From assembly GCA_947259365.1 (NCBI GenBank), contig CAMYMC010000042.1, positions 19,954 to 83,953 on the forward strand: DNA of 64,000 bases, read 5' to 3'. The notes beneath the pieces were generated by a model. The model was given only the letters and a program-made list of their open reading frames with translations, had not been told where the DNA came from and did not search any database. Positions within the stretch are counted from its first letter, which is position 1; each line of letters begins with the position of its first letter. Origin of the DNA: an uncultured Acidimicrobiaceae bacterium. Its GTDB lineage: Bacteria > Actinomycetota > Acidimicrobiia > Spongiisociales > UBA5794. The position numbers and the translations under genes are program-made. Positions 1-64,000 of this stretch are shown here, one piece after another.

Positions 1-851
1 ACGGGGGGACCTATCGCCTCGCCACCCACGTCTACACGAGGTTCGGCGTCGAATTCACCTTCGCCGACACCGCAGACGCCGGAGCCGTCGCCGCCGCCAT
101 CCGCCCCGCCACCCGGCTCATCCTCACCGAGACGCCGGCCAACCCGACGCTCAAGCTCACCGACATCGCCGCGGTGTCCGAGCTCGCCCGCGACCGTGCC
201 ATACCCCATGCGGTCGACAACACGTTCCTCACGCCGTACTACCAGCGGCCGCTCGAGCTCGGCGCCGACATGTCGATCCACTCGACGACGAAGTACCTCG
301 ACGGCCACAACGCGACAGTGGGCGGCGCGGTCGTCCTCGGCTCCGAGGACCACACCGAGCGGGTCCGGTTCGTCCAGAACGCCACCGGCACGATCATGTC
401 CCCGTTCGTCGCCTGGCTCACGCTGCAGGGGATCAAGACCCTGAGCGAGCGGATGGACCGCCAGTCGGCAACTGCTGCGGAGATCGCCGGCTTCCTGGAG
501 GCGCACCCGAAGGTCGACCGCGTCGCCTACCCCGGTCTCGAGTCCTTCCCCCAGCATGAGCTGGCGAAGCGGCAGGCCTCCGGGTTCGGGGCGATGCTGT
601 GGTTCGAGGTCGTCGGCGGCGTCGAGGCTGGAAAGCGGCTGATGGACGCACTCGAGGTGTGGACGCTCGCCGAGAACCTCGGGTCGGTGGAGTCGCTCGC
701 CACCCATCCCGTGACGATGACCCACGCGATCATGCCGCCTGAGGAGCGAGAACGGGTCGGCATCACCGACGGCCTCGTCCGGCTCTCCGTCGGTCTCGAG
801 GACCCCGAGGATCTCATCGCCGACCTCGACAAGGCCCTCGCCGCGGTCTGA
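1..851 (+). CDS. PLP-dependent Cys/Met-metabolism enzyme (cystathionine gamma-synthase / O-succinylhomoserine sulfhydrylase family), 5'-truncated by the window edge
   Basis: Frame 3 reads through from nt 3 (GGTYRLATHVYTRFGVEFTF...). Conserved C-terminal region of the MetB/MetZ family (SIHSTTKYLDGH, MSPF, ATHP). Stop at 849-851. Confidence 0.8.
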   Translation, partial: GGTYRLATHVYTRFGVEFTFADTADAGAVAAAIRPATRLILTETPANPTLKLTDIAAVSELARDRAIPHAVDNTFLTPYYQRPLELGADMSIHSTTKYLDGHNATVGGAVVLGSEDHTERVRFVQNATGTIMSPFVAWLTLQGIKTLSERMDRQSATAAEIAGFLEAHPKVDRVAYPGLESFPQHELAKRQASGFGAMLWFEVVGGVEAGKRLMDALEVWTLAENLGSVESLATHPVTMTHAIMPPEERERVGITDGLVRLSVGLEDPEDLIADLDKALAAV

Positions 852-987
852 GCACGCCGACAAGAGCCCATCATGTGTCGGAATCCCTACATTGATGCCC
901 GACGCTGGGCTGTGGGTTGAACGCGTAGTGCGTTCGCGAGCTAGCATCGCTTGCGGTGTGGGCACCGACTGAGAGGGAGGGAAAGCC

Positions 988-1560
988 ATGCGACGCCTCA
1001 AACACGTTCTCGCGCTCGCTGCAGCCCTGCTGCTGACGAGCACGGCCGTCGCCATCGCCGCGCCGGGAGCCTCGGGTTCCGAGGTCGGCAAGGGACTCGC
1101 GGAATCGCGGAGGGCCACGAAGCAGTTCCACGACCCAGCAGCTGCGGAAGTCGCGGGGTACGTCGACACCGAGGAGTGCGTTGGCATTCCCGGCGTGGGC
1201 GCCATGGGCGTCCACTACGTGAACTTCGGCCTGGCATTCGACCTCGTCGTCGATGCGGCCCAGCCCGAAGTGCTGCTCTACATCCCGTCGGGCAACGAGC
1301 TACGGCTGGTCGCGGTCGAGTACTTCGTGCCGGCCCTCGCCAACAGCCCCGCCGGGCCGGTGCCGTGGTTCGACCACGCCCCGCCAGTTCTCGGGTTCTT
1401 CAACGCCGCACCGAGCCTGTGGGGCCACACGTTCGAGGGCCCGATGCCCGGGCACGATCCGACGATGCCGTGGCACTACGAGCTCCACGTGTGGAACTGG
1501 CAGGGCAACCCGCACGGGGTGTTCAGCGACTTCAACCCGAGCCTGAGCTGTCCGGCCTGA
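988..1560 (+). CDS. secreted hypothetical protein (signal peptide)
   Basis: RBS GAGGGAGGGAAAG before the ATG. N-terminal signal peptide LALAAALLLTSTAVAIAAP. No recognisable domain. Confidence 0.55.
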   Translation: MRRLKHVLALAAALLLTSTAVAIAAPGASGSEVGKGLAESRRATKQFHDPAAAEVAGYVDTEECVGIPGVGAMGVHYVNFGLAFDLVVDAAQPEVLLYIPSGNELRLVAVEYFVPALANSPAGPVPWFDHAPPVLGFFNAAPSLWGHTFEGPMPGHDPTMPWHYELHVWNWQGNPHGVFSDFNPSLSCPA

Positions 1561-1643
1561 TCGACGAGGAGCCTCCGGAGAGCGGGAGGGACCCCCTCCC
1601 GCTCTCTTCGCGCCGGTGAGGAGGTAGCGGTTCGGGATCGGCC

Positions 1644-2288
1644 TCAGCCGGCGAGCCCGATCTCGAAGGTCCCGTCTGCGGTCCCGCCGTCGTCGAAGGT
1701 GACGACGTAGGTGCCGCTCAACGACGGGTCCTCGGTGATCACGCCGTCCGCCTGGAACGAGGCGATGCCGGCTGCGGGGACCTCCGCGGCGAGGATCTGG
1801 ATCCCGGTGGGCCCGGCACTGAACGAGATGGGCCCGAAGGTGGCGGACTGGATCCCGCCGGCACCCGAGAGCAGCTCGAAGGCGTCGAAGGCCCACTCCT
1901 CGGGGTCGGGGTCGGCGAGGCCGAACACGTTGCCGCCGAGGTCCATGGCCACGATGATGCCGTCCTCGAGCACCTCGAGTTCGAACTCGATCGGTCCCGA
2001 AGAGCCGAAGGTCGTGTTCGTCCATGTTCCGCTCCAGATCCCGGCGAAGCTCTCGATGAGGCCGAGGATCGGATCGGCGGCGGGCGCCGTCGTCGCCGGG
2101 GCCGCCGTCGTCGTCGCGGCTGCCGTCGTCGCCGGGGCCGCCGTCGTCGCCGGGGCCGCCGTCGTCGCCGGGGCTGCTGTCGTCGCCGGAGCCACCGTCG
2201 TCGTCACGACGTCGGCGTCGTCGTCTCCGCACGCGGAGGCGACGAGCAGCATCGCGACGACAGCCACGTAGAGAGATCGGACGGACAT
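1644..2288 (-). CDS. lipoprotein with Ala/Thr/Pro-rich tandem linker (APATTA x5), hypothetical
   Basis: Signal peptide plus lipobox (LLVASAC). Low-complexity TTAAPATT repeats, then a Gly-rich beta-like domain. Confidence 0.6.
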   Translation of the reverse strand: MSVRSLYVAVVAMLLVASACGDDDADVVTTTVAPATTAAPATTAAPATTAAPATTAAATTTAAPATTAPAADPILGLIESFAGIWSGTWTNTTFGSSGPIEFELEVLEDGIIVAMDLGGNVFGLADPDPEEWAFDAFELLSGAGGIQSATFGPISFSAGPTGIQILAAEVPAAGIASFQADGVITEDPSLSGTYVVTFDDGGTADGTFEIGLAG

Positions 2289-2352
2289 CGGGGCACTCCT
2301 CTCGTCGGCACGGCGTGACCGCCGCCGGCCACGTTACCCACCCGCCGCGATG

Positions 2353-2784
2353 TCACCCCGGCGCGGTCCGGGACCGGCCGCCTCCCGCAGTCCGCAGCCG
2401 GTGGGTGGATGTCACGACGAGTGCCACGGAGACGGCGAAGCCCGTAGCGAAGAGCCAGCGCGGCTGGTCCAAGAACACCGCGCTGTGCGCGGTCAGCGCC
2501 GGCGCGGCGGAGAAGAGCACCACCGGAAGGGCGACGCGGGCAGGAGCGACCCCGGCCATGTCGGGAAAGAGCCCCACGACGACGGCGTCGAAGACGAAGA
2601 GGCCGGCCACGACCCAGCTCAGCACGCTCGTCTCCGGCGAGGCGTCCTCGAGCACGAAGGCGACGACGGCGAGCAGCGCCGCCAACAGCGCCACCAGGAG
2701 CGCCGCCGTCGCCGCCGGACGGGCCACGACGGCGGCGTTGATGCGCTCGATATGCTCGGCACCGGACGACGGGCTCGGGGTCAA
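2353..2784 (-). CDS. small integral membrane protein (3-4 TM), probable TTG start overlapping the cysK stop
   Basis: Hydrophobic helices (ALLVALLAALLAVVAFVL; VLSWVVAGLFVFDAVVVGLF; ALPVVLFSAAPALTA; FATGFAVSVALVV). No ATG in the N-terminal part. A TTG at 2782-2784 overlaps the cysK TGA (TTGA coupling). Confidence 0.4.
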   Translation of the reverse strand: MTPSPSSGAEHIERINAAVVARPAATAALLVALLAALLAVVAFVLEDASPETSVLSWVVAGLFVFDAVVVGLFPDMAGVAPARVALPVVLFSAAPALTAHSAVFLDQPRWLFATGFAVSVALVVTSTHRLRTAGGGRSRTAPG

Positions 2785-3734
2785 TCGCCCAGCCCCTGCT
2801 CCCGCATCCAGTCGTCGTTGAAGATCTTCGAGAGGTAGTTGCGCCCCGAGTCCGGCAGGATGACGACGACGAGCCTCGAGTCGTCCTCGGCGGCCACCCG
2901 CAGCGCCCCGGCCACCGCCATCCCACACGACCCCCCGACGAGCATCCCCTCGACGGCGGCGAGCCGACGGGTCATCTCGAACGCGTCGCGATCGTCCACC
3001 TGCTCATAGCGGTCGACGACGGCGGGGTCGAACGTCACCGGCCAGAAGTCCTCGCCGACGCCCTCGATGAGGTAGGTGTGGACGTCGTCGTCGGTCTCCG
3101 CCGTGTAGATGGAGCCGACCGGATCGACGCCGACGACCTCGAGGCCGGGCTTCATCGACTTGAGATACATCCCGGTCCCGGTGATCGTCCCGCCGGTGCC
3201 GACCCCGACGGCGAGCACGTCGACCTCCCCGTCGGTCTGGCGCCAGATCTCGGGACCGGTGGAGTGGGCGTGGGCGTGAGGGTTCGCCGGGTTCGAGTAC
3301 TGGTCCGGCCGGTAGGCGTTCGGGATCTCACGCGTCAGGCGCTCGGCGACCGCGTAGTACGAGCGGGGGTCGTCCGGCTCGACGTCGGTGGGACACACGA
3401 CGACCTCGGCACCGTATGCCCTGAGCAGGTCCTGTTTCTCCTTCGATTGCTTGTCGGCGATGACGGCGATCATGCGGTATCCCTTGATCGCCGCCGCCAT
3501 CGCCAGCCCCACGCCGGTGTTCCCGCTCGTGGGCTCGACGATGGTGCCGCCGGGCTCGAGCCAGCCGTTGACCTCCGCTCGTTCGATCATCGCGAGGGCG
3601 ATGCGGTCCTTCACCGAGCCGCCGGGGTTGAGGTACTCCACCTTGGCGACGAGGTTCCCGGGGGGATGGATCCTGCCGAGGCGCACGAGGGGCGTGTTGC
3701 CGACCGCAGCGACGATGTCGTCGTGGATCTCCAT
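2781..3734 (-). CDS. cysK: cysteine synthase (O-acetylserine sulfhydrylase, CysK/CysM family)
   Basis: 317 aa. PLP fold type II motifs (GNTPLVRL, KVEYLNPGGSVKDR, GNTGVGLA, GVGTGGTITG). ATG at 3734. Confidence 0.85.
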   Translation of the reverse strand: MEIHDDIVAAVGNTPLVRLGRIHPPGNLVAKVEYLNPGGSVKDRIALAMIERAEVNGWLEPGGTIVEPTSGNTGVGLAMAAAIKGYRMIAVIADKQSKEKQDLLRAYGAEVVVCPTDVEPDDPRSYYAVAERLTREIPNAYRPDQYSNPANPHAHAHSTGPEIWRQTDGEVDVLAVGVGTGGTITGTGMYLKSMKPGLEVVGVDPVGSIYTAETDDDVHTYLIEGVGEDFWPVTFDPAVVDRYEQVDDRDAFEMTRRLAAVEGMLVGGSCGMAVAGALRVAAEDDSRLVVVILPDSGRNYLSKIFNDDWMREQGLGD

Positions 3735-3799
3735 GTGCCAGAGGGTAGGCGGGCCGGCCAGGGCGACAGCCGCCGGGCTCGGCCGGGTGGCGGCGGCGC

Positions 3800-5476
3800 T
3801 CACACGATTCCGGTGAGCTGCCAGAAGGGAACGACCGCAGCGATGAGCATCACGATCCCAACGAGGTCGAGGACCGCGCCCTTGCGCAGGATCTCGCGCA
3901 CAGTGAAGAGCTCGGTGCTGTAGGCGAGCATCGTCGGCGGCGTCCCGATGACGAGGGCGAAATCGACCGACGAGGCGATGGCGACGACGCCCACGAGCAG
4001 CACCGGGCTCACCCCGACGAGTCCGGCGAGGGGGATCGCGAGCGGGATGAGCGTGGCCGCCGACCCCGTGTTCGACGCCACCGTCGTCAGACCGAGCGTG
4101 ACGGCCGCGACCGCAGTCACGGCGAGGAGCGTCGGCCAGTCGGCGAGGGCGCCGAGCCGGGTGACGAGCCAGTCCGAGGCGCCCGTCTCCACCATGTGCA
4201 CGCCGAGGGTGAGCCCGCCGCCGAAGGTCAGCAGCGTCGGCCACGAGATCCGCTGGAGGTCTTCCGGCTCGACGAGCCCGACGGCGAACAGCGCCACGGC
4301 GCCGGCAAGGGCGACGATGCCGGGCGAGATGCCGTGCCATGCCTGCGTCAGCCAGCCGGCGAAGACCGCTCCGAAGACGGCGAGGACGGCCCACTGGCGC
4401 CGGTCGAGCCGCTCGAGCCCCGAGCGCTGCTCCACAGCTGCCCGTCTCGCGTCCGCGAAGCGGTCGGCATCGACGCTGACGCTGCTGACCAACCAGAGGT
4501 ACCCGGCCATCACCGGAAGGAAGAACACGACCATCGGCAGCCCGAAAGCGAACCATCGCAGGAAGGTGATCTCGCGCCCGGCGACACTGCCGAGGAAGTC
4601 GATGGCGAGGAGATTGGCGGGGGTGCCGATCGCGCTGCCGACACCGCCGATCGTGGCGGCGTAGGCGATGCCGAGGACGATTGCCTTGCGGTAGCCGAGA
4701 TTCACCAGCGGGGCGGTGACGGCCATTGCGATCGGCAGCAAGACGGCCACGGCCGCGGTGTTCGACATCCACATCGACATGAACGCCGAGATCGCGACCA
4801 TCGCGGCGAACAGCGACGCCGGGCTTCGCCCCGCTCCGGCAACGACGGCCACGGCGGCGAGGCGGTCGAGTTCGACCCGGCGCATCGCCTCGGCCATGAG
4901 GAACCCGGCGAAGAACAGCACGATGATCGGGTCGAAGAACGGGGCGAGTGCGGCCCGGGCGCTCGCGACCTCCGCGAAGGTCAGGACGACCGGGATCAAG
5001 AGACCGGTGACGAACAGCGGCACCGCCTCGGAGACCCACAGGACGATGACCGCGGCGAGGAGGCCGAGCACGACCCCGACGTCGGTGGGCGGTCGCCGCA
5101 CCGCGACGAAGGCGCCCGGACCGTCTTCACCGAGGACGGGGACCGCCTCCCGGGAGCCATCGGCGAGGACGAGTGACACCTCGACCTCGCCCAGGGTCAC
5201 GACCCGTCCCGTCACCGCCACCTCGACGCGGAGGGGATCGTCCACCGGGACGCCTCCCGGAAGCCCGGCGTCGACGGCGACACCGCCGCTGATCCCGTGC
5301 ACCGCCTGCACGGCGTCACTCCCTACCTCGACCGGGCCGGACACGACGACGTCATCGCCGATCGCGATCTCGAAGGAACCGGGCCCCGGGTCCCACGACG
5401 CCGGCGCCGCGGCCCCGGCGAGGATCGCGGCGACGGCCGCAAGGGTCACGAAGAGGGCTCTGCGCGACGGCGACAT
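3800..5476 (-). CDS. DASS/SLC13-family anion permease (sodium:sulfate/dicarboxylate symporter-like) with about 120-aa N-terminal extracytoplasmic domain
   Basis: Many TM helices. Duplicated SNT hairpin motifs (MSNTAAVAVLLPIA; VASNTGSAATLIPLA). Signal-like N-terminus MSPSRRALFVTLAAVAAILAGAAAP. Same strand as cysK and 65 nt upstream of it. Confidence 0.7.
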   Translation of the reverse strand: MSPSRRALFVTLAAVAAILAGAAAPASWDPGPGSFEIAIGDDVVVSGPVEVGSDAVQAVHGISGGVAVDAGLPGGVPVDDPLRVEVAVTGRVVTLGEVEVSLVLADGSREAVPVLGEDGPGAFVAVRRPPTDVGVVLGLLAAVIVLWVSEAVPLFVTGLLIPVVLTFAEVASARAALAPFFDPIIVLFFAGFLMAEAMRRVELDRLAAVAVVAGAGRSPASLFAAMVAISAFMSMWMSNTAAVAVLLPIAMAVTAPLVNLGYRKAIVLGIAYAATIGGVGSAIGTPANLLAIDFLGSVAGREITFLRWFAFGLPMVVFFLPVMAGYLWLVSSVSVDADRFADARRAAVEQRSGLERLDRRQWAVLAVFGAVFAGWLTQAWHGISPGIVALAGAVALFAVGLVEPEDLQRISWPTLLTFGGGLTLGVHMVETGASDWLVTRLGALADWPTLLAVTAVAAVTLGLTTVASNTGSAATLIPLAIPLAGLVGVSPVLLVGVVAIASSVDFALVIGTPPTMLAYSTELFTVREILRKGAVLDLVGIVMLIAAVVPFWQLTGIV

Positions 5477-5591
5477 CCGCCCCGAGTCTCGCACGTCGCC
5501 TCTCCGAGCATCGGGCGGCCGCCGCCGCCGGCGCCGTTCCACGCCGGCCAATTTCCTTGCAGCGGGTCACGGTCACGGTATCTTGTGCCGA

Positions 5592-7331
5592 ATGCGACCA
5601 CACTTGGTAGTCAGACTGCTACTGACCGCGATTGTCATCACGACGGCGACGCCGGCGGTGGCCGGACCGCTCCCCCCGGGCGGGTCCTTCGTCGACGACG
5701 ACGGGAACATCCACGAAGGGAGCATCGAGGCGATCGCCGCCGAGAACATCACCCGGGGCTGCAACCCGCCCGCCAACGACCGGTACTGCCCGTCGGGGAC
5801 GGTGACCCGCGGCGAGATGGCGGCGTTCCTCGTCAGAGCGCTCGGACTGGTCGACGACGGCGGTGGCGACCTCTTCGTCGACGACGACACGTCGATCTTC
5901 GAGGGCGACATCGACCGAATCGGCGCCGCCGGGATCACCCGGGGCTGCAACCCACCGGCCAACACCGACTACTGCCCCGACGACCCGGTCACCCGCGAGC
6001 AGATGGCCGCGTTCTTGGTCCGCGCCTTCGGGTACACCGACCCCGGTGCCGGCGACTGGTTCGTCGACGATGACACGTCGATCTTCGAGAGCGACATCGA
6101 CCGGCTTCGGGTCGCCGGCGTGACACTGGGCTGCAACCCACCGGCCAACGACCGGTTCTGCCCCCGCGACCCGGTACTGCGCGACCAGATGGCGTCGTTC
6201 CTCACCCGGGCACTCGGGCTGACACCGATGGTGCCGCCACCCCGCCCCGTGGCCGTCCTCGAGACCGTCGTCACCGGCCTGTCATCGCCGACGTACCTCA
6301 CCTCGCCGCCGGGCGATCAACGGCTCTTCATCGTCGAGAAACGGGGGACCGTTCGCATCTTCGAGAGCGGCGCGCTTCGGCCCGGGTTCTTCCTCGACGT
6401 CCGAAGCGACACCCTCAACGGCGGTGAGACGGGGCTGCTCTCGCTCGCCTTCCACCCCGAGTACGCGACGAACGGGCGGTTCTACGTGTACCAGAGCGGC
6501 TCCCTCCAACCGGGGGGCAGCGGCCACCATACGAGCTACATCTACGAGTACTCGGTGTCCGCCGACCCGTACGACGCCGACGAATCCTCCCGTCGCGAGA
6601 TCCTCGCCGTCGACCAGCGCGCCCCCAACCACAACGGCGGCCAGATCGAGTTCGGACCCGACGCCATGTTGTGGATCGGCCTCGGCGACGAGGGCGGCCA
6701 GGACGACACCTACGGCAACGGGCAGGACCTCGACACCCTCCACGGGGCCATGCTCCGCATCGACGTCGACGCCGGCTCGCCGTACGCGGTGCCGTCGGAC
6801 AACCCCTTCGTCGGCGCGGCGGGGCGCGACGAGATCTGGGCCTACGGGCTACGCAATCCCTGGCGCTGGGCCTTCTACGGCGGCGATCTGTACATCGCAG
6901 ACGTGGGCCAGAACGCAAGGGAGGAAGTCAACGTCGTGTCGCTGGCCGCCGGTGCCGGGTCGAACTTCGGATGGTGCGACTGGGAGGGCACCCGCAGCCA
7001 CGCCGGTTTCGCCAACTGTCCCGGTTCCGCCTCGGGGGTGACGTTCCCCGTCGCCGAGCTCAGCCACTCGGCCGGGAACTGCTCGATCACGGGCGGACGC
7101 GTGTACGACGGGAGCGCCCTCCCCGACCTCGTCGGTCACTACTTCTACGCGGACCTCTGTCGCGGCCACCTGCTCAGCTTCGAATGGGCCGGGGGCGCGG
7201 TCACGAACGCCAAGGACTGGACCGGAGAGCTCGGCACGATCGGGGGCATCTGGTCATTCGGCTCGGACTCGGACGGCGAGCTCTACATCGTGCGGGGAAG
7301 CGGCACGGTGCTCCGGCTCGCCGCCGGATGA
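5592..7331 (+). CDS. secreted PQQ-dependent sugar (glucose/sorbosone) dehydrogenase beta-propeller with three N-terminal SLH-like repeats
   Basis: Signal peptide. Three 62-aa repeats F.DDD..I.E..I..I...GIT.GCNPPAN..YCP...VTR.QMAAFLVRA matching the SLH consensus. C-terminal SGDH motifs (GLLSLAFHP, NHNGGQIEFGPDAMLWIGLGDEG, GLRNPWRWAF). Confidence 0.75.
   Translation: MRPHLVVRLLLTAIVITTATPAVAGPLPPGGSFVDDDGNIHEGSIEAIAAENITRGCNPPANDRYCPSGTVTRGEMAAFLVRALGLVDDGGGDLFVDDDTSIFEGDIDRIGAAGITRGCNPPANTDYCPDDPVTREQMAAFLVRAFGYTDPGAGDWFVDDDTSIFESDIDRLRVAGVTLGCNPPANDRFCPRDPVLRDQMASFLTRALGLTPMVPPPRPVAVLETVVTGLSSPTYLTSPPGDQRLFIVEKRGTVRIFESGALRPGFFLDVRSDTLNGGETGLLSLAFHPEYATNGRFYVYQSGSLQPGGSGHHTSYIYEYSVSADPYDADESSRREILAVDQRAPNHNGGQIEFGPDAMLWIGLGDEGGQDDTYGNGQDLDTLHGAMLRIDVDAGSPYAVPSDNPFVGAAGRDEIWAYGLRNPWRWAFYGGDLYIADVGQNAREEVNVVSLAAGAGSNFGWCDWEGTRSHAGFANCPGSASGVTFPVAELSHSAGNCSITGGRVYDGSALPDLVGHYFYADLCRGHLLSFEWAGGAVTNAKDWTGELGTIGGIWSFGSDSDGELYIVRGSGTVLRLAAG
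5688..6245 (+). repeat. 3 x 186-bp in-frame tandem repeat encoding the SLH-like modules
   Basis: TTCGTCGACGA(C/T)GAC... recurs at 5688, 5874 and 6060. High nucleotide identity between the copies. Confidence 0.8.
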
Positions 7332-7350
7332 CCGGCGCCGGCTCGGGCGA

Positions 7351-8064
7351 TCAGAACTGACGGTATGGCGTGGGTCTCGGCACGCCGGGCTCGCCCCCGG
7401 GGCGGGCCGACAGCAGCCAGACGGCCATCCACTCGACCACCCAGTAGACGCCGTAGCCGATGAGCACCCCGACGGTCGGCGGTCCGACGACGAGGACGCC
7501 GTACCCGGCGATCAGCCCGGCCGGCGCCTCCTCGCCCCAGAGGAGAGCGAACGGAACGGGGGCGACCGCGGCGATGGCGGAGAGGGCGAGGTTGCCGCCC
7601 GTGGCCCCGAGGACGAATAGCGCGATCCCGGTGACGGCGGCGAGGCCCCACAGCACGATCCCGGCCCGGCCCCGAAGCCAGGGCTGCGAGAACCGGGTCC
7701 CCAGCGTGACTGCAGCCCACATCAACCTGCGTCTGACGAGGGGCACGCCGAGATCCTCGAGCGCTTCGAGGAAGATGCGGTCGGCCGACTTCCGCGACAC
7801 CGGCGGAGCGAGACGCGCACCGGAATCCACGAGGTGGTCGTGGAGTAACGCCGCCGCCGTGTGACGGCCGTAGCCACTGGCGAACCATCGCAGCGGCCAC
7901 GGCACCGAGGCGAGATCGGTCCCCGGTAGATCCTCCGGGGTCACGATGTATTCGCCCGAGGCCGCGACGTAGCGGAACGGCCGGACGAGGCGGAACCGGC
8001 GATCGCTCACTTGGGCGAGCACGATTTCGGCCTCGACGTCCGCTTCAACGGCGAAGAACGGCAT
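7351..8064 (-). CDS. hypothetical protein with DUF1353-like N-domain and C-terminal TM helices
   Basis: Motif TDLASVPWPLRW...AALLHDHLV resembles DUF1353. Hydrophobic C-terminal helices. Confidence 0.45.
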   Translation of the reverse strand: MPFFAVEADVEAEIVLAQVSDRRFRLVRPFRYVAASGEYIVTPEDLPGTDLASVPWPLRWFASGYGRHTAAALLHDHLVDSGARLAPPVSRKSADRIFLEALEDLGVPLVRRRLMWAAVTLGTRFSQPWLRGRAGIVLWGLAAVTGIALFVLGATGGNLALSAIAAVAPVPFALLWGEEAPAGLIAGYGVLVVGPPTVGVLIGYGVYWVVEWMAVWLLSARPGGEPGVPRPTPYRQF

Positions 8065-8151
8065 GGTGGCCCCCCGGCTCGGATCGACGAGGCGCAGCGT
8101 ACCGGTGGGACACGTCGGGGTCGGTGCAGCGTGCGCCAGCGATGCGGGTGC

Positions 8152-8934
8152 TCACCCGAGCGCTCTGAGGTAGAGCGCTTCGACGTCCTCCGCCGGCGAG
8201 ATGCCCATCGTCTCTCGCAGGAGCGTGCTGATCTCGTCGTAGACCCTCACGGCCTCTGCCCGGTTGCCTCCGGCGAGGTGGCACTCCATGAGCCGGGCAT
8301 ATCCCGACTCGCGATACGGAGCGAGGTCGACGGACCGCCGCGCGGCATGGACGGCGGCTCGCGGATCGTCGCTGAGCAACCACGCCGCGGCGAGGGTGCC
8401 GTAGGTCCGGACCTGCATCTCGTGGAGCTCGCGACGCATGGAATCGACCCACGGGCCGGTCTCTCCGGGGAGGAACGGCCGGCGCAGGATGGCAGATGCC
8501 ACAGTGGCATCGGCCCACGCCGTGGGCCCGTCACCACGTCGGACCGCACCCTCGGCACGGTCGAGCGAGTTCACCGCCACTCTCAAGTCGATCCACGTGC
8601 CCTCGGGCAGCCGTAGCTCGTGAGCCCCGTGGCGGGTCTCCAGGCCTCCGGCGGCGTCGAGCCCGGCACGACCGATGAGCCTCCGCAGCTTCGAGACGAT
8701 CGCGCTCAGCGAGGAATCCCAGGCCGGAGGGAGCTCGTGGTGCCACACCACGTCGGCGAGTTCGTGACGCTCGACGCGCCGTGGTGCCGATGCGAGGTAC
8801 ACGAACGCCAGTCGCCCCTGCCGACCCGGGAAGGCCGACGCCTCGATGACTGCGTCGGCCGTCTCGATCATGACCCGACCCAGCAGGTAGATCCGTGTCA
8901 CGTGACCTCCAAACAATCGCCAAGGATCCGACAA
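8152..8934 (-). CDS. SARP-family transcriptional activator (OmpR-type winged helix + BTAD)
   Basis: N-terminal IYLLGRVMIE...LAFVYLA winged-helix signature, followed by a TPR-like BTAD domain. About 260 aa, like DnrI/ActII-ORF4. Confidence 0.65.
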   Translation of the reverse strand: MSDPWRLFGGHVTRIYLLGRVMIETADAVIEASAFPGRQGRLAFVYLASAPRRVERHELADVVWHHELPPAWDSSLSAIVSKLRRLIGRAGLDAAGGLETRHGAHELRLPEGTWIDLRVAVNSLDRAEGAVRRGDGPTAWADATVASAILRRPFLPGETGPWVDSMRRELHEMQVRTYGTLAAAWLLSDDPRAAVHAARRSVDLAPYRESGYARLMECHLAGGNRAEAVRVYDEISTLLRETMGISPAEDVEALYLRALG

Positions 8935-8981
8935 TGTTCGCCCGGTAGCCTCGCGCCGACGCCGAGTCCAGGAGGGTCGAC

Positions 8982-9143
8982 ATGGCGGACGATACAGCCA
9001 AGATCATCGAGTGCCCCTGCGGGGCCATCATCGAGGGCTCCTCCGATGATGACGTCGTGACCAAGGCACAAGACCATGCCAAGGCGACTCACGACATGGA
9101 GTTGTCCCGCGACCAGGCGCTCTCGATGGCGCGCCCGGCCTGA
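8982..9143 (+). CDS. DUF1059-like small protein (53 aa), absent from the ORF track
   Basis: MADDTAKIIECPCGAIIEGSSDDDVVTKAQDHAKATHDMELSRDQALSMARPA. ECPCG...HAKATH pattern of DUF1059. RBS GGAGGG 6 nt upstream. Confidence 0.5.
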   Translation: MADDTAKIIECPCGAIIEGSSDDDVVTKAQDHAKATHDMELSRDQALSMARPA

Positions 9144-9154
9144 GAAGGACGTCG

Positions 9155-9367
9155 ATGCCCTTCGTCACGATCAAGGCGCCCGAGGGCTCCTTCACACCCG
9201 CCGAGCAACAGCGCATGATCGACGGGGTCACCGAAGCGATGGCCGCGGGCGATGGCGAGAGCCTCCGCGACAAGATGCGGGTGATCTACGAGAAGGTGGT
9301 CGCCGGCCGCCGGCCCATCGGCGGCACCCCCAACCGAACACCGGCGCCGACGACCGCAGCCGGCTGA
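9155..9367 (+). CDS. tautomerase-family (4-oxalocrotonate tautomerase-like) small protein
   Basis: Starts MPFVTIK (catalytic Pro1 after Met removal). About 70 aa. Confidence 0.5.
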   Translation: MPFVTIKAPEGSFTPAEQQRMIDGVTEAMAAGDGESLRDKMRVIYEKVVAGRRPIGGTPNRTPAPTTAAG

Positions 9368-9415
9368 GGCGCACCAGGAGCGATCGGCGGCCGTGCCGGG
9401 GCGGCCCGAGAGGGC

Positions 9416-9838
9416 CTACTCCACGAGCGATCCGCCGATCGCTCGCGACCTGCCGCGGAAGTGGGCCACGGCGTCCCCGGCCGCGTCGGTGACGACGATG
9501 TCGTAGATCCCCGACCGCCCGAAACGCGCCGTCTCCCGCCCGACGGCGATGAGCCGGTCGCCGAGCCGGGCCGATTTCACGAACGTGATGTCGGCGCCGG
9601 AGGCGACGGACCGCTCGCCGTACGAGTTGCAGGCGTAGGCGAACGCGGCATCGGCAAGGGTGAAGATGAACCCGCCGTGGCAGAAACCGTGACCGTTGAC
9701 CATGTCCTCCCTCACCGTCATCGTCACGGTCGCCGCGCCCGGTGCCACGTCCTCGATGACGAGGCCGAGGCCCTGCGCGGCCCGGTCCTCCTCCCACATC
9801 GCCGTGGCGCTTGCGGCGGCGAGCTCGGCTGGCGTCAT
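9416..9838 (-). CDS. hotdog-fold thioesterase (PaaI/PaaD-like)
   Basis: NGHGFCHGGFIFTLADAAFAYACNS motif. Start at MTPAEL (ATG at 9838); the longer ORF upstream is low-complexity. Confidence 0.7.
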   Translation of the reverse strand: MTPAELAAASATAMWEEDRAAQGLGLVIEDVAPGAATVTMTVREDMVNGHGFCHGGFIFTLADAAFAYACNSYGERSVASGADITFVKSARLGDRLIAVGRETARFGRSGIYDIVVTDAAGDAVAHFRGRSRAIGGSLVE

Positions 9839-9947
9839 CGGTTCGGGCACGGGCGGCGAGGGTAGCCGGGCACGCTCCTCCGTGCCGGTCCCCGCCCCCC
9901 CGGTGTCGGCCTCGAACGCTCGAGGCGCGGGAGACTCAACCGGTTGT

Positions 9948-9974
9948 GTACCCCTCCCCCTGTGGGGTGGGTGC
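9948..9974. promoter_or_regulatory. CsoR operator (GC-rich pseudo-palindrome) with a downstream TAGCAT -10-like element
   Basis: GTACCCCTCCCCCTGTGGGGTGGGTGC resembles the M. tuberculosis CsoR operator CCCACCCCCAGTGGGGTGGG. Lies 44 nt upstream of csoR. Confidence 0.6.
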
Positions 9975-10017
9975 GCTAGCATGACCACGAGACGACAGCG
10001 GCGGCAGGGAGGCCCGG

Positions 10018-10320
10018 ATGAAAGAGGAGCACAAGAGAGCCGCGCTGAACAGGTTGAAGACGGTACGCGGCCATCTCGACGCCGTCATCGGCATGGTTGA
10101 CGATGAGCGGTACTGCCCGGACGTCATGAAGCAAGTCTCGGCGCTCCAGGGCTCGCTCGAGAAGGTGAACCGAGTGCTCCTCCAGAACCACGTCGAGACG
10201 TGCGTGCTCGATGCCGTCGAGGAGGGGCGGTCCGCCGAAGTCGTCGACGAGTTGATGGAGACGCTGCGCTACACCCCGGCCGTGACCGGACCCATCCACG
10301 AGGAGCATCAGCACACATGA
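10018..10320 (+). CDS. csoR: CsoR/RcnR-family copper-sensing transcriptional repressor
   Basis: LKTVRGHLDAVIGMVDDERYCPDVMKQVSA...ETC: Cys/His metal ligands of the DUF156 family. Confidence 0.85.
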   Translation: MKEEHKRAALNRLKTVRGHLDAVIGMVDDERYCPDVMKQVSALQGSLEKVNRVLLQNHVETCVLDAVEEGRSAEVVDELMETLRYTPAVTGPIHEEHQHT

Positions 10321-10520
10321 CCGAACTGACCCTGTCGGTGCCCGACATCCATTGCGGGCACTGCAAGACATCGATCGAGGGCGCCGTCGCCCAGCTCGAG
10401 GGCGTCGACCGCGTCGAGGTCGCGATCGAACAGCGCACCGTCGAGGTCCGATTCGACGAGCCCGTGACGAAGGAGGCGGTCGTCGCCGCCATCGAGAACC
10501 AGGGCTACGAGGTCGACTGA
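10317..10520 (+). CDS. copZ: copper chaperone CopZ (HMA domain)
   Basis: [21 protein letters not shown]; ATGA overlap with the csoR stop. Confidence 0.8.
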
Positions 10521-10533
10521 CATCGCCCCCGCC

Positions 10534-12687
<2,154 letters not shown>

Positions 12688-12754
12688 GCGCCATCCGGCG
12701 AGCCGGGAAGCCGTCGCGCCTGCCATGGCCCCTGGCTCCCGGTACCCTGGGGGC

Positions 12755-13615
12755 ATGGACCCGATCCACAAGTTGCGCCGTCCGATGCTGCGACGGCCGA
12801 GGGCAATCATCGCGTTCGAGGGCTGGAACGACGCCTGCGACGCCGCCTCCGGGGTCGTCACGTACCTGCTCGGTCAGTACAACGTCGACGAGCCCTTCGC
12901 CGTCCTCGAGCCGGACGAGTTCTTCGACTTCCAGGCGCACCGGCCCCAGGTCGCCATCGGCGAGGGCGGCACCAGGTCGCTGACGTGGCCGACGACACGG
13001 TTCTATGCGATCGAGCTGCCCGACGACGACCGCGACCTCGTCCTCGTCGTCGGTGAGGAGCCGAGTCACCGCTGGAAGACCTTCAGCCGTTCGATCACGT
13101 CGCTGCTCGCCGAGATGGGGGTCGAGCAGGCCGTGCTTCTCGGCGCCTTCATCGGTCAGGTGGCGCACACGAAGCCGGTCCCGGTCATCGGCGTCGCCAC
13201 CGATCCCGGCCTCGTCCTCCGCCACGGCCTCGTGACATCGAGCTACGAAGGCCCCACCGGGATCGTCGGTGTCCTCCAGGAGGCGTGCCGGGAGGAGGGG
13301 CTGCCCACGGTGAGCCTCTGGGCGGCCACCCCCCACTATCTGGCGGCGAACCCGAACCCGAAGGCCATGCTCGCCCTGACGAAGAAAGCCGGAACGGTCC
13401 TCGACCTCGGGATCGACACCAGCGAGCTCGAGAAGGTCGTCGAGGAATTCCTGGCGAGGGTCTCCGCGGCGGTCAGCGCCTCGGAGGAGTTCACCTCGTA
13501 CGTTGCCCAGCTCGAGCGCGACGCGGACCGCACGCCCCAGATCGGCGAGATCGACGCCGGCGTCACCGACGAGCTCGTCAACGAGATCGAGGACTTCCTC
13601 CGCGAGCAGGGCTGA
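12755..13615 (+). CDS. PAC2-family (proteasome assembly chaperone-like) protein
   Basis: IIAFEGWNDACDAAS...GEEPSHRWK...GPTGIVG motifs typical of the actinobacterial PAC2 family. Confidence 0.7.
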   Translation: MDPIHKLRRPMLRRPRAIIAFEGWNDACDAASGVVTYLLGQYNVDEPFAVLEPDEFFDFQAHRPQVAIGEGGTRSLTWPTTRFYAIELPDDDRDLVLVVGEEPSHRWKTFSRSITSLLAEMGVEQAVLLGAFIGQVAHTKPVPVIGVATDPGLVLRHGLVTSSYEGPTGIVGVLQEACREEGLPTVSLWAATPHYLAANPNPKAMLALTKKAGTVLDLGIDTSELEKVVEEFLARVSAAVSASEEFTSYVAQLERDADRTPQIGEIDAGVTDELVNEIEDFLREQG

Positions 13616-13629
13616 GTAGCCCGGCGCCG

Positions 13630-14103
13630 CTACCCGTCGGTGGGGCGCCGCCGGTGCGTGTCTCGAGGAATCTCCTTGCTGCCTGCCTCGAGTTCGCGGT
13701 CGTCGCGGGCCACCTGGGCGAGCGTGGCGCTCGCGAGCTCGTTCACCAGGGCGGAACGAGCTGCGCTCCACACCCAGTGGAGCGCACAGACGTTGTCCCA
13801 ACGACAGGGGCCGTCGCGCAAGGCACATTCCCCCGTCTCCAGCGACCCCTCGACGGCCTCGACGATCTCGAGGATCGTGACGTCGTCGGGATCACGGGTG
13901 AGGGCATACCCGCCTCCCCGACCGGGTCGCGATGTGACGAGACCGGCGCGCTGGAGCGCTTGGAAGACCTGGTGGAGAAACCCCTGGGGGATGATCATCG
14001 CCTCGGCGACATTCCCCGCAGTGCTCCGCGATCCGTTGTTGTTCGCGAGATAGACGAGGCCCCGGATGGCGTAGTCAGTGCGTCGGGTGGGAACGAGTTT
14101 CAC
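13630..14103 (-). CDS. Rrf2-family transcriptional regulator with three conserved Cys (probable Fe-S)
   Basis: N-terminal wHTH (DYAIRGLVYLA). CALRDGPCRWDNVCALH cysteine triad as in NsrR/IscR. Confidence 0.75.
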   Translation of the reverse strand: MKLVPTRRTDYAIRGLVYLANNNGSRSTAGNVAEAMIIPQGFLHQVFQALQRAGLVTSRPGRGGGYALTRDPDDVTILEIVEAVEGSLETGECALRDGPCRWDNVCALHWVWSAARSALVNELASATLAQVARDDRELEAGSKEIPRDTHRRRPTDG

Positions 14104-14144
14104 GTCTGGGTAGAAATGTACACAACTTCAGGAAAGAAATCCCG

Positions 14145-14158
14145 GGTTACGTAGGTAA
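14145..14158. promoter_or_regulatory. inverted repeat GTTACGTAGGTAAC in an AT-rich divergent promoter region (candidate Rrf2 operator)
   Basis: GTTAC...GTAAC arms. Unusually AT-rich 14104-14165 between the Rrf2 and GGDEF genes. Confidence 0.35.
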
Positions 14159-14279
14159 CGGCGCGGCGTCGGAGCGCGTGACCGGTCATGAGCCTGGGGG
14201 CGCCGGTGAAACCCTCAACGGAGCTCCCATACGGCCGACATAGAACGGGACCGCGCCGAATGGCCCTCCGGGGTACTGG

Positions 14280-15350
14280 ATGATCGTTGCCGAACGCCCT
14301 CACAACGAGCCAGGACGGCTCGCCGAGTTGCGGGCCCTCGACGTGCTGGACACCTTGCCCGAGCAGGGCTACGACGACATCACCTTCCTCGCCTCGCAGA
14401 TCTGCGCCACGCCGATCGCACTCGTCAGCCTCATCGACGACGACCGGCAGTGGTTCAAGTCCCGGGTCGGGCTGGAGACAGAGGAGACCCATCGTGACCT
14501 GGCGTTCTGCGCCCACGCCATCCTCGAACCAGAAGACGTCCTCGTCGTCCCCGATGCCGCCCGCGACGAGCGGTTCGCCGCCAACCCCCTCGTCACCGGC
14601 GACCCGAACATCCGCTTCTACGCCGGGGCGCCCCTCATGAGCAGCTCTGGCAATGCGCTCGGCACGCTGTGTGTGATCGACCGCGTCCCCCGCGAACTGA
14701 CCGAGGACCAGCAAACCGCGCTGCGTGCACTGTCCCGTCAGGTGATGGCTCAGCTGGACCTGCGCCGGCTCGTGCGGGACCTGGAGTCGTCCGTCCGGGA
14801 GCGGGACACCTACCAGTCTCTGCTCGAGGACTACCAGCGGCAGCTCGAGGAGAGCCTCGCTTCGGCGACCGCGCGAAGCCTGACGGATCCGCTCACCGGG
14901 GTCAACAACCGGCGAGCGTTCGAAGAGCGCCTCGCCGAGGAGCTGCAACGCAACCGGCGCTCCGGCACCACCCTGTCGCTGGCGCTCATCGACGTCGACC
15001 ACTTCAAGTCCTACAACGACACGCTGGGGCACTCGGCCGGCGATGCGGCGCTCGAGCGCCTGGCGGCGACGCTCGTCGACACGAGCCGGTCGACCGATTT
15101 CGTCGCCCGGTATGGCGGGGAGGAATTCGCCGTCCTCCTCCCCAACACCGATGCCGAGGGCGGGTACATCCTCGCCGAGCGGTTCCGCAAGGCGGTCGAG
15201 TGCGCGCAGTGGCCGCACCGCGCCATGACGGTGAGCATCGGCGTCGCCACCTCCGCCGCCGCGATCGCGCCCGACGAGCTGATCACGACGGCCGACGAGG
15301 CGCTGTATCGGGCAAAGGAGAGGGGTCGCAACCGCGTCGTAGCCGCCTGA
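14280..15350 (+). CDS. GAF-domain diguanylate cyclase (GGDEF; GGEEF active site)
   Basis: N-terminal GAF domain. RYGGEEF, DHFKSYND. Confidence 0.85.
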   Translation: MIVAERPHNEPGRLAELRALDVLDTLPEQGYDDITFLASQICATPIALVSLIDDDRQWFKSRVGLETEETHRDLAFCAHAILEPEDVLVVPDAARDERFAANPLVTGDPNIRFYAGAPLMSSSGNALGTLCVIDRVPRELTEDQQTALRALSRQVMAQLDLRRLVRDLESSVRERDTYQSLLEDYQRQLEESLASATARSLTDPLTGVNNRRAFEERLAEELQRNRRSGTTLSLALIDVDHFKSYNDTLGHSAGDAALERLAATLVDTSRSTDFVARYGGEEFAVLLPNTDAEGGYILAERFRKAVECAQWPHRAMTVSIGVATSAAAIAPDELITTADEALYRAKERGRNRVVAA

Positions 15351-15454
15351 CGGTCCCCTCGGGCTTCCGACGCTCGACGCGCGCCTCCGGTTGCACCGGC
15401 GTCGGCGGGTCTCTCGACCGTCGGCGCCCGGGCCTGCGCTACCGTTGCCCGCCG

Positions 15455-15847
15455 ATGTCTCAGCTCCAAGCCATCAAGTGGGTGCACCTGCTCGCCGTTG
15501 CCACGTGGACGGGGGGCTTGATCACGCTCGCCGCGCTCGTCCCGGTCCTGCGGCGGCAGGGCGCGGAGACCGGGACCTTGCGGGCGGTGGCACGCCGGTT
15601 CGGCGTCGTGTCGTGGATCGCGCTCGGGGTCGCCGTCATCACCGGTGTCTGGCAGGTGACCGAGCTCGACCTCCCCTGGACCGACGGCACCCTCAACCTC
15701 AAGCTGAGTCTCGTCGGCGTCGCCGCTGTGCTCGCCCTCGTGCACCAGCTCACGGCGAGGCGGACCTCGCCCGCCGTGAGAGGCATGCTCCAGGGCCTCA
15801 TCCTCGTCGTGAGCATCGCGGTCTTCGGGGTTGCCGTGACTCTCTGA
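15455..15847 (+). CDS. small integral membrane protein (4 TM), hypothetical
   Basis: MSQLQAIKWVHLLAVATWTGGLITLAAL...; hydrophobic helices throughout. Confidence 0.5.
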   Translation: MSQLQAIKWVHLLAVATWTGGLITLAALVPVLRRQGAETGTLRAVARRFGVVSWIALGVAVITGVWQVTELDLPWTDGTLNLKLSLVGVAAVLALVHQLTARRTSPAVRGMLQGLILVVSIAVFGVAVTL

Positions 15848-15848
15848 C

Positions 15849-16979
15849 TCAGAGTGCGGAGGCGACGACGTCGAGCAATCGATCGACGTCGGCGTCGGTC
15901 GTGAAGAGGTGGGGGGCCACCCTCATCGAGTCGCCGCGCATGCTCACGTACACCCGGGCCTTCTGCAGATCCTCCATCAGCCCCGGGGGTACGCCATCCG
16001 GGAAGCGAACCCCCATCATGTGGGCGACCCGTGTCGCCTCCGGTGCCGGGTCGAGGCCGAGGGCGGCCGCCTCCTCTTCGACTGTGGCGTTGATCGCCCC
16101 CAGCGTGGCGGTGATCTCATCGAGCCCCCAATCGAGGAGCTGATCGAGCGCCGCCCGCAGCATCGGCATCGCGATGAAGTCGCCGAACTCGCCGACGTCG
16201 TACCGCCGGGCGCCCGGCTGGAACGACGTCGTGTAGTCGACGAGCCTCGAGAAGTCGGAAGAGCCTTCCCGCGGCAGCCAGCCGAATTCGATGGGGACAC
16301 CCGCTCGCTGGTCCTCGGCCGCCCAGAGGTACCCGGTCCGGTACGGCCCCAGCAACCACTTGTAGCCGACCGTGATGAGGAAGTCGGGGCGAACCGTATC
16401 CACGTCGAGCCTGCGGGCGCCCGCCGACTGGGACGCATCGACGACGAGGGCGGCCCCCGCGCCACGAGTGGCCTCACCCACGGCAACGAGATCGACGAGG
16501 GAGCCGTCCGTCCAGTGGCATTCCGGCACGGCGACGACGGCGGTTCGCCCATCGATCGCGTCGAGGATCGCCGGCGTCCACGCCCCAGTCGGCCGCGGCA
16601 CCGTGACGAGATCAGCGCCGGTCAGCTCCGCCACCCTCCACCACGGGTAGATGTTGGACGGGAACTGCTCGGCGAGCACAACGACGGTCTGGCCGGCGCG
16701 GATCGACACGTTGGCGGCGGCGACGGAGATCCCGTAGCTCACCGAGGGGATGAGTGCCACGCCGTCGGGATCGGCGCCGATGACCCGCCCGAATCGCTCC
16801 CGCACCGCCTCGGCGGGCGTGAAGAAGTCGTCAGGGACGACGTTCCACGGGTGCTCCTTGGCGGCGAGACCCTCGCGGCCTGCGGCCGTCACGGCCCTCA
16901 GCTGCGGCGTGAGGTAGGCGCAGTTGAGGTAGGCGACATCGTCGGGCAGATCGAACAACGATCGCTGATTGGGGATCAT
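15849..16979 (-). CDS. aminotransferase class V-fold PLP-dependent enzyme
   Basis: ITVGYKWLLGPYRTGYLW; fold-type I PLP Lys region. Confidence 0.7.
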   Translation of the reverse strand: MIPNQRSLFDLPDDVAYLNCAYLTPQLRAVTAAGREGLAAKEHPWNVVPDDFFTPAEAVRERFGRVIGADPDGVALIPSVSYGISVAAANVSIRAGQTVVVLAEQFPSNIYPWWRVAELTGADLVTVPRPTGAWTPAILDAIDGRTAVVAVPECHWTDGSLVDLVAVGEATRGAGAALVVDASQSAGARRLDVDTVRPDFLITVGYKWLLGPYRTGYLWAAEDQRAGVPIEFGWLPREGSSDFSRLVDYTTSFQPGARRYDVGEFGDFIAMPMLRAALDQLLDWGLDEITATLGAINATVEEEAAALGLDPAPEATRVAHMMGVRFPDGVPPGLMEDLQKARVYVSMRGDSMRVAPHLFTTDADVDRLLDVVASAL

Positions 16980-17037
16980 CGGCGAGGTCGGCCTCCACCG
17001 GAGGAAGCCCCGGCCTGGGCCGGCCGGGGCTCGCTGG

Positions 17038-17130
17038 TCACTTCTTCCGCTTGTGCCGATTCGCCTTCAACCGCTTGCGGTACTTGTGCTTCGACATCTT
17101 CTTGCGGCGCTTCTTGATCAGCGAGCCCAT
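17038..17130 (-). CDS. ribosomal protein bS22 (30-aa, Lys/Arg-rich), absent from the ORF track
   Basis: MGSLIKKRRKKMSKHKYRKRLKANRHKRKK resembles mycobacterial bS22 (MGSVIKKRRKRMSKKKHRK...). Confidence 0.7.
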   Translation of the reverse strand: MGSLIKKRRKKMSKHKYRKRLKANRHKRKK

Positions 17131-17250
17131 GTATCAGACCTTCGTGTCACGGATGTTGGAAACCTGCCGCCGCGCTTCGCGGGGAGGCGGCGGGGCGCCC
17201 ATAGGTTCGCGTGCGACGGCGGGAACCGCAAGCCACCCTATGATCGCGCG

Positions 17251-17991
17251 ATGCCACCGGTCATCGGGATCACGACGCGTCCCCGCACGATCGCCACCTC
17301 CGGCGGCCAGCTCGGAGCCGACACGCTACAGCACACCTACCGCGACTCCGTGGCCAGAGGTGGAGGGGTGCCGTTGCCGCTGTCGCCGGTGCGTACCGAC
17401 CACGTCGGCCTCCTCCTCGACCGGCTCGACGGGCTCGTCCTCACCGGCGGCGGTGACGTCGCCCCCGAGGCCTACGGCGGTTCGCGCAGCGAGGCGACAT
17501 ACGGCATCGACGACGAGCGCGACGCCTTCGAGTTCGCCCTCGCCATTGGGGCGAAAGAGCGACGGATGCCGGTGCTCGCCATCTGCCGAGGCCTCCAGGT
17601 CGTCAACGTCGCCCTCGGTGGCACCCTCATCGAGGACATCCCCTCCTTCAACGGATCGAGCCACCATGCGGTGCGCGGCGACGGCGTCTTCACCCCGCAC
17701 CAGCAGGTCACGCTCGACGAGGGATGCCTTCTCGCCCGCGTCGTCGGGTCGACCCGCCTCCACGTCAACTCGATCCACCATCAGGCCATCCAGGACGTCG
17801 CCGCCGGCTTGCGCGTCGTCGGCCGCAGCGCCGACGGCATCATCGAAGCGGTCCAGGCCGAGGACGACACCTGGCCGTTGCTCGCCGTGCAGTGGCATCC
17901 CGAGTACCTCGGCGATGCCGGTGACGAAGCCTCCCGCGCTCTCTTCTCCGCCCTCGCCGGGGCGGCGAGCGGGGCGCGTTCGGTGGGCTGA
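17251..17991 (+). CDS. class I glutamine amidotransferase-like hydrolase (gamma-glutamyl-GABA hydrolase/PuuD, peptidase C26 family)
   Basis: LTGGGDVAPEAYG; AICRGLQVVNVALGGTL; WHPE. Confidence 0.7.
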   Translation: MPPVIGITTRPRTIATSGGQLGADTLQHTYRDSVARGGGVPLPLSPVRTDHVGLLLDRLDGLVLTGGGDVAPEAYGGSRSEATYGIDDERDAFEFALAIGAKERRMPVLAICRGLQVVNVALGGTLIEDIPSFNGSSHHAVRGDGVFTPHQQVTLDEGCLLARVVGSTRLHVNSIHHQAIQDVAAGLRVVGRSADGIIEAVQAEDDTWPLLAVQWHPEYLGDAGDEASRALFSALAGAASGARSVG

Positions 17992-18035
17992 ACGGCGCGG
18001 CCCCGCTCACGCCGCGCCTCGCCTACCGTGGCCCG

Positions 18036-18473
18036 ATGCGAGCCGTCTTCGTGTGTGCCGGCAACATCTGCCGCTCCCCCATGGCGGAGGCCATCGCCCG
18101 CTCCGCCCACGCCGACACCGGGTGGGAGTTCGCGAGCGCCGGGATCGCAACCGTCGCCGGTCGCCCGCCGACACCAGATGCCCTCGCCGCCCTCGCCGAA
18201 CTCGGGATCGACGCCTCCGATCTGCGCTCGAAGCACGTCGACGGCGAGCGGGTCCAGACCGCCGACCGCATCTACGGCATGGAGCCGTCCCATGTCGAGT
18301 GGGTCCGGAGGCGGTGGCCGGATACGGCGGGGCGGGTTGCGCTCCTCGACCCTACGGGAGCACCGATCCACGACCCCTACGGGCGTTCCTACCCGACGTA
18401 CGTCACAACCCGTGACCGCATCGTCGCCGCATTGGCGCGGCGTGCCGTCGAATGGACCCCGACGCTCAGCTGA
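18036..18473 (+). CDS. low-molecular-weight protein-tyrosine phosphatase
   Basis: P-loop VFVCAGNICRSPMAEA (CX5R). Confidence 0.8.
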   Translation: MRAVFVCAGNICRSPMAEAIARSAHADTGWEFASAGIATVAGRPPTPDALAALAELGIDASDLRSKHVDGERVQTADRIYGMEPSHVEWVRRRWPDTAGRVALLDPTGAPIHDPYGRSYPTYVTTRDRIVAALARRAVEWTPTLS

Positions 18474-19311
18474 TCCCGTGGCGGGCCATCGCAGGCTCGA
18501 GCACACGGCCTCCGCCGCCGAGCCCGGCGTCGAGGGCCGACCTCACTGCAGAGACGGTCTCCTCCGTGCACACGGCGAGGGCACTCGGCCCCGCCCCGCT
18601 CCACGAGGCGTGGAGCGCGCCCGCCTCCAGCGCCGCCGCCATGAGCCGGCCCGTCAGCGGTGAGAGCTCCCGTCGGGGGACCTCGTGGATCTCGTCGTAC
18701 CCGGCTGCGGCGAGTGCTGTCGGGTCCGCCGTCCTGAGGCCCTCGATGAGGAACCCGACCCGCGCCAGGTTGCGGGCGACTGCCGCGAGTTCCACGGTTG
18801 CGGGCAGCGCAGCACGGGCCAGATCGGTGGGCAGCTTGTACTCGGGCACTGCGATGAGGATCCGCAGCGCCGGCGACATCTCGAGGTGACGCCACCTCCC
18901 TGCCGGGCTGGCGAGCACGAGCCCCCCGTAGACGGCGGCGGCGGCGTTGTCGGCATGTCCCTCGAGCCGGTTCACGATGTCGAACAGCTCTCCGTCGCCG
19001 CACGGCTCATCGAGTGCGCGCCGAGACGCCGCCGCGGTCGCCGCGGTCACCGCCGAGGACGACCCGAGGCCCTTGGAGCGGGGGATGGCGTTGTCGATCT
19101 CGATCCGCATCGGGCGACCGACCGCCAAAAGGGCCGCCCGCACGACGAGGTCGTCCTCGCCGGGGAAGGTCGTTTCCCCGTCCTGGCGGATCTCCCAAAG
19201 CCCAGCCGGCTCGGCCCGCACCCGGCAACGCAGGTCGAGAGCGAGGGCGATGCAGTCGAAGCCCGGGCCGAGGTTCCCGGACGACGCCGGGGCGGAGGCG
19301 ACGCCGCTCAT
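18466..19311 (-). CDS. thrB: homoserine kinase
   Basis: GHMP kinase motif PRSKGLGSSSA; 281 aa; ATG at 19311. Confidence 0.8.
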   Translation of the reverse strand: MSGVASAPASSGNLGPGFDCIALALDLRCRVRAEPAGLWEIRQDGETTFPGEDDLVVRAALLAVGRPMRIEIDNAIPRSKGLGSSSAVTAATAAASRRALDEPCGDGELFDIVNRLEGHADNAAAAVYGGLVLASPAGRWRHLEMSPALRILIAVPEYKLPTDLARAALPATVELAAVARNLARVGFLIEGLRTADPTALAAAGYDEIHEVPRRELSPLTGRLMAAALEAGALHASWSGAGPSALAVCTEETVSAVRSALDAGLGGGGRVLEPAMARHGIS

Positions 19312-20219
19312 GGCGGCGGTGTCTCCAGCTCGACGAAGATCTGGGTTGCATCCGGCACCGCTGCGCGCACGCGCGCCTCGATGTCGTCGATGGCCGCCTC
19401 GACCTCGGCACCGCTGAGTAGCGGATCGAGTTCGACGTCCATGTTGACGAGGATCTCCGTCGACGACAGCTGCATCGTGAGGAGGCGCCCGATCGACCGC
19501 ACCCGGGGAACCGCCAGCGTCGCGGTGCGGATGAGGGATCGCTCGCGGCGGGTGGCGGCCTCGCCGACGAGGAGCGCCTTCATCTCCAGGGCCAGGATCC
19601 AGGCAACCGAGGCGAGGACGACCGCGATCGCAATCGAAGCGACGCCGTCCCACTGCGACCACCCCGTGTAGTGGGAGAGGAGCAGGCCGGCGGCGGCGAT
19701 GGCGACCCCCACGGTGGCCGCGATGTCCTCGAAGACGACGACGAGGAGCGCCGGGTCTCGCATGTCGCGCACCGTCGCCCACACGGAGCGGCTTCCCCGC
19801 ACCCGGTTGAACGACGCGAGGGCGGGCCGCAGCGCCAGCACGATCTCGAAGACCGCGGCGGCGGCGAGCACGGCGAGGCTGAAGACCAGCCCTTGCTGCT
19901 CCTCGGGATGGCGGATGCGTTCGAGACCCTCGATGAACGCGACGACCGCCCCACCGACGAAGAGGAAGACGGCGACCATGAAGCTCCAGAAGTAGAGCTC
20001 CTTGCCGCGCCCGAACGGGTGCTGTGTCGTCGGGGCATACCGGGACACGGCTGCCCCCCTGAGGAGGAAGAGCTGGTTACCGGTGTCGGCGACGGAGTGG
20101 AAGCCCTCGGCAAGCATCGCCGAGCTGCCGGAGACGGCGGCCGCGATGAACTTCACCACAGCGATGAGGCCGTTGGCGGTCAGCGCCAGAAGAACGAGGG
20201 TGCGGGACTCGGCGGCCAT
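19308..20219 (-). CDS. cation diffusion facilitator (CDF) family metal efflux transporter
   Basis: 6 TM plus C-terminal cytoplasmic domain. HSVADTGNQ motif. Overlaps the thrB start. Confidence 0.75.
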   Translation of the reverse strand: MAAESRTLVLLALTANGLIAVVKFIAAAVSGSSAMLAEGFHSVADTGNQLFLLRGAAVSRYAPTTQHPFGRGKELYFWSFMVAVFLFVGGAVVAFIEGLERIRHPEEQQGLVFSLAVLAAAAVFEIVLALRPALASFNRVRGSRSVWATVRDMRDPALLVVVFEDIAATVGVAIAAAGLLLSHYTGWSQWDGVASIAIAVVLASVAWILALEMKALLVGEAATRRERSLIRTATLAVPRVRSIGRLLTMQLSSTEILVNMDVELDPLLSGAEVEAAIDDIEARVRAAVPDATQIFVELETPPP

Positions 20220-20311
20220 GGCGCACCGGAGGCTAGCCCTGCGATCGTCCTCGCCTCTCTCCCTGAACACCGCCCGCGGGCCGGCGCCCCATCCGGGCGT
20301 ACGATCTCGCC

Positions 20312-21223
20312 ATGGCGCTCACCACTGGCCGCGGGCTCCGGATCGCGTACGAACTGACGGGCGACCCCTCCGGCCCCCACGCCCTGATCGTCTCCGGCCT
20401 CGGCCGCCAGCTCATCGAGACGGCGATCGGGCTGCGCGAGATGCTCGTCGCCGCCGGCCTCGGAGTCGTCCGGTTCGACAACCGGGACGTCGGCCTCTCC
20501 ACCCACCTCGACGGCAAGATCGATCTCAGCAAGGTCCGCCGCAACATCGACGCCGGGTTGGCTCCGGAGGTTCCATACCGCCTCGAGGACATGGCCGACG
20601 ATGCCGTTCGCGTCATCGACGAACTCGGGGTACATCGCGCCCACGTCGTCGGCTTCTCGATGGGAGGCGCGATCGGCCAGGTGATGGCGGTCCGCCACCC
20701 CGACCGTGTTGCCACGTTGACGTCGATCTCGTCGACGACGGGCGACCCCACGGTCGGACAACCGGACGCGGCGGGGAAGCGAGCACTCTTCACAGCGCCT
20801 CCACCCGATCCCGAAGCTGCGATCGACACGCTGGTCGAGGCGCGGCGGGTCATCGCGTCTCCGGGCCAATTCGTCGAATCCGAAGCCCGCGCCCTCGTCG
20901 CCGCCGCCGTCCGCCGAGCCTTCGACCCCGCCGGCACGGGGCGTCAGCTCGCCGCGTTGTGGGCGGCGGGCAACCGCACGGGATCGCTGCGTCGCGTCGT
21001 CGCGCCGACGCTCGTGATCCACGGTGACGCCGACCGCCTCGTCGATCCGTCGGGGGGCCGAGCCACCGCCGCTGCGATCCGCGGTGCCCGGCTCGTCGAG
21101 ATCGTGGGCATGGGCCACGACCTCCCGGCCGAATACCTCGATCGCGTCGGTCGTGAGATCCTCGCCCACATCGTCGCGGGAGAAGAATCGGGCCCGGCGA
21201 GTCGGCACGGTGCAGGCGGGTAG
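20312..21223 (+). CDS. alpha/beta hydrolase
   Basis: GFSMGG nucleophile elbow; HGDADRLV. Confidence 0.75.
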   Translation: MALTTGRGLRIAYELTGDPSGPHALIVSGLGRQLIETAIGLREMLVAAGLGVVRFDNRDVGLSTHLDGKIDLSKVRRNIDAGLAPEVPYRLEDMADDAVRVIDELGVHRAHVVGFSMGGAIGQVMAVRHPDRVATLTSISSTTGDPTVGQPDAAGKRALFTAPPPDPEAAIDTLVEARRVIASPGQFVESEARALVAAAVRRAFDPAGTGRQLAALWAAGNRTGSLRRVVAPTLVIHGDADRLVDPSGGRATAAAIRGARLVEIVGMGHDLPAEYLDRVGREILAHIVAGEESGPASRHGAGG

Positions 21224-21235
21224 CCTCGCGGCTCC

Positions 21236-22141
21236 ATGACCGCCGTCATCGAGACCCGGGGGCTCACGAAGTACTACGGCACCGTTCGCGGTGTCGACGA
21301 CCTCGACCTCGTCGTCGAGAAGGGCGAAGTCTTCGGCTTCATCGGGCCGAACGGTGCGGGGAAGTCGACGACGATCCGCCTCTTCCTCGATTTCATCCGC
21401 CCCACCGCCGGCGCCGCCCGCGTGCTCGGGCTCGACACGAGGGCCGATTCGATCGAGATCCGCCGCCGCGTCGGCTACCTCCCCGGCGAGCTCGCGATGT
21501 ACGAACGGATGACGGGACGGGAGATGCTCCGTCACTTCGCCGCGCTGCGGCGACTCGACGGCCTCGGCGAGGCAGTCGAGATCGCGGAGCGCTTCGATCT
21601 CGACCTCGACCGCCGGATTCGCTCCTACTCGTCGGGGAACCGCCAGAAGCTCGGCCTCGTCCAGGCCTTCATGCACGGCCCGGAGCTGCTGATCCTGGAT
21701 GAGCCCACCAATTCGCTCGACCCCCTCATCCAGCAGGACTTCTACACGATGGTGGACGAGCTCCAGGAGGAGGGGCACACGTTCTTCGTCTCCTCCCACG
21801 TCCTCCCCGAGGTGGAGCGGATCGCCGACCGGGTCGGCATCATCCGCCGGGGCAGGCTCGTCGTGACCGAGACCGTGGCCGAGCTGAAGGCGAAGGCGGT
21901 GCGTCGTCTCGAGCTGTACTTCTCCGAGCCGGTCGGCGACGATGCGTTCGCAGCATTGCCGTCGGTGCGCGCGGCCGTCTCCCACGATGGTGGACGGGCC
22001 ATCGAGCTCACGATCACCGGCAGCGTCGACCCCGTCGTCAAACTCGCCTCCCGCTACGAGGTCGAGCGGCTCGTCTCGCGCGACGGTGAACTCGAGGAGG
22101 CGTTTCTCGCCTACTACGAGGAGGACGGCCGTGCTCGATAG
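21236..22141 (+). CDS. ABC transporter ATP-binding protein
   Basis: Walker A GPNGAGKST; signature SSGNRQKLGL; Walker B LLILDEPT. Confidence 0.9.
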   Translation: MTAVIETRGLTKYYGTVRGVDDLDLVVEKGEVFGFIGPNGAGKSTTIRLFLDFIRPTAGAARVLGLDTRADSIEIRRRVGYLPGELAMYERMTGREMLRHFAALRRLDGLGEAVEIAERFDLDLDRRIRSYSSGNRQKLGLVQAFMHGPELLILDEPTNSLDPLIQQDFYTMVDELQEEGHTFFVSSHVLPEVERIADRVGIIRRGRLVVTETVAELKAKAVRRLELYFSEPVGDDAFAALPSVRAAVSHDGGRAIELTITGSVDPVVKLASRYEVERLVSRDGELEEAFLAYYEEDGRAR

Positions 22142-22934
22142 CGTCTTCGCCAGGCGCATCTGGGAACGGCGTACCGGCTACGTCTGGTGGCTGCTCGGAC
22201 TCGTCGCCCTCATCGGGATCACTGTCGCCTTCTGGCCAACGATCCAGCGGGACACCGACGCCCTCGGCCAGCTCTTCGAGTCGTTGCCGCAGGGCTTTCT
22301 CGCCATCTTCGGGGCCGACGACATCGAAACCCTCTTCACGGCCTCCGGGTTCATCAACAGCCGCATGTACTCGAGCGTCGGGGCGATCATCGTGGTGTTC
22401 TTCGCCATCTCGATGGGGACCCAGGCCGTCGCCGGCGAGGAGGACAAGCGCACGCTGGATCTGCTGCTCGCCCAGCCGGTGTCGCGGCGCTCCGTCGTCC
22501 TCGAGGGCTTCTTGGCGATGGTGGTGATGACGGCGGGTCTCGCCGCAGCGGTCTTCCTCGTCCTCGTCGTCTGCGACCCGCTCGTCGGCCTCGATCTCCC
22601 CCTCGAAGGGCTCTTCGCCGCCACCGTCGGCGTGGTGCTCCTCGCCCTCGTGTTCGGGTCCCTCTCGCTGGCGGTGGGCGCGTTCTCCGGCAGCCGGGCG
22701 CTGGCGATCGGGGTCGGGGCCGGGGCGACCTTCGGGACGTTCTTCATCAACGGGCTCGCCCCCCTCGTCGACGCCATTGCGTGGACCCAACGGCTCACCC
22801 CGTTCTTCTGGTTCCTCGACTCCCGGCCTCTCGACAACGGCTTCTCGTGGCACTTCCTCGTCTTGGCTGCCGTGGTCGCCGTCTTTGTCGCCGGTGCGGT
22901 GTGGGGGTTCGAGCGTCGCGATGTCTCGGTGTGA
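22131..22934 (+). CDS. ABC-2 family transporter permease
   Basis: GTG start overlapping the ATPase stop; 6 predicted TM helices. Confidence 0.7.
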   Translation: MLDSVFARRIWERRTGYVWWLLGLVALIGITVAFWPTIQRDTDALGQLFESLPQGFLAIFGADDIETLFTASGFINSRMYSSVGAIIVVFFAISMGTQAVAGEEDKRTLDLLLAQPVSRRSVVLEGFLAMVVMTAGLAAAVFLVLVVCDPLVGLDLPLEGLFAATVGVVLLALVFGSLSLAVGAFSGSRALAIGVGAGATFGTFFINGLAPLVDAIAWTQRLTPFFWFLDSRPLDNGFSWHFLVLAAVVAVFVAGAVWGFERRDVSV

Positions 22935-22958
22935 GGCGGCCGGGCATCGCCCGGGGCC

Positions 22959-23666
22959 GTGGCACCGATGACAGCTCGATACCCATCGGTCGCACCGGGC
23001 GCCGTCCCGTGGCTGAGTGTCGAACAGATGGTCGAAGCCGACCGGCTCGCCGTCGACGAGTTCGGCATCGATCTCCTCCAGATGATGGAGCACGCCGGCT
23101 CGGCGCTTGCCGAACTGACCCACCGTCTCTTCCCCACCGGGAGGATCGCCGTGGCGGCCGGCGGCGGGAACAACGGCGGCGGCGGGCTCTGCGCGGCGCG
23201 GCACCTCTCCAACCGAGGACGGGCCGTCACCGTCGTCATCACCACTGACCGGCCCGGGGCGGCCGCCGCCCATCATCTCCGGACCCTGGAGGCCATGGGA
23301 GTCGCCCTCACCGCCGAGCCGGGACCCACCGAGATCGTCGTCGATGCCATGGTCGGGTACGGGCTCGCCGGCCCGTTGCGAGGCCGGGTGGCAGAGGTGG
23401 CGGGCTGGATCGGGCGCCGCCACGTCATCTCGCTCGACTTTCCGTCGGGGCACGGTTTCGCAGGCGCGGTCGCCGCCGACGCCACGCTGACGCTCGCCCT
23501 GCCGAAGGAGGGGCTCCGCCACCTCCGGCCGCTCTGGCTCGCCGACCTGGGGCTGCCGGCGGCGCTCTGGGAGCGGATGGGCCTCGCCGTTGCCCCGGTG
23601 TTCGCTGCCGGTCGGATCGTGCGAATCGACGGCGACGCAATTCCCGTTCCGCGAGATTCCGGATAG
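22959..23666 (+). CDS. NAD(P)H-hydrate epimerase (YjeF N-terminal domain)
   Basis: AAGGGNNGGGGL; DAMVGYGL. Confidence 0.75.
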   Translation: MAPMTARYPSVAPGAVPWLSVEQMVEADRLAVDEFGIDLLQMMEHAGSALAELTHRLFPTGRIAVAAGGGNNGGGGLCAARHLSNRGRAVTVVITTDRPGAAAAHHLRTLEAMGVALTAEPGPTEIVVDAMVGYGLAGPLRGRVAEVAGWIGRRHVISLDFPSGHGFAGAVAADATLTLALPKEGLRHLRPLWLADLGLPAALWERMGLAVAPVFAAGRIVRIDGDAIPVPRDSG

Positions 23667-23696
23667 GCTCCAACCACCAGGTCGACCGGACGGACG

Positions 23697-24422
23697 GTGA
23701 TGGTCGCAGCGAGCTTCAAGTGGAAGGGCCGCGAGGGCCCGATGGAACTGCGGATTTCGGGAACGACGTTCCGCCCGTCGACGATTTCCTCGCTGCTGGC
23801 CAAGGCGCTGCGCATCGATCCCGGCGACGTCGTCGTCGACGTCGGGTGCGGCTCCGGCATCCTCGCCATCGTCGCGGCCAAGCTCGGAGCCGCTCATGTC
23901 CACGCCGTCGACGTGAGCCCGGATGTCGTCGAGGTGGGCACCGCCAACGCCACCGATCATGGCGTGGCGGAGAGAATCACCTTCTACCAGGGGAGCTTCT
24001 TCTCGCCCCTGCCGCCGGACCTCGAGGCGGACGTCATCATCGGCGACGTGTCCGGAATCCCCGATCGCCTCGCCGACGAGAGCGGGTGGTTCCCCACGAA
24101 GGGAGGCGGCGGCCCGCGAGGATCCGAGGTGCCGATCAAGATGCTGGAGGAGGCCAGGCGCGTGCTCAAGCCGATGGGCCGCCTCTTCCTTCCGACCGGC
24201 ACGCTCCAGGACGAAGCGGCGATCCTCTCCGCAGCCAGGGCGGCCTTCGGCAAGGTGAAGAAGCTCGCCGAACAGGTGATCCCCTTGCCCGGCGGTCTGG
24301 CCGGCAGCGCCGCCGTTCGCGACTTGGAGTCACAAGGTGTCATCAGCCTGACCACCCGCGGCTCCCGGTTCGTGTGGACCGCGAGGGTGTGGGAAATCGG
24401 CCCGAGCCCCGGCGGGGCCTGA
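23697..24422 (+). CDS. class I SAM-dependent methyltransferase
   Basis: VVDVGCGSGILA motif I. Confidence 0.75.
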   Translation: MMVAASFKWKGREGPMELRISGTTFRPSTISSLLAKALRIDPGDVVVDVGCGSGILAIVAAKLGAAHVHAVDVSPDVVEVGTANATDHGVAERITFYQGSFFSPLPPDLEADVIIGDVSGIPDRLADESGWFPTKGGGGPRGSEVPIKMLEEARRVLKPMGRLFLPTGTLQDEAAILSAARAAFGKVKKLAEQVIPLPGGLAGSAAVRDLESQGVISLTTRGSRFVWTARVWEIGPSPGGA

Positions 24423-24433
24423 GGGAGCCTCCG

Positions 24434-25681
24434 CTACCGGTTGCGCGTCATGAGCTCGGAGAGACCGTCGCGGCCGCGCCTCGGATCGAGGAGCACCGAG
24501 GCGTGGGCTACCGAGTCCCTCCCGAATCGATCGCGTAGCGCGTCGATGTTCGAGTCGAGCCGGATCCGTTCGAGCTCGCGCGGGCTGCCGGCGCGCCGGA
24601 GCGCGCCGCCGTCGAGCCCGGGTAGCGGGAGTTCGAGCTGGACGTGGGGGTCGACCCGCAGCCCGGACACCGAGATCCCGAGGAGCCGTACCCCGCGGCC
24701 GCCGGCGACGGCGAGCCCGCGAGCGAGCAGCTCGCACGAGACGTCGTAGAGGGCGCCGGTCGTCGCCACCGGCGCCCGCAACGTGGTGGAGCGAGTGATC
24801 GACTGGAAATCCGAGAACCGGATGCGGACCGTGATCGTCCGCCCCGCCCGGTGCTTCGCGCGCAGCCTGGCGGCGACCCGATCGGCAATTGTCGCCAGCA
24901 CCCTGCGATACGTGTCCGGGTCGGTGACGTCCCGCCCGAACGTGCTCTGGGAGCCGACCGAGCGCGCCCGTCGGTCGAGCTCGAGCACCCGGGGGTCGCG
25001 GTTCCAGGCGAGGGCGTGGAGGTGGCGGCCGGTTGCGTTACCCAGCCGGTTCTTCAGGGAGGCGAGCGAGGCGACAGCGACGTCGCCGATCGTCTCGAGA
25101 CCGAGCTCGGTGAGCTTCGCCTGCATCACAGGGCCGGCGCCCCAGAGATAGCGCGTAGGGAGGCGGTGGAGGAAACGAAGCTCGCTGGCGGGGTCGACGA
25201 GCACGACCCCGTCGGGCTTGGCGACCTGGCTCGCCACCTTGGCGAGGAACTTCGTCCGCGCTCCCCCGACAGACAGCGTCAACCCGGTCTCGGCGAGCAC
25301 CGCGGCGCGCACCGCCACCGCGATGTCCCCCGTCGAGCCGAAGAGACGGTGGGCGCCGGCGACACCGAGGAATGCCTCGTCGATCGAGACCTGCTCGACG
25401 TTCGGGGTGAAACGTCGGCAGATCTCGAAGACACCGTCGCTGACCTGCCCGTAGTCGCCGAACCCGCCGGAGACGACGACGGCGCGCGGGCACATTCGCC
25501 GAGCCCGGCCGGTCGGCATCCCGGACCGGACGCCGAAGCGGCGTGCTTCGTAACTGGCCGAGAGCACGACGCCTCCACCGACGATGACCGGCTTGCCCGC
25601 CAGCGCCGGGTTGCGGAGCTGCTCGACCGAGGCGTAGAACGCATCGAGATCGACATGGAGGATGTCCGCGCTCATCCTCAT
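24434..25681 (-). CDS. dinB: DNA polymerase IV (Y-family)
   Basis: ILHVDLDAFYASVE; SIDEAFLG; 415 aa from the MRMSAD start. Confidence 0.85.
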   Translation of the reverse strand: MRMSADILHVDLDAFYASVEQLRNPALAGKPVIVGGGVVLSASYEARRFGVRSGMPTGRARRMCPRAVVVSGGFGDYGQVSDGVFEICRRFTPNVEQVSIDEAFLGVAGAHRLFGSTGDIAVAVRAAVLAETGLTLSVGGARTKFLAKVASQVAKPDGVVLVDPASELRFLHRLPTRYLWGAGPVMQAKLTELGLETIGDVAVASLASLKNRLGNATGRHLHALAWNRDPRVLELDRRARSVGSQSTFGRDVTDPDTYRRVLATIADRVAARLRAKHRAGRTITVRIRFSDFQSITRSTTLRAPVATTGALYDVSCELLARGLAVAGGRGVRLLGISVSGLRVDPHVQLELPLPGLDGGALRRAGSPRELERIRLDSNIDALRDRFGRDSVAHASVLLDPRRGRDGLSELMTRNR

Positions 25682-25730
25682 GTCCTCATCGTGGCGTGCC
25701 GGTGTGACACGAAAGCGAAGCCGGCGCACC

Positions 25731-26522
25731 TCAGGCGTCGAGGATTCGCACCTCGTCGCGCACCACCGTTCCCCCGATACCGGCGACCTCCGGGTTCCAC
25801 ACCAGCTCGATGCACGACGGGTGGCCGATCTCGTCGCCCTGGAAGATCGTGAGCCTCCCCCTCTCCTCGCCGGCATCGAGGAGGGCCGCGGCGAGGGCGA
25901 CCGCGGCGCTGCCGGTAGCCGGGTCTTCGGGCACACCGGCGCCGGGAGCGAAAAAGCGCGCCCTCACCCTGTCGTGGGCGCGGGCGAAGACGAGCGTCCC
26001 GAACACCTCGGCGAGCACGCCGAAGTCGGGGGACATCGCCGGCAGCGTCGCGGCCTCGTCGTACTCGAGGACGAGGTACTCCTTGGGCATCTCGACGAGC
26101 CAAGCGCGCACCGACGGGGGAAGGCCGGCCCTCGCCGGGAGGTCGACGGCCCCTGCGTCGCTCACCGGTTGGCCCAGCGACGCGTCCACCCAGACGAGGT
26201 CTCCATCGACGCGGATCCCGACCTCACCGACACCGCAGCGGAGGGCATCGAGGTCCATCGGACCGAGCACGTTCATCACCCAGGCCGTCCCGACGAGCGG
26301 GTGCCCGGCGAACGGCAACTCCATCGCGGGTGTGAAGATCCGCACGTACGGGACCGGGTCCTGCCCCCATACGACGAAAGTCGTCTCCGAGAAGCCGAGG
26401 TCGGCAGCGATCGACTGCATCGCCCCGGTGTCGAGGCCGGTGCAGTCGTTGACGACGCCCAGGTGGTTGCCGCCTTCCTCACCCCGGGTGAAGACCCGAA
26501 GCACGTGACAGGGTCGAGACAC
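25731..26522 (-). CDS. PhzF-family phenazine-biosynthesis-like isomerase
   Basis: VFTRGEEGGNHLGVV; DAP-epimerase-like fold family. Confidence 0.7.
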   Translation of the reverse strand: MSRPCHVLRVFTRGEEGGNHLGVVNDCTGLDTGAMQSIAADLGFSETTFVVWGQDPVPYVRIFTPAMELPFAGHPLVGTAWVMNVLGPMDLDALRCGVGEVGIRVDGDLVWVDASLGQPVSDAGAVDLPARAGLPPSVRAWLVEMPKEYLVLEYDEAATLPAMSPDFGVLAEVFGTLVFARAHDRVRARFFAPGAGVPEDPATGSAAVALAAALLDAGEERGRLTIFQGDEIGHPSCIELVWNPEVAGIGGTVVRDEVRILDA

Positions 26523-26600
26523 CAGCGGAGCCTACCGACGCGGCCGCGACCGGGCCGGGCCCGGCGCCCCTCCGAGTCCGGCGGCTACCGTGCGCCGGCC

Positions 26601-26834
26601 ATGTTCGCCCAGGACGCAGTCGACATCCTCGGTCTCGACACGCTCCTCGCCCAGATGATCCTCGCCCTCGGCGCCGCCATGGTCCTCGGAAACGGCTACG
26701 CGATCTACATGCACAAGAAGGGGAAGGCGCCGGCGCGAGCTGAGGGCGAGTTCCGAGCGACCCGAGCCTGGTGGCTGTTCGGCGTCGGGGCGGTCATCAC
26801 CGTCTGGGGCGCGGCGAGCCTCATCACCGGCTGA
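26601..26834 (+). CDS. small membrane protein (77 aa, 2 TM)
   Basis: Two hydrophobic helices; 13 nt upstream of the next gene. Confidence 0.45.
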   Translation: MFAQDAVDILGLDTLLAQMILALGAAMVLGNGYAIYMHKKGKAPARAEGEFRATRAWWLFGVGAVITVWGAASLITG

Positions 26835-26846
26835 GAGGAGAATGCG

Positions 26847-27677
26847 GTGCCGGCGTGGATCTGCCGAACCTGCGCGAACCAGCACACCGACACGGCCGAG
26901 CCTCCTCCGAGCTGTGCCATCTGCGAGGACCCGCGCCAGTATGTCGGCTGGGAGGGCCAGCGATGGGCGACGCTCGACGAGCTCGAAGCCGAGGGCCACG
27001 CCTGCGACATCCGGCCCCTGGAGCCGGGACTCTACGGCGTCGGCGTGACCCCGCAGCTCGCCATCGGCCAGCGGGGCCTGCTCGTCATCACCGGCGCCGG
27101 CAACGTCCTGTGGGATGTCCCCGGCTATATCGACGACGCCGCGATCGCGACGGTGCGCGGGCTCGGCGGCATCGACGCCGTCTCGGCGTCACATCCCCAC
27201 TTCTACGGGGCCATGGTCGAGTGGGCCCATGCCTTCGACGCCGCGATCGTCCTCCCCGCGGCCGACCGGGAATGGGTGCAACGACCGGACCCGGCAGTGC
27301 GCCACTACGAGGACACCGCGCACCTCGCCCCCGGCGTCACCCTCGTCCGCTGCGGCGGGCACTTCGACGGCAGCGCCGTCCTCCACTGGACGGGTGGAGC
27401 CGGCGGCGCCGGCGTCCTGCTCAGCGGGGACACGCTGACCGTCGTCCAGGATCGGGACTGGATCTCGATCATGTGGAGCTACCCGAACCTCGTCCCCCTT
27501 GATCCGTCCACGATCCGTGACGTGCTCGGGCGGGTCGACGCCCTCGCATTCGATCGTGTCTACGGCGGCTGGTGGGGCCGCGTGGTTCGCCGCGGGGCCA
27601 AGGAGAAGGTGAGGCGATCGATCGAGCGCTACCTTCGCATGATCGAGAGCGAGGCAACCGGTGGCGGGGAGGCGTGA
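26847..27677 (+). CDS. MBL-fold metallo-hydrolase with N-terminal CxxC...CxxC zinc ribbon
   Basis: CRTCANQH...CAICED; HPHFYG metallo-beta-lactamase His motif. Confidence 0.65.
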   Translation: MPAWICRTCANQHTDTAEPPPSCAICEDPRQYVGWEGQRWATLDELEAEGHACDIRPLEPGLYGVGVTPQLAIGQRGLLVITGAGNVLWDVPGYIDDAAIATVRGLGGIDAVSASHPHFYGAMVEWAHAFDAAIVLPAADREWVQRPDPAVRHYEDTAHLAPGVTLVRCGGHFDGSAVLHWTGGAGGAGVLLSGDTLTVVQDRDWISIMWSYPNLVPLDPSTIRDVLGRVDALAFDRVYGGWWGRVVRRGAKEKVRRSIERYLRMIESEATGGGEA

Positions 27678-27727
27678 CAGAAGCGGGCCGGGCGGCGCTC
27701 CACCGACCCGGTACAATCGACGGGCCC

Positions 27728-27801
27728 GCGGGTGTAGTTCAACGGTAGAACGTCAGCTTCCCAAGCTGAAGACGGGGGTTCGACTCCCCTCACCCGCTCC
27801 A
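27728..27801 (+). tRNA. tRNA-Gly (anticodon CCC)
   Basis: GCGGGTGTAGTTCAACGGTAGAACGTCAGCTTCCCAAGCTGAAGACGGGGGTTCGACTCCCCTCACCCGCTCCA. 7-bp acceptor stem, anticodon loop TTCCCAA, TPsiC arm GGGGGTTCGACTCCCCT, encoded CCA. Confidence 0.9.
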
Positions 27802-27872
27802 CGTCGCGAGCCGCCGCAGACGTGCCGGGCGCCGGTAGGCTCGCGGCGCCGGCCGGCCGGTAGCGACCACAC

Positions 27873-28442
27873 ATGATCTTCTCGGACCACACCATCAAGG
27901 AAGCGGTTGCCCTCGGCCGCATCGTCATCGACCCCTTCGACGAGTCCATGGTGCAGCCGTCCAGCGTCGACCTGCGGTGCGACCGCTTTTTCCGGGTCTT
28001 CGAGAACCACCGCTACCCGCACATCGACCCGAAGGCGCCCCAGGAGGATCTGACGACGCTCGTCGAGGCATCCGAGGACGAGCCGTTCATCCTCCACCCC
28101 GGCGAGTTCGTCCTCGGGACGACGCTCGAGGTCATCGGGCTCGGCGACGACGTCGTTGCCCGGCTCGAGGGCAAGTCGAGCTTGGGGAGGCTCGGGCTGC
28201 TCATCCACAGCACCGCCGGCTTCGTCGATCCCGGGTTCAAGGGCCAGGTGACGCTCGAGCTCTCGAACGTCGCCAACCTCCCCATCGCCATCTACCCGGG
28301 CATGGCGATCGGCCAGGTCAGCTTCTACGAGCTGACGACACCGGCCGACAACCCGTACGGATCGGCCGGGCTCGGCTCGAAGTACATGGACCAGACCGGC
28401 CCGACGCCGAGCCGCATGCACGAGAACTACGAGGAAGGATGA
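27873..28442 (+). CDS. dcd: dCTP deaminase
   Basis: [11 protein letters not shown]...; [11 protein letters not shown]; dUTPase-like fold. Confidence 0.85.
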
Positions 28443-28521
28443 TGGGCGCGCCGGCGGCGACTCTCGCCCAGCGTGCCTGCCCGGCGTCGCCGCTCGCGGC
28501 ACGCGATGAGGAGGGTGCACG

Positions 28522-29712
28522 GTGAGGGCACTGGTGCTGGGAACCGGCATGCAGGGCCGGGCCGCGATCCATCATCTCGCACGCAGCACGTCCGTCACCG
28601 AGGTCACAGCCGCCGACCGGGACCCCGACGCCATCGCCGCGATGCGAGAGCTGGTGCCGGACACCGACAAGGTGCGCCCCGAACGGCTCGACGTCGGCGA
28701 CCGGGAAGCCTTGGGAAAGGTGCTCTCAGGCGGTTTCGACGTCGTCGTCGACCTGCTGCCGGTGGCGCTCAGCGGACTGGCTTCGGCGGCGGCAGTCGAG
28801 GCCGGTGTCCACTGGGTGAACGCCAGCTACCCGACCGACGACCTCCGCCGTCTCGGCCCCGCTGCCGAGGAGGCCGGGGTGATCCTCCTCCCCGAGCTGG
28901 GCATGGACCCGGGCGTCGATCTCGTGTTGCTGGGCGACGCGGCGCGCCGGTTCTCACGCATCTCCGCGGTCCTCAGCTACGGAGGCGGGATACCGGAGCC
29001 CGAGGCGGCGGACAACCCGCTCCGTTACAAGATCAGCTGGACCTTCGAGGGCGTTCTCCGCTCGTATCGCCGCGCCGGCGTCCTGGTGCGTCACGGCGAC
29101 GTGGTCCATGTCTCGGACCGGGAGCAGTTCGCACCGGAGCATCTCCACGAGGTCAACGTCGAGCGAGTCGGCCCGCTCGAGGCCGCCCCCAACGGCGACG
29201 TCCGGCCCTACCTGGCGGCGCTGGGCCTCGAGCCGGAGGCGATGGCCGCCGCCGGGCGCTTCACGTTGCGCTACCCCGGCCACGCGGCGTTCTGGCGCCC
29301 GCTCGTCGACCTCCATCTCCTCGACGAGGAGCCCGTCCGCGTCGACGGGACGCTCGTCGATCGCAGGCGGTTCCTCGCCCGGGCGCTCGAGCCCCACCTC
29401 CAGTACGGCCCCGACGAGCGTGACCTCGCCATCTTGCGGGTCGAGGTGGCAGGGACCCGCGAAGGCCGCGAGGAGCGAGTCATCACCGAGGTGGTGGACC
29501 GCCGCGACCTCGAGACCGGGCTCACCGCCATGGGGCGCCTCGTCGGCTTCTCGGCATCCATCGGCGCACAGATGATCGGACGCGGTGAGATCCGGGAGCC
29601 GGGCCTCCGATCGCCGCTCACCGACGTGCCCGCCGGCGCCTTCCTCGAGGCGCTGGAGGCCGAGGGTGTCCACGTCCTGCGAAGCGTCGTGCCCGACACC
29701 GGCACCGGCTGA
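28522..29712 (+). CDS. saccharopine dehydrogenase family NAD(P)-binding oxidoreductase
   Basis: N-terminal Rossmann VLGTGMQG; about 400 aa. Confidence 0.65.
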   Translation: MRALVLGTGMQGRAAIHHLARSTSVTEVTAADRDPDAIAAMRELVPDTDKVRPERLDVGDREALGKVLSGGFDVVVDLLPVALSGLASAAAVEAGVHWVNASYPTDDLRRLGPAAEEAGVILLPELGMDPGVDLVLLGDAARRFSRISAVLSYGGGIPEPEAADNPLRYKISWTFEGVLRSYRRAGVLVRHGDVVHVSDREQFAPEHLHEVNVERVGPLEAAPNGDVRPYLAALGLEPEAMAAAGRFTLRYPGHAAFWRPLVDLHLLDEEPVRVDGTLVDRRRFLARALEPHLQYGPDERDLAILRVEVAGTREGREERVITEVVDRRDLETGLTAMGRLVGFSASIGAQMIGRGEIREPGLRSPLTDVPAGAFLEALEAEGVHVLRSVVPDTGTG

Positions 29713-29856
29713 GGCCGCTCCCCCGTCACCGCGAACGGCTGCGGCCGACGAGCCGGCCGGCTCCTCCCCGGGGTCTTCGGTGCGGCGACCGAGCTGACGG
29801 TCATGCCTCGGTCCCGCCGCGTACGATCGAGGGGCACAGCACCGAGGGAGCACACA

Positions 29857-31086
29857 ATGTTCGACGTCCTTCTCTCCGACCATGAACGCGAGATCAAACA
29901 ACGCGCCCGCGCCTTCGTCCGGGACGAGATCGACCCCGAGTTCCTCCGCGACCTCGACCGGGAGGTCATCACCTTCCCCCACGGCTTCCACCGCAAGGTC
30001 GCCGGTGCCGGGCTCTACGGCATCCGGTTCCCCGTGACCCACGGGGGCCTCGGCATGGGGTGGACCGCGGAGGTTGCCGCCCTGGAGGAGATCGGCCCCC
30101 TGGGCATGGTCCTCGGGTGCCAATACTCGATGCCGTCGATCGTCGGTGAGGCGCTCGTCCACTTCGGCACCGACGACCAGAAGGCGCGGTTCCTCGAGCC
30201 GATGTTGCGGGGGGAGCTCATCGCCGCCGAGGCCCTCACCGAGCCCCGGGGGGGATCGGACTTCTTCGGTGCCACGACGATCGCCCGCCGCGACGGAGAC
30301 GAGTGGATCATCTCCGGGGCGAAGCGGTTCATCGTCGGCGCAGAGGGAGCCGACTTCTTCCTCGTGTACGCGAAGACCGCGCCGGACAACCCGCCCCACG
30401 AATCGCTGTCGGTGTTCCTGGTGGAGAGGGACCGCGGCGTCGACGTCGAGCACGTCTTCGGCCTCATGGGGGCGCGGGGCGGCGGAACCGGGCGAATCAC
30501 CTTCCTCAAGGTGCGGGTGCCGCACGAGAACCTCGTCGGGCGCGTCAACGGCGGGCGCGAGGTGTTCGACCGCATGATGATCCCGGAGCGGATGACCTCC
30601 GCGGCGGCGTGCCTCGGCGGCGCCAGGGCCGCCATCGACGTCGCCGCCGACTACTCGATGAAGCGCAAAGCGTTCGGGCGCCCGATCCGCCGGTTCCAGG
30701 CCGTGAGCCACAAGGTGGCCGACTCCGTCACCAAGCTCGACGCGGCGCGCGGGCTCGTCTGGGCGGCGGCAAAGACCATCGACGCCGGGCTGGCTCACCG
30801 CCGCCTGGTGAGCGAGGCGAAGAAGTTCTGCACCGAGACGGCGTGGGACGTCGTCAACGACGCGATGCAGATCATGGGAGGCATCGGCTACACCGACGTG
30901 TACCCGATCGAGCGGATGCTGCGAGACACGAGGCTGGCGATGATCTGGACGGGGACCTCGGAGATCATGGCCAACCTCATCCAGCACGAGTACTACGACG
31001 AGCTCGCGGATGCGATGAAGCACCGCAGGGACGTCGAGGCCGATGCCCTCCACGCCGACGCGGTCGCGGAGAAGGTCTACGAGTAG
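29857..31086 (+). CDS. acyl-CoA dehydrogenase
   Basis: RBS GAGGGAGCACACA before ATG 29857. ACAD motifs ([12 protein letters not shown]). Confidence 0.85.
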
Positions 31087-31100
31087 CGTCGGGGCGGCCC

Positions 31101-32114
31101 TCAGAGCGAGACGACGGACGGGAACACGGCGACGGCGACGGCGACGGGGATCAGCAACGTCACCACGGCCACCGACCATCCGGTGATGCCGACGGGACGG
31201 GCCAGCGCTCTCAGCGGCTCCGTCACCATCACCGGGCGTCCTGAGCGCACCGACCTGGCAACGAGCACGAGCGCGACCAGAGCCATTGCCCCGAGCGCAG
31301 CGAGCATGACGAGCAACGCCCCGCCCCAGCGGATCGACGCGTTCGTTCCGGCCTGGATGCCGTCGGAGGCGAAGGCAACGTTGGCGACGACGATGAGCCC
31401 GTTCCACAGGGCGTGGGCGCCGATCGCGGTCGACCACGCCGCCGCCAGCCCGACGAGCGGCCTGTCCGGACGGGTGCGCCGCTCGTACCAGGCGAGGCTG
31501 ATGAGCGAGGCCCCGAACAGGTGGAGCCCAGCCCCAGCCGACCTGATGAGCGCGACCGGGAGCCAGCCGACACCGGAGACGGCGAGGCCGGTCGAGGCGT
31601 AGAGGAGGTTCTCCACGGCGGCGAATCCGGCGCCGGCGGCGGCGCCGAAGAGGAAGGCCTCGTGACGGCTGCGGGGACGACGCATCAGCGCTCCGAGCGG
31701 CTTCAGCGTCTCCTCGGCAAGCGGGGCGACGATGGCGGCTTCGACGAAGACGAACAGCGCCCATCCCGTCAGCAGCCTCTCCGGGACGCCGCCAGCCCCG
31801 GCCTCACCGAGCCCGGCCTTGAACGCGTCGGCGAAAGGAGTGACGACGGCCAGCACCGCCGCCGTGAGAACCCCCGCCGCCATGATGACGAGCACCGGCA
31901 CGAGGGTCCCCCCGATGATGGCGGAGGCCGTGAGGCGCCTGCGCTCGCCTCCTGGCCCGGCGACGGCGATCGCCAGGAACAGTGCGGTGACCGGCGCACC
32001 GGCGGCGGCAACGACGAGGGTCCCCCACCCGACGTCGTTCCCACCGGCCAGGCCGGCGATCATCGCTGCCGCGGTGACGACGAATGCGATGGCGAATCTC
32101 TTGAACGGGCTCAT
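31101..32114 (-). CDS. PrsW-family intramembrane metalloprotease
   Basis: 8 TM. EExxK (PLAEETLKP), FGAAAGAGFAAVEN, HALWN motifs of PrsW/CPBP-related proteases. The ATG at 32114 overlaps the stop of the upstream giant ORF. Confidence 0.7.
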   Translation of the reverse strand: MSPFKRFAIAFVVTAAAMIAGLAGGNDVGWGTLVVAAAGAPVTALFLAIAVAGPGGERRRLTASAIIGGTLVPVLVIMAAGVLTAAVLAVVTPFADAFKAGLGEAGAGGVPERLLTGWALFVFVEAAIVAPLAEETLKPLGALMRRPRSRHEAFLFGAAAGAGFAAVENLLYASTGLAVSGVGWLPVALIRSAGAGLHLFGASLISLAWYERRTRPDRPLVGLAAAWSTAIGAHALWNGLIVVANVAFASDGIQAGTNASIRWGGALLVMLAALGAMALVALVLVARSVRSGRPVMVTEPLRALARPVGITGWSVAVVTLLIPVAVAVAVFPSVVSL

Positions 32115-35100
32115 TCCCACTCCTCCAGAATCTCCCCGAGCCGGCTGAGCCTGCCGCCCACCCGGGCCCGGCTCCGCTCGAGCGCAGAGCCGGCGGCGAG
32201 CAGGACGGCGGCACCGACGGCGCCGACGATGAGCCAGGTCCCGCCGGCGAGGCCGCGGCGGGCACCTTCGACGACCGGGATGGCAACCGAGAGAACGATC
32301 GCAGTGGTGACGAGCGCCAGGCCGAGGATCGCCCGCCGCCGCACCGCGGTGGCGGCGCCCCACGCAAGCAGGGCGAACCCTTCGGCGGCGACGAGAACGC
32401 CGTAGCCGAGGCCGGTGAACATACTCCACATCGCCAGCGTCGGCGGGACGGCCATGACGAGCCATTCGAGCGCTCTGAGCAGCTTCGCCCAGCGCCCCCG
32501 GGCTCGGCCTGCACTGCGCTCGAGCTCGATGACGGCGAGGACGACGATGCCGATCGGGATCACCGTGCCGTGGAGGCCGAGCGAATTGACCTCACCGGCG
32601 ATGAGCAGCGCCGCGGCGAGCCACGTGACGAGTGCGCCCTGGATGAGAGTGACCCGCCGTGTGCCGGCGCCAAAGGCGGCAACGGAGCCACCGGCGACGG
32701 CGAGGGAGATGCCGACCTCGAACGACAGGAAGCCGAAGGCGGCGGCCGCGGCGACGAGCGAGACGACTCCGAGGGCGAAACCGGCGCCAGACAGCGCACC
32801 CAGGGAGCGGCCCGACCACGGAACGCCGCCGCCCACGGCGACGAGGCCCATGATCGCGACCCCGATGACGGCCGGGGCAACGAGGACGTCGGCGGTGATG
32901 GCGGCCGCGGTGAGGTAGGCGGCGGACACCCCGACGAGGGCGGCCGCCGTGTTGCGGAGCCCGCGGACGAAGGCGCTGGAAGGAGCGAGGGCCGCGGCGT
33001 AGGCGGCGGCGACCGCCGCCACGGTCGCAGACAGGGCGAACGCCCCCGCGTCCTCGTGACTGTTGTAGCCCAGTGCGATCGCGCCCACTCCGGCGACTCC
33101 GGCGGCGCTGCGGAGGGGAACCAACCAGACACGAGCCCGGACCGAACTCCGGGAGTGCACGGCAAGAGAGGAACCGGCGGCGACGATGGCCGCACCGACC
33201 AGGGTGTTGGCCCGGGCGGCGACGGTGAGATCGAACGCCGCCATCAACGCCACCACGGAGGCTGCAGCGAAGACGATCGAAGTGCTCACAACGGTCGCCT
33301 CCACCAACGCGGTGCCCAGCACGCCGATGGCCAGTGCTTCGACCCCGAGGGCAATCCCGAGCACGAGCTCTCCGTCGATGGCGGGAGCGACAAAGGCGGA
33401 GAACACCGCGTAGCCGATGGCGACCTGGGCCACGGCCAGCGGCTGCCACCGCCACAGTGCTGCGACCTGGGACCGTCCGCCGAGGGACGTGAGCCCACCG
33501 AAGACGGCGACGAGGGCGGCGCCGAGCGCAGCCGAGAGCGCGAACCGGGTGCCGGCGTCCGCGCCGAGCGCGGCGTCGGCAAACGAGAGTGCAGCGGTGG
33601 CGAGGGCGGCGCTCACCCAGGCGAGCCGGGCTGCCCGCCCGATAGTGGCGACGACGGCGGTCACGACCGCCTCGACCCCGAGCACGGCGGCGGCGAGCCG
33701 GAACACAGCGTCGGAATCGAACTCGACGGCGCCTGTCACAACCGCGACCGTCAGGCCGACCTGGCCGACGGCGTGGGCTTGAAGGGCCCAGCGTGCCAGC
33801 CGCCGGGGCACGGCGCGATGACCCGACACCGCCGCGATGACTGCGATGACGCCACTGGCGGCTCCTGCGGCGATGATCCGCGACCCGGGTGCCGGCCAGA
33901 GCCACTCAACTCCCGACCAGCCCGCGGCGACGGCGAACGCGGCCGCAGTCCAGGCCAGCGGGCTCCACAAGGCGGTGTCACGCCGAGCCTCGGCGAGAGA
34001 CGCCGCCGCTGCCGCCGCGACCGCCAGTGTGATCGGCAGCCATCCCCCTCCGGCGGAGACGCCCGCAGCGGCAAAGAGCACGACCGACGCATAGGCGAAC
34101 CCGGCTTCACGGCGCGCCCAGTAGAGGGCCGCGGCGAGAACGGCGCCGGCGAGCAGCACCGTGGAGGCCGTGCCGGCGAACAGGGCGGAGACGATGGCGA
34201 CCCCGGCGGTGCCGAGACCTGCGGCCAGGGTGCCGGCGGCGGGCCGGTGGACGAGATCCCAGCCGTAGCGACCGGGGAGCAGCACGGATCCGAGGGAGAG
34301 GGCGAACGCGAGCGGCATCCACCACACCGGATCCTCGAGGAGGTTCACCCAGCGGCCGGCGACATCACCGTATGCGAACCCGACGAGGACGGACACGGGG
34401 AGCGACACGCCCCCGGTGGCGGTGCCCCATCCGAGAACGGCGAAGCAGCCGGCCGCGACGACGGCGAGCAGCCACACGACCCTGCCGTCGGCGAACCCGT
34501 ACCCGACGATCGCAGGGAGGACGCCCAGCATGACGCCGACGGCGGCCCGGAGCCAGGGTGACGTCAACCCGGGATCGCCGCCGCGACGCCGGTTGAGCAC
34601 GGCAGATGTCGCGACGACGACGGCGGCGATCCCGAACACGAGGAAATGGACGTCCCGGACGGCGAGGCCGACCTCGACCGCACCCAGGGCGGCGGCGACG
34701 GTGGCGAGCGGCCACGAGAGCGAGGTGAGGAACGGCCGCTTCGTGGTCGTTGCCACCACGGCGGTGAGCAGCGCCGCCGAGCCGAACGCCACGCCGGCGG
34801 GGCCGCGGAACGGGGCGGCGACGAGGACGGCACCCAGGGCGGCGGCGTGGGCGGCGACGAGGGCGAGCCTGCACATCACGCCCCGGGACCGTCCGCACAT
34901 CCACAGATTGACCCACGACAGGGTGACGAGTGATGCCGTCAGTCGCCAACCCGGATCGGGGAACACGTCGAATCGGTCGGCGGCGAGGATGACGAGGGGA
35001 TGGGCGGCGGCGACTGCGATGACTGCGGGAGCAAGCCGGATCGCAGGTCCGAGAGCTTCGACGAGAAGCTCCACCAGCGGCGCCCCGCCGCGGGACACAC

Positions 35101-37018
35101 GATGGGCCTCGACGGCGTGGGTGGCCACGATGACGCCCAGTGCGACGAGCACCCCGTCTTCGATCCGGGGATGAACGATGAGCGCCGCGTACACGAACAC
35201 GTGGCCGACGACCCCGGCGGCGAGCACCGCAGTCCTGCCGATGCCGGCGATCGAAACAGCGACGAGGACCGCGCCGACGACGCCGAACGCGACGACATCG
35301 GCCATGGCGGTCCCGTAGGTGCCCCACCCGGATACGGCCCGGCCCGTCATCGCCGTGCCGGCGACGAGTGCGGTCGCCGCGAGCGGTATCCGGACGGGGG
35401 CTGCGACGTCGAGGAGGGCGGCGGTGACGGCCGTCATCAGGATCACGGTGCCGCGGACCCCGAGCGAGGTGACGAATCCGTCGGGCCCGGGGACCACCGC
35501 CATCGCCGCGGCGGCGAAGCCCAGTATCGCTGCCGGGCCGAGCGCATAGGACCGCAGCGGATCGAACCGGCCCGATGCGAACCGGCCAACAGCACATGCG
35601 ATGGAAAGCCCGCCGAGCGTCTGAGGGATCGCCGCGGTCGGGACGAGGCGGATCACTCCGGCACCGATGGCGACGAGCGGAGGGATCCACAGCTCCACGG
35701 CCTGGTGGACCCGCCCGAACCCGACGGGCGCCAGCTCCGCGGTCACCGTGCGAACCGAGCTCGAGATCCCACGGGCGACGGTGAGCCCCGAGACGAACCC
35801 CCACCCGATGACGGCGGTGACGGGGTCGATCGTGGCGAGGCCGAGCCCGATGAACCCGGCGATGCGGGCAACGTGGACGACAAGGACGCTGCGACCTCCT
35901 ACGACCCGGTCCAGCGCCCAGATCCCGATGCCGTACGCCACCAGCCCCAGCCCGAGCCACGATGGATCGAGTCCGATCGTCGGCGTGAGACCGAGGGAGA
36001 TGCCGACCGAGACGTATGAAAGGGTCCGCAGCACGGGGGAGATGTCGCGGCGGAGCCGGACCGGGAGGCCCGCCCAGGCGAAGCCGGTGTCGGACGCGAC
36101 CCACAGCACCGCGGCGGTGAGCAGTGAAGCGACGATGATCGCCGGGGCGAGGTCGGTCAGGCCGGGATCAGCGAGGCCGGCCACCCTCGCGTCGTTGAAG
36201 GCAAAGACGAGGGAGAGGACGAGGACGGCGGGCGCGGCGACCGACGCCATCCGCACGGTGGGAGCGGCCAGCGGAGCGAGCGCAGGGACGGTGCGCATCC
36301 TGGAGGCGAGCGCCATCGAGATCGCGATGGCGCCGAGGACGGTGAACAGTTGCGGCGCGGACATGCCGTGCTCCCAGAAGAGGCCGAGCGCTCCGGCAGC
36401 CGCCCAGATCATCGGCGCAGCGAGGTACGCGTAGATGCGCTCACGCCGCGCCAGTCGGTGATAGACGGTGGCGGTCACCACTCCGACGACGGCGTAGGCG
36501 GGCCACCTGGCGGGTCCGTTGACGTCGGGCGGCCACATCGACCCGTCGCGGAAGAGCGCAGACATCATCACCGGGATCGTGAGCCCCCCGATGAGCCCGA
36601 CTGCGGTCGCGGTAGCGGGGAGGTCGCTCCGTCGCCCCAGGTAGTGGGCGAGTCCGAAGAACAGCGCAGGCGTGGCGACGAAGAACACCGGTCGGAGGTT
36701 CTTGACCGTGACGAGGTCGCCGAAGTAGCCGAAGGCGAAGAACACGAAGATGACGAGGATCGCGAGCAGGACGCCGAGGTAGGTGAGGGCATTAGCGGCG
36801 AAGTCGGCGCTGAACGCCCGCCATGTCCTCTTCATCCGGTCGGCGACGCTCGATCTCGCCTTCTCCCAGCTCCGGCCGGATCCCGGCCCGCCGGCCGGTC
36901 CCCCTGCCGGCCGGCGGACTCGGGCACCCTGCCGTCCGTCGACGGGGTCGGCGATCTCGCCTGGCGCCTTCCGTGGAGATGTCTTCGCCGATGTCTGGTG
37001 CGGGGATGTGTCGTGCAT
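32111..37018 (-). CDS. giant polytopic integral membrane protein (about 1635 aa, >35 predicted TM helices), hypothetical
   Basis: One uninterrupted ORF. Ala/Val/Gly/Leu-rich with regularly spaced hydrophobic helices; only the first about 60 aa are hydrophilic. Start uncertain (ATG 37018 or Met62 at about 36835). Opposite-strand ORFs here are shadows. Confidence 0.6.
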   Translation of the reverse strand: MHDTSPHQTSAKTSPRKAPGEIADPVDGRQGARVRRPAGGPAGGPGSGRSWEKARSSVADRMKRTWRAFSADFAANALTYLGVLLAILVIFVFFAFGYFGDLVTVKNLRPVFFVATPALFFGLAHYLGRRSDLPATATAVGLIGGLTIPVMMSALFRDGSMWPPDVNGPARWPAYAVVGVVTATVYHRLARRERIYAYLAAPMIWAAAGALGLFWEHGMSAPQLFTVLGAIAISMALASRMRTVPALAPLAAPTVRMASVAAPAVLVLSLVFAFNDARVAGLADPGLTDLAPAIIVASLLTAAVLWVASDTGFAWAGLPVRLRRDISPVLRTLSYVSVGISLGLTPTIGLDPSWLGLGLVAYGIGIWALDRVVGGRSVLVVHVARIAGFIGLGLATIDPVTAVIGWGFVSGLTVARGISSSVRTVTAELAPVGFGRVHQAVELWIPPLVAIGAGVIRLVPTAAIPQTLGGLSIACAVGRFASGRFDPLRSYALGPAAILGFAAAAMAVVPGPDGFVTSLGVRGTVILMTAVTAALLDVAAPVRIPLAATALVAGTAMTGRAVSGWGTYGTAMADVVAFGVVGAVLVAVSIAGIGRTAVLAAGVVGHVFVYAALIVHPRIEDGVLVALGVIVATHAVEAHRVSRGGAPLVELLVEALGPAIRLAPAVIAVAAAHPLVILAADRFDVFPDPGWRLTASLVTLSWVNLWMCGRSRGVMCRLALVAAHAAALGAVLVAAPFRGPAGVAFGSAALLTAVVATTTKRPFLTSLSWPLATVAAALGAVEVGLAVRDVHFLVFGIAAVVVATSAVLNRRRGGDPGLTSPWLRAAVGVMLGVLPAIVGYGFADGRVVWLLAVVAAGCFAVLGWGTATGGVSLPVSVLVGFAYGDVAGRWVNLLEDPVWWMPLAFALSLGSVLLPGRYGWDLVHRPAAGTLAAGLGTAGVAIVSALFAGTASTVLLAGAVLAAALYWARREAGFAYASVVLFAAAGVSAGGGWLPITLAVAAAAAASLAEARRDTALWSPLAWTAAAFAVAAGWSGVEWLWPAPGSRIIAAGAASGVIAVIAAVSGHRAVPRRLARWALQAHAVGQVGLTVAVVTGAVEFDSDAVFRLAAAVLGVEAVVTAVVATIGRAARLAWVSAALATAALSFADAALGADAGTRFALSAALGAALVAVFGGLTSLGGRSQVAALWRWQPLAVAQVAIGYAVFSAFVAPAIDGELVLGIALGVEALAIGVLGTALVEATVVSTSIVFAAASVVALMAAFDLTVAARANTLVGAAIVAAGSSLAVHSRSSVRARVWLVPLRSAAGVAGVGAIALGYNSHEDAGAFALSATVAAVAAAYAAALAPSSAFVRGLRNTAAALVGVSAAYLTAAAITADVLVAPAVIGVAIMGLVAVGGGVPWSGRSLGALSGAGFALGVVSLVAAAAAFGFLSFEVGISLAVAGGSVAAFGAGTRRVTLIQGALVTWLAAALLIAGEVNSLGLHGTVIPIGIVVLAVIELERSAGRARGRWAKLLRALEWLVMAVPPTLAMWSMFTGLGYGVLVAAEGFALLAWGAATAVRRRAILGLALVTTAIVLSVAIPVVEGARRGLAGGTWLIVGAVGAAVLLAAGSALERSRARVGGRLSRLGEILEEWE

Positions 37019-37123
37019 GTCCCTCTCCGGGCTTCGTGTCCCGATCCTGCGACACCCCGGCAGGCCCGGCTATCGGGGGTTCCCCCCACGATCGGCCGCC
37101 GCAGACGGGTCAGGCCGACCGGT

Positions 37124-37183
37124 GGGGGACGTCCCCCCTGTCGAATACTCCGGCTGCAGCGCACGATGACCGGGACGTCCCGG
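37124..37183. promoter_or_regulatory. pair of perfect 14-bp palindromes GGGGGACGTCCCCC (37124-37137) and CCGGGACGTCCCGG (37170-37183) in the divergent intergenic region
   Basis: Shared GGGACGTCCC core, 46 bp apart, between the giant membrane protein gene (-) and the sensor kinase gene (+). Confidence 0.5.
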
Positions 37184-37330
37184 AGAGGAGGGATGCATGC
37201 ACCAACGCCTGCCCGATGACGACCGCCGATACGATCGACACCGCCGCGGCGACCGGCCCGCAGACAGAAGCGGCCCGGGCCGAGTGTCGCCGACCGGGGG
37301 GTCGTCCCGTTGAGCTCCCGGCAGGCCGCG

Positions 37331-38536
37331 ATGCCGGGAGCCGGGCACGGCGCGGATGGGGCGACGCCGCACGGGGCGGTCCGGTGGGTAACGTTCGCAC
37401 CACGGATGACGGGGACGGAGAACACGCCGCCGACCTCGACCCTCGACGTCGATGCGACGTTGCGGTGGGTCGTCGTCGCGTTTCGCGCGCTCTCCTGGCT
37501 GTGGATGCTGGGGCTCGTCATCACCGCGCTCGTCACCGACGAGGGCGTGCGACCGGCAGTGGCCACGATCGCCATCGTCCTCGCCACGGTGTGGACGGCG
37601 CTCACCGCCCTGATGGCGGCGAGCCGGCGCCTCGCCAACCCCGTGTTCGTCGGCACCGACGCGGTCGTCGGCCTGCTCATCGGCGGGGCGTCATGGGCGG
37701 CTGACGCCGAGCGCTTCTTCCACGGGGGAATGCCGATGTCGGCCATCCTCGTGGTCGCCTTCGCCTTCGGGTTGCGGGGTGCCCTTCCGCTGTCCGTGGT
37801 CATCGCCGCCGAGCAGTTCCTCATCCAGATCGGCGAGCCGGGCGGCCTCAGCGGTGCCATCGGCAGCGTTGTGTTCCCGATCTTCGCCATCGTCATCGGC
37901 GTTGCCTTCGACACCCTGCGGCGCAACGAGGAGCTCCGGGTCGAGGCGGAGCGGAGACTCGTGCTCGAGCAGCGGGAGCGGGCGCGGCACGCAGAACGCG
38001 CTGACCTCGCCAACCGGCTCCACGACTCCTTGCTGCAGACGCTCCAGGTGATACGCACCGACGCCGACGACACCGAACAGGTGCGGTACCTCGCTCGCCG
38101 CCAGGAGCGCGAGCTCCGTCACACGATCGACGAGTTCCGCAGCCCCCACCGGAACAGCTTCCGCGCCGCCCTGCTCACCGCCGCCGACACGATCGAGGAC
38201 ACGTACCGGGTCGAGGTCGACGTCGTGATCCGTGACGACGCCGAGATGGACGACAGGCTCGAGGCCGTCGTCGAGGCGGCGAGGGAGGCGCTGACGAACT
38301 CGGCGAAGCACTCCGGCGCCGATCGCATCGACATGTACGCCGAGGCCGGATCCGCGGAGGTGCAGGTGTTCGTCCGGGACCGGGGGAAGGGCTTCGACCT
38401 GTCCAACGGCCCGGGCGGCGGCGGGCTCGAGCACTCGCTGGCCAGCAGGGTGGCTGCGGTCGGCGGCGAGGTGCGGGTGAGCACGGCGCCGGACGAGGGC
38501 ACCGAGGTCGCCATCCGGTTGGGCGCGGAGACATGA
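37331..38536 (+). CDS. intramembrane-sensing histidine kinase (5 TM N-terminus, HisKA_3 + HATPase_c)
   Basis: ERADLANRLHDSLLQTLQ H-box (NarL-type); HATPase G-boxes. No periplasmic domain. Start ambiguous (TTG 37310 / ATG 37331 / ATG 37406). Confidence 0.7.
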   Translation: MPGAGHGADGATPHGAVRWVTFAPRMTGTENTPPTSTLDVDATLRWVVVAFRALSWLWMLGLVITALVTDEGVRPAVATIAIVLATVWTALTALMAASRRLANPVFVGTDAVVGLLIGGASWAADAERFFHGGMPMSAILVVAFAFGLRGALPLSVVIAAEQFLIQIGEPGGLSGAIGSVVFPIFAIVIGVAFDTLRRNEELRVEAERRLVLEQRERARHAERADLANRLHDSLLQTLQVIRTDADDTEQVRYLARRQERELRHTIDEFRSPHRNSFRAALLTAADTIEDTYRVEVDVVIRDDAEMDDRLEAVVEAAREALTNSAKHSGADRIDMYAEAGSAEVQVFVRDRGKGFDLSNGPGGGGLEHSLASRVAAVGGEVRVSTAPDEGTEVAIRLGAET

Positions 38537-39201
38537 CGGAGCGCAAGCGGGTCTTCCTCGTCGACGACCACGACACGACGCGCCTCGGTGCCCGTCACTA
38601 CCTCGAGGAACGGTTCGACATCGTCGGCGAAGCCGATCACGTCGATGCCGCCATCGAGTTGATCACGGAACGTCAGCCCGATCTCGTCCTGCTCGACGTC
38701 CGTCTCCCCGGAGGCGGAGGCCGTGCGGTGGTCGACGCCGTCCGGCGGACCCATCCGGACATCAAGTTCCTTGCGTTCACCATGTCGACGTCACGCGACG
38801 ACGTCGTCAGCCTCCTCGAGGCCGGGGTCGACGGGTACATCACGAAGGGCACGTACGGTTCCGAGCTCCCCGACCTCGTCGAGCAGGCGCTCGCCGGAGG
38901 CAATCCCATCTCCCGTGACGTCGCCGCGTACCTGCTCGACATCGACGAGGGGATCGTCGAGGCGTCGGGTATCGAGCGGCTCACACCGCGCGAACGCGAG
39001 GTGGTGAACCTGATCGCCCGGGGCTACACGTACCGGGAGACGTCGAGCCGGCTCGGCATCGCCGTCAAGACGCTGGAAAGCCACATCCACCGCATCTTCG
39101 AGAAGCTCGGCATCGCCAGCCGCCACGAGCTCGCCGCCCTGGCCTACGACGCCGGGTTCATCCGTCCCGACGACGATCGGAACGGCGACGCCGCGGACTA
39201 G
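38533..39201 (+). CDS. NarL/LuxR-family response regulator
   Basis: REC domain (VFLVDDHD...LLDVRLPGGGG) plus LuxR HTH (LTPREREVVNLIARGYTYRET). ATGA overlap with the kinase. Confidence 0.85.
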   Translation: MTERKRVFLVDDHDTTRLGARHYLEERFDIVGEADHVDAAIELITERQPDLVLLDVRLPGGGGRAVVDAVRRTHPDIKFLAFTMSTSRDDVVSLLEAGVDGYITKGTYGSELPDLVEQALAGGNPISRDVAAYLLDIDEGIVEASGIERLTPREREVVNLIARGYTYRETSSRLGIAVKTLESHIHRIFEKLGIASRHELAALAYDAGFIRPDDDRNGDAAD

Positions 39202-39366
39202 TCCGTCTGTGCACCGGGGAAATGGCCCCGGTGCGGGTTCAAGTCGTCACCCCCGCACTGCCGATGTTTGAGGTAACAACCTGGGCGGTGTTCCACTCCA
39301 CCGGAACACACAACGGAGGTCCCCTTCCCTCCGACTCCTCCTCAGAGCGGCCGCCCGGGAGTGAGA

Positions 39367-39395
39367 AAACAGCCCCACCCTCCCGGGGCTGTTTT
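39367..39395. terminator. bidirectional intrinsic terminator AAAA-CAGCCCC-ACCCTCCC-GGGGCTG-TTTT
   Basis: 7-bp GC stem flanked by A4 and T4, between the convergent response regulator and dnaB genes. Confidence 0.65.
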
Positions 39396-39437
39396 CGCGT
39401 GGCGGATGACGGATCCCGCGCCGCCGACACGCCGCGT

Positions 39438-40799
39438 TCACATGAGGGGGGTGTCGCGGCCCATGTCGGAGAAGAGGGTGAACTCGGGGAGGAACGTCAT
39501 CTCGATGCGCCCCGTCGCGCCCTGACGGTGCTTGGCGACCTGGAGCTCGGCGACACCTTTCGTCTCCATGGCTTCGGGGTGGTAGTACTCGTGGCGGTAG
39601 AGGAACATCACGACATCGGAGTCCTGCTCGATCGCGCCGGACTCGCGGAGATCGGCGAGACGGGGGCGTTTGTCCTCCCTGGCCTCGAGCGACCTGTTGA
39701 GCTGGGAGACGGCGATGATCGGGACGTGGAGCTCGCGGGCGAGGTTCTTCAGCCCCCGGCTGATGATGGCGATCTCCTGCTGGCGGTTCTCGCCGCCTGC
39801 GGAGCTCATGAGCTGGAGGTAGTCGACGATGACGAGGGACAGGCCGGGCTTGCGCCGCATCCGGCGGCACTTGGCCCTGATCTCGGTGACAGTGAGACCG
39901 GGGGAGTCGTCGACGAAGATCGGCCGCTTGTAGAGCACGCTGGCCGCGTTCGAGAGCTTCGTGAAGTCGCTCTCGGTGAGCTTGCCGGTGCGAAGTCGCT
40001 GGGAGTCGATGCGGCCCTCGGCACACAGCATCCTCGTCACCACTTCCTCGCGGCTCATCTCCAGCGAGAAGATGGCGACCGGCTCGTCCTGGACGGCGAC
40101 CCGCTGCGCGATGTTGAGGGCGAGCGCGGTCTTGCCCATCGCCGGCCTGGCAGCGACGATGACGAGATTCGTCGGATGGAGACCGGCGAGCTTGCGATCG
40201 AGATCGCGGAACCCGGTGGAGATGCCGGTCACGTCGCGCCCGAGCCGGTTGCGCTCCTCGGCCTGTTCGATGGCGGGCCCGAGCAGCGGGTCGATGGGGG
40301 CGAGGCCATCGCCGACGCGACGCTCGGCGACGGCGAAGACGGCCTGCTCCGCCTGGTCGAGCACGTCGTTGATCCCGGTCTCGGTGGCCGTGGCGATCGA
40401 GACGACGTCGCCGCCCGCCCGCATGAGCCGGCGGCGCAACGCGTGCTCCTCGACGATCGCGGAGTAGTGCTCGATGTTCGACGTCGTCGGCACCTGGTCG
40501 ATGAGGTCGGTGAGATAGGCGACGCCACCGACCCGCTCCAGCATGTCGGTCCTCCGCAGCGCCTCGGCGACGGTGACGGCGTCGATCGGCTCGTTGGCGT
40601 CGAAGAGGGAGATGACGGCGGCGAAGATCGCCTGATGCGACGGCTTGTAGAAGTCCTCGGGATGGAGCTTCTCGAGGGCGACGTTGGCGGCGTCGGAAGA
40701 GAGGAGCACGGCGCCGAGGACCGACACCTCGGCCTCGACGCTGCTCGGCGGCACCCTGCTCCCCTGGCCGGCGGTGGGCCGCTCAACGACCGACGTCAT
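39438..40799 (-). CDS. dnaB: replicative DNA helicase DnaB (no intein)
   Basis: N-terminal domain PPSSVEAEVSVLGAVL; Walker A GARPAMGKTA; 453 aa. Confidence 0.9.
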   Translation of the reverse strand: MTSVVERPTAGQGSRVPPSSVEAEVSVLGAVLLSSDAANVALEKLHPEDFYKPSHQAIFAAVISLFDANEPIDAVTVAEALRRTDMLERVGGVAYLTDLIDQVPTTSNIEHYSAIVEEHALRRRLMRAGGDVVSIATATETGINDVLDQAEQAVFAVAERRVGDGLAPIDPLLGPAIEQAEERNRLGRDVTGISTGFRDLDRKLAGLHPTNLVIVAARPAMGKTALALNIAQRVAVQDEPVAIFSLEMSREEVVTRMLCAEGRIDSQRLRTGKLTESDFTKLSNAASVLYKRPIFVDDSPGLTVTEIRAKCRRMRRKPGLSLVIVDYLQLMSSAGGENRQQEIAIISRGLKNLARELHVPIIAVSQLNRSLEAREDKRPRLADLRESGAIEQDSDVVMFLYRHEYYHPEAMETKGVAELQVAKHRQGATGRIEMTFLPEFTLFSDMGRDTPLM

Positions 40800-40882
40800 C
40801 TGCCCTCCTGGCCCATGGGGGATTCGCTTCCCCTCCCTCGGTCCTCATCATGCGCGCTGGGTGTGACACGTATTCCGCAAAC

Positions 40883-40910
40883 AGCTTCGGCGCGAGCGCC
40901 GGGGAAGCTG
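40883..40910 (-). terminator. possible hairpin (CAGCTTC...GAAGCTG with internal GGCGCGAGCGCC) downstream of rplI / in the dnaB leader
   Basis: Nested palindromes. Only a weak T-tract (TTTG) on the minus strand. Confidence 0.3.
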
Positions 40911-41031
40911 CAGCGAGTGTACGCGGCGCCGCCGAGCCTCCTCGCCGGGCCGGGTCGGTTTTGTTTCGCGCCCCGTGGTCAGATTTCCCGGACTCGGGCC
41001 GGGAGCGGCCGTCGTGGCGAGAACCGGTGGC

Positions 41032-41478
41032 TCAGGCGGGGATGACGTCGAGCGTCACGTGGAACTGCACCTCGGGATGCGGTTGCAGTAAGACCTCGTG
41101 GAGGCCGATCTCCTTGATCGAAACGGCGACGGCGATGACGGAACGCTCGACCTCGACGCCGGTGAACTTCTTGATCGCCTCGGCGATGTCCGGGGGACCG
41201 ATCGAGCCGAAGAGTCTGCCCTCGTCTCCGGCGCGGGCGGCAACGACGACCCTGGTTCCGACGAGCGCCGTTGCCAGCTGCTCGGCCTCGAGCCTCGCCC
41301 TCCGCTCCGCCTCCTCCCGCGCCTTGCGTAGACCCTCCGCCTGACGGAGCGCACCCGCTGTGGCTTTGATGGCGTAGTTGCGCGGCATGAGGTAGTTGCG
41401 GGCGTAGCCGGCAGCGACGTCCACGACGTCGCCCTTGACGCCGAGTTCGGGAACGTCACGGACGAGGATGACCTTCAT
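41032..41478 (-). CDS. rplI: 50S ribosomal protein L9
   Basis: [34 protein letters not shown]. Confidence 0.9.
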
Positions 41479-41738
41479 TGCGTCACCGTCGCGTATGGCA
41501 GGAGCGCCATCTCCCGTGCGCTCTTGATCGCGACCGCCACCGCCCGCTGGTGGGCCGAGCACGCGCCGGTCACCCGCCGGGCCCGGATCTTGCCCCGGTC
41601 CGACATGTACCTGCGCAGCATTGCGACATCCTTGTAGTCGATCGTCGACGACTTCGACGTGCAGAACTCGCACACCTTCTTCTTCGCCCGGGCGTCGGCG
41701 CCCGGGCGCCGCCGCCGCGTTCGCTTGCTGGGAGGCAT
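41475..41738 (-). CDS. rpsR: 30S ribosomal protein S18
   Basis: CEFCTSK...[19 protein letters not shown]; overlaps the rplI start. Confidence 0.9.
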
Positions 41739-41760
41739 CGTCTCTCCTCGTCTCCGCCCG

Positions 41761-42216
41761 CTAGAAGGGCGCCTCGTCGGGGCCGAAGTCGTCTCTCGCC
41801 ACGGGCGCCGCCGGCACTTGGCGACCGCCGTCGTCGGAGCCGCCCCCCGCCCAGTCGCTGCGAGGCGTGCGCGTCACCGCTGCGGTGGCCCATCGCAGCG
41901 AGGGGCCCACCTCGTCGATGCGGACCTCGACGACCGAGCGCTTCTCGCCCTCTTGGGTCTCCCACGACCGCTGCTCCAGTGACCCTGTGACGATCACACG
42001 CATCCCCTTCTGGAGCGACTCGGCGACGTTCTCGGCCATCTCACGCCACACCGTGCCCCCGAAGAAGCTCGTCTCCTCCTGCCATTCGTTGTTGCGATCC
42101 CGCCACCGCCGGTTGACGGCAAACCGCAGCCTCGCCATCGCAACCCCGCTCGGGGTGAAGCGGAGCTCGGGATCGTCGACGAGGTTCCCGACCAACGTCA
42201 CGCTGTTCTGTGTCAT
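41761..42216 (-). CDS. ssb: single-stranded DNA-binding protein
   Basis: OB fold [19 protein letters not shown]; acidic C-terminal tail [10 protein letters not shown]. Confidence 0.9.
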
Positions 42217-42304
42217 CGCTTGTGCTCTCTCTGCTCTCTCGGCGCCACCCGCTGTCGTGCGATCTCGACGAGTGTCTCGAACGCCTGTGACACGAACGCC
42301 GCCG

Positions 42305-42592
42305 CTATTTGTCGCCCCGCCGCAAGATCTTGTGCCGGACCACCGTGTCGAGCAGGCCCAGTGCCCTGTCGAGCCGGGCAACCAGCTCGTGGCCTCCCTC
42401 GAACGCCACCACCGAGTAGTACCCCTCGTGGATGTGGTCGATCTCGTAGGCGAAGCGGCGCTTCCCCCAGAAGTCGGTGGACGTGACCGCACCATCGGCG
42501 GCGATCGCGTTCTCCACCTCCTCGACGTGGGAGCGGACGTCCGGTTCGGCCAGCTCGGGCCGGTGGATCATCATCAGCTCGTACGAACGCAT
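42305..42592 (-). CDS. rpsF: 30S ribosomal protein S6
   Basis: MRSYELMMI...; strong RBS AGGAGGTG 8 nt upstream of ATG 42592. Confidence 0.9.
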
Positions 42593-42712
42593 CGCTCGAA
42601 TCACCTCCTGTGGACATTCGCCGTGCGAAAGGCCCCCGGCCGCGCCGGGAGCAGGGGTCCGTGAGCCGGCGAGAGTGTAGACGCTGGCCGGGGGTGCCGG
42701 GCCGCCGCCGGC

Positions 42713-43276
42713 TCAGCGAACGACGAGACCGGTGCCGGCGTCGACGAACGAGAGGGCTCCCGCGGGCGCCTCCACGGCATAGCGGAAGGGGACGCCGGGG
42801 CTGTACGACGGGCACGGCTCGGCGACGCAAGGGACCATCGTCGTCGAACCGACGAGGACGCCGGCATCGTCGAACCAGGCGATGTCGAGGTCGATGAGGG
42901 TGTCCTTCATCCAGAAGCTCCCCGGACGCTCCGACTCGAACACGAACAGCATGCCGCCGAGGTCACCGAGGTCCTCGACCCACATGAGCCCGCGACCCCG
43001 TGTCTCACGGGTGTCGGCGACGGCGACGAACAGCTCGACGTCGCCGATGGTGATCGTGGTCCTCTCCAGCCCGGCGAGCTGCGGAGGGCTGGGCGATGTC
43101 GTCGTCGCGGGGGTCGTCGTCGCGGGCGATGTCGTGACGGGAGACGTCGTCGGGGCCGCCGTCGGCACCGGGGACGTGGTTGCCGGGGGCGTCGTCACTC
43201 GTGTGGCGGGCGCCGAATCGGGCGTAGCCGCACAGGCGGCGGCGAACAGGACAAGGACGGCGACGGCGCGAGGCAT
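42713..43276 (-). CDS. DUF192-domain lipoprotein with Thr/Pro-rich linker
   Basis: Lipobox LFAAACA. (TTSP)n linker. DUF192 motifs (GLMWVED...GMLFVF...FWMKDTLIDLDIAWFD). Confidence 0.65.
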   Translation of the reverse strand: MPRAVAVLVLFAAACAATPDSAPATRVTTPPATTSPVPTAAPTTSPVTTSPATTTPATTTSPSPPQLAGLERTTITIGDVELFVAVADTRETRGRGLMWVEDLGDLGGMLFVFESERPGSFWMKDTLIDLDIAWFDDAGVLVGSTTMVPCVAEPCPSYSPGVPFRYAVEAPAGALSFVDAGTGLVVR

Positions 43277-43329
43277 CGGCGCAGGTTATTGGATCCCCGG
43301 AGTTGGGGAACTTCTCCGGCTGCGCCCGC

Positions 43330-44235
43330 CTACCGCTCCATCGCCTCGTCGGCGAGGAGGTGGTCCGCCGCCTGTGGGCGTGACGTGAGGTCGCGCAGGA
43401 CCTCGAGGGACTCCGCCGGCATGTGATACGTCTCGTCTTCGCCGGGGAAGTCGCCGCTCTGGACGTCAGCGAAGTACCGCGTCATCGCCTCCACCGCGTC
43501 GTCGGCGAGCCGGGCGTACTGGCGCACGAACTTCGGGAGGTCGTCGCCGCCGCCGAGGCCGAGCAGGTCGTGGAACACGAGCACCTGGCCATCGCAGTGC
43601 ACACCGGCGCCGATCCCGATCGTCGGCACCGGGATCTCGGCCGTCACCATCTCGGCGACGACGTCGGGCACGCCCTCGAGGACGATGGAGAAGACACCTG
43701 CGTCGGCGAGCGCCTTTGCATCCGAGATCATCTCGTACGCAGCCGAGGCGCGCTTCGCCTGGACCCGGAACCCGCCCATGGCGTGGACGCTCTGCGGGGT
43801 GAGGCCGATGTGGCCCATGACCGGGATCTCGGCGTCGAGGACGGCGCGGACCATGGGGAGGCGCTTCCTCCCACCCTCGAGCTTGACCGCCTCGGCTCCG
43901 CCCTCGCGAATGAACCGGCCGGCGTTGTGCACCGTCTCCTCGATGGAGGTGTGGTAGCTCAGCCACGGCATGTCGCCGACGATGAGCGCCGACGGCTTCG
44001 CCCTTGCGACGGCGGCGGTGTGGTGGACCATCTGGTCCACGGTCACCGACAGCGTGTCCTCGTGGCCGAGGACGACGTTGGCGAGTGAGTCCCCGACGAG
44101 GACGATGTCGGCCCCGGCCCGGTCGGCGATCTGCGCCGAGGGGAAGTCATACGCGGTGACCATCCGGAGCTTGTCCCCGCCCTTGCGGGCGAGCACCTTC
44201 GGGGCGGTCATCTTGGCGGACATGATGCGGGTCAT
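43330..44235 (-). CDS. panB: 3-methyl-2-oxobutanoate hydroxymethyltransferase
   Basis: RMVTAYDFPSAQIAD; VKLEGG; GHIGLTPQS. Confidence 0.9.
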   Translation of the reverse strand: MTRIMSAKMTAPKVLARKGGDKLRMVTAYDFPSAQIADRAGADIVLVGDSLANVVLGHEDTLSVTVDQMVHHTAAVARAKPSALIVGDMPWLSYHTSIEETVHNAGRFIREGGAEAVKLEGGRKRLPMVRAVLDAEIPVMGHIGLTPQSVHAMGGFRVQAKRASAAYEMISDAKALADAGVFSIVLEGVPDVVAEMVTAEIPVPTIGIGAGVHCDGQVLVFHDLLGLGGGDDLPKFVRQYARLADDAVEAMTRYFADVQSGDFPGEDETYHMPAESLEVLRDLTSRPQAADHLLADEAMER

Positions 44236-44359
44236 CCTTTCTCCCCACCTCACCGGGTTGGGGGACTTCGCGTTCGTCCGTCTCCGGAGCGCCCGCCCAA
44301 GTGGCATCAGCCGCCTTCTGGTCGCCCGTGCCGGCGAAACGGCTCCCGCCATGGGAACG

Positions 44360-45559
44360 TTAGCCGGACCCGTTCGATTCCGTCCCGGACGATGACCCCT
44401 CGCCGTAGCGCAGCGCCGTCGCGACGAGGATCGCGGCGAGCTCCTCAACCGAGGCCAGATCAACCCATTCGATGGCCGAGTGGAGCCCCTCGCCGGCCGG
44501 GCCGACGACGACGGCGTCGACGCCCGCCGCCGCCAGCAGCGCCGCATCGGTCCAGAACGGCACCCCGATCGGGCTGGGGTCGAGGCCCCGGTCGGCGAGC
44601 ACGGCTCCGATGCACGTCGCCAGCGCACCCCCGGCGAGGGTCGTCAGCGGCGTCCGGGCCAGGCCGCGAGTGATCGACGAGGAGAAGCCCGGGTCGGCGG
44701 AGGGAGCCGCGATGAGGGCATGCATCTCCGCATCGATGACAGCGAGCGTCTCACCGGGAACGGTCCTCCGCTCGACGAGGAGCCGGCACGACGCCGGGTA
44801 CACGCTGAGCTCCGTCCCGCCTTCGATGACCGAAGCGTGGACCGAGGGACGCCCGACGAGGGCGTCGGCGGGGCGCTCCCGCAGCTCCCGTTCTAGAGCG
44901 TCGAGCCCGGCGAGGACCCGGCCCATGTGCACGATGGCGTCGATGCCGTCCTCCGGCCTGCTCCCGTGGGCGGCGCGACCGACCGTCTCGATCTCGTACT
45001 CGACGAACCCGCGATGTGCGGTGGCGAGGCGGAGCCCGGTCGGCTCGGCCACGATGGCCCCGTCGGGCCGCACCGTCTCGAGGAGCGCCTCGGTGCCGAT
45101 GCTGCCGTATTCCTCGTCGCACACCGCCGCGACGACGACGTCACCGGGCGGAGGGACCCCGCCGTCGACGAGGGCCTTGGCCGCGGCGAGCATCGCCGCC
45201 AGGGCACCCTTCATGTCGTGGGCGCCTCTGCCGTAGAGGCGGCCGTCGTGAATCCTCGGCGTGAACGGATCCTCGACGCCTTCGACCCCCACGGTGTCGA
45301 GGTGGCCGTTCCACATGAGCGACCGGCCCGGTCCCGCCCCCGGCAGAGTGGCGACGACGTTCGGCCTCCCCGGCGCCACCTCGACGAGTGCGACCGCAAG
45401 CCCGAGCACCTCGAGCTCGGAGGCGACGAATCCCGCCAGCTCCGCCTCGCCGGCGCCGCCTGCACCCAGCGACGGGTTCGTCGAGTCGATGGAGACGGCG
45501 GCGGCAAGCGTCTCCGCCAGATACCCGACGTCGATCGGAGGCGGCGTGGCCCGGCTCAC
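44360..45559 (-). CDS. M20-family metallopeptidase (ArgE/DapE-like)
   Basis: GHLDTV, DMKG, EEYGS metal-binding motifs. GTG start overlapping the upstream MFS gene. Confidence 0.75.
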   Translation of the reverse strand: MSRATPPPIDVGYLAETLAAAVSIDSTNPSLGAGGAGEAELAGFVASELEVLGLAVALVEVAPGRPNVVATLPGAGPGRSLMWNGHLDTVGVEGVEDPFTPRIHDGRLYGRGAHDMKGALAAMLAAAKALVDGGVPPPGDVVVAAVCDEEYGSIGTEALLETVRPDGAIVAEPTGLRLATAHRGFVEYEIETVGRAAHGSRPEDGIDAIVHMGRVLAGLDALERELRERPADALVGRPSVHASVIEGGTELSVYPASCRLLVERRTVPGETLAVIDAEMHALIAAPSADPGFSSSITRGLARTPLTTLAGGALATCIGAVLADRGLDPSPIGVPFWTDAALLAAAGVDAVVVGPAGEGLHSAIEWVDLASVEELAAILVATALRYGEGSSSGTESNGSG

Positions 45560-46869
45560 CCGGGAATTGTCGTCGGCGGAACAGCCGGCTGCGGCGGCCC
45601 GGGGAACATCCGGCCCTTCTCCGTCCACGCCACCACCGCGATCGCCAGCACGCCGGCGGCGAGGAAGCCGAAGGCCATCGGCCGCACCGTGCCGTCGAAG
45701 GCGCGGTCGATGACCGACCCGATGAGCGCGGCCACCCCCGTCGAGACCGTGCCGATGACCGCCGACGCCGTCCCGGCGACCGCCCCGACGGGGCCCATCG
45801 CCACCGTGTTGAAATTCGGGATGAGGAGGGCGTGGGTGGCGAGAGTCGCCGCCAGCATCGGGAGAAAGACCCAGAACGGCGGCGCCCCACCCGTGGCGAG
45901 CGCCACGACGACGAGGGCGGTGCCCAGCCCGACGTACGCGACGAGGACGACATGGACCATCCGTACCGTCCCGAACCTGCCCACCACGGCTGCGTTCGTC
46001 AGCATGGCGCCGCCCATCACTGCGGCGATGCCTCCGAAGATGAACGGGAACTGATCGCCGCGACCGTAGACGTCGGACCAGATGAGCTCCGAGCTGGCGA
46101 GATAGGAGACGAAGACGCCGAAGAGCAGCGTCATCGCCGCCATGTACCCCATCGTCAGCCGGCTCGTGAACACGATGCGGGCCGCCCGGGCGATCCCGTC
46201 GAAGCGGAGCTGGATCCGGTTTCGCGGGTCGAGAGTCTCGGGGAGACGGCGAGCCCACAACCCGATGGCGGCCACGTAGAGCACGCAGAACCAGAACACC
46301 CAGCGCCACGGTCCGACGGCGACGAGGACCGCCCCGAGGCTCGGGGCGAGGATGGGAACGAGGATGAAGACGGCCATGACGAACGACATGGCCCTTGCCA
46401 TCCGGTCGCCCTCGTAGACGTCTCGCACCATCGAGATCACCACGACGCGGGGAGCGGCGGCGCCGAGGCCCCACACGAACCTCGCAACGAGCACGAGCTC
46501 GAGCGATGGGGCGAGGGCGGCCGCCACCGCGCCGACGGCGAAGACGGCAAAGCCCGTGTAGAGCACCGGACGGCGCCCGAATCGGTCGGCGAACGGGCCG
46601 TACACCACCTGGGCGAGGGCAAAGCCGAGGAGGAACGCAGTGACGACGCCGGCGGCCTCGGTCGAGTCGGGTGCGAGACCGTACTCGGCGCGAATGTCGC
46701 CGAACGCCGGCAGGACGACATCGATCGACAGCGCCGAGAGCGCCATCATCAACGAGAGGATCGCGACGAACTCGGCGCGACCGAGCCGTCCCCTCAGCTC
46801 CGTCTCCGTCCTCGCGATGGCAACCTCGTCTCGCTGTGAGCTCTCGAGTCCCGACCGATCGCCCGGCAT
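45556..46869 (-). CDS. MFS transporter (Bcr/CflA-like)
   Basis: 12 TM. GPFADRFGRRPVL motif A. Confidence 0.8.
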   Translation of the reverse strand: MPGDRSGLESSQRDEVAIARTETELRGRLGRAEFVAILSLMMALSALSIDVVLPAFGDIRAEYGLAPDSTEAAGVVTAFLLGFALAQVVYGPFADRFGRRPVLYTGFAVFAVGAVAAALAPSLELVLVARFVWGLGAAAPRVVVISMVRDVYEGDRMARAMSFVMAVFILVPILAPSLGAVLVAVGPWRWVFWFCVLYVAAIGLWARRLPETLDPRNRIQLRFDGIARAARIVFTSRLTMGYMAAMTLLFGVFVSYLASSELIWSDVYGRGDQFPFIFGGIAAVMGGAMLTNAAVVGRFGTVRMVHVVLVAYVGLGTALVVVALATGGAPPFWVFLPMLAATLATHALLIPNFNTVAMGPVGAVAGTASAVIGTVSTGVAALIGSVIDRAFDGTVRPMAFGFLAAGVLAIAVVAWTEKGRMFPGPPQPAVPPTTIPG

Positions 46870-46930
46870 GCGGCCGCACCGGAGACCACAGCGTACGGTG
46901 TTGCGCCGCGCCGCAAACCGCGACACCGGA

Positions 46931-48916
46931 TCAGTCGCCGACCGACCTCGAGAACCGGACCATCCCGGTGACGAACGCCGCCATGGCGAGGACAAGACCG
47001 GCGGCGAGGACGAGCGACGGCAGCAGCGACGACGGCCGCTCCCGCTCGGCGATGACCTCGACCGGCGGCAGCACGCCGGCCTCGGCGACGGGTGCAACCG
47101 GCGGCACCTCCGGGGTCGCCTCGGCTGGGGCCGGCGGCGGCGACGCACCCGGCTCGACGACGAGGTCCCCGACCATGCCCCCGTCGGCGTGGCCCGGGAT
47201 GTTGCACACGAACCCGAACGCCCCGGTCGCCTCTGGCACGGTGAAGGTGATCGCGCCGCTCCCGCCGGCGTCCACGAAGACGAACACACCCAGGTCGGGG
47301 ATGTCGATGTTGTGTGGAGCCACGCCTGCGTTGCGGAGCCGGAGCGTGACCTCCGCACCGGCGGGGACCGTGATGGACGATGGGGTGAAGGCGAACTCGG
47401 TCGACTCGACGTCGACGACGATCGGTTGGGGGACGGAAGCCGCCGTTGCCGCCGCCACGGCGGGCACAGGCGTCGTCGCCGGTAGGGGAGCGAACGGCGA
47501 GGTGTTGCTCCGGAGCCTGAGCAGCTCACTCGCCGCGTAGAGACCCGTCGCCGTGTCGAAGTATTCGGTCACGACCTCCCAGCGGCCGTCGTCGACGTCG
47601 AAGGCCACCTCCTCGAGGAGGACGGGCGGCAGCGACGTCCTCGGCACCGCGGGGTGCCCGAGATCGTCCGCGGAGGCTGCATCGATCTCGACCGAATCGA
47701 GGATCGACGCCGGGTCGGGCACCGCGCGCATCATCCCGGAGCTGCTCACGACGGCGTCGATGAAGGAGGCGAGCGTCGCCTCGATGGTCGTGGCTTCGCG
47801 GGTCCCGGTGCGCAGCACCCGGTACGCGTGGAGGGCGCCGACGAGGGTCCCGACGTCCCCGGTGGTGAGCACCCCGGCGTCGGCGAAGACGGCGCGGTCC
47901 CGCTGGTACGCCCCGAGAAGCCGCCGTGCCGTGGCGTCGAGCACCGCGTCGCGGTCGCCGGCGCCGGTCACCGCGGCCAGCTCGGCGAGGCCGCGCACGA
48001 CGTGGGCGCGCTCGACGCTCGACGCCGGCACCAAGGCGGCCAGCCGGCCAGCGAGGCCGTCCGCCGAGGCAAGGGCATCGCGGCGCGAGGCGGGATCGTC
48101 AACGAGGGCCGCATACCGCGTCAGCGCCAGGATGCCCTTCGCCAGTTCGTCCACTCGCTCCGGCTCGGTCACCGCGAGCGCCTCGAACAACGACTCGGCT
48201 CCGGAACGGAACCAGGACGCGAAGGCCTCGTCGGCGTAGACGCCCCCGTACGGCGAATCCGGGGTGAGGAGGAGACCGAGTTCGGACAACGCCCGCAACA
48301 TGAGGTACTGGTCGACGAGCCGAGGCGGCGACTCCAGCGGCCGCACTTCGCCGTCGGCCCAGTCCACCGCTCCGTAGAACCCGTCTTCGCGAATCATGTT
48401 CACCATGGCGAAGTCAGCCTGGGCCTTCGCCTCGGTGAGATAGAGCTGGGCCCGGAGCCGGCCCAACGAACCCGCCGCGGAACCGGGATCGCCGTCGTCG
48501 GCGGCGAGGACTCTCGCCGCTTCGACCTCGGCGAGGATGGCCATCGCCTGGGCATGCGGCGTGATCTCGGTCTCGAGCTCGGTCCACGGCTCGGTGCCGC
48601 CCGACCCCGCCGGCTGACCGCCTGCGTACACCGCCTGGAGGAAGACTGCGCCGTCGGGCACGGCGGCAGTGTCCTCACCGGGAGCTGCTGCCTCTGCCAT
48701 CCGCGCCACGAACGACGCCGGCGGTTCGAACGGCACACCGAGGCCCGAGCCGAGGGCCACGTGGTCGATGAGGTAGCGGCCGTACCAGAACCCATTCCAC
48801 AACGCCGTCTCCTCCCGGCCTGATTCGGCCTGGTCGCCAGCGGCGGCCGCCGAGGGAAAGGAGAGAAGGCCGGCCACGACGGCCGCCGTCACTGCCATGC
48901 GCGGTACTCGTTGCAT
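46931..48916 (-). CDS. membrane-anchored protein: signal peptide, about 500-aa alpha-helical domain, C-terminal cupredoxin (type-1 Cu) domain, Pro-rich linker, C-terminal TM
   Basis: Cupredoxin ligands H (VAPHNID), C/H (FVCNIPGH), M (GGMVG). C-terminal helix LLPSLVLAAGLVLAMAAFVTGMV. ATG 48916 (alternative 48898). Confidence 0.65.
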   Translation of the reverse strand: MQRVPRMAVTAAVVAGLLSFPSAAAAGDQAESGREETALWNGFWYGRYLIDHVALGSGLGVPFEPPASFVARMAEAAAPGEDTAAVPDGAVFLQAVYAGGQPAGSGGTEPWTELETEITPHAQAMAILAEVEAARVLAADDGDPGSAAGSLGRLRAQLYLTEAKAQADFAMVNMIREDGFYGAVDWADGEVRPLESPPRLVDQYLMLRALSELGLLLTPDSPYGGVYADEAFASWFRSGAESLFEALAVTEPERVDELAKGILALTRYAALVDDPASRRDALASADGLAGRLAALVPASSVERAHVVRGLAELAAVTGAGDRDAVLDATARRLLGAYQRDRAVFADAGVLTTGDVGTLVGALHAYRVLRTGTREATTIEATLASFIDAVVSSSGMMRAVPDPASILDSVEIDAASADDLGHPAVPRTSLPPVLLEEVAFDVDDGRWEVVTEYFDTATGLYAASELLRLRSNTSPFAPLPATTPVPAVAAATAASVPQPIVVDVESTEFAFTPSSITVPAGAEVTLRLRNAGVAPHNIDIPDLGVFVFVDAGGSGAITFTVPEATGAFGFVCNIPGHADGGMVGDLVVEPGASPPPAPAEATPEVPPVAPVAEAGVLPPVEVIAERERPSSLLPSLVLAAGLVLAMAAFVTGMVRFSRSVGD

Positions 48917-49229
48917 CGGAGACCCGGGTGCTCGTCGGTTTCGTCCGGACACGATGCCGCAGCAACGGGCCGCCGCTGCAGAGCCCTTGGACCCGGATTC
49001 GGAGGCCACCACCCCATCCGATCGGACGAGGCCCGACACTCGGCAGGGTCGTCCAACGGGTCGGCCGTGCCCGTTCGCCCGGACGAGGGCGGGTCTTAGG
49101 TCCCTGACCGACCAAGTTCCGCCTCGGCCGAAAAGACGATGACGCGGAGACGAAGAGTCGGATATCGGACTGAGCCGCGGTTCCGGATGATGACGCCAGG
49201 CATCGAACACGACCACAGGGAGGTTTGAA

Positions 49230-50429
49230 ATGCCATCTCGACGGCTTCCGGGCCATCGCAGAGCCGTCTTCGTGCTGGCCATGGTGGTCGGCCTCATCGC
49301 CGCGCTCGCCGTACCGGCGTTTGCGAGCCACGGCTCGACGACGATCGACGTCGGCATCGCCAACGACGGAAGCACGGGGCGCGACAACTACGACGATTCG
49401 GACATCTCCGTGCTCGCAGGAACACCGATCACGTTCTTCTTCGACAACGGATTCCACAACGTCGTCTGGACCTCGGCGAACCCGGGTGGTCTCGCCGACT
49501 CCCCGGCGGCACCCGGTGGTGACGCGGTCGGGTCCAGCTTCACCGTGACGCCCACGGTCGCAGGAACGTACATCTACTTCTGCTCGATCCATACCAACGC
49601 TGCGACGGCGCTCGCTGCCACGGACTTCGGCGCCGGCCGGCCGGCCGAGATGTACGGTCGCATCGCGGTGACCGCCGACAGCACGCCGCCGGTGTGGGGC
49701 GCAGGATCCGCGACGGCGACCGCCGTTAGCGCCAGCCAGATCGATCTGACGTGGCCGGCGGCAACCGACGACTCCGGGTCCGTCCAGTACGAGGTCTACG
49801 AGGCCCAGGGCGCAACCCAGCCCGCCAAGCCCGGGGCGCCCGTCGCCACGGTCGGCGGCACCAGCACCTCTCGGACCGGCCTCAGCGCCGGCGTCCACTA
49901 CTGGTACTGGATCACAGCCGTCGACGGGACGGGGAACGCAGCAAGTCCCGATCAGCAAGCGGATGCTACGACCAGCTCCGTCGCAGCATTTGCGAACACC
50001 CAGCAGACGATCCAGTTCTCGGTGAATCCGGCGCTGTCGATCAACGTGACCCCGTCGCTGCTCGACCTCGGGACGCTCAACCCGTTGACGAGCCCGACCG
50101 GCACGGGTCAGGCGACCGTCAACGTCGAGTCGAACGACTCCTGGTCGCTGAACCTTCGCTCGATCGGCGCGGACGGCGTGTCCGGAGGTGCCGACGACGC
50201 GTTCTTCACCTCCGGCGGCAACCAGATCCCCGTCTCGCGGGCGACCTGGGACGATCCGGCGAGCGGTGGCGGACCGGCGGCGCTCAGCGACACCGATGCC
50301 GTCGTCGTGACCGGCCAGCCCGCAGGGGCATCGGCGGTCACGATCGACTACTCGATCACGCTCCAGAGCACGGACCCCGCAGGGACGAACTACGAGACCG
50401 TCATCCTCTACACCGTGACCCAGCCCTAG
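49230..50429 (+). CDS. secreted cupredoxin-domain protein with fibronectin type III domain
   Basis: RBS CAGGGAGG. Signal peptide. FHNVVW...YFCSIH...EMYG copper-site residues. FN3 (IDLTWPAATDDSGSVQYEVYEA...YWYWITAVD). Confidence 0.65.
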   Translation: MPSRRLPGHRRAVFVLAMVVGLIAALAVPAFASHGSTTIDVGIANDGSTGRDNYDDSDISVLAGTPITFFFDNGFHNVVWTSANPGGLADSPAAPGGDAVGSSFTVTPTVAGTYIYFCSIHTNAATALAATDFGAGRPAEMYGRIAVTADSTPPVWGAGSATATAVSASQIDLTWPAATDDSGSVQYEVYEAQGATQPAKPGAPVATVGGTSTSRTGLSAGVHYWYWITAVDGTGNAASPDQQADATTSSVAAFANTQQTIQFSVNPALSINVTPSLLDLGTLNPLTSPTGTGQATVNVESNDSWSLNLRSIGADGVSGGADDAFFTSGGNQIPVSRATWDDPASGGGPAALSDTDAVVVTGQPAGASAVTIDYSITLQSTDPAGTNYETVILYTVTQP

Positions 50430-50445
50430 GAGGCGAACGACGCAG

Positions 50446-51387
50446 ATGAGACGCCCACTAGGAGTGACTGCAGCACTTCTCGTGATGGCCTCGCTGGTGA
50501 TGGGATCCGCGGCGGCTGCAGATAACGCCGTGGATCCCATCGTCGACTTCGCCGTCAGCCCTTCCCGGCTCGAGCTGAGGGTCGAGCCGGGTGACGCGCT
50601 GGAGGTGCCGATCGAGGTGCTCAACCGGGGGACGACGCTGACGCTCGACACGTACGTCGAGGACATCGGCATCCCCCTCGGCGAGCTCGTCGACCCCGAC
50701 GAGCTCGCCTTCACCGCGAGCCGGTGGGTGACGTTCGCCGCACCGACGCTGGCCGTGGAGCCGGCGGCGACCGGGCAAGCCCTGTTGCGGATCGCGATCC
50801 CCGAGACGACCCCGTCCGGGGGCTACCACGCCTTCGCGTTCTTCCAGAGCCGGCCGATCGAGGGTGGCCACGGCATCGTCCCCGCAGGCCGGATCGGGAT
50901 CACCCTCCTCCTCGAGGTCGCCCCCGGCGACAAGGAGCTGGTTCGCGCCGCCAGGGTCAGCGAGGAGAAGCTCTCCGTTCGCTGGAACGGACCGTTCGAC
51001 CCCGACGTCGTGGCGAGGACCACGATCGACAACACCGGCGAGGCGCACCTCGTCACCGGTGGCGTCCACACCTACCGGCGGTGGCCGGGCACCGCCGCAG
51101 CCGACGTCCGTGTCGGGCCGCACACGACGCTACGGGGGACGAGGCACACGTTCGAAACGACGTGGGATGCGGTGCCCCTCATCGGCAAGGTCACATTGAC
51201 GAGCGAGCTCGTCTACCAGGTGACGCCCGACGACCTCCCCGTGATTCTGACCCAGCACACGATCTGGATCATCCCGTGGCACCTCATCGGCGTCCTGCTC
51301 GCCGCCGCCACGATGGCCGTCTTCGTCATCCGGCGGAGACGGAACCGCACAACACAGATTCCATGGAGAGAAACGGAGTTCGCATGA
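50446..51387 (+). CDS. surface protein with signal peptide and C-terminal TM anchor plus RRRRNR stop-transfer, hypothetical
   Basis: Beta-rich about 250-aa ectodomain; C-terminal WHLIGVLLAAATMAVFVIRRRRNR. Confidence 0.5.
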   Translation: MRRPLGVTAALLVMASLVMGSAAAADNAVDPIVDFAVSPSRLELRVEPGDALEVPIEVLNRGTTLTLDTYVEDIGIPLGELVDPDELAFTASRWVTFAAPTLAVEPAATGQALLRIAIPETTPSGGYHAFAFFQSRPIEGGHGIVPAGRIGITLLLEVAPGDKELVRAARVSEEKLSVRWNGPFDPDVVARTTIDNTGEAHLVTGGVHTYRRWPGTAAADVRVGPHTTLRGTRHTFETTWDAVPLIGKVTLTSELVYQVTPDDLPVILTQHTIWIIPWHLIGVLLAAATMAVFVIRRRRNRTTQIPWRETEFA

Positions 51388-51872
51388 AGAACCGGTTGAC
51401 CATCCTTGCCGGGGTGACGGGGGTGCTTCTGGGGCTGTTCCTGGTCGGCACGGCGTGGGCGGCGACGACGACGGTCTCGCTCACCGTCGACAACAAGTTC
51501 GTCCCCGGGAGCCCCACCATCGAGGTCGGCGACACGGTCACGTTCACCTGGGACGGAGGCTTCCACGACGTCGTCTTCGCCGACGGCGTGAGCTCGGGCA
51601 CACCCGTCGGGGACGTCGGAACGACGTTCTCCCGAACGTTCGAGGCGACCGGAACCTACCCGTACGTCTGCACCGTCCACGAGGCGCTCGGCATGACGGG
51701 CACGATCACCGTGCTCGTCGCCGCCGGAGGCGGCGGTGCGGGAGGCGGCGGTGGCGGTGGCGGACAGCAGCTTCCCTTCACCGGGCCCGAGGACGGCATC
51801 CTCCCGATCGCGGGCGCGGCGCTCGTCGTAGCCGGCAGTCTTGTCCTCCTCCGGCTGAGGCGGGCCGGCTGA
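51384..51872 (+). CDS. plastocyanin-like cupredoxin with C-terminal LPFTG sortase sorting signal
   Basis: Signal peptide. Type-1 Cu ligands H61 (GGFHDVVF), C96-x2-H99-x4-M104 (YVCTVHEALGM). Gly-rich spacer, LPFTG at aa 130-134 (nt 51771-51785), hydrophobic helix and RLRRAG tail. Confidence 0.75.
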   Translation: MKNRLTILAGVTGVLLGLFLVGTAWAATTTVSLTVDNKFVPGSPTIEVGDTVTFTWDGGFHDVVFADGVSSGTPVGDVGTTFSRTFEATGTYPYVCTVHEALGMTGTITVLVAAGGGGAGGGGGGGGQQLPFTGPEDGILPIAGAALVVAGSLVLLRLRRAG

Positions 51873-51875
51873 GCA

Positions 51876-52724
51876 ATGCGTGACCCGTGGGTCGACGCGA
51901 CGGCGACACTGCCGGCCTACCGGCAGCCGACCGCGCCGCGTCGCCACCTCGTGCGGGCCAGCCTCGCCGCCCTCGCCACCGGGATGATCGTCCTCGGCCT
52001 CGGGCTCATGGCGCTCCCCGCCTTCGAGGAGGCGGCCGGCCAGTGGCAACAGCAGGAGCTCGCCACCGAGCGAGACGCCAGCATCACCCGCTACGGAAAC
52101 GCCCTCGCCGCCGCGTACGACGTGGTCGTCTCCGACTTCGAAGACCCCATCGTGGCCTTCGAGATCGGGGCGCTGCCCCGGGCTGCGGACGGGATCATCG
52201 TCGAGCTCGCCCCGGCGACACTGCCCGAGACGGCGTCACCGCCGCTCCCGCCGCCCCCGGCGGCAGGCCATGCACCCGCGTCGGGACCGGCAGCGGCAGC
52301 AGAGCCGGCGCTCGCGTTCGACAACGTCACGATCCGCATCCCCACCATCGGGGTCGACCAGGCCGTCGTCGAGGGGGTCGGGCGCGCCGACCTCAAGGTC
52401 GGGCCGGGGCACTACCCGGGGACGGCGCTCCCCGGTCACACCGGAAACATGGTCATCTCCGGGCACCGCACGACGTACACGAGGCCGTTCCACGACGTGG
52501 ACCTCCTCGCTCCAGGCGACCCGATCATCATCGACGTACCCTCCGGCTCGTTCCGCTACGTCGTCGAGCGGCAGTACGTCGTGGAAGCGACGGATCTCTC
52601 GCCGCTGCTCGCCACCGAGGAGGCGACGCTCACGCTCACGACCTGCACCCCGAAGGGCAGCGCCCGGAAGCGACTCGTCGTCGTCGCCCGGCTTGACGGG
52701 CCGCCGGTGGACGTGACCACGTGA
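51876..52724 (+). CDS. class E-type sortase (transpeptidase)
   Basis: N-terminal TM anchor. Catalytic His (MVISGHRTTY), Cys (TLTLTTCTP), Arg (RLVVVARL). 3 nt after the LPFTG gene. Confidence 0.75.
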   Translation: MRDPWVDATATLPAYRQPTAPRRHLVRASLAALATGMIVLGLGLMALPAFEEAAGQWQQQELATERDASITRYGNALAAAYDVVVSDFEDPIVAFEIGALPRAADGIIVELAPATLPETASPPLPPPPAAGHAPASGPAAAAEPALAFDNVTIRIPTIGVDQAVVEGVGRADLKVGPGHYPGTALPGHTGNMVISGHRTTYTRPFHDVDLLAPGDPIIIDVPSGSFRYVVERQYVVEATDLSPLLATEEATLTLTTCTPKGSARKRLVVVARLDGPPVDVTT

Positions 52725-52754
52725 CGCACCGACCACCCCGGGTCGCACCTACCC

Positions 52755-54491
52755 TTGGCGCCGATGGATGAGGGCACCTTCACCGGGGACTCCGGGCGCC
52801 TCCAACCTTCGTGGTGGCGCGACCTCGGCACGTGGGCGCGGGTGTCGCTCGCCGGGGTGCTCGCCGCCGGCCTACTCGCCATCGGCCTCGGGTGGTTCAT
52901 CCCCCGCGAGGTGGAGCAGCAGTTCCTCGAAGCCCAGATCGAAGAGGACCAGGCCGTCCTCTCCGCGCTCATGAGCACCCAGACGCTCGTCGCCGGAGGC
53001 GCGCCGGACATCGAGGTCCTCGACGCGTTCGTCGAGGAGGCCGTGCTCCGCGGCGACTTCGTCCGGGTGAAGCTGTGGTCGCCGGGAGGACGCGTCCTCT
53101 ACTCGGACGAGCACGCCCTCATCGGGCGCACCTTCCCCCTCGGTGAGGACCTCGGCCACGCCGCGATCAGCGGGCCCGTTTCGCATATCTCGAACCTGTC
53201 GGCCGACGAGAACGTCTTCGAGCGCGACCTCGGCCCGACGCTCCTCGAGACGTACCTCCCGGTGCTCGTCGACGGCGAGGTGGTCGCCCTGTGGGAGGTG
53301 TACCACTCCCTCGACGGGCTCAACAACGCCGTCTCCGGGGTGCGGCTCGCCGTGTGGATCAGCGTCGGGGCGGGGCTGGCGATCCTCGCGCTCTTCATGG
53401 TCTCTGCCTTCGGCAACCTCATCGCCACCGTCCAGCGCCGTCGCCGCGAGGCCGAGGCCCGCTCGGCCGAGCTGGAGACGCTGCTCGAGGTGGCCCGCAC
53501 CACCTCGGAGAGCCTGGACCCGGACGATGTCGCGCAGCGGGCGGTGCGCCTCCTCTACGAGACCGGCGGCTATCACTGCGTGGCCCTCACCCGCACCGAC
53601 GCCGAAGGCGGAGTCGTCCTCCTCGGCCTCGCCGGCGACGAGACCTGCGCCGCCGAGGGCCACGGCGCCGACGCGTCCGAATGCGACCCGCAGATCGCGA
53701 CGGCCGATTCCGAAGGCGGCCTCCTCACGCTCGTCGCCTGCAGCCACGCCGCGACGGCAGGGCACGGCAGCGGGCCGGCCGTCATCCAGGGGGCGGTCGA
53801 GGAGCTGCGCCTCGGCGTCGAACGGGCCGAGCTGTACCACCGGGTGGAGGCGAGCAGAGCCCAGCTGCGTGACGTCATGGACAAGCTCGTGTCGGCTCAA
53901 GAGGAGGAGCGGCAGCGCATCGTCGGCGAGGTCCACGACGGGCTCGGCCAGGACCTCCATCGCGTCCTCTTCGGGATCAGAGGGCTCATCGCCGCCACTC
54001 CCGAGGAGGTCGACACCGAGCTTGCGTCCCTCGAGGAGCTCGTCAACCAGTCGAGCCGCCGGCTGCGAAGGCTCCTCGCCGAGCTGCACCCGTCGGTCAT
54101 CGAGGACGTCGGGCTCGCCGCCTCGCTGCGGGGGCTCGTGGAGCGGATGAGCGAGGACTACGGGCTCCACGTCGAGCTCCAGATCGAGGGATTCTCCGAG
54201 CCGCCCGTCGACGTGCGCCTCTCGGCGTTCCGCATCGCCCAGGAGGCGCTGCAGAACATCGTCAAGCACTCCGGCACCCTCAACGGAGAGCTCACGGTCA
54301 CGCGGGAGAACGGGGTCCTCGCCTTGCGGGTCGCCGACTTCGGCAAGGGCATCGAGGAGGACCCAGGCGCCGGACTCGGCCTGTGGCTCATGCGGGAACG
54401 CGCCGAGGCCCTCGGGGGAACGCTGTTGGTGAACTCTGGGCCGATGGGCACCATCGTCGACGCCCGCTTCCCGGTGGGAGCCGCGGTATGA
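52755..54491 (+). CDS. sensor histidine kinase: 2 TM with about 160-aa extracytoplasmic domain, Cys-rich GAF-like domain, HisKA_3, HATPase_c
   Basis: H-box EERQRIVGEVHDGLGQDL; G-boxes. Five Cys in the cytoplasmic linker domain. Confidence 0.8.
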   Translation: MAPMDEGTFTGDSGRLQPSWWRDLGTWARVSLAGVLAAGLLAIGLGWFIPREVEQQFLEAQIEEDQAVLSALMSTQTLVAGGAPDIEVLDAFVEEAVLRGDFVRVKLWSPGGRVLYSDEHALIGRTFPLGEDLGHAAISGPVSHISNLSADENVFERDLGPTLLETYLPVLVDGEVVALWEVYHSLDGLNNAVSGVRLAVWISVGAGLAILALFMVSAFGNLIATVQRRRREAEARSAELETLLEVARTTSESLDPDDVAQRAVRLLYETGGYHCVALTRTDAEGGVVLLGLAGDETCAAEGHGADASECDPQIATADSEGGLLTLVACSHAATAGHGSGPAVIQGAVEELRLGVERAELYHRVEASRAQLRDVMDKLVSAQEEERQRIVGEVHDGLGQDLHRVLFGIRGLIAATPEEVDTELASLEELVNQSSRRLRRLLAELHPSVIEDVGLAASLRGLVERMSEDYGLHVELQIEGFSEPPVDVRLSAFRIAQEALQNIVKHSGTLNGELTVTRENGVLALRVADFGKGIEEDPGAGLGLWLMRERAEALGGTLLVNSGPMGTIVDARFPVGAAV

Positions 54492-55126
54492 CGCCGGTGA
54501 CCATCATGATCGTCGACGACCACCCGGTCCTCCGCCAGGGCTTGCGCTTCATGCTGCAGCACTCCGAGGAGGTCGAGGTCGTCGCCGAGGCGTCCGACGG
54601 CGAGGAAGCGCTCATCAGACTCGCCGAGTCCCAGCCAGACGTCGTGCTCCTCGACGTGAAGATGCCCGGCATGGACGGGCTCACGACCCTGGAGCTGATC
54701 CGGGACGCGTGGCCCCAGCTGCCGGTTCTCATCCTCTCCATGTACGACGACCCCGAATACGTCGAACAGGCGCTCCACACCGGCGCCGCCGGCTATCTCC
54801 TCAAGACGGTCGCACCCGATGAGCTTGTTCGGGCGGTCGGGGCCGCCGCAGGCGGCGCCGGCTACCTCCAGGCCGAGATCACGAGACCGGTCCTGCGGCG
54901 CTTCGCCTCGTTGACGCCGACCGACATCAAGGTGACCCTGTCCGCCCGGGAGAGGGAGGTGCTCCAGCTCGTCGCCGACGGGATGTCGACGAAACAAGCC
55001 GCGGTCGCTCTGGAGATCTCGGAATCGACGGTAAAGACGTACCTCCGTCAGCTCTTCGACAAGCTCGGCGCCACACATCGCGCCCACGCCGTCGCCCTCG
55101 CCCTCCGCCATCGCATCATCGAGTGA
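54488..55126 (+). CDS. NarL/LuxR-family response regulator
   Basis: REC domain (IMIVDDHP...LLDVKMPGMDG) plus LuxR HTH. ATGA overlap with the kinase. Confidence 0.85.
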   Translation: MTPVTIMIVDDHPVLRQGLRFMLQHSEEVEVVAEASDGEEALIRLAESQPDVVLLDVKMPGMDGLTTLELIRDAWPQLPVLILSMYDDPEYVEQALHTGAAGYLLKTVAPDELVRAVGAAAGGAGYLQAEITRPVLRRFASLTPTDIKVTLSAREREVLQLVADGMSTKQAAVALEISESTVKTYLRQLFDKLGATHRAHAVALALRHRIIE

Positions 55127-55209
55127 GGCGCGGCGAGACGGCCGTCCCGGCCGTGTGGCACCGGGGACGCCGGGACGCCGTCGGGCAACCGAGCCACTAG
55201 GTTGGCGCC

Positions 55210-55692
55210 ATGGCACGCAAGGACATCACGATGAGCGACGCCGAGATCCTGGCGTTTCTCGAAGAGGAGCCACCCCACGTCCTCCAGGTCGCATCGACCG
55301 GCCGGGATGGATTCCCCCACCTCGCCCCGATGTGGTTCGTCGTCGACGACAGCAAGATCGTGTTCCGCTCCTTCACGAAGTCGCAGAAGATCGTCAACCT
55401 CATGCGGGACCCGAAGCTGTCGGTCCTCGTCGAGGCGGGCCACGCCTACTCCGAGTTGCGTGGCGTCATGATCCGGGGAGAGGCCCGCCTCGTCACCGAT
55501 CCGGGCTTCGTGCTCGAGCTCTACGGCAAGCTCGCCGCCCGTTACCCCATGACCGGCAGCGAGCCCGTCGCCCTCGCCCCCGACGAGCTCGAAGCGGCAT
55601 TCGGCAGGCACGCGTCCAAGAACACCGCGGTCGTCGTCGAGCCGGTCAAGGTCGCCTCGTGGGATCACCGCAAGCTCGGCGGCGCCTACTGA
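55210..55692 (+). CDS. PPOX-class (pyridoxamine 5'-phosphate oxidase-like) putative F420/FMN-dependent oxidoreductase
   Basis: Split-barrel fold signature; about 160 aa. Confidence 0.6.
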   Translation: MARKDITMSDAEILAFLEEEPPHVLQVASTGRDGFPHLAPMWFVVDDSKIVFRSFTKSQKIVNLMRDPKLSVLVEAGHAYSELRGVMIRGEARLVTDPGFVLELYGKLAARYPMTGSEPVALAPDELEAAFGRHASKNTAVVVEPVKVASWDHRKLGGAY

Positions 55693-55704
55693 CCACGGAG
55701 CCCC

Positions 55705-56565
55705 TCACCCCCGGTCGAGCGCTCCCTCGAGAACAGCGTGGAGCGAATCAGGGGACTCGACCTCGACGACTGCCGTCGACGGCGCGTGCCTCGTCACGTA
55801 CGCCGCCAGGGTTGCCCGCGAGGCATCATCGACGCCGCCTCCGATGAGGAGGGCGGCAAAGCTGCCGGGGTTGAGCAACTCGAGCGCCGATTCGTCGTCG
55901 ACGACGCCCACCGGCTCGTAGCCGAGCTCGCGCAGCTCGGTGGTGACCCTCCTCGTCGTCGCCGGATGACCGCCGACGACGAGGACGCGCCTGCGGGTCG
56001 CCCTGATTCGCAGCGTCAGCCCTCGCAGCGCCAGCACGAGCCTGCGAATCTGGTCGAGGGTCCTGTCGTCGATCAGCCGGCCCGCCTCGAACTTGTCCCA
56101 CGGATCGGAGATCAGCACCTCCGGTTTCTGCACCATGCGCAGGTCGCTGTGGAGCGCGATGTCCCTGAAATGCGCCTGCGCTCTCGCCGTGCCGAGTCTG
56201 CCTCCCGCTCCGAGGACGGCCGCCGGCTTGAGGTTGAGCGGCGAGCGCGGGGGACGGGACGCCCAGTCGATCGCGTTCTTCAGCACGCCGGTCACCGAGA
56301 AGTTGTACTCGGGGGTGGCGACGAGCAGGGCATCGGCGCCATCGATCTGGTCGCGAAGGCGAACGACGGACGCCGGAAAGCCGTGCTCCCGCTCGTCGTC
56401 CTCGTTGAAGTGCGGCAGGTCGCCGATCTCGGCGATCTCGAGGCTCATGTCGTCGGGCATGACCTTGGCTGCAGCCCGAAGCGTCGCCGTGTTGTACGAC
56501 GCCCGGCGAAGGCTCCCCGAGATGCCCAGGATTCGCAGCTGCGTCGTCTCGACCATGCCGTTCAC
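55705..56565 (-). CDS. NADPH-dependent FMN reductase family protein with C-terminal extension
   Basis: LGISGSLRRASYN; flavodoxin-like fold. Confidence 0.7.
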   Translation of the reverse strand: MNGMVETTQLRILGISGSLRRASYNTATLRAAAKVMPDDMSLEIAEIGDLPHFNEDDEREHGFPASVVRLRDQIDGADALLVATPEYNFSVTGVLKNAIDWASRPPRSPLNLKPAAVLGAGGRLGTARAQAHFRDIALHSDLRMVQKPEVLISDPWDKFEAGRLIDDRTLDQIRRLVLALRGLTLRIRATRRRVLVVGGHPATTRRVTTELRELGYEPVGVVDDESALELLNPGSFAALLIGGGVDDASRATLAAYVTRHAPSTAVVEVESPDSLHAVLEGALDRG

Positions 56566-56621
56566 CCTAGGCGGGGCCCGATGGCGCGAAGGGCGGCAAC
56601 TCAGGGTCCCACCGCAGTAGG

Positions 56622-57251
56622 GTGCCCGGCGTCGTGAGCGGGTATGTGAAGACGACGCTCGACGCGACCGATCTCGAATCCGGAGTCGCGTACAAGCTGC
56701 TCATCGGCCTCGTCGTGCCCCGACCCATCGGGTGGATCGGCACGAGATCGGCCGACGGCGGCCGCAACCTCGCACCCTTCTCCTTCTTCAACGCGGTGGC
56801 GTGGCGCCCGCCGACCGTGCTCTTTTCCACCGAGCTCATCACGAAGTACAAGGACACGCTGCGCAACGTCGAGGCCACCGAGGCATTCACCGTCAACGTC
56901 GTGACCGAAGAGGTCGCGGAGGCCATGAACGTCACCTCGGGGACGTATCCCCCCGACGTAGACGAGTTCGACGTCGCCGGGCTGACGGCTGTCGACGCCG
57001 ACCTCGTGTCTGCCCCGATGGTCGCCGAGGCCAAGGCGAACATGGAGTGCCGGATGACCCGGGTGGTGCGCGTCGGTGAGCCGCCGTCCGCGGCGGTCGT
57101 CTTCGGCGAGGTGCTGCGGCTCCACGTCGCCGACGACGTCCTCGACGAGCGCCTCCGCGTCGACCCCGTGGCGCTGAAGGCCGTGGGGCGGATGGCGGGG
57201 AGGGGTTACACGACGACGAGGGACCTCTTCTTCCTCGAGCGGCCGGACTGA
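56622..57251 (+). CDS. flavin reductase-like (FMN-binding split barrel) protein
   Basis: VPRPIGWIGT...APFSFFNAV motif. Confidence 0.7.
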   Translation: MPGVVSGYVKTTLDATDLESGVAYKLLIGLVVPRPIGWIGTRSADGGRNLAPFSFFNAVAWRPPTVLFSTELITKYKDTLRNVEATEAFTVNVVTEEVAEAMNVTSGTYPPDVDEFDVAGLTAVDADLVSAPMVAEAKANMECRMTRVVRVGEPPSAAVVFGEVLRLHVADDVLDERLRVDPVALKAVGRMAGRGYTTTRDLFFLERPD

Positions 57252-57261
57252 GGCGCCGATC

Positions 57262-57669
57262 TCAGCCCGAGAGCCGGTCCCAGGGCACGCCGGCGACGAC
57301 GAGGACGACGGTGACGAACAGCCCGTACCCCATCACCTTGTTCGGCTCGGCTTCGGGATGCGTCCGCGCGTAGCCGAGGGCGAGATGGGCTGCGGCGAGG
57401 GCGGCGAGCATGAAGATGGGGTGGAAGACGGCAATGAACGTTCCTTCGTCCCAGCCGCTGTTGCCGAGATACAGCACGATCCCGATGAGCACCTGGACGT
57501 CGAGAGCGATGACCGCGGCCGAGAAATAGCCCGCTTCCCAGCCCTCTCCCTTGAGGTGGCGGCTCAATGCCAGGCCGGTCCCGGCGACGAGGCCGAGGAG
57601 GACGAGCCAGCGGACCCAGCTGTGGATGTCGACGAGTGTCTCCACGCCATCCCCTTCCACGGGTGACAC
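57262..57669 (-). CDS. small membrane protein (4 TM), hypothetical
   Basis: Hydrophobic helices; start ambiguous (ATG 57669 or internal GTG). Confidence 0.45.
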   Translation of the reverse strand: MSPVEGDGVETLVDIHSWVRWLVLLGLVAGTGLALSRHLKGEGWEAGYFSAAVIALDVQVLIGIVLYLGNSGWDEGTFIAVFHPIFMLAALAAAHLALGYARTHPEAEPNKVMGYGLFVTVVLVVAGVPWDRLSG

Positions 57670-57726
57670 CCCGACATTCTGCGGATCCAGGTCGCCGAGG
57701 GCAAGGAATCCCGCTCTCGCAGCAGG

Positions 57727-59394
57727 TCACGGCCTGGGGATGGCCCGTCCGTTGCAGTCGAGGCCTTCCGCCGGCCGGTACGTGGCGATGACCATGTCGT
57801 CGAGCGTCGTGCCGTCCGGGGCCGTGCGCGTCCGGAAGGTGTTGACCCGGGTGCACGCCCCGATTCGGAACGAGCTCTGCCCGGACTCGGCGACGTCCCA
57901 GTACTTCGTCGAGTAGAACTGCACGGTGATCGACGTGTCGGTGTAACTCGTCCAGATGAGCAGCCCGTACGGGGTGTTGTTGACGACGGCGAGGTCGGGC
58001 GCGGGGAACGACAGCGTCGCTTCCCGCCCGTACGGGTAGCGGCTGATGTAGATCGTGTGGGACCGGTAGGCGTCGAAGTCGAGGCCGGCCAGGAACGCCG
58101 CGTTGAACATCGTCGTGGCGAACTGCGAGATTCCGCCGCCGACGTCGTCGACGAAGTGGCCCTGGCTGATCGTGCCGGCGGCGACGAAACCCTTCTCCCG
58201 CGTCCTGGGTCCGATGAACTCGTTGATGGAGAACACCTCCCCCGGCTCGAGCATCTGGCCCCGGACGAGATCCGCGATGCGATGGATGTTGCTCACCCTC
58301 GACTGGCAGCAGCGGTGCCTCGTCGTGAACTCACCAACGACCTCCTCGATGCCGAGGCTCTCGACACGGGCCCGGCCGCCGTCCGGTTCGGCGAGACGGA
58401 CCGGCAGCTCCACGGTCTCGAGGCCACCAGAGGCGGCGGCGTCGTACATGAGCTCGGTGATACCGGCGTCGGCGGCGCAGCAGCGGTACGCCGGCGTCCC
58501 CAGCTCGAAGGAGACCTCGCCGTCGACGACGTCGAACGTCGGTGGCCCCGGCTCGCTCGTCAGCGGCGCCAGCAGCCGCTCCAGCGAGGGTTCGACTCGC
58601 TCCGGGACGAAGACCGGCACGAGGGTCCCGCCGGACACCACCCCATCGATCCAGGCGCGGACGCTCCCGGCGCCGATGACGGCGGGATGGTCGTTGACGG
58701 CAACACGGAGCGGGACCGCCAGGCGCTGCGCGGCGGCGATCGCGGCATCGAGCTGCAGGTCGGAGATGTCGGTCGGCTCGACGCCCCACGCCACGTCGAC
58801 GGCGTCGGGAGGGTGCGACGGCGCGAGCGCCGCCTCGAGGGCCCTCACGACGAGCCGGTGGTCGAGGTACTGACCCGGAACCGGACGCTGCACCTCGAAC
58901 CCACCGACGACGCCGGTGAACGTCGGCTCGATGGGGACGCTGCGGAGCCGATCGGGGTGGGATTCGACGAACGTGCGGGTCGCCGACGGATCGACGAAGA
59001 ACTCCATCTCGAGGTCCTCGCCCTCGTACCAGGAACGGACCCACGACCGGAAGTCGTCGACGACGCCCGGACCGGAGCCGACCCTCATCGCCGCCGCCGC
59101 GATGGCCTCCCGGTCGTAGCGAAGACCCAGCTCCCCCGCGCCAGCAGTGATCGTCAGACCCGGTAGGTGCAGCTCGATGTCCTCGGCCAGCCGATCAGCG
59201 CCGATTCCGTCGATGGCGCGTTCGAGGTCGGCGGCACCGAGGCCGCCGATCGCCCGACCTTCGAGCGTCACGTTGCGGGGCACCTCGGCATCGGTCACGG
59301 CCCGGTCGACGATGTACGCCCCGCCCACGAGGAGCACCACCAGCGGTGGAACAGAAAAGATCGCGATGACGAGCGATCGCACGAGCCGTCGCAT
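57727..59394 (-). CDS. VanW-family protein (N-terminal TM anchor)
   Basis: C-terminal VanW motifs (YRSHTIYISRYPYGREATLS, NNTPYGLLIWTSYT); 555 aa from MRRLVRS. Confidence 0.7.
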   Translation of the reverse strand: MRRLVRSLVIAIFSVPPLVVLLVGGAYIVDRAVTDAEVPRNVTLEGRAIGGLGAADLERAIDGIGADRLAEDIELHLPGLTITAGAGELGLRYDREAIAAAAMRVGSGPGVVDDFRSWVRSWYEGEDLEMEFFVDPSATRTFVESHPDRLRSVPIEPTFTGVVGGFEVQRPVPGQYLDHRLVVRALEAALAPSHPPDAVDVAWGVEPTDISDLQLDAAIAAAQRLAVPLRVAVNDHPAVIGAGSVRAWIDGVVSGGTLVPVFVPERVEPSLERLLAPLTSEPGPPTFDVVDGEVSFELGTPAYRCCAADAGITELMYDAAASGGLETVELPVRLAEPDGGRARVESLGIEEVVGEFTTRHRCCQSRVSNIHRIADLVRGQMLEPGEVFSINEFIGPRTREKGFVAAGTISQGHFVDDVGGGISQFATTMFNAAFLAGLDFDAYRSHTIYISRYPYGREATLSFPAPDLAVVNNTPYGLLIWTSYTDTSITVQFYSTKYWDVAESGQSSFRIGACTRVNTFRTRTAPDGTTLDDMVIATYRPAEGLDCNGRAIPRP

Positions 59395-59433
59395 GGGGCG
59401 GGATGGTAGGGGGAACCCCCCCTTGTTCAATAC

Positions 59434-59468
59434 ATATCGATTCGATATAGTTATATCGGATCGATATA
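59434..59468. promoter_or_regulatory. two AT-rich palindromes ATATCGATTCGATAT and TATATCGGATCGATATA (candidate PadR operators)
   Basis: Located 14-48 nt upstream of the PadR ATG in an otherwise GC-rich genome. Both share the ATATCGA half-site. Confidence 0.55.
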
Positions 59469-59481
59469 ACATGGACCGATC

Positions 59482-59979
59482 ATGATGGATCTCGCCGTTC
59501 TCGGACTGCTCCACGAGGGGCCGCTCCACGGATACCAGGTACGACGCCGGCTCCACGAGCTCGGGTTCCGCCGGGTGTCCTTCGGCTCGCTCTACCCGGC
59601 GATTCGCCGGCTCGAGGGACGGGGGTGGATCGCGGCGAGGCGCGGCAACGGCCGGCGCAAGGAGTACGGGCTCACCGAGGAGGGTCGCCGCGCCTTCGAG
59701 GAGCTGCTCGATGCCGGGGTCGACGACGGCGACGAGCGGAGATTCCGGATCCGGCTCGCCTTCTTCGCCCATCTCGAGCCCCACCGGCGGATCGCGGTGC
59801 TCGAAGAGCGCCGGGCGGTGCTGACCGACCGGCTCGCAGAGCTGCGGCGGAACCGGCGGCGGAGCACGCCGGCCGACCGCTACACGGTGGCGCTGATGGA
59901 GCGCAGCGTGGCGACGACCGAGAGCGAGATCGCATGGCTCGACGGCCTCGTCGCCGCCGAGCGGGCGGGTCGCACGTGA
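59482..59979 (+). CDS. PadR-family transcriptional regulator
   Basis: [17 protein letters not shown]...[13 protein letters not shown] wHTH. Confidence 0.8.
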
Positions 59980-61091
59980 TCGAACGGCACCCCGGCAGAG
60001 ACGAGTCGGCAATGGAGGCAACAGTGGACAGCGTGAAGGTCGCAATCGCCGGAGTCGGCAACTGCGCGAACGCCCTCCTTCAGGGCGTCACGTACTACGA
60101 GAAGGCGGACCCCGACGAGACGGTCCCGGGGCTCATGCACGTCGAGCTCGGCGGCTACCACGTGGGCGACATCGAATTCGTCGCTGCCTTCGACGTCGAC
60201 GCCGCCAAGGTCGGCACCGACCTGAGCGAGGCGATGTGGGCGTTCCCCAACGACACGATCGCCTTCGCCGACGTCCCCGACCTCGGGGTGACGGTGCAAC
60301 GGGGCCCGACCCTCGACGGCCTCGGCACGTACTACCGAGGCGAGATCGAGGAGTCGGACGCACCGGCCATCGACGTGGCCCGGGTGCTCACGGCGAGCGG
60401 CGCCGACGTGCTCGTCTCGTATCTCCCCGTCGGATCACAGCTCGCGACCCAGCACTACGCCGCCGCCGCGCTCGAGGCGGGCATCGCCTTCGTCAACTGC
60501 ATCCCGGTGTTCATCGCCTCGAATGGGGACTGGGGGGCACGCTTCACCGCCGCCGGTGTGCCGATCATCGGGGACGACATCAAGTCCCAGGTCGGAGCGA
60601 CGATCGTCCACCGCACCCTGGCCCGGCTCTTCGAGGACCGGGGCGTGCCCGTCGAGCGCACGTACCAGCTCAACGTCGGCGGGAACATGGACTTCATGAA
60701 CATGCTGGAACGGGAGCGGCTCCAGTCCAAGAAGGTGTCGAAGACCCGATCGGTGACGAGCCAGCTCGACCACGACGTCGCCGCCGGAGACGTCCACATC
60801 GGCCCTTCCGATCACGTGCCGTGGCTCACCGACCGCAAGCTCGCGTTCATCCGGCTCGAGGGGAGCGGCTTCGGCGACGTACCGCTCACCGCCGAGCTCA
60901 AGCTGGAGGTGTGGGATTCCCCCAACTCGGCCGGCGTCGTGATCGACGCCATCCGCTGCGCCCGGCTCGCTCTCGATCGGGGGATCGGCGGACCCCTCGA
61001 GGGCCCGTCGTCGTACTTCATGAAGAGCCCGCCGGTGCAGCACCGCGATGGCGTCGCTCGCGATCTGGTAGAACGGTTCATCGAGGGTTGA
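59976..61091 (+). CDS. ino1: myo-inositol-1-phosphate synthase (actinobacterial/archaeal Ino1 type)
   Basis: Near-colinear with M. tuberculosis Ino1 motifs ([76 protein letters not shown]). GTG 59976 overlaps the PadR stop (alternative ATG 60012). Confidence 0.9.
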
Positions 61092-61202
61092 CACAACGCG
61101 GGTTCAGGGACTCGCGCCGGGTACCGATAGAGCCGACAGATACTGGCGCAACGACGAACATGCGCCCACACTGTCGACAACGACTCAGCCGAGGAGGCCG
61201 CC

Positions 61203-62198
61203 ATGGCTTTGCGCCGTCTCAGTTTCGTGCTCGTATTCGCGCTTCTGGTCGCAGCCTGCGGCGACTCCGCCGAAGAGCCTCCGTCGTCGGTGACGACAGC
61301 CCCGGCGACCACGAGCGCGGCGACCACCGCACCGACTCAGGCGACGACGGCCGCGCCCACGACCACTGCTGCGCCGACCACCGCCGCCCCAGCCGACGCA
61401 ACCCCGGCCCTCCGCTCGGCGCTGAGCCAGGCCACGAACGCGACGTCTGGCCGCATGGAGGGCTCCTTCGTCATGGTCGGCATCGAGGGCGCCCCCGGCA
61501 TCACCGAGATCGTCATGCCGTTCTCCGGCGCGTTCGACAACGAAGCGGGCGCCTTTGCGTTCACGATGGACATGAGCGGCATCGCCGGCGCCGCCGGCGG
61601 CCAGATTCCACCGTCGCTCGCGGACCTCTTCGGCGAGATGGAGATCCGCCAGATCGGCGCTACCGCCTACATGCGGTTCCCGCTCTTCGGCGGCATGTTC
61701 GGGGTCGAGACGGAGTGGCTCGAGATGCCGGCCGACGATTCGGCGGCGACGGTCAGCGGGTTCGCAAGCGCCTCACCGGGGAACCCGGCAGACTTCCTCG
61801 CCGTGCTCGAGGACGCGGACGCCACGATCACCGAGGCGGGCCGCGAAGAGGTGCGGGGTGTCGAGACGACGAAGTACGAGGTCACCTTCGACGTGGCCGC
61901 ACTCCTCGAGACGGCGACGCCCGAGCAGAGGGCGGAGTTCGAGGCGCAGGGCCCGCTCCCGATCGACCAGCTCCCCATGACGATGTGGATCGGTGACGAC
62001 GGCCTCATCCACCGCTATTCGATCGACATCTCCGGTAGCGACATCGGCACTCAGCCCGGGCAGGGATTCGAGCGGATGACGATGAACTTCGAGATGTACG
62101 ACTGGGGTGCCGACGTCGACATCTCCCCGCCGCCCGCCGACCAGGTCACGAACGCCGAGGACCTCGAGTTCTTCGATCCGAGCATCTTCGGCGGCTGA
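61203..62198 (+). CDS. lipoprotein with Thr/Ala/Pro-rich linker, hypothetical
   Basis: Lipobox LLVAACG; TTAPATTSAATTAP linker. Confidence 0.6.
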   Translation: MALRRLSFVLVFALLVAACGDSAEEPPSSVTTAPATTSAATTAPTQATTAAPTTTAAPTTAAPADATPALRSALSQATNATSGRMEGSFVMVGIEGAPGITEIVMPFSGAFDNEAGAFAFTMDMSGIAGAAGGQIPPSLADLFGEMEIRQIGATAYMRFPLFGGMFGVETEWLEMPADDSAATVSGFASASPGNPADFLAVLEDADATITEAGREEVRGVETTKYEVTFDVAALLETATPEQRAEFEAQGPLPIDQLPMTMWIGDDGLIHRYSIDISGSDIGTQPGQGFERMTMNFEMYDWGADVDISPPPADQVTNAEDLEFFDPSIFGG

Positions 62199-62209
62199 TC
62201 GACCGTCGA

Positions 62210-63358
62210 TCAGGGTCGCGGCGCCGCCACCGGCGCGCCGATGTCGACCGGCGCGCGGGCGAGGCGTGCCCTGCCGGTGATGGGCACCTCCGTGATCGTG
62301 GGGGTGGGCCCGCCGAAGTCCACCATCCAGGGCTCCAGGAACCCGTCCCGTGAGACGGATTCGCGGTTGACGACGGCGAGGCTTCCGTCCAGGTCTATCG
62401 ACTCCGCGAACCAGCCCTCCTGCTCTCCTTTGACCTGCACCCTCGCCAGCTCGGCGCCCGTGCTCGACTCGACGACGACGAGGTCGGTATTCACGGGGAA
62501 TCCGGCCTCGTCGTCGACCTGCTGGAAGTAGGCGAGCGTTGCCCCGTCGGGGGCGAGCTCGACGGCCCATTCGCACTGGCGGTCCTCGCAGAAGTCGCCG
62601 GCGTACGGGTCCGCCGCAACGGCGATCTCGTCACCCCCGAGGTCCCAGAAGGTGAAACCGTTGAAGATCTCGGCATACCAGGTCATCGCGATCGTGTCCC
62701 CACCGATCGACACCGGGTCCGAGCCTGATTCCCAGCCGCCGACTCCGCCGAGCACCGTCACGGCGCGCGCTTCGACGTCGTAGTACCGAAGCGTTTCCGC
62801 CATGTCCTCGATGTTGGAGCCCTCTCCCCGGGTGTAGAAGACGCGCAGGCTGCCTTCGATCTCGACGGCGTCGTGGAGGGAGAGGACGTGGTCCGGCTCG
62901 GAGGGGACGAGGAATGCCTCCGCCGTGTCCGACCCCGACCGAATCCACCACACGACACTGGTGCCCGTGCCCGGTCCGAACCTGCCGCGTCGGATCTGGA
63001 AGAAGACACCACCGCGAGCGTCGTCGACGGCGAGGACCACCGGGCCGGTGACCAACTCGGTGACGGATCCGTCGCTCGCGAACCCGAACACGCCGGCGTC
63101 GTTGGCGATCATCAGCGTGGCTGCCGGCCTCGGAACGACCGGCGCCGAGCTGGTGGTCGTCTCGACGGGAGCGATGGTCGACGACGTCGTGACAGAGGTC
63201 TCAGCGCCGGGGGTCGTGCCGGGAGGAGATGTCGGCTGGGTGTCCGGCGTCGTCACCGTCACCGGCGTCGTCACCGGCGTCGTCGTCGTTACGGAACCGG
63301 CCGAACATCCGGCGGCGACGACGCCAACAGCGACGAGGGCGAGCATCCACCTGCGCAT
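62210..63358 (-). CDS. lipoprotein with Thr/Pro-rich linker and beta-rich domain, hypothetical
   Basis: Lipobox VVAAGCS; TTTPVTTPVTVTTP linker. Confidence 0.6.
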   Translation of the reverse strand: MRRWMLALVAVGVVAAGCSAGSVTTTTPVTTPVTVTTPDTQPTSPPGTTPGAETSVTTSSTIAPVETTTSSAPVVPRPAATLMIANDAGVFGFASDGSVTELVTGPVVLAVDDARGGVFFQIRRGRFGPGTGTSVVWWIRSGSDTAEAFLVPSEPDHVLSLHDAVEIEGSLRVFYTRGEGSNIEDMAETLRYYDVEARAVTVLGGVGGWESGSDPVSIGGDTIAMTWYAEIFNGFTFWDLGGDEIAVAADPYAGDFCEDRQCEWAVELAPDGATLAYFQQVDDEAGFPVNTDLVVVESSTGAELARVQVKGEQEGWFAESIDLDGSLAVVNRESVSRDGFLEPWMVDFGGPTPTITEVPITGRARLARAPVDIGAPVAAPRP

Positions 63359-63402
63359 GATCGGGAAAGGTACCGGAACCCGTGCCGCGTTCCCACGATG
63401 CC

Positions 63403-64000
63403 TCAGCCGAGCCGCTCCCGGAGCCAGGCGATGTCAGCGGCCTGGCCGTCTGCGCCCCCCGGGGTCTCCACGACCGTCGGAGCGGCGCCGGCGCGGACGA
63501 ACTCGACGATGAGCTCCGCGGGGATCTCTCCACTGCCCAGCCCTGCGTGGCGGTCCCTCCGGCTGTCGAACGGATCCCGGGAGTCGTTGCAGTGGATGAG
63601 GTCGACCCGGCCGGTGAGCCCCCGCACGAGATCGACGGCCTCGGTGAGATCACCGCCCCCGGCCCAGATGTGGCAGCTGTCGAGACAGACGCCGACGTTG
63701 AACTCGCCGATCTCCTCCCACAGTGGCCCGTAGTTCTCGAGCTCGCGAGTGACCGCGTTCCCACCGCCTGCGGTGTTCTCGATGAGCAGCGGCACTGCCC
63801 AGCCGCCCTCGGCGTACTCGAAGACCTTCCTCCAGCGCTCGAAACCAACCGCAACGTCCTCGTCGTCGCCGACGTGCCCGCCGTGGACGACGACACCGGA
63901 AGCCCCCACCGTCTCGGCCGCTTCCATCGTCTGCGCCAGCGTCTTGCGGCTCGGAATCCGGATGCGGTTGTTCGGCGAGGCCGGGTTCATGATGTAAGGG
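63403..64000 (-). CDS. nfo: endonuclease IV (AP endonuclease family 2), 5'-truncated by the window edge
   Basis: LIENTAGGGN, VCLDSCH, LIHCNDSRDPFDSRRDRHAGLGSGEI match Nfo metal-binding motifs. The N-terminus lies beyond nt 64000. Confidence 0.75.
   Translation of the reverse strand, partial: PYIMNPASPNNRIRIPSRKTLAQTMEAAETVGASGVVVHGGHVGDDEDVAVGFERWRKVFEYAEGGWAVPLLIENTAGGGNAVTRELENYGPLWEEIGEFNVGVCLDSCHIWAGGGDLTEAVDLVRGLTGRVDLIHCNDSRDPFDSRRDRHAGLGSGEIPAELIVEFVRAGAAPTVVETPGGADGQAADIAWLRERLG

Follow-up and report, generated by a model that had tools for sequence, protein, structure and literature searches.

A Cys-bracketed SLH triple joined to a GSDH-family propeller in a probable wall-anchored protein of uncultured Acidimicrobiia

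The gene at 5592-7331 of the window, meaning the whole 64-kb stretch of DNA analyzed here, probably encodes an exported protein that is anchored to the cell wall by a trimer of SLH repeats carrying a Cys-loop variant, and whose HHIP/Asd-type propeller is a likely wall oxidoreductase. The host is placed in Acidimicrobiia, at class level, by its nearest relatives. The Cys-bracketed repeat is a variant within an already known type of SLH anchor, and this anchor is backed by good evidence and widespread in Acidimicrobiia. Surface display through SLH domains and CsaB has been elucidated in Firmicutes and diderm Terrabacteria, with only "a few examples within Actinobacteria" (2021 survey). For the cultured Acidimicrobium ferrooxidans and Ilumatobacter coccineus, the same survey lists no co-occurrence of SLH and CsaB, which counts against the reading given here. 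A full-text literature search for SLH in Acidimicrobiia or for "GCNPP" found nothing relevant.

Gene and Protein Architecture

Stop-free translation of 5592-7331 on the + strand gives a protein of 579 aa in four parts, namely a predicted Sec signal peptide, three 62-aa repeats, a Pro-rich linker, and a six-bladed propeller of the GSDH family. The open reading frame had been correctly placed and described in the initial annotation, and the same architecture occurs in the orthologues P0121 (86%) and P0122 (79%). The features of the protein are as follows:

5592..7331, + strand: complete CDS, 579 aa plus stop (translation; Pfam GSDH 6e-40 and SLH 21.4 bits; orthologues)
5592..5663, + strand: predicted Sec signal peptide, aa 1-24, MRPHLVVRLLLTAIVITTATPAVA, cut before G (read from the sequence)
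5688..5873, + strand: SLH repeat 1, aa 33-94, with His41 at the SLH-Trp13 position, NITRG (Gly56 = SLH-Gly29), and TRGE (Arg73 = SLH-Arg43)
5874..6059, + strand: SLH repeat 2, aa 95-156, with Phe103, GITRG (Gly118), and TREQ (Arg135)
6060..6245, + strand: SLH repeat 3, aa 157-218, with Phe165, GVTLG (Gly180), and LRDQ (Arg197)
6222..6263, + strand: Pro-rich linker TPMVPPPRPVAVLE (sequence; low-pLDDT tail of the SLH model)
6264..7328, + strand: six-bladed beta-propeller of the sGDH/Asd/HHIP superfamily, aa 225-579 (Pfam, AlphaFold, Foldseek, hhalign)

The signal peptide was recognized by eye from its basic n-region, hydrophobic core, and A-x-A site, and the junction of A-x-A with GPLPPGG is common to P0122 and P0125. 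Export through Sec would be expected from these features. The linker shares its first 8 residues with the end of the third 62-aa repeat unit. Ten cysteines are present in the mature protein, four of them in the propeller (462, 476, 497, and 523). A single hairpin resembling a terminator precedes the start codon (5527-5548), and no site resembling a promoter was found.

SLH Repeats

Tandem Repeats Finder reported an array with a 186-nt period at 5747-6203 (score 515), whose units share 61-70% identity in DNA and 50-65% in protein. Translation, repeat finding, and Pfam together confirmed the three 62-aa repeats, their Cys-Pro insert, and the GSDH-type partner that had been described at first. 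A further proposal, that the array is prone to recombination, was rejected because the identical runs between repeats are short (13-22 nt at their longest), identity is at the level just given, and copy number is fixed at three, with 120 of 136 family ORFs having exactly that many.

When scored with the Pfam SLH model (PF00395), the whole protein reached a marginal 21.4 bits against a cut-off of 20.8, and the three-repeat module alone reached 27.2 bits; thus both HMMs named in the initial annotation, SLH and GSDH, were above their cut-offs, the former barely. Repeat 1 alone scored 16.9 bits and repeat 3 alone gave no match, and this threshold-level score and unmatched repeat weigh against the anchor reading. 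Across the family, PF00395 was matched at E<=1e-4 by 69 of 82 members, the best at 1.8e-16. A profile built from 13 modules matched the SLH trimers of Sap (3PYW) and SbsB (4AQ1) in the PDB, each at E=5e-9, and the SbsB match covers all three repeats in register. The AlphaFold model of the module (pLDDT 96.8, pTM 0.91) has two helices per repeat, and a Foldseek search of the PDB with this predicted model returned exclusively SLH trimers in its top 15, several of them with pyruvylated ligands bound; the best fold comparison was 3PYW (TM 0.83, rmsd 2.4 A). Judged by profile match and modeled fold, the repeats are true SLH domains (PF00395; PROSITE PS51272), which bears out their original identification.

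Roles in ligand binding have been described for SLH-Gly29 and SLH-Arg43 (PMC6081394). The former, the second Gly of the GIIxG motif, is ~100% conserved in 361 units of the family, and alignments A1 and A5 show the latter, the TRAE-type Arg, without exception. SLH-Trp13 is not kept: the position aligned to Sap Trp164 is occupied by His41, Phe103, and Phe165, and across the family by F (71%), H (25%), or Y (3%). Since in Sap and SpaA this Trp stacks on ManNAc, its lack of conservation is another point against the main explanation.

The three repeats would be expected to pack into a pseudo-threefold "three-pronged spindle", as in Sap and SpaA. Through such a trimer the protein would probably be retained, without a covalent bond, by a secondary cell-wall polymer that is linked to peptidoglycan and is most likely pyruvylated. 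The pyruvate-gripping residues of SpaA and Sap, that is, the TRAE-type Arg and the second Gly of GIIxG, are present in all repeats, and His, Phe, and Phe take the place of the stacking Trp in repeats 1-3.

The Cys-Bracketed Loop

Each repeat carries the motif G-C-N-P-P-A-N-x-x-[YF]-C-P, which was found nowhere else in a six-frame translation of the 64 kb:

5760..5789, + strand: Cys loop 1, CNPPANDRYC (Cys57...Cys66), immediately after SLH-Gly29
5946..5975, + strand: Cys loop 2, CNPPANTDYC (Cys119...Cys128)
6132..6161, + strand: Cys loop 3, CNPPANDRFC (Cys181...Cys190)

The loop, in general form C-N-P-P-x-N-x-x-[YF]-C, starts right behind the ligand-binding Gly and is 3-4 residues longer than its counterpart in Sap and SbsB. 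The two-cysteine insertion noted earlier is therefore real, at a length of 3-4 residues, which rules out an insert in the sense of a large module. Its cysteines are co-conserved: among 761 non-redundant repeat units, 760 have both, none has a single one, and 1 has neither. Because of this co-conservation, the two most likely form a disulfide. Lining the binding groove, the loop with its putative disulfide would most likely stiffen that wall of the groove and may modulate specificity for the ligand.

Distribution of the Module and Its Partner Domains

A word index returned more than 4,300 homologues. At the level of cluster representatives (50% identity), there were 20,886 at E<=1e-3 and 1,970 at E<=1e-30, and at least 587 loci were confirmed in species-representative genomes. 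The 80 loci that were kept come from MAGs labeled mostly as Acidimicrobiia, with several paralogues per genome. The domains joined to the module include Peptidase_M15_4, SpoIID, M23, Amidase_2, YkuD, VanW, and cupredoxin, a set that looks typical for an SLH-anchored exoproteome. With ~2,000 clusters at 50% identity, the Cys-loop SLH module is, on this sequence evidence, a general anchor of uncultured Acidimicrobiia.

Gene Neighborhoods and the Wall Polymer

Anchoring to a wall polymer had been predicted for this protein. A Pfam scan of the 30 larger ORFs of the window (about 220-1635 aa) found neither csaB or another pyruvyl transferase gene (PF04230) nor any other SLH protein, and no pyruvyl transferase lies within 10 kb at the three loci of the closest orthologues (L001, L002, and L004). 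These two negative results count against the main explanation. A search seeded with E. coli WcaK gave one weak match (E=1.4e-4), which was confirmed by Pfam and NCBIfam and then used to reseed the search. In this way a gene with GT2 and PF04230 fused was discovered in relatives, adjoining SLH-GSDH on a related Acidimicrobiia chromosome and on several contigs. Its PF04230 score (60.8 bits against a cut-off of 25.3) makes it a family member; its top pyruvyl-transferase model is CsaB TIGR03609, and since its 79.5 bits fall below the equivalog cut-off of 213.1, CsaB orthology is unproven. The WcaK models scored 19-21 bits. Polymer anchoring is thus consistent with the CsaB-like pyruvyl transferases that stand beside homologues in related genomes.

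These neighborhoods also bear on what the propeller does. It most likely acts as an extracytoplasmic sugar or glycan oxidoreductase at the wall. An alternative is that it is an enzyme or binder of wall glycans, employed in making or turning over the secondary wall polymer and not as a free-sugar dehydrogenase for energy. Such a role would group it with SLH-tagged peptidoglycan hydrolases. Four of the loci (L011, L014, L085, and L088) have a GT2 + CsaB-like gene within ~3-5 kb of the SLH-GSDH homologue. At L085 and L088 this gene sits beside a run in which SLH-GSDH comes first and is followed by SLH-Peptidase_M15_4, SLH-SpoIID, a UDP-sugar dehydrogenase, and GT4; this wall-polysaccharide cluster has further glycosyltransferases, and L085 adds a Bac_transf gene and a polysaccharide lyase (PL14) that carries an SLH tag. 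At L086 the same downstream run has rml genes and glycosyltransferase genes as neighbors, and no pyruvyl transferase is recorded there. At L011 and L014 the GT2 + CsaB-like gene immediately precedes the homologue, and downstream are two more genes that encode an SLH triple at the C-terminus. A rough neighbor-joining tree places the cluster-type genes basal in the clade that holds the window protein, and HHIP has been solved with heparin bound (7PGM). Nonetheless, no such cluster surrounds the window copy or its nearest orthologues (L001, L002, and L004), stand-alone homologues that lack SLH (53-55% identity) are common in Gemmatimonadota, and the tree is no more than a neighbor-joining one rooted at its midpoint. 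A glycan role of this kind is possible but unlikely.

Propeller and Cofactor

The wall-oxidoreductase reading depends on the propeller, whose assignment to the GSDH family, as first proposed, was upheld by Pfam, an AlphaFold model, and Foldseek. Pfam GSDH (PF07995) matched aa 241-569 at E=6e-40, with 138 bits against a cut-off of 25, and the model has pLDDT 95.0 and pTM 0.94. Foldseek ranked HHIP first (E=7e-27, 28% identity), followed by 3A9G, 3DAS, 7CDY, and 2G8S, with TM 0.83-0.86 to 3A9G, 3DAS, and 7CDY/7CGZ. HHIP was also the best match in a phmmer search of the PDB (E=6e-32). Comparison with E. coli YliI by hhalign gave a probability of 99.7% and served to place the first two of the following sites:

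6627..6641, + strand: NHNGG motif, His347 aligned to the His of YliI NHFGG (hhalign; 93/93 homologues)
6852..6857, + strand: Arg421-Asn422, aligned to "RN" (RNP) of YliI (hhalign; 93/93 homologues)
7245..7253, + strand: Gly552-Ile553-Trp554, at the position of the Asd-type Arg-x-Arg (aligned to "RIR" of 7CDY and YliI)

His347 is invariant in all 93 homologues and is taken as the putative catalytic base, equivalent to His144 of sGDH, for which a catalytic role has been described (PMC6881810, PMC6881789). Arg421-Asn422, equally invariant, is taken to correspond to Arg228-Asn229, which flank the PQQ quinone oxygens in sGDH (PMC6881810). The carboxylates of PQQ are bound in sGDH by Arg408 and a second conserved Arg (PMC6881789); these arginines would be the "RIR" motif of YliI and 7CDY. 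A PDB search with the C-terminal third gave only a weak alignment to 7CDY, which was used to locate the RIR position. Here the Arg-x-Arg clamp is absent, and both of its positions vary within the family. As the clamp is missing, PQQ dependence of the propeller is uncertain. The claim of a PQQ-dependent dehydrogenase therefore stands as to the propeller family, the catalytic His, and the Arg-Asn pair, while the use of PQQ itself is unestablished, with HHIP nearest and no Arg-x-Arg. That the nearest relative, HHIP, is non-enzymatic, that the NCBIfam model for non-repeat PQQ dehydrogenases (TIGR03606) scores far below its cut-off (73 bits against 434.55), and that the clamp is lacking all weigh against the oxidoreductase part of the main explanation as well.

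A more specific alternative, close to what the initial annotation had proposed, is a bona fide Asd/sGDH-type PQQ-dependent aldose dehydrogenase that is tethered to the wall and passes electrons from sugars to surface cupredoxins. In addition to GSDH membership and the kept His and Arg-Asn residues, public pipelines name the orthologues "PQQ-dependent sugar dehydrogenase", plastocyanin-type cupredoxin domains occur on many proteins with the same SLH module, and two cupredoxin proteins are encoded in the window. Moreover, fungal CcSDH uses PQQ despite having lost canonical binding residues (PMC4133262). This alternative is nevertheless doubtful, given the missing clamp, the TIGR03606 score, and HHIP as the closest solved relative; in addition, the Pfam scan found no pqq genes among the 30 window ORFs of about 220-1635 aa. 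The donor role fares poorly too, as no cupredoxin or cytochrome gene adjoins SLH-GSDH in the five contexts examined, and the two window cupredoxins, encoded some 40 kb from the gene, have no SLH module; that of 818 aa has a C-terminal hydrophobic stretch that reads as a membrane anchor.

As for the anchor, it is exceedingly improbable that the repeats are an unrelated Cys-containing repeat matched to Pfam by chance: a margin of just 0.6 bits, the unmatched repeat 3, and the lack of a precomputed PF00395 match in most full-length orthologues would agree with it, but against it stand the in-register match at E=5e-9 to two independent solved SLH trimers, the 15 top Foldseek hits, the 69 of 82 family members that match PF00395, and the retained GIIxG and TRAE-type motifs.

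Significance

For the single gene, the outcome is mostly confirmatory and would hold no surprise for a specialist. The wider implication is that uncultured Acidimicrobiia, a group abundant in soil, sediment, and water, have a large SLH-anchored exoproteome, contrary to the picture given by the 2021 survey. This exoproteome is based on a distinct, Cys-bracketed SLH variant, and CsaB-like transferases adjoin some of its genes. The signature G-C-N-P-P-x-N-x-x-[YF]-C-P ... [TL]-R-x-[QE]-M-A could serve to predict surface proteins in Acidimicrobiia, and the putatively stapled groove loop offers a case for how ligand recognition by SLH domains changes. A note of caution is due where members of the HHIP-like clade are annotated as "PQQ-dependent sugar dehydrogenase"; such names rest on family membership only.

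A bolder, rather improbable extension is that uncultured Acidimicrobiia possess a separate branch of SLH/CsaB surface display, with a longer, disulfide-stapled loop, no stacking Trp, and a distinct pyruvylated polymer made with the GT2-GT2-CsaB-like fusion, and that the HHIP-like propeller is the conserved wall-polymer oxidoreductase or glycan binder of the locus, not a free-sugar dehydrogenase. If true, this would give bacterial relatives of the Hedgehog-interacting protein a new role at the cell wall.

Comparison with Known Systems

The anchor is best compared with the SLH trimers of Bacillus anthracis Sap (3PYW, 6BT4), Paenibacillus alvei SpaA (6CWC and related, 7SV3 and related), and Geobacillus SbsB (4AQ1). 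As in these, there are three tandem repeats of ~60 aa that share the predicted fold (TM 0.78-0.83), the second Gly of GIIxG and the TRAE-type Arg occur in each repeat, exoproteins of many kinds carry the module as a terminal anchor, and a CsaB-like pyruvyl transferase occurs in genomes related to that of the window. Unlike them, the module shares only 16-20% sequence identity, the groove loop that follows SLH-Gly29 has 3-4 extra residues and is Cys-bracketed, and His or Phe replaces Trp13. Furthermore, the host belongs to an actinobacterial class and not to the Firmicutes, and the pyruvyl transferase of the relatives is fused to GT2 and scores below the CsaB equivalog cut-off.

For the propeller, the soluble PQQ aldose and glucose dehydrogenases (YliI/Asd 2G8S, P. 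aerophilum 3A9G, S. coelicolor 3DAS, 7CDY, and A. calcoaceticus sGDH 1C9U) have in common with it six blades (TM 0.76-0.86, normalized to the target), the catalytic His in NH.GG, the R-N pair, a [DE]-E-[IV]-N segment after the D-V-G-Q turn, and an extracytoplasmic location, which is predicted here. Identity is 17-26%, Gly-Ile-Trp replaces Arg-x-Arg and varies within the family, there are four extra cysteines, and an SLH anchor is present, whereas Asd and sGDH are free in the periplasm. Vertebrate HHIP (2WFT, 3HO5, 7PGM) is the best PDB match by both sequence and fold, with a C-terminal blade of the S-F-G-E-D..G-E-L-Y type and, likewise, no Arg-x-Arg clamp. It differs in having GLHDPG (His-Asp) where GLRNPW (Arg-Asn) is found here and in its C-terminal EGF domains, while the present protein ends with the propeller; moreover, HHIP is a receptor for a signaling ligand without known catalysis. 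Finally, the fungal AA12 enzyme CcPDH (AA8-AA12-CBM1), compared by description, likewise combines a secreted propeller of the sGDH fold with a polysaccharide-binding module. The protein described here has no cytochrome domain, and its SLH module would address the cell's own wall where CBM1 addresses cellulose. CcPDH provides a precedent for the use of PQQ without the canonical bacterial PQQ-binding residues (PMC4133262, PMC6881789).

The gene and its repeats

The target protein of 579 aa is the translation of an ORF at 5592-7331 (+), in a window whose G+C content is about 70% along its entire length. A longer open frame from 4716 was rejected as an artefact of the scarcity of stops in high-GC DNA; it overlaps a transporter gene at 3800-5551 (-), which is transcribed divergently from the target. 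A Sec-type signal sequence is predicted at the N-terminus, with its junction between MRPHLVVRLLLTAIVITTATPAVA and G, and this junction is identical in orthologues. Both in the window and in its nearest orthologues (the relatives' loci L001, L002 and L004), the gene is flanked by a CitMHS-type transporter gene on one side and DUF1353 on the other, and L001 is syntenic with the window locus. The DUF1353 gene, at 7354-8064 (-), is convergent to the target and lies only about 20 nt downstream, an arrangement kept in the syntenic MAG contig L001 (L001:11705-12418 (-)) and absent in L002. Just upstream of the target start codon, the short divergent region holds a terminator-like GC-rich hairpin with a T-containing tail at 5527-5548 (+), which falls within the annotated 5′ end of the opposite-strand transporter ORF.

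Tandem Repeats Finder reported an array with a 186-nt period (score 515), and the repeats lie in register in the protein:

aa 33-94, repeat 1
aa 95-156, repeat 2
aa 157-218, repeat 3

Pairwise identity among them is 61–70% for DNA and 50–65% for protein. Each of the three contains G-C-N-P-P-A-N-x-x-[YF]-C-P, which was found nowhere else in a six-frame translation of the whole window. The repeat pattern described in the initial annotation holds as written. That annotation had also considered the array prone to recombination. However, the longest identical runs between the repeats are 20, 13 and 22 nt, and copy number is fixed across the module family (exactly three in 120 of the 136 module-bearing ORFs in fetched DNA); therefore, the array is not likely to be a recombination hotspot. 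Structurally, the SLH trimer needs all three copies.

Identity of the SLH module

The target repeats are SLH domains, as the earlier term “SLH-like modules” had anticipated. Pfam SLH scored 21.4 bits on the whole protein against a cut-off of 20.8 bits, and 27.2 bits on the module alone; repeat 3 by itself gave no match, and in NCBIfam the repeat stretch matched only a model of a NEAT-domain leucine-rich-repeat protein, at the model's C-terminal end. Thirteen diverse copies of the triple module were combined into a family profile. Among PDB entries, it matched the SLH trimers of B. anthracis Sap (3PYW) and Geobacillus SbsB (4AQ1), each at E=5e-9, and the three repeats of SbsB aligned in register; the match to P. 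alvei SpaA was weaker. An AlphaFold model of the module (aa 26-222, alignment of 99 sequences) folded each repeat into two helices, with a mean pLDDT of 96.8 and a pTM of 0.91. The top 15 Foldseek matches to this model in the PDB were SLH trimers only (3PYW at TM 0.83, rmsd 2.4 Å), several of them complexes with 4,6-pyruvyl-ManNAc ligands, and the first match after these had E=0.23.

Work by Blackler et al. defined three ligand determinants of SLH domains (PMC6081394). The backbone amide of SLH-Gly29 in the GIIxG motif, once flipped, bonds to pyruvate, and SLH-Trp13 stacks on the sugar (PMC6081394). The Arg of the TRAE-type motif (SLH-Arg43) is kept in all three target repeats (TRGE, TREQ and LRDQ), as is SLH-Gly29 (NITRG, GITRG and GVTLG), whereas the position of the Sap/SpaA-type Trp13 is taken by His41, Phe103 and Phe165. 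The first loop cysteine immediately follows SLH-Gly29, and the second occupies the central position of the canonical F-x-P. Since the inter-Cys loop is four residues longer than in Sap and three longer than in SbsB, the Cys-Pro-rich insertion with two cysteines per repeat noticed initially is small but real. It lies on one side of each binding groove, and in SpaA the groove-lining loop is flexible (PMC6081394).

A repeat HMM run on all fetched proteins and loci, and biased towards Cys-containing units by having been built from them, found both cysteines in 760 non-redundant units and neither in one further unit, which has a short canonical loop; no unit carried just one cysteine. Three intra-loop disulfides would fit these data, because single-Cys units are missing and the mature target protein has an even number of cysteines (10). 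L075, a MAG contig with the record label ‘uncultured Acidobacteriota’, carries an SLH repeat of the canonical type, which is free of cysteine and whose short loop reads GYNNGNFGP (L075:19153-19485 (+)), together with a Cys-loop module, and thus both types may coexist in one genome.

Distribution and partners of the module

A word-indexed search yielded more than 4,300 module homologues, under the source name ‘S-layer homology domain-containing protein [Acidimicrobiia bacterium]’. An exhaustive search of 50%-identity cluster representatives gave 20,886 at E≤1e-3 and 1,970 at E≤1e-30. Species-representative genomes hold at least 587 module-encoding loci. The 80 retained were all from MAGs, most of them with the label Acidimicrobiia, Acidimicrobiaceae or Actinomycetota, the remaining labels being only ‘uncultured bacterium’ or ‘uncultured Acidobacteriota’; a single MAG had at least nine module loci. 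Module-bearing genes are frequently clustered in the fetched DNA, and in the 136 ORFs the module sits immediately after the signal peptide or no more than 5–10 residues from the C-terminus. Its partner domains in 82 members include Peptidase_M15_4, SpoIID, M23, Amidase_2, YkuD, VanW, fn3, beta-helix, cadherin-like, subtilase and cupredoxin, with GSDH in 7 of the 82; Excalibur and LTD also occur among the word-indexed homologues. Judging from these sequences, the module would be a family-wide anchor in Acidimicrobiia, its partners being typical of a wall-anchored exoproteome. Full-text searches of the available papers on SLH in Acidimicrobiia and on the loop motif found no relevant publication. 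This Cys-bracketed variant is very widespread and appears to be previously undescribed.

The window also encodes, at 57730-60045 (-), a further putative wall-associated protein of 772 aa, which contains a VanW domain, matches PG_binding_4 weakly and lacks SLH. At 32114-37018 (-), a 1635-aa ORF without a Pfam match, in which Ala, Val, Leu and Gly abound, resembles a polytopic membrane protein of very large size, and a strong AT-skew anomaly (0.35–0.38 in the composition profile) coincides with it.

Linkage to a CsaB-like transferase

Among the 30 larger window ORFs scanned with Pfam, neither a pyruvyl transferase nor an SLH match was found. With E. coli WcaK as seed, a search of the fetched Acidimicrobiia loci identified a gene in L011 whose 875-aa product combines GT2 domains and PS_pyruv_trans (PF04230, 60.8 bits); a homologue with the same SLH-GSDH architecture follows about 100 nt downstream of it. 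Among the pyruvyl-transferase models of NCBIfam, CsaB (TIGR03609) scored highest on this gene at 79.5 bits, short of the equivalog cut-off of 213 and far over the 19–21 bits of WcaK models. A GT2 + PS_pyruv_trans gene likewise precedes SLH-GSDH in L014, and L076 has a partial copy about 8 kb from SLH-GSDH. Such fusions, of 850–875 aa, adjoin SLH-GSDH at four loci:

L011:7167-9794, GT2 + CsaB-like fusion
L014:7212-9809, GT2 + CsaB-like fusion
L085:4107-6650 (-), GT2 + CsaB-like fusion
L088:2447-4999 (-), GT2 + CsaB-like fusion

The L085 site, which encodes the homologue P0161, lies on a complete Acidimicrobiia chromosome of 3.48 Mb. In precomputed annotations, one flank of the P0161 and P0137 (L088) loci holds the GT2 + PS_pyruv_trans gene and GT1/GT4 genes, and the other runs in the order SLH-GSDH, SLH-Peptidase_M15_4, SLH-SpoIID, UDP-sugar dehydrogenase and GT4; at P0161 there are also a Bac_transf gene and a gene for a polysaccharide lyase (PL14) that bears an SLH tag. 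This order from SLH-GSDH onwards recurs at P0166 (L086), next to rml genes and without the transferase. Annotated close homologues of the transferase number about 60, from Acidimicrobiia MAGs. A conserved wall-polysaccharide cluster is common to several Acidimicrobiia MAGs and the one complete chromosome.

Because GT2 + PS_pyruv_trans genes are found at SLH-GSDH loci, the class Acidimicrobiia does have CsaB-like machinery, encoded in physical linkage with genes for the SLH module. The window target and L001, L002 and L004 sit outside this cluster. Since the survey of Witwinowski et al. (2021) lists no SLH/CsaB co-occurrence for two cultured species, A. ferrooxidans and I. coccineus, the association may be lineage-specific or may have been overlooked at Pfam gathering thresholds. 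The target itself is most likely a Sec-exported exoprotein, anchored to the wall through SLH.

The propeller

The propeller that the anchor carries is HHIP-like and belongs to the sGDH superfamily, and the naming of the target by public pipelines is already correct at the family level. Pfam GSDH scored 138 bits, and TIGR03606 scored 73 bits against a cut-off of 434.55 bits. The best PDB sequence match was HHIP (E=6e-32), followed by 3A9G, 7CDY, 3DAS, sGDH and YliI. The AlphaFold propeller model (pLDDT 95.0, pTM 0.94) also placed HHIP at the top in Foldseek (E=7e-27, 28% identity), followed by PQQ sugar dehydrogenases at TM 0.76–0.86 normalised to the target. Of the original “PQQ-dependent sugar dehydrogenase”, the GSDH-family propeller stands, and “PQQ-dependent” is an annotation by family only.

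Full-length SLH-GSDH orthologues occur in Acidimicrobiia MAGs (propeller identity 56–86%), and SLH-less homologues of about 385 aa are common in Gemmatimonadota (53–55%). In the homologues P0128 and P0129, of the same propeller clade, FG-GAP-like N-terminal repeats (‘GNPGD.PF.GDWN.DG.D’) replace the SLH trimer, which suggests that the N-terminal targeting domain has been modularly swapped.

The proposed role as electron donor for surface cupredoxins found no counterpart in gene neighbourhood: no cupredoxin or cytochrome gene adjoins SLH-GSDH in any context examined, and the two window cupredoxin proteins lie about 40 kb from the target and lack the SLH module. These come from overlapping opposite-strand ORF calls, each with a cupredoxin domain:

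46934-49387 (-), cupredoxin-domain ORF
49230-50426 (+), cupredoxin-domain ORF

In the 818-aa protein, the domain is near the C-terminus and precedes a hydrophobic stretch that may anchor the protein in the membrane; the N-terminus of the 399-aa protein resembles a signal peptide, and this protein has a plastocyanin-like match of only 21.8 bits.

Comparison of a 93-sequence family alignment with E. coli YliI by hhalign gave a probability of 99.7%. His347 (NHNGG) aligns to the His of YliI NHFGG, the presumed catalytic base, and Arg421-Asn422 (GLRNPW) to the YliI RN that would flank the PQQ quinone; all three residues are invariant in 93/93 homologues. At this second site, HHIP has His-Asp in contrast to the Arg-Asn of the target. 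At the C-terminal Arg-x-Arg position, ‘RIR’ in YliI and 7CDY, the target has Gly552-Ile553-Trp554; these positions are variable within the propeller family, and in lacking Arg-x-Arg the target again resembles HHIP. We infer that Arg-x-Arg corresponds to the site that includes sGDH Arg408, which binds a PQQ carboxylate (PMC6881789). The fungal CcSDH uses PQQ despite missing canonical ligands (PMC4133262) and, by analogy with this precedent, the target too may use PQQ.

What the first reader, a model, noticed from the sequence alone, without database searches (positions are those of the whole stretch)
37124..37183. Two perfect 14-bp GGGACGTCCC-core palindromes in the divergent promoter between the giant membrane protein and the sensor kinase
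GGGGGACGTCCCCC and CCGGGACGTCCCGG lie 46 bp apart. Perfect 14-bp palindromes at 70% GC are unlikely by chance twice in 300 bp. They are positioned as operator sites that could co-regulate both divergent operons, possibly bound by the adjacent NarL-type regulator.
Basis: seen in the sequence. Interest (0 to 1): 0.6.

Follow-up and report, generated by a model that had tools for sequence, protein, structure and literature searches.

The report
Regulator docking site, plus a look-alike
One of the two palindromes looks like a conserved docking site for the neighbouring two-component regulator, placed to switch on a promoter; its real partner is an unnoticed third site that faces the giant membrane-protein gene, and the second palindrome is probably not a site of that kind.

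Summary
Both 14-bp palindromes are present exactly as described. A 14-bp palindrome is not rare at 70% GC: the window has 13 and shuffles give 13.2. Two that share a 10-bp core 46 bp apart never occurred in 1000 shuffles.

Comparison with 81 orthologous kinase-regulator loci from Acidimicrobiia shows a conserved 18-bp box, ATGGGGG-N4-CCCCCAT. It is 19-fold enriched upstream of the kinase. Its centre lies 31-33 nt before an nAYGAT -10-like hexamer, which puts it about 43.5 bp upstream of the predicted transcription start.

- **Palindrome 1 (37124-37137)** fits this class. Its hexamer is CACGAT at 37162-37167, and box, hexamer and spacer length are kept in the one close relative.
- **An unnoticed box (37075-37087)** fits the class on the minus strand. 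Its hexamer is CAGGAT at 37049-37044, and it faces the giant membrane-protein gene.
- **Palindrome 2 (37170-37183)** does not fit. It scores -2.6 bits, lies on the predicted transcription start, and its left half is lost in the close relative.

The best reading is two back-to-back promoters, each activated through one box, most likely by the adjacent NarL-type regulator. That step is inferred, not shown. This is an ordinary kind of system with a previously undescribed motif.

The parts
37122..37139 (+). Box 1, GTGGGGGACGTCCCCCCT. Predicted activator site centred at 37130.5, about -43.5 from the predicted plus-strand start.
   Evidence: Scores 9.6 bits with a motif model built from 55 independent box promoters. 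An nAnnAT hexamer starts 31.5 nt after its centre, as in 52 of 61 boxes upstream of orthologous kinases. Conserved in L001/L085 except for the central G>A.
37162..37167 (+). CACGAT, the -10-like hexamer of the predicted plus-strand promoter. The predicted start is near 37174.
   Evidence: It sits at the class-typical distance from box 1. L001 has GACGAT at the same position, while the 24-nt spacer has diverged in sequence but kept its length. The rule 'start = hexamer end + 7' comes from leaderless targets in other loci.
37170..37183 (.). It overlaps the predicted plus-strand start and abuts the ribosome-binding sequence. It is not a member of the box class.
   Evidence: The best motif-model score near it is -2.6 bits on plus and -2.7 on minus. 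No hexamer lies at the class distance on either strand (read). L001/L085 have GCGCAACGTCCCCG, so only the right half ACGTCCC is kept.
37072..37089 (-). Box 0. On the plus strand it reads ATCGGGGGTTCCCCCCAC, on the minus strand GTGGGGGGAACCCCCGAT. Centre at 37080.5. Predicted activator site of the giant-gene promoter.
   Evidence: Best motif-model hit in the whole window (15.7 bits, minus strand). Identical in L001/L085. A hexamer lies at the class distance on the minus strand.
37044..37049 (-). CAGGAT on the minus strand, the -10-like hexamer of the predicted giant-gene promoter. Predicted start near 37037, leader of about 19 nt containing GGAGAGGG, then ATG at 37018.
   Evidence: It starts 31.5 nt from the centre of box 0. 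L001 has CACGAT here.
37182..37192 (+). Strong ribosome-binding sequence GGAGAGGAGGG, followed by ATG 37193 and ATG 37197.
   Evidence: Read. Fully conserved in L001/L085 together with the next ~60 nt.
37197..37313 (+). Possible 38-codon small ORF or leader. Coding status is doubtful.
   Evidence: L001 keeps an ORF of 40 codons with an in-frame 6-bp indel and the same TGA. By my manual comparison, amino-acid identity is only about 50%, against 92-96% for the kinase and regulator. In the other frame (ATG 37193) the window has a stop at codon 9, whereas L001 reads through into the kinase.
37299..37308 (+). Third, one-mismatch copy, GGGTCGTCCC.
   Evidence: In L001 only TCCCGTTGAGCTC is conserved here.
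37314..37341 (+). Perfect 10-bp stem with an 8-nt loop directly after the small ORF's stop codon. Possibly the terminator of the box-1 transcript.
   Evidence: repeat I17. The sequence is not conserved in L001.
37389..37394 (+). TAACGT, a -10-like hexamer 11 nt before the kinase ATG. Probably a proximal, near-leaderless kinase promoter.
   Evidence: GGTAnCGTT is kept in L001, L002, L003 and L052. Most orthologous loci have TANNNT 6-8 nt before the kinase start codon.
37406..39201 (+). Kinase (37406-38536) and NarL-type response regulator (38533-39201), overlapping by 4 bp.
   Evidence: Pfam HATPase_c, and Response_reg + GerE. The best NCBIfam match for the kinase is the MacS family, below its cut-off. 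The best solved relative of the regulator is DevR/DosR.
32111..37018 (-). Giant 1635-aa membrane protein with dozens of hydrophobic segments, the predicted target of box 0.
   Evidence: No Pfam or NCBIfam family; 46 overlapping hydrophobic stretches by a crude hydropathy scan. Homologues sit behind box promoters next to the kinase operon in L025 (42% identity over 459 aa) and L076 (28% over 206 aa).
39211..39234 (+). Hairpin GCACCGGGG-AAATGG-CCCCGGTGC just after the regulator's stop codon. Likely the operon terminator.
   Evidence: No hexamer at the class distance.
59409..59451 (+). A further box, GGGGGAACCCCCCC (59409-59422), with TATAGT (59446-59451) starting 31.5 nt after its centre. It lies upstream of a PadR-family regulator gene (ATG 59482) and next to a VanW-like gene.
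   Evidence: Motif-model scores of 12.6 and 8.7 bits. Pfam PadR and VanW.

Best explanation
The intergenic region holds two back-to-back promoters, each depending on one copy of a conserved 18-bp inverted repeat (consensus ATGGGGG-N4-CCCCCAT) centred about 43.5 bp upstream of the transcription start.

It starts near 37174 and carries a strong ribosome-binding site and a short ORF, and it may read on into the kinase-regulator operon.

The protein that binds the boxes is most likely a dimer of the adjacent NarL-type response regulator, acting as an activator that contacts RNA polymerase from the -43.5 position. If so, the system feeds back on its own locus and switches on cell-envelope genes.

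The second palindrome is not a box of this class. It lies on the predicted transcription start. Its perfect symmetry is specific to this genome, and it is either incidental or a weak secondary site.

**Shown:** the motif, its enrichment, its fixed distance to a -10-like hexamer, its conservation in the close relative, and the kinds of genes behind it. **Inferred:** the transcription starts, activation rather than repression, and the identity of the binding protein.
For: - **Enrichment.** GGGG-N2-6-CCCC boxes occur at 2.77 per kb in the 260 nt upstream of 81 orthologous kinases, against 0.148 per kb elsewhere in the same loci; 53 of 81 loci have one.
- **Fixed distance.** 52 of 61 upstream boxes have an nAnnnT hexamer (mostly GATGAT, CATGAT, TACGAT or CACGAT) starting 31-33 nt after the box centre. 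Other distances hold 1-3 each, apart from 7 at 48 nt. Outside the kinase upstream regions the figure is 59 of 317.
- **DNA-level action.** In six loci the hexamer is followed after 6 nt by the kinase start codon, so the box lies upstream of a leaderless start.
- **Clustering around the operon.** A second group of box promoters sits just after the regulator gene in about 20 loci. Single boxes serve two divergent promoters in L006, L025, L052, L070, L076 and L083.
- **Window and relative.** Box 1 pairs with CACGAT and box 0 with CAGGAT (minus strand), both at 31.5 nt. L001/L085 keep both boxes, both hexamers and the 24-nt spacer length while the spacer sequence diverges. The two box centres are 50 bp apart in the window and 40 bp in L001, a whole helical turn of difference.
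- **Independent motif model.** Its top hits in the window are box 0 (15.7 bits), 59404-59427 (12.6) and box 1 (9.6).
- **The regulator.** Its recognition helix, VKTLE[NST]H, is conserved in nearly all of the loci. Helix variants track box-flank variants, ENH with ATGGGGG and ETH with ATCGGGG.
- **Targets.** Giant-protein homologues sit behind box promoters in L025 and L076. Other targets are GDSL lipase, alpha/beta hydrolase, Acyl_transf_3, LPG_synthase_TM and phospholipase A2-like proteins.
Against: - There is no experimental evidence for binding, and none for the transcription starts.
- Box 1 scores only 9.6 bits, and shuffled windows give 1.6 positions at or above that score. Its case therefore rests on position, hexamer and conservation together.
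- Only one independent close relative exists; L085 is the same population as L001.
- The kinase seems to have its own near-leaderless promoter 220 bp downstream. What the box-1 transcript is for is therefore unclear.
- The small ORF is poorly conserved at the protein level.
- The match between helix variants and box flanks is confounded by shared descent.
- L002 and L003, the next-closest kinases, have no box upstream.
Confidence: 0.6

Rival explanations
1. One reading: palindromes 1 and 2 are a pair of equivalent operators for the adjacent regulator, read through the GGGACGTCCC core. Occupying both controls both divergent operons. For example, binding at -43.5 could activate while binding at +2.5 could limit expression.
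For: Two palindromes sharing a 10-bp core 46 bp apart appeared in 0 of 1000 shuffles. L052 also has two boxes 45 bp apart. The half-site GGGAC/GTCCC is that of the DosR box (recalled from memory), and DevR/DosR is the regulator's best solved relative.
Against: - Palindrome 2 scores -2.6 bits against the family motif.
- Its left half is lost in L001/L085, while the flanks are perfectly kept.
- In L052 the two boxes each have their own hexamer on opposite strands. That arrangement matches box 0 plus box 1 here, not palindromes 1 and 2.
- Across loci the centre of the box varies (ACAT, AGAT, TAAT, CAAT), so the ACGT core is not what is conserved.
- Two of the three DosR base-contacting residues differ in this regulator: K182 is E and N183 is S (residue roles recalled from memory).
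Confidence: 0.15
2. The boxes are real promoter elements, but a protein other than the adjacent regulator reads them. Candidates are another dimeric transcription factor or a specialised sigma factor shared by Acidimicrobiia.
For: Nothing here shows who binds. The motif has low information content, about 14-16 bits. Some boxes lie kilobases from the operon, for example 59409 in the window and L005 -1093.
Against: - The only genes common to all the box-bearing loci are the kinase and regulator, and boxes flank them on both sides.
- Palindromic symmetry and use of one box in both directions argue against a sigma -35 element.
- The 7-4-7 layout suits a dimer of GerE-type helix-turn-helix domains (general knowledge of the family).
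- Recognition-helix variants track box flanks.
Confidence: 0.2
3. The palindromes act as RNA hairpins in 5' leaders. They could stabilise the transcript or mask the ribosome-binding site, or pair with each other as a 10-bp long-range stem. They would not be protein-binding DNA.
For: Each can form a 5-bp GC stem with an ACGU loop, and the substitution in L001's palindrome 1 falls in that loop. Palindrome 2 abuts the ribosome-binding sequence. The flanks of the box covary (ATG/CAT, ATC/GAT, CTG/CAG).
Against: - Folding of 37100-37420 is no more stable than shuffles, z = 0.06.
- Rfam finds nothing.
- In six loci the box lies upstream of a leaderless start and so is not transcribed from that promoter.
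- A fixed distance to a -10-like hexamer is a property of DNA, not RNA.
- With the predicted start at 37174, most of the left arm of palindrome 2 is not in the RNA.
Confidence: 0.08
4. Chance or neutral sequence: GC-rich palindromes with no function.
For: Palindromes of 14 bp or more are as common as shuffles predict, 13 against 13.2. One-mismatch copies of the core are not enriched. Palindrome 2 is not conserved.
Against: For palindrome 1: it belongs to a 19-fold enriched, position-locked motif class, and it forms a conserved island between diverged flanks in L001. For the pair: the shared core was never seen in 1000 shuffles.
Confidence: 0.05

Closest known systems
Operators of NarL/FixJ-family (LuxR-type helix-turn-helix) response regulators at activator positions. 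Examples: the lux box centred at -42.5, the ComA box TTGCGG-N4-CCGCAA, and NarL 7-2-7 sites (all recalled from memory).
   Same: An inverted repeat of two 6-7-bp half-sites about one helical turn apart. It is centred about 42-44 bp upstream of the start and lies next to the regulator's own operon. The regulator has REC + GerE domains.
   Different: The half-site sequence (ATGGGGG) and the 7-4-7 spacing are not those of any operator I can name. Binding has not been tested.
DosR/DevR of Mycobacterium tuberculosis and its Dos box, TTSGGGACTWWAGTCCCSAA (motif recalled from memory).
   Same: DevR is the best solved relative of this regulator, E 1.8e-28 over its full length. Both motifs have G-runs on the outside and C-runs mirrored. 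The window's palindromes contain GGGAC/GTCCC.
   Different: GGGAC and GTCCC abut here but are 4 bp apart in the Dos box. Across loci, GGGAC is not the conserved part of the box. Two of three DosR base-contact residues are changed. The kinase has no GAF domains.
MacRS of Streptomyces coelicolor (SCO2120/2121), a NarL-type system that directly controls membrane-protein and lipoprotein genes (PMC9739842, PMC10345050).
   Same: The kinase's best NCBIfam match is the MacS family, aligned over its full length. The predicted targets are membrane and envelope proteins adjacent to the operon.
   Different: The score of 110 bits is far below the family cut-off of 300, so this is not an equivalog. The published MacR consensus, which I recall as TGAGTACnnGTACTCA but could not read here, is unrelated to the G-run box.
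LiaRS/VraSR-type cell-envelope stress systems of Firmicutes.
   Same: VraR is among the best solved relatives, E 1e-25. The kinase has a membrane-embedded N-terminal region and no recognisable external domain. The operon appears autoregulated and has envelope-related targets.
   Different: There is no LiaF-like partner gene. The phylum, the motif and the targets all differ. The stimulus is unknown.

Membership tests
Conserved 'G-run box' promoter class of Acidimicrobiia kinase-regulator loci (defined here) | Inverted repeat matching ATGGGGG-N4-CCCCCAT | tested here: met
   Palindrome 1 scores 9.6 bits and box 0 scores 15.7 bits with a model trained on 55 independent promoters. Palindrome 2 scores -2.6 bits and does not meet the feature.
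Conserved 'G-run box' promoter class of Acidimicrobiia kinase-regulator loci (defined here) | nAnnnT (-10-like) hexamer starting 31-33 nt after the box centre | tested here: met
   Box 1 pairs with CACGAT 37162-37167. Box 0, on the minus strand, pairs with CAGGAT 37049-37044. Palindrome 2 has no such hexamer on either strand (read).
Conserved 'G-run box' promoter class of Acidimicrobiia kinase-regulator loci (defined here) | Conserved in close relatives while the flanks diverge | tested here: met
   Boxes 0 and 1 and both hexamers are kept in L001/L085, and the spacers have diverged. There is only one independent relative. The left half of palindrome 2 is lost.
Operator of a NarL/FixJ-family response regulator | A REC + GerE/LuxR-type regulator is encoded nearby | tested here: met
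   Pfam Response_reg (6e-21) and GerE (2e-13) at 38533-39201.
Operator of a NarL/FixJ-family response regulator | Specific binding of the regulator to the site | not testable with these tools
   The evidence is indirect: co-occurrence with the operon in 53 of 81 loci, a conserved recognition helix, and helix variants that track box flanks.
Activator-dependent (class II type) promoter | Site centred about -41 to -44 from a mapped transcription start | tested here: inconclusive
   The position of -43.5 is deduced from the hexamer and from leaderless start codons 7 nt after the hexamer in other loci. No start has been mapped.
DosR (Dos box) regulon | GGGACT-WW-AGTCCC spacing, and K179/K182/N183 in the recognition helix | tested here: not met
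   The half-sites abut here. The regulator has K, E and S at the aligned positions. The motif and residue roles are recalled from memory.
MacRS (NCBIfam NF047322 MacS equivalog) | Score at or above the curated cut-off of 300 bits | tested here: not met
   110 bits, E 1.4e-31, full-length alignment. This is a distant relative only.
Known structured RNA (Rfam 15) | Match at the gathering score | tested here: not met
   For 36000-38500 there was no match better than E 0.9.

The most novel reading that the evidence does not exclude
Many uncultured Acidimicrobiia run a cell-envelope and membrane-lipid remodelling regulon through one MacS-like kinase and NarL-type regulator. The regulator reads a previously undescribed 7-4-7 G-run box at -43.5. 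The regulon would include giant polytopic membrane proteins, MprF-like, acyltransferase and lipase genes. In 37 loci it would also include a box-driven conserved ~80-nt RNA ending in a covarying hairpin, which is either a regulator-dependent small RNA or an attenuator in front of the kinase. In this window the same logic drives the giant gene and a short leader transcript, and palindrome 2 acts as a lineage-specific self-limiting site at the transcription start.
Probability: 0.3. Interest if true: 0.55.

Novelty: new member of a known kind. Interest (0 to 1): 0.4.

Why it matters
If correct, this gives a testable operator motif, promoter layout and candidate regulon for a two-component system that is widespread in Acidimicrobiia. 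That class is abundant in soil and water and has almost no experimental genetics.

It links an uncharacterised 1635-aa polytopic membrane protein to envelope and lipid functions through shared regulation. It also shows that the eye-catching perfect palindrome core is not the conserved feature, which matters for anyone designing a motif scan or a binding experiment.

As biology it is conventional: an autoregulated NarL-type system with nearby targets.

Tried and rejected
- **Rfam.** The region gave nothing better than E 0.9. Eight related loci at gathering score gave only a tRNA.
- **RNA folding.** 37100-37420 is no more stable than shuffles, z = 0.06.
- **Standard promoter and terminator scan.** Nothing found in 36800-37600. 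The TTGACA/TATAAT consensus does not suit this lineage.
- **DosR-type reading of GGGAC/GTCCC.** Rejected on spacing and on recognition residues.
- **Box as a coding feature.** In many loci the box reads ATG GGG nnn nnC CCC YAT (M-G-x-x-P-Y/H) behind a ribosome-binding-like sequence. Rejected because L065 and L066 have spacers that are not a multiple of three, and L012, L046 and L066 lack a start codon there.
- **SAM-I riboswitch.** A weak minus-strand hit in L038 (21.6 bits against a cut-off of 44.4) was judged chance: no P1 helix, and a plus-strand gene with its terminator lies where a regulated gene would have to be.
- **The 607-aa ORF at 39222-41045.** Considered as a downstream target and rejected as spurious. 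The real gene there is dnaB on the minus strand.
- **Search for more close relatives.** The metagenome scan returned only the L001 population again, as L084 and L085. The genome scan returned nothing above 51% identity.
- **Motif-model score alone.** It is not significant for box 1.
- **MacRS paper.** It could not be read.
- **Long-range pairing.** 37126-37143 with 37291-37308 (repeat I2) is not kept in L001 (checked by hand).

Full report
**1. The observation.** They are the only exact copies of GGGACGTCCC in the window. Copies with one mismatch are not enriched, 8 against 12.3 expected, though one of them (GGGTCGTCCC) lies nearby at 37299-37308.

At 70% GC the window holds 13 perfect palindromes of 14 bp or more, and dinucleotide shuffles give 13.2. 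Two of them within 100 bp turn up in 23% of shuffles. Two that share the central 10-mer did not turn up in any of 1000 shuffles. The pair is therefore unusual because of the shared core, not because the sequences are palindromes.

**2. The setting.** To the left, on the minus strand, is a 1635-aa ORF (32111-37018). It has no Pfam or NCBIfam family, and a crude hydropathy scan finds dozens of hydrophobic segments (46 overlapping stretches). A PrsW-type protease gene follows it. To the right is a histidine kinase. Homologues are 375-377 aa long, so its start is ATG 37406, not the TTG at 37310. A REC+GerE response regulator follows at 38533-39201. Homologues come from Acidimicrobiia and other Actinomycetota metagenome-assembled genomes. 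The kinase is a distant relative of the MacS family, at 110 bits against a cut-off of 300. The regulator's best solved relative is DevR/DosR. The 607-aa plus-strand ORF after the regulator is spurious; the real gene there is dnaB on the minus strand.

**3. The close relative.** Only one independent close relative was found: L001, with 92% kinase identity. L084 and L085 are the same population. Its intergenic region aligns with patchy conservation.
- Palindrome 1 is an island of conservation, GTGGGGGAC[G/A]TCCCCCCTGTC, between diverged flanks.
- Palindrome 2 reads GCGCAACGTCCCCG. The right half is kept and the left half is gone.
- Also fully conserved are ATCGGGGGTTCCCCCCA at 37072-37088, ACGATG at 37163-37168, and about 70 nt from ACGTCCC through a strong ribosome-binding sequence (GGAGAGGAGGG) and ATGCATGC.

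**4. The wider family.** I fetched 80 loci encoding relatives of the kinase, at 40-51% identity, and looked upstream of each. A G-run/C-run inverted repeat recurs, with consensus about ATGGGGG-N4-CCCCCAT. Its centre is variable and A/T-rich (ACAT, AGAT, TAAT, CAAT).
- Defined loosely as GGGG-N2-6-CCCC, it occurs at 2.77 per kb in the 260 nt before the kinase, against 0.148 per kb in the other 837 kb of the same loci. 53 of 81 loci have one.
- 52 of 61 such boxes are followed by an nAnnnT hexamer starting 31-33 nt after the box centre. Most are nAYGAT: GATGAT, CATGAT, TACGAT, CACGAT. Other distances hold 1-3 each, apart from 7 at 48 nt. Elsewhere in the loci only 59 of 317 box orientations have this.
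- In L004, L006, L037, L067, L073 and L077 the kinase start codon begins 7 nt after the hexamer. That is the layout of a leaderless mRNA, and it puts the box centre at about -43.5 and outside the transcript.
- A second group of box promoters sits just after the regulator gene in about 20 loci. In L006, L025, L052, L070, L076 and L083 boxes carry hexamers at the same distance on both strands.

**5. The window in this light.** Palindrome 1, in its 18-bp register GTGGGGGACGTCCCCCCT (37122-37139, centre 37130.5), is followed after 24 nt by CACGAT (37162-37167). L001 has GACGAT after a spacer of the same length but different sequence.

The conserved ATCGGGGGTTCCCCCCAC (37072-37089, centre 37080.5) is the same box. 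Read on the minus strand it is followed at the same 31.5 nt by CAGGAT (37049-37044), which is CACGAT in L001. That promoter points at the giant gene. The predicted start is near 37037, followed by a leader of about 19 nt containing GGAGAGGG, then ATG 37018.

The two box centres are 50 bp apart here and 40 bp apart in L001, a difference of one helical turn. L052 has the same design: two boxes 45 bp apart, each with its own hexamer on opposite strands.

A motif model trained only on other loci ranks box 0 first in the whole window (15.7 bits), a box at 59404-59427 second (12.6) and box 1 next (9.6, tied with a probably coding hit at 13966-13989). Palindrome 2 scores -2.6. The model alone is weak: shuffles give 1.6 positions per window at or above 9.6 bits. 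The case for box 1 therefore rests on score, hexamer, location and conservation taken together.

**6. Who binds.** This step is inference.
- The only genes shared by all the box-bearing loci are the kinase and the regulator, and boxes flank them on both sides.
- The regulator's helix-turn-helix, including the recognition helix VKTLE[NST]H, is conserved across nearly all of the loci.
- Helix variants go with box-flank variants, ENH with ATGGGGG and ETH with ATCGGGG. Shared descent could produce the same pattern.
- Two 7-bp half-sites 11 bp apart, centre to centre, suit a dimer of GerE-type domains. A centre near -43 is where LuxR-type activators sit. Both points are general knowledge, not tested here.
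- The DosR analogy suggested by GGGAC/GTCCC does not hold. The spacing differs, GGGAC is not the conserved part of the box, and two of DosR's three base-contact residues are changed (residue roles recalled from memory).

**7. What the system controls.** Genes behind box promoters in other genomes encode the following:
- a secreted GDSL lipase/acylhydrolase;
- membrane-anchored alpha/beta hydrolases;
- an Acyl_transf_3 membrane acyltransferase;
- proteins of the LPG_synthase_TM (MprF-like) family;
- a phospholipase A2-like protein.

Homologues of the window's giant protein are also among them, in L025 (42% identity over 459 aa, leaderless, divergent from the kinase) and L076 (28% over 206 aa, downstream of the regulator). 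The theme is envelope and membrane-lipid remodelling, as in MacRS (PMC9739842) or LiaRS/VraSR-type systems.

**8. Palindrome 2 and the rightward transcript.** By the rule 'hexamer end + 7', the plus-strand start is near 37174, inside palindrome 2. Most of the palindrome's left arm would then not be transcribed, which argues against a hairpin role. The stretch between the -10 hexamer and the start is expected to be free to vary, which fits the loss of the left half in L001.

The transcript begins with a strong ribosome-binding site and ATG 37193/37197. A 38-codon ORF (37197-37313) is retained in L001 with an in-frame indel and the same stop codon. By my manual comparison it is only about half identical in amino acids, so I do not call it a gene. 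A perfect 10-bp hairpin (37314-37341) follows it.

The kinase has its own -10-like TAACGT 11 nt before its ATG, and L001, L002, L003 and L052 share it. The box-1 transcript may therefore be a separate short RNA, or an inducible second promoter for the operon. I cannot tell which. Palindrome 2 could still be a weak, lineage-specific second site at the start position, and the shared core with palindrome 1 remains unexplained by chance.

**9. Verdict.** It is wrong in its particulars: the motif, which sites count, and the statistics. This is an ordinary autoregulated NarL-type system whose operator and regulon appear to be undescribed. Two full-text searches found no description of a binding motif for this system.

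Noticed in passing
Loci L012-L078, e.g. L038:5735-5974. Not present in the window.: 37 of the 81 kinase loci carry a very conserved non-coding module between the box promoter and the kinase: CGGGGACTTCAGGGC...CGTCCCTYGAAGCGACAATGGGGACC, followed by a 10-16-bp GC-rich hairpin. The 16-mer GAAGCGACAATGGGGA is identical across loci whose kinases are only about 45% identical to the window's kinase. In the hairpin, 9 of 14 pairs show compensatory changes, and 0 of 500 shuffles reach that level. Rfam has no family for it. It looks like a box-dependent small RNA or an attenuator-type leader.
   Followed up: partly
window:59409-59451: A further G-run box, GGGGGAACCCCCCC, with TATAGT at exactly the class distance. 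It lies between a VanW-like gene (57727-59394, minus strand) and a PadR-family regulator gene (59482-59979), beside AT-rich palindromes (ATATCGAT repeats) that may be the PadR operator. It is a candidate distant member of the same regulon.
   Followed up: partly
window:39222-41045 (+) versus 39438-40799 (-): The long plus-strand ORF after the regulator is an antisense artefact of high GC content. The real gene is dnaB on the minus strand, followed in L001 by rplI, rpsR and ssb.
   Followed up: yes
window:39211-39234: A perfect 9-bp-stem hairpin, GCACCGGGG-AAATGG-CCCCGGTGC, 10 nt after the regulator's stop codon. It is probably the operon terminator. It also matches the loose box pattern but has no hexamer at the class distance.
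   Followed up: partly
window:37013-37031 versus 37179-37202: The two divergent 5' regions mirror each other: CCCGGAGAGG...ATGCA(T)GCAC occurs on both strands, and CGGGAC follows both -10-like hexamers. This suggests that the promoter-leader unit was duplicated in inverted orientation.
   Followed up: partly
window:37193-37219 and L001:6788-7003: In L001 the ATG behind the strong ribosome-binding site is in frame with the kinase with no stop, giving a 446-aa ORF. In the window the same frame has TGA at codon 9, where L001 has AGA. The two substitutions in the first eight codons are both synonymous in this frame.
   Followed up: partly
L001:1807-6679 versus window:32111-37018: The giant gene is called as three separate genes (574, 891 and 159 aa) in the related metagenome-assembled genome, yet it aligns collinearly with the single 1635-aa ORF here. 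The cause is either frameshifts in that assembly or real disruption.
   Followed up: no
Kinase loci L004-L083, the last 20 nt before the kinase start codon: Nearly all orthologous kinases have a TANNNT hexamer (TAGCTT, TAGCCT, TACGAT) 6-8 nt before the start codon and no ribosome-binding sequence. Leaderless expression therefore seems to be the rule for this operon in Acidimicrobiia.
   Followed up: partly

Follow-up and report, generated by a model that had tools for sequence, protein, structure and literature searches.

Small blue-copper proteins that remain attached to the cell include auracyanin (Chloroflexus, where it is the partner of alternative complex III), halocyanin (haloarchaea) and sulfocyanin (Sulfolobales), all of them membrane-tethered cupredoxin carriers. 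These are plastocyanin-like domains located on the external side of the membrane, in cells that lack a confined periplasm, and their tether is either a lipid or an N-terminal helix. Covalent attachment of proteins to the wall by class E sortases is exemplified by SrtE1 and SrtE2 of Streptomyces, which anchor chaplins via an LAxTG motif. A further mode of surface display is found in the WxL/Csc clusters of Lactobacillales and Listeria (PMC1534035, PMC9772566, PMC10599100), with a layout of small WxL protein, WxL-interacting protein (WxLIP), large WxL protein and LPxTG protein (PMC9772566, PMC10599100). Here we analyze a locus from an uncultured Acidimicrobiaceae bacterium (GTDB lineage Actinomycetota; Acidimicrobiia; Spongiisociales; UBA5794) that has features in common with each of these systems.

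The locus lies within 64,000 nt of contig CAMYMC010000042.1 (assembly GCA_947259365.1, positions 19,954-83,953 of the forward strand), a stretch referred to below as the window. Seven genes, A to G, fill window positions 46931-55126, with gene A on the minus strand and transcribed divergently from gene B, the first of six tightly packed genes on the plus strand. An open reading frame check and Pfam domain matches placed all seven where an earlier, sequence-only reading of this DNA had located them. ATGA start/stop overlaps occur at the C/D and F/G junctions, and the other gaps between B and G measure 3, 16 and 30 nt; on this spacing, the prediction that B-G form one operon with translational coupling is well supported. 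Scans for promoters, terminators and Rfam families returned no match at the locus. Within the window, the module has no respiratory gene beside it, and neither NrfD nor molybdopterin homologues are present. The proteins of the module are small, secreted and predicted with high confidence.

Gene A (46931-48916, minus strand) encodes a secreted type-I membrane protein of 661 residues, comprising a signal peptide, a helical domain of ~480 residues, a cupredoxin domain, a Pro/Ala linker of ~45 residues and a C-terminal transmembrane helix; the hydrophobic segments span residues 7-27 and 628-656. The N-terminal ~480 residues have no Pfam or PDB sequence match. The cupredoxin domain, residues 496-588, scores 41 bits against PF13473 and 29.9 bits against PF00127, and follows an upstream histidine ligand with the copper loop CNIPGHADGGM (C-x4-H-x4-M), in line with the earlier description of a membrane-anchored protein carrying a C-terminal azurin-like domain. 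The copper ligands are kept in five orthologues (loci named: L001, L004, L005 and L035). Protein A matches auracyanin and sulfocyanin weakly, and the best NCBIfam match of its copper loop is the copper-resistance cuproprotein CopI (NF051440, E 3e-10), a match that covers the last 43 residues only (profile positions 138-180) at 40 bits against a cut-off of 280. Its predicted layout gives good support to a protein held at the membrane by the C-terminal helix, with the copper domain set behind the long linker.

Gene D (51384-51872, plus strand) encodes a second cupredoxin, of 162 residues, with a score of 39.8 bits against PF00127 and 54 bits against the halocyanin-domain model, its best model. 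The ligands are H61 and C96-x2-H99-x4-M104; in an alignment of 41 sequences, H61, C96 and H99 are invariant and M104 is present in at least 90%. At the C-terminus, a Gly-rich stalk, whose length varies within the family, leads into LPFTGPED, the hydrophobic helix PEDGILPIAGAALVVAGSLVLLRL and a basic tail, RRAG. No other convincing sorting signal occurs in the window. The earlier proposal of a plastocyanin-like protein ending in LPFTG, a hydrophobic helix and a basic tail was thus correct, and the signal is conserved across the family: in the same 41 sequences P131, G134 and P135 are invariant, T133 and E136 occur in at least 90%, and the substrate motif reads [LMVQ]P-x-T-G-P-E-[DE], with the proline at position 2 never replaced. 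Members of the D family were found only in uncultured metagenome-assembled genomes. Since D is exported, carries a complete LPxTG-type signal and is followed after 3 nt by a sortase gene, it is expected from sequence to be attached covalently to peptidoglycan by that sortase, on a flexible stalk.

The sortase, gene E (51876-52724, plus strand), contains an N-terminal transmembrane helix, a sortase domain (PF04203, 104.8 bits) and, by alignment to 5go5, the motifs GHR and TLTTC, consistent with a catalytic His/Cys/Arg set. Its nearest solved relatives are 5go5 and 5go6, and SrtE1 (5cuw) matches too. The sequence-only reading had called it a class E-type sortase; its position after D stands, and class E is indeed the best NCBIfam class (NF033747, 108.8 bits, with class D at 83-92 and class C at 77 bits), but the score lies below the curated cut-off of 160. 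Protein E thus resembles the class E sortases of Actinobacteria in best-scoring class, nearest structures, N-terminal membrane anchor and actinobacterial host, and differs from them in falling below the class cut-off, in belonging to a single-substrate pair and in facing a substrate with proline at position 2 rather than LAxTG. In all nine related loci, a sortase gene follows D, and we predict that E is dedicated to D. No description of a sortase-anchored cupredoxin was found in the searchable literature.

The third cupredoxin is the N-terminal part of gene B (49230-50429, plus strand), which encodes a secreted protein of 399 residues comprising a plastocyanin-like domain, an FN3 domain and a C-terminal β-domain. 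The copper ligands are H76, C118, H121 and M141, with a His-Met loop of 19 residues, and the AF2 model (pLDDT 87.9) gave plastocyanin and FN3 fold matches. Together with the Pfam matches, these results agree with the secreted cupredoxin-FN3 protein of unusually long Cys-His-to-Met spacing that had been noted from the sequence. In an alignment of 43 sequences, H76 and C118 never vary and at least 90% of members have H121 and M141, the methionine column holding glutamine in the most distant one; a nearly invariant histidine occurs at the mature N-terminus. P0180, which resembles B only distantly, belongs to another type of cluster, one regulated by OmpR.

The C-terminal β-domain of B, of ~135 residues, has the conserved motifs SNDxWSL and YTVTQP. 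A profile of this domain retrieved 154 representative proteins, mostly secreted single-domain proteins of 160-185 residues, none of which has a Pfam or NCBIfam match; judged by this profile, the domain is a member of an undescribed family. Stand-alone relatives are in every case encoded next to C-like proteins, as in L041 (E 6e-28) and in L042, where small, C-like and large proteins occur together. The WxL model PF13731 matched neither B nor its 43 homologues nor 30 stand-alone relatives. The B domain has a single W-S-L motif, with Y-T-V in the place of the second W-x-L, and lacks the Asp/Arg pair at W-8 and W-6 before the first motif. A profile of the small-protein family found nothing meaningful among PDB sequences, tblastn of a small-family member against plasmids yielded only noise, and the upstream 208-residue protein of a Clavibacter DUF916 locus did not match the family. 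In related clusters, P0204 and P0224 have CBM_4_9 heads.

Gene C (50446-51387, plus strand) encodes a protein of 313 residues, whose signal peptide is followed by two Ig-like domains and, at the C-terminus, a transmembrane helix, as had been supposed of a surface protein with a C-terminal membrane segment. It is a remote homologue of the DUF916/DUF3324 WxLIP proteins, related by structure and, remotely, by sequence, and has their architecture of DUF916, DUF3324 and a C-terminal transmembrane helix; a C-family profile searched against PDB sequences gave nothing meaningful. Together, C and the third domain of B would make the locus a WxL/WxLIP-type surface-display cluster, a point that the sequence-only reading had overlooked. 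From the homology of C and the occurrence of the B domain family beside C-like genes, the layout mirrors that of the WxL surface clusters of Firmicutes, except that the heads on display are cupredoxins.

As in the WxL/Csc clusters, there is a protein with two Ig-like domains and a C-terminal transmembrane helix, and a small LPxTG protein, here D, which is a frequent though not obligatory component. Like the large WxL proteins, B is multidomain and secreted, has its anchoring-type domain at the C-terminus and belongs to a family that also contains small single-domain members. Whereas WxL clusters encode at least two WxL-domain proteins (PF13731, dual W-x-L), this one has a single candidate, B, a 'large' protein with no 'small' counterpart, no Pfam WxL domain and one W-x-L motif. 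It further differs in having a dedicated sortase and a two-component system inside the operon, type-1 copper heads, an LPxTG protein that is itself a cupredoxin, and an actinobacterial rather than Firmicutes host. We presume that C serves as the membrane-anchored scaffold for B. Because the B domain has neither a Pfam WxL match nor the second W-x-L motif nor the Asp/Arg pair, the proposed docking of B on C rests on analogy and gene neighbourhood.

Downstream of the sortase lie a sensor histidine kinase, gene F (52755-54491, plus strand), and a NarL/LuxR-type response regulator, gene G (54488-55126, plus strand). In F, transmembrane segments at residues 27-50 and 192-227 flank an extracytoplasmic domain of ~140 residues and are followed by a variable linker and HisKA_3 and HATPase_c domains; G consists of Response_reg (115 bits) and GerE (68 bits) domains, and the two make up a NarL-type pairing. 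Orthologues of G follow the kinase in L001, L002, L005, L035 and L037. Scores against the named equivalogs MctS/MctR and NarX/NarL are far below their cut-offs, so no specific signal can be assigned. This pair had been described as a Cys-rich two-component system with five linker cysteines. The kinase and the NarL regulator do follow E, but the cysteines number four (275, 298, 310 and 329) and are not conserved: a six-orthologue alignment shows conservation of the sensor domain and not of the cysteines, which are missing from the L005 and L037 orthologues. We therefore rejected 'Cys-rich' as a feature of the kinase.

The divergent promoter region between A and B contains a palindrome, TCCGATCGGA, at 49017-49026. 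Even with one mismatch allowed, it occurs once in the 64-kb window, where shuffled sequences give 8.5. Upstream of B, the sequence TCCGANCGGA is present in L001, L037 and L035, in the last of these as a perfect palindrome of 18 bp; L004 has a variant of it, and L005 lacks it. We regard TCCGATCGGA as a candidate operator, which may serve regulator G.

Synteny of the module extends over at least seven lineages of Acidimicrobiia, with protein identity down to ~45-50%. C, D and the sortase gene are direct neighbours in all loci whose flanks are long enough (8-9 loci), B is found upstream of C in five of six, and the kinase/regulator pair follows in six of seven. Linkage of the LPXTG-cupredoxin with its sortase, which the sequence-only reading had put forward for a cross-genome check, is therefore kept across related loci. 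The B, C and D families have ~50 members each, on shared contigs. Cupredoxin domain membership was established with PF00127/PF13473, by threshold or by fold, and the His-Cys-His-Met ligand set is conserved in all three cupredoxin families. Conserved gene order, together with the overlaps and short gaps between genes, supports A-G as one conserved functional unit.

The neighbourhood of the module in related loci includes genes of respiration. In L035/L036, the heme A synthase gene ctaA overlaps the regulator stop by 4 nt, indicating translational coupling, and in L005 SURF1 lies 1.5 kb downstream of the module. In L043, a homologous set adjoins an Fer4/NrfD/TAT-molybdopterin oxidoreductase; this set comprises a cupredoxin fused to the B C-terminal domain, a small cupredoxin anchored at its C-terminus, another that carries a linker and a transmembrane helix, a C-like protein and a kinase of the same type as F (27% identity over the full length, E 2e-30). 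In L005, L035, L037 and L038 the module is accompanied by a gene for a lipoprotein of thioredoxin fold with a CxxxxC motif, which is absent from the window and from L001; L035 and L038 also have a CDF efflux gene in the vicinity. Which respiratory genes lie near the module varies from lineage to lineage, and their presence could be a coincidence.

With a probability of about one half, we read the module as a conserved, lineage-specific envelope unit that builds a three-tier type-1 copper assembly and passes electrons outside the cytoplasmic membrane of a Gram-positive-type cell. Extracytoplasmic electron transfer is the most likely function, and copper handling is its main rival. An electron relay is plausible, with indirect support from the ctaA, SURF1 and NrfD neighbours in relatives. 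B would dock non-covalently on C, as WxL proteins do on WxLIP proteins, the displayed heads being redox copper domains. The cupredoxins would then stand at growing distance from the membrane, A first, then D, then B, and would carry electrons between a respiratory component of the membrane and a partner or substrate located in the wall or outside it. Kinase F may sense an extracytoplasmic signal, and regulator G may act at the TCCGATCGGA palindrome to control the two divergent promoters, that of A and that of B-G.

The small plastocyanin-like domains, and their placement at the outer membrane face of cells without a confined periplasm, are shared with auracyanin, halocyanin and sulfocyanin, and the homologous module of L043 adjoins an NrfD/FeS/molybdopterin complex of the ACIII/Psr type. 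All scores here are, however, below the curated cut-offs of those families, and the lipid or N-terminal helix tether gives way to a predicted sortase link, a WxLIP-like scaffold and a C-terminal helix. Wall attachment would hold D away from membrane complexes, unlike the known tethered carriers, and this counts against a relay. The suggestion of an electron link to the SLH-anchored PQQ dehydrogenase at 5592-7331 found no support: the gene (SLH-GSDH) is real, but it lies 40 kb away, and this partner is absent from every related locus examined. Cultured iron-oxidising Acidimicrobiia show a-type cytochromes and no blue-copper signal in whole-cell spectra (PMC5143472), a study that lends no support to a role in iron oxidation. 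A more far-reaching version of the relay seems doubtful to us, namely a heme-free copper conduit across a Gram-positive-type wall, with A at the membrane, D in the peptidoglycan and B at the wall surface linking the respiratory chain with an electron donor or acceptor outside the cell, for instance Fe(II), Mn(II), humics or a dehydrogenase bound to the wall. If true, it would do with copper what the conduits of multiheme cytochromes do with heme.

Copper handling, though the strongest rival, is on balance unlikely. Here, copper in the region of the wall would be bound or buffered by the surface cupredoxins, either as a means of resistance or to supply copper enzymes such as cytochrome oxidase, with the two-component system sensing envelope copper. 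The ctaA and SURF1 neighbours suit oxidase biogenesis as well as electron delivery, the CxxxxC lipoprotein of four related loci recalls copper-centre maturation factors, and the CDF efflux genes and the histidine at the mature N-terminus of B point the same way; the thioredoxin-like gene, however, is missing from the window and L001. A and CopI-type proteins have in common an extracytoplasmic cupredoxin with a Cys/His/His/Met site and a locally similar loop, but the match is short and far below its cut-off. The His/Met-rich segments that copper-trafficking proteins typically carry are missing from D and B, a difference from the CopI type as well. Nor is a CopA, CsoR or CopZ gene, or any other copper-resistance gene, linked to the module in any related locus. 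Classic plastocyanin-type C-x2-H-x4-M sites, as in D, are electron-transfer sites, which also argues against this account.

Still less probable is an adhesion or surface-architecture complex of the WxL type, in which the cupredoxin folds are structural or binding heads with no redox role. The match of C, the C-terminal domain of B and the small LPxTG protein to the layout of WxL clusters, which have been associated with adhesion and wall binding, would fit such a complex, as would the carbohydrate-binding or glycosidase heads of related clusters (CBM_4_9, and the GH43 and LamG proteins carried by actinobacterial DUF916 loci). Yet three independent cupredoxin families have kept all four copper ligands despite 40-50% divergence in sequence, which is hard to explain without metal binding. 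The grouping of three distinct copper proteins is also found repeatedly, in other lineages alongside respiratory genes. That unrelated envelope genes came to lie side by side by chance, with no function in common, is scarcely credible, being contradicted by synteny: gene order is kept across the lineages, genes overlap inside the operon, and the B, C and D families share the same contigs.

Three blue-copper proteins, by prediction one in the membrane, one on the wall with its own sortase and one on a WxL-type scaffold, under a two-component regulator, are an arrangement not previously described. How cells without an outer membrane retain soluble electron carriers and exchange electrons across thick walls is known mainly for cytochromes and flavins. 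Blue-copper proteins fixed at three levels within the envelope would be a further solution, one based on copper, and would bring with them a new class of sortase substrate. WxL/WxLIP-type display has so far been regarded as an adhesion system of Firmicutes; the locus also extends it to Actinomycetota and further phyla, with a partner domain absent from Pfam and NCBIfam and a cargo that would be redox-active rather than adhesive.

The window has a G+C content of about 70% throughout, and among public sequences its genes have their nearest relatives in MAGs labelled Acidimicrobiia or Ilumatobacteraceae. With gene limits set by open reading frames and third-position G+C, and starts by signal peptides and ribosome-binding contexts, the module at 46931-55126 comprises seven genes, A to G, and open reading frames and domain searches recovered all seven as the sequence-only reading had described them. 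Gene A (46931-48916, minus strand) encodes a 661-residue protein that starts with a signal peptide and ends in a TM helix, which a Pro/Ala-rich linker joins to a cupredoxin domain (PF13473, 41 bits; PF00127, 29.9 bits; copper loop CNIPGHADGGM); for the some 480 residues ahead of the cupredoxin, no family match was found. B (49230-50429, plus strand) encodes a signal peptide, a plastocyanin-like domain that exceeds its Pfam threshold only narrowly, and an FN3 domain. The product of C (50446-51387, plus), a remote homologue of the WxL-interacting protein (WxLIP), matched no Pfam or NCBIfam model; it begins with a signal peptide and has a helix at its C-terminus. D (51384-51872, plus) encodes a plastocyanin-like protein of 162 residues in which a Gly-rich stretch leads into LPFTG, a hydrophobic helix and then RRAG, and the sortase gene E (51876-52724, plus) starts 3 nt past the stop codon of D, as had been noted. 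F and G encode, by Pfam, a HisKA_3 kinase and a NarL-type regulator. ATGA overlaps at the C/D and F/G junctions, with remaining gaps of 3-30 nt, indicate that B-G are tightly coupled as a single operon, which runs divergently from A. It is well supported that the module supplies four exported proteins fixed at different envelope depths, as well as its own sortase and a sensor system. Downstream, a PNPOx-like gene and two reductase genes (FMN reductase and flavin reductase) occupy 55210-57251; the first of these also follows the module in related loci L001 and L002, and the two reductase genes do so in L001.

Three of the four exported proteins are predicted, with good support, to carry intact type-1 copper sites. 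Alignment of 41 members of the D family shows no variation at H61, C96 or H99 and almost none at M104; the loop is of plastocyanin type, C-x2-H-x4-M. In the B family (43 sequences), H76 and C118 never vary, and H121 and M141 are kept in 90% or more; Gln, which is known as an alternative axial ligand, takes the place of Met in the most divergent member. The unusually long Cys-His-to-Met spacing pointed out earlier in B proved to be a family trait, a conserved 19-residue His-Met loop in which the predicted model places a short helix. The copper ligands of A are retained in five orthologues. By this ligand conservation, the sites of A, B and D look functional. The B and D cupredoxin domains are paralogous (33-38% identity), and that of A belongs to a different subfamily.

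The D-family sorting signal reads [LMVQ]-P-x-T-G-P-E-[DE], where both prolines and the glycine never vary. A helix and a basic tail come after it, and a Gly/Thr/Ser/Ala-rich stalk of ~12 to ~60 residues precedes it. Scanning the other open reading frames of the window yielded no convincing sorting signal beyond D. GHR and TLTTC motifs are present in E, whose best alignment is to the solved sortases 5go5/5go6; SrtE1 (5cuw) is matched as well. The proposed assignment of this sortase to class E stands as the best-matching class, but at 108.8 bits it falls below the curated cut-off of 160. Substrates of class E sortases typically carry LAxTG, from which the D-family motif differs. The conserved signal, its uniqueness to D in the window and the motifs of E together suggest that E and D behave as a dedicated enzyme-substrate pair.

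D, C and B served as queries in turn and gave about 50 cluster representatives apiece, mostly from shared contigs. The genes for C, D and the sortase are adjacent in all readable loci (8-9 of 8-9), which bears out the conserved linkage of LPXTG-cupredoxin and sortase. B lies upstream of C in five of six loci, the kinase/regulator pair downstream in six of seven, and A is divergent and upstream in L001, L004, L005 and L035, with module proteins ranging from ~90% down to 45-50% identity. The clustering is more than chance. A reduced version in the L038/L039 lineage (L038:8535-11350) has only C, D, the sortase and a remnant of A's C-terminus, lacking B and the kinase/regulator pair, and marks C-D-sortase as the core.

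The third domain of B, a confidently modelled beta domain at residues ~266-399 (~255-399 correspond to 49990-50429), carries conserved SNDxWSL and YTVTQP motifs. Its profile found 154 matches among 1.84 billion representative proteins, and these relatives matched no Pfam or NCBIfam model. Most are 160-185-residue proteins consisting of a signal peptide and this domain alone; in some it is C-terminal, behind CBM_4_9, another cupredoxin or other modules. Members occur in both high- and low-G+C organisms (P0190-P0223 among examples). Gene context ties the domain to C-like, DUF916-related proteins: L041 has a stand-alone member (643-1146) followed by a 309-residue C homologue (E 6e-28), and in L042 (42% G+C) a stand-alone member (8001-8507) is found together with a C-like protein (E 3e-30) and with a 526-residue protein that has the domain at its C-terminus. 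The L042 arrangement is common to Firmicutes WxL clusters, which are defined by a small / Ig-Ig-TM (WxLIP) / large layout, often with a small LPxTG protein (PMC9772566, PMC10599100). By analogy, the locus may work like a WxL cluster, with which it shares the WxLIP component. We do not file it in that family, since the Pfam WxL model never matches the B-type domain, Y-T-V replaces the second W-x-L motif, and the described Asp/Arg pair is absent; the domain appears to be a so far undescribed equivalent of the WxL domain. Plasmids of the actinobacteria Clavibacter (pCCh, L046) and Cellulosimicrobium (L048) also show a small / WxLIP / large layout without an annotated WxL domain, the DUF916 gene lying between a ~210-residue hypothetical protein and large GH43 or LamG proteins; on a Streptomyces plasmid (L047) its neighbours are instead a calcium-binding protein, a hypothetical protein and an S8 peptidase.

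The kinase F has a conserved extracytoplasmic domain of ~140 residues between two TM helices. The cysteine-rich linker earlier noted for it, with five cysteines, did not hold up: F has four, the cytoplasmic linker bearing them varies among orthologues, and two of five orthologues lack them. In the divergent A/B intergenic region, the palindrome TCCGATCGGA (49017-49026) is the single occurrence in 64 kb even with one mismatch allowed, against 8.5 expected. The core is also present ahead of B in L001, in L037 and, as a perfect palindrome of 18 bp, in L035, and L004 has a variant of it; the element is a reasonable candidate operator for the NarL-type regulator. Elsewhere, the window has a single tRNA gene (27728-27798), its only Rfam match, and a 1635-residue open reading frame with coding-like codon bias (32111-37018, minus strand) and no Pfam match at E 0.001. 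An open reading frame of 717 residues at 10534-12687, 35 kb from the module, has a C-terminal sequence that we take to resemble heavy-metal P-type ATPases.

The most informative relative for function is a homologous module in a separate lineage of 68% G+C (L043:3410-15969, also L044); it encodes a homologue of C (E 1e-30) and a kinase/regulator pair of the F/G type (E 2e-30). Of its three cupredoxins, one is fused to a B-type C-terminal domain, a small one ends in NLPTAGFG (LPTAG), a helix and RPRRS, and in the third a Pro/Thr linker precedes a TM helix at the C-terminus; no sortase lies within 16 kb of the L043 module. This gene set defines the recurring unit as three differently anchored cupredoxins, a WxLIP-like protein and an F/G-type two-component system. 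Directly beside the L043/L044 module lie oxidoreductase genes, encoding an FeS (Fer4) subunit, a membrane subunit of NrfD type and a molybdopterin subunit exported by TAT. In L035/L036, ctaA (heme A synthase) overlaps the regulator stop codon by 4 nt, and a 733-residue protein made up of five or six cupredoxin domains in tandem (L035:14683-16884; PF00127, 171 bits in total) adjoins ctaA and the module; in L005, the distance to a downstream SURF1 gene is 1.5 kb. A thioredoxin-fold lipoprotein (~280-335 residues, weak fold match, ALCSTATCGP motif) is coupled or adjacent to the module at L005:13554-14387, where its gene is coupled to that of the regulator, L035:4307-5182, L037:6639-7646 and L038:7629-8507; no homologue was found in the window or L001. 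The unit neighbours respiratory or oxidase-biogenesis genes in three lineages; in the window itself the module has no such neighbours.

Plastocyanin-type sites are electron-transfer sites, and these sites, the retention of three copper proteins together and the recurring respiratory context favour extracytoplasmic electron transfer as the most likely function, a statement to which, as a whole, we assign a probability of about 0.5. The main rival, copper buffering or delivery, fits the ctaA, SURF1 and thioredoxin-like neighbours equally well; we consider it rather unlikely. A purely adhesive use of the cupredoxin folds is improbable, given the conserved copper ligands. For electron transfer, the SLH-anchored dehydrogenase at 5592-7331 had been suggested as a possible source: the gene exists and encodes a glucose/sorbosone dehydrogenase (GSDH, 138 bits) with a marginal N-terminal SLH-like segment (21.4 bits), but no linkage to the module was found. 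Full-text literature searches on cupredoxin, plastocyanin or blue copper protein combined with sortase or LPXTG, and on cupredoxins in Acidimicrobiia, turned up no account of such a system. The components of the module are all of known kinds, namely cupredoxin, sortase, WxLIP and NarL-type system; what is new is their combination and the unclassified partner domain of B.
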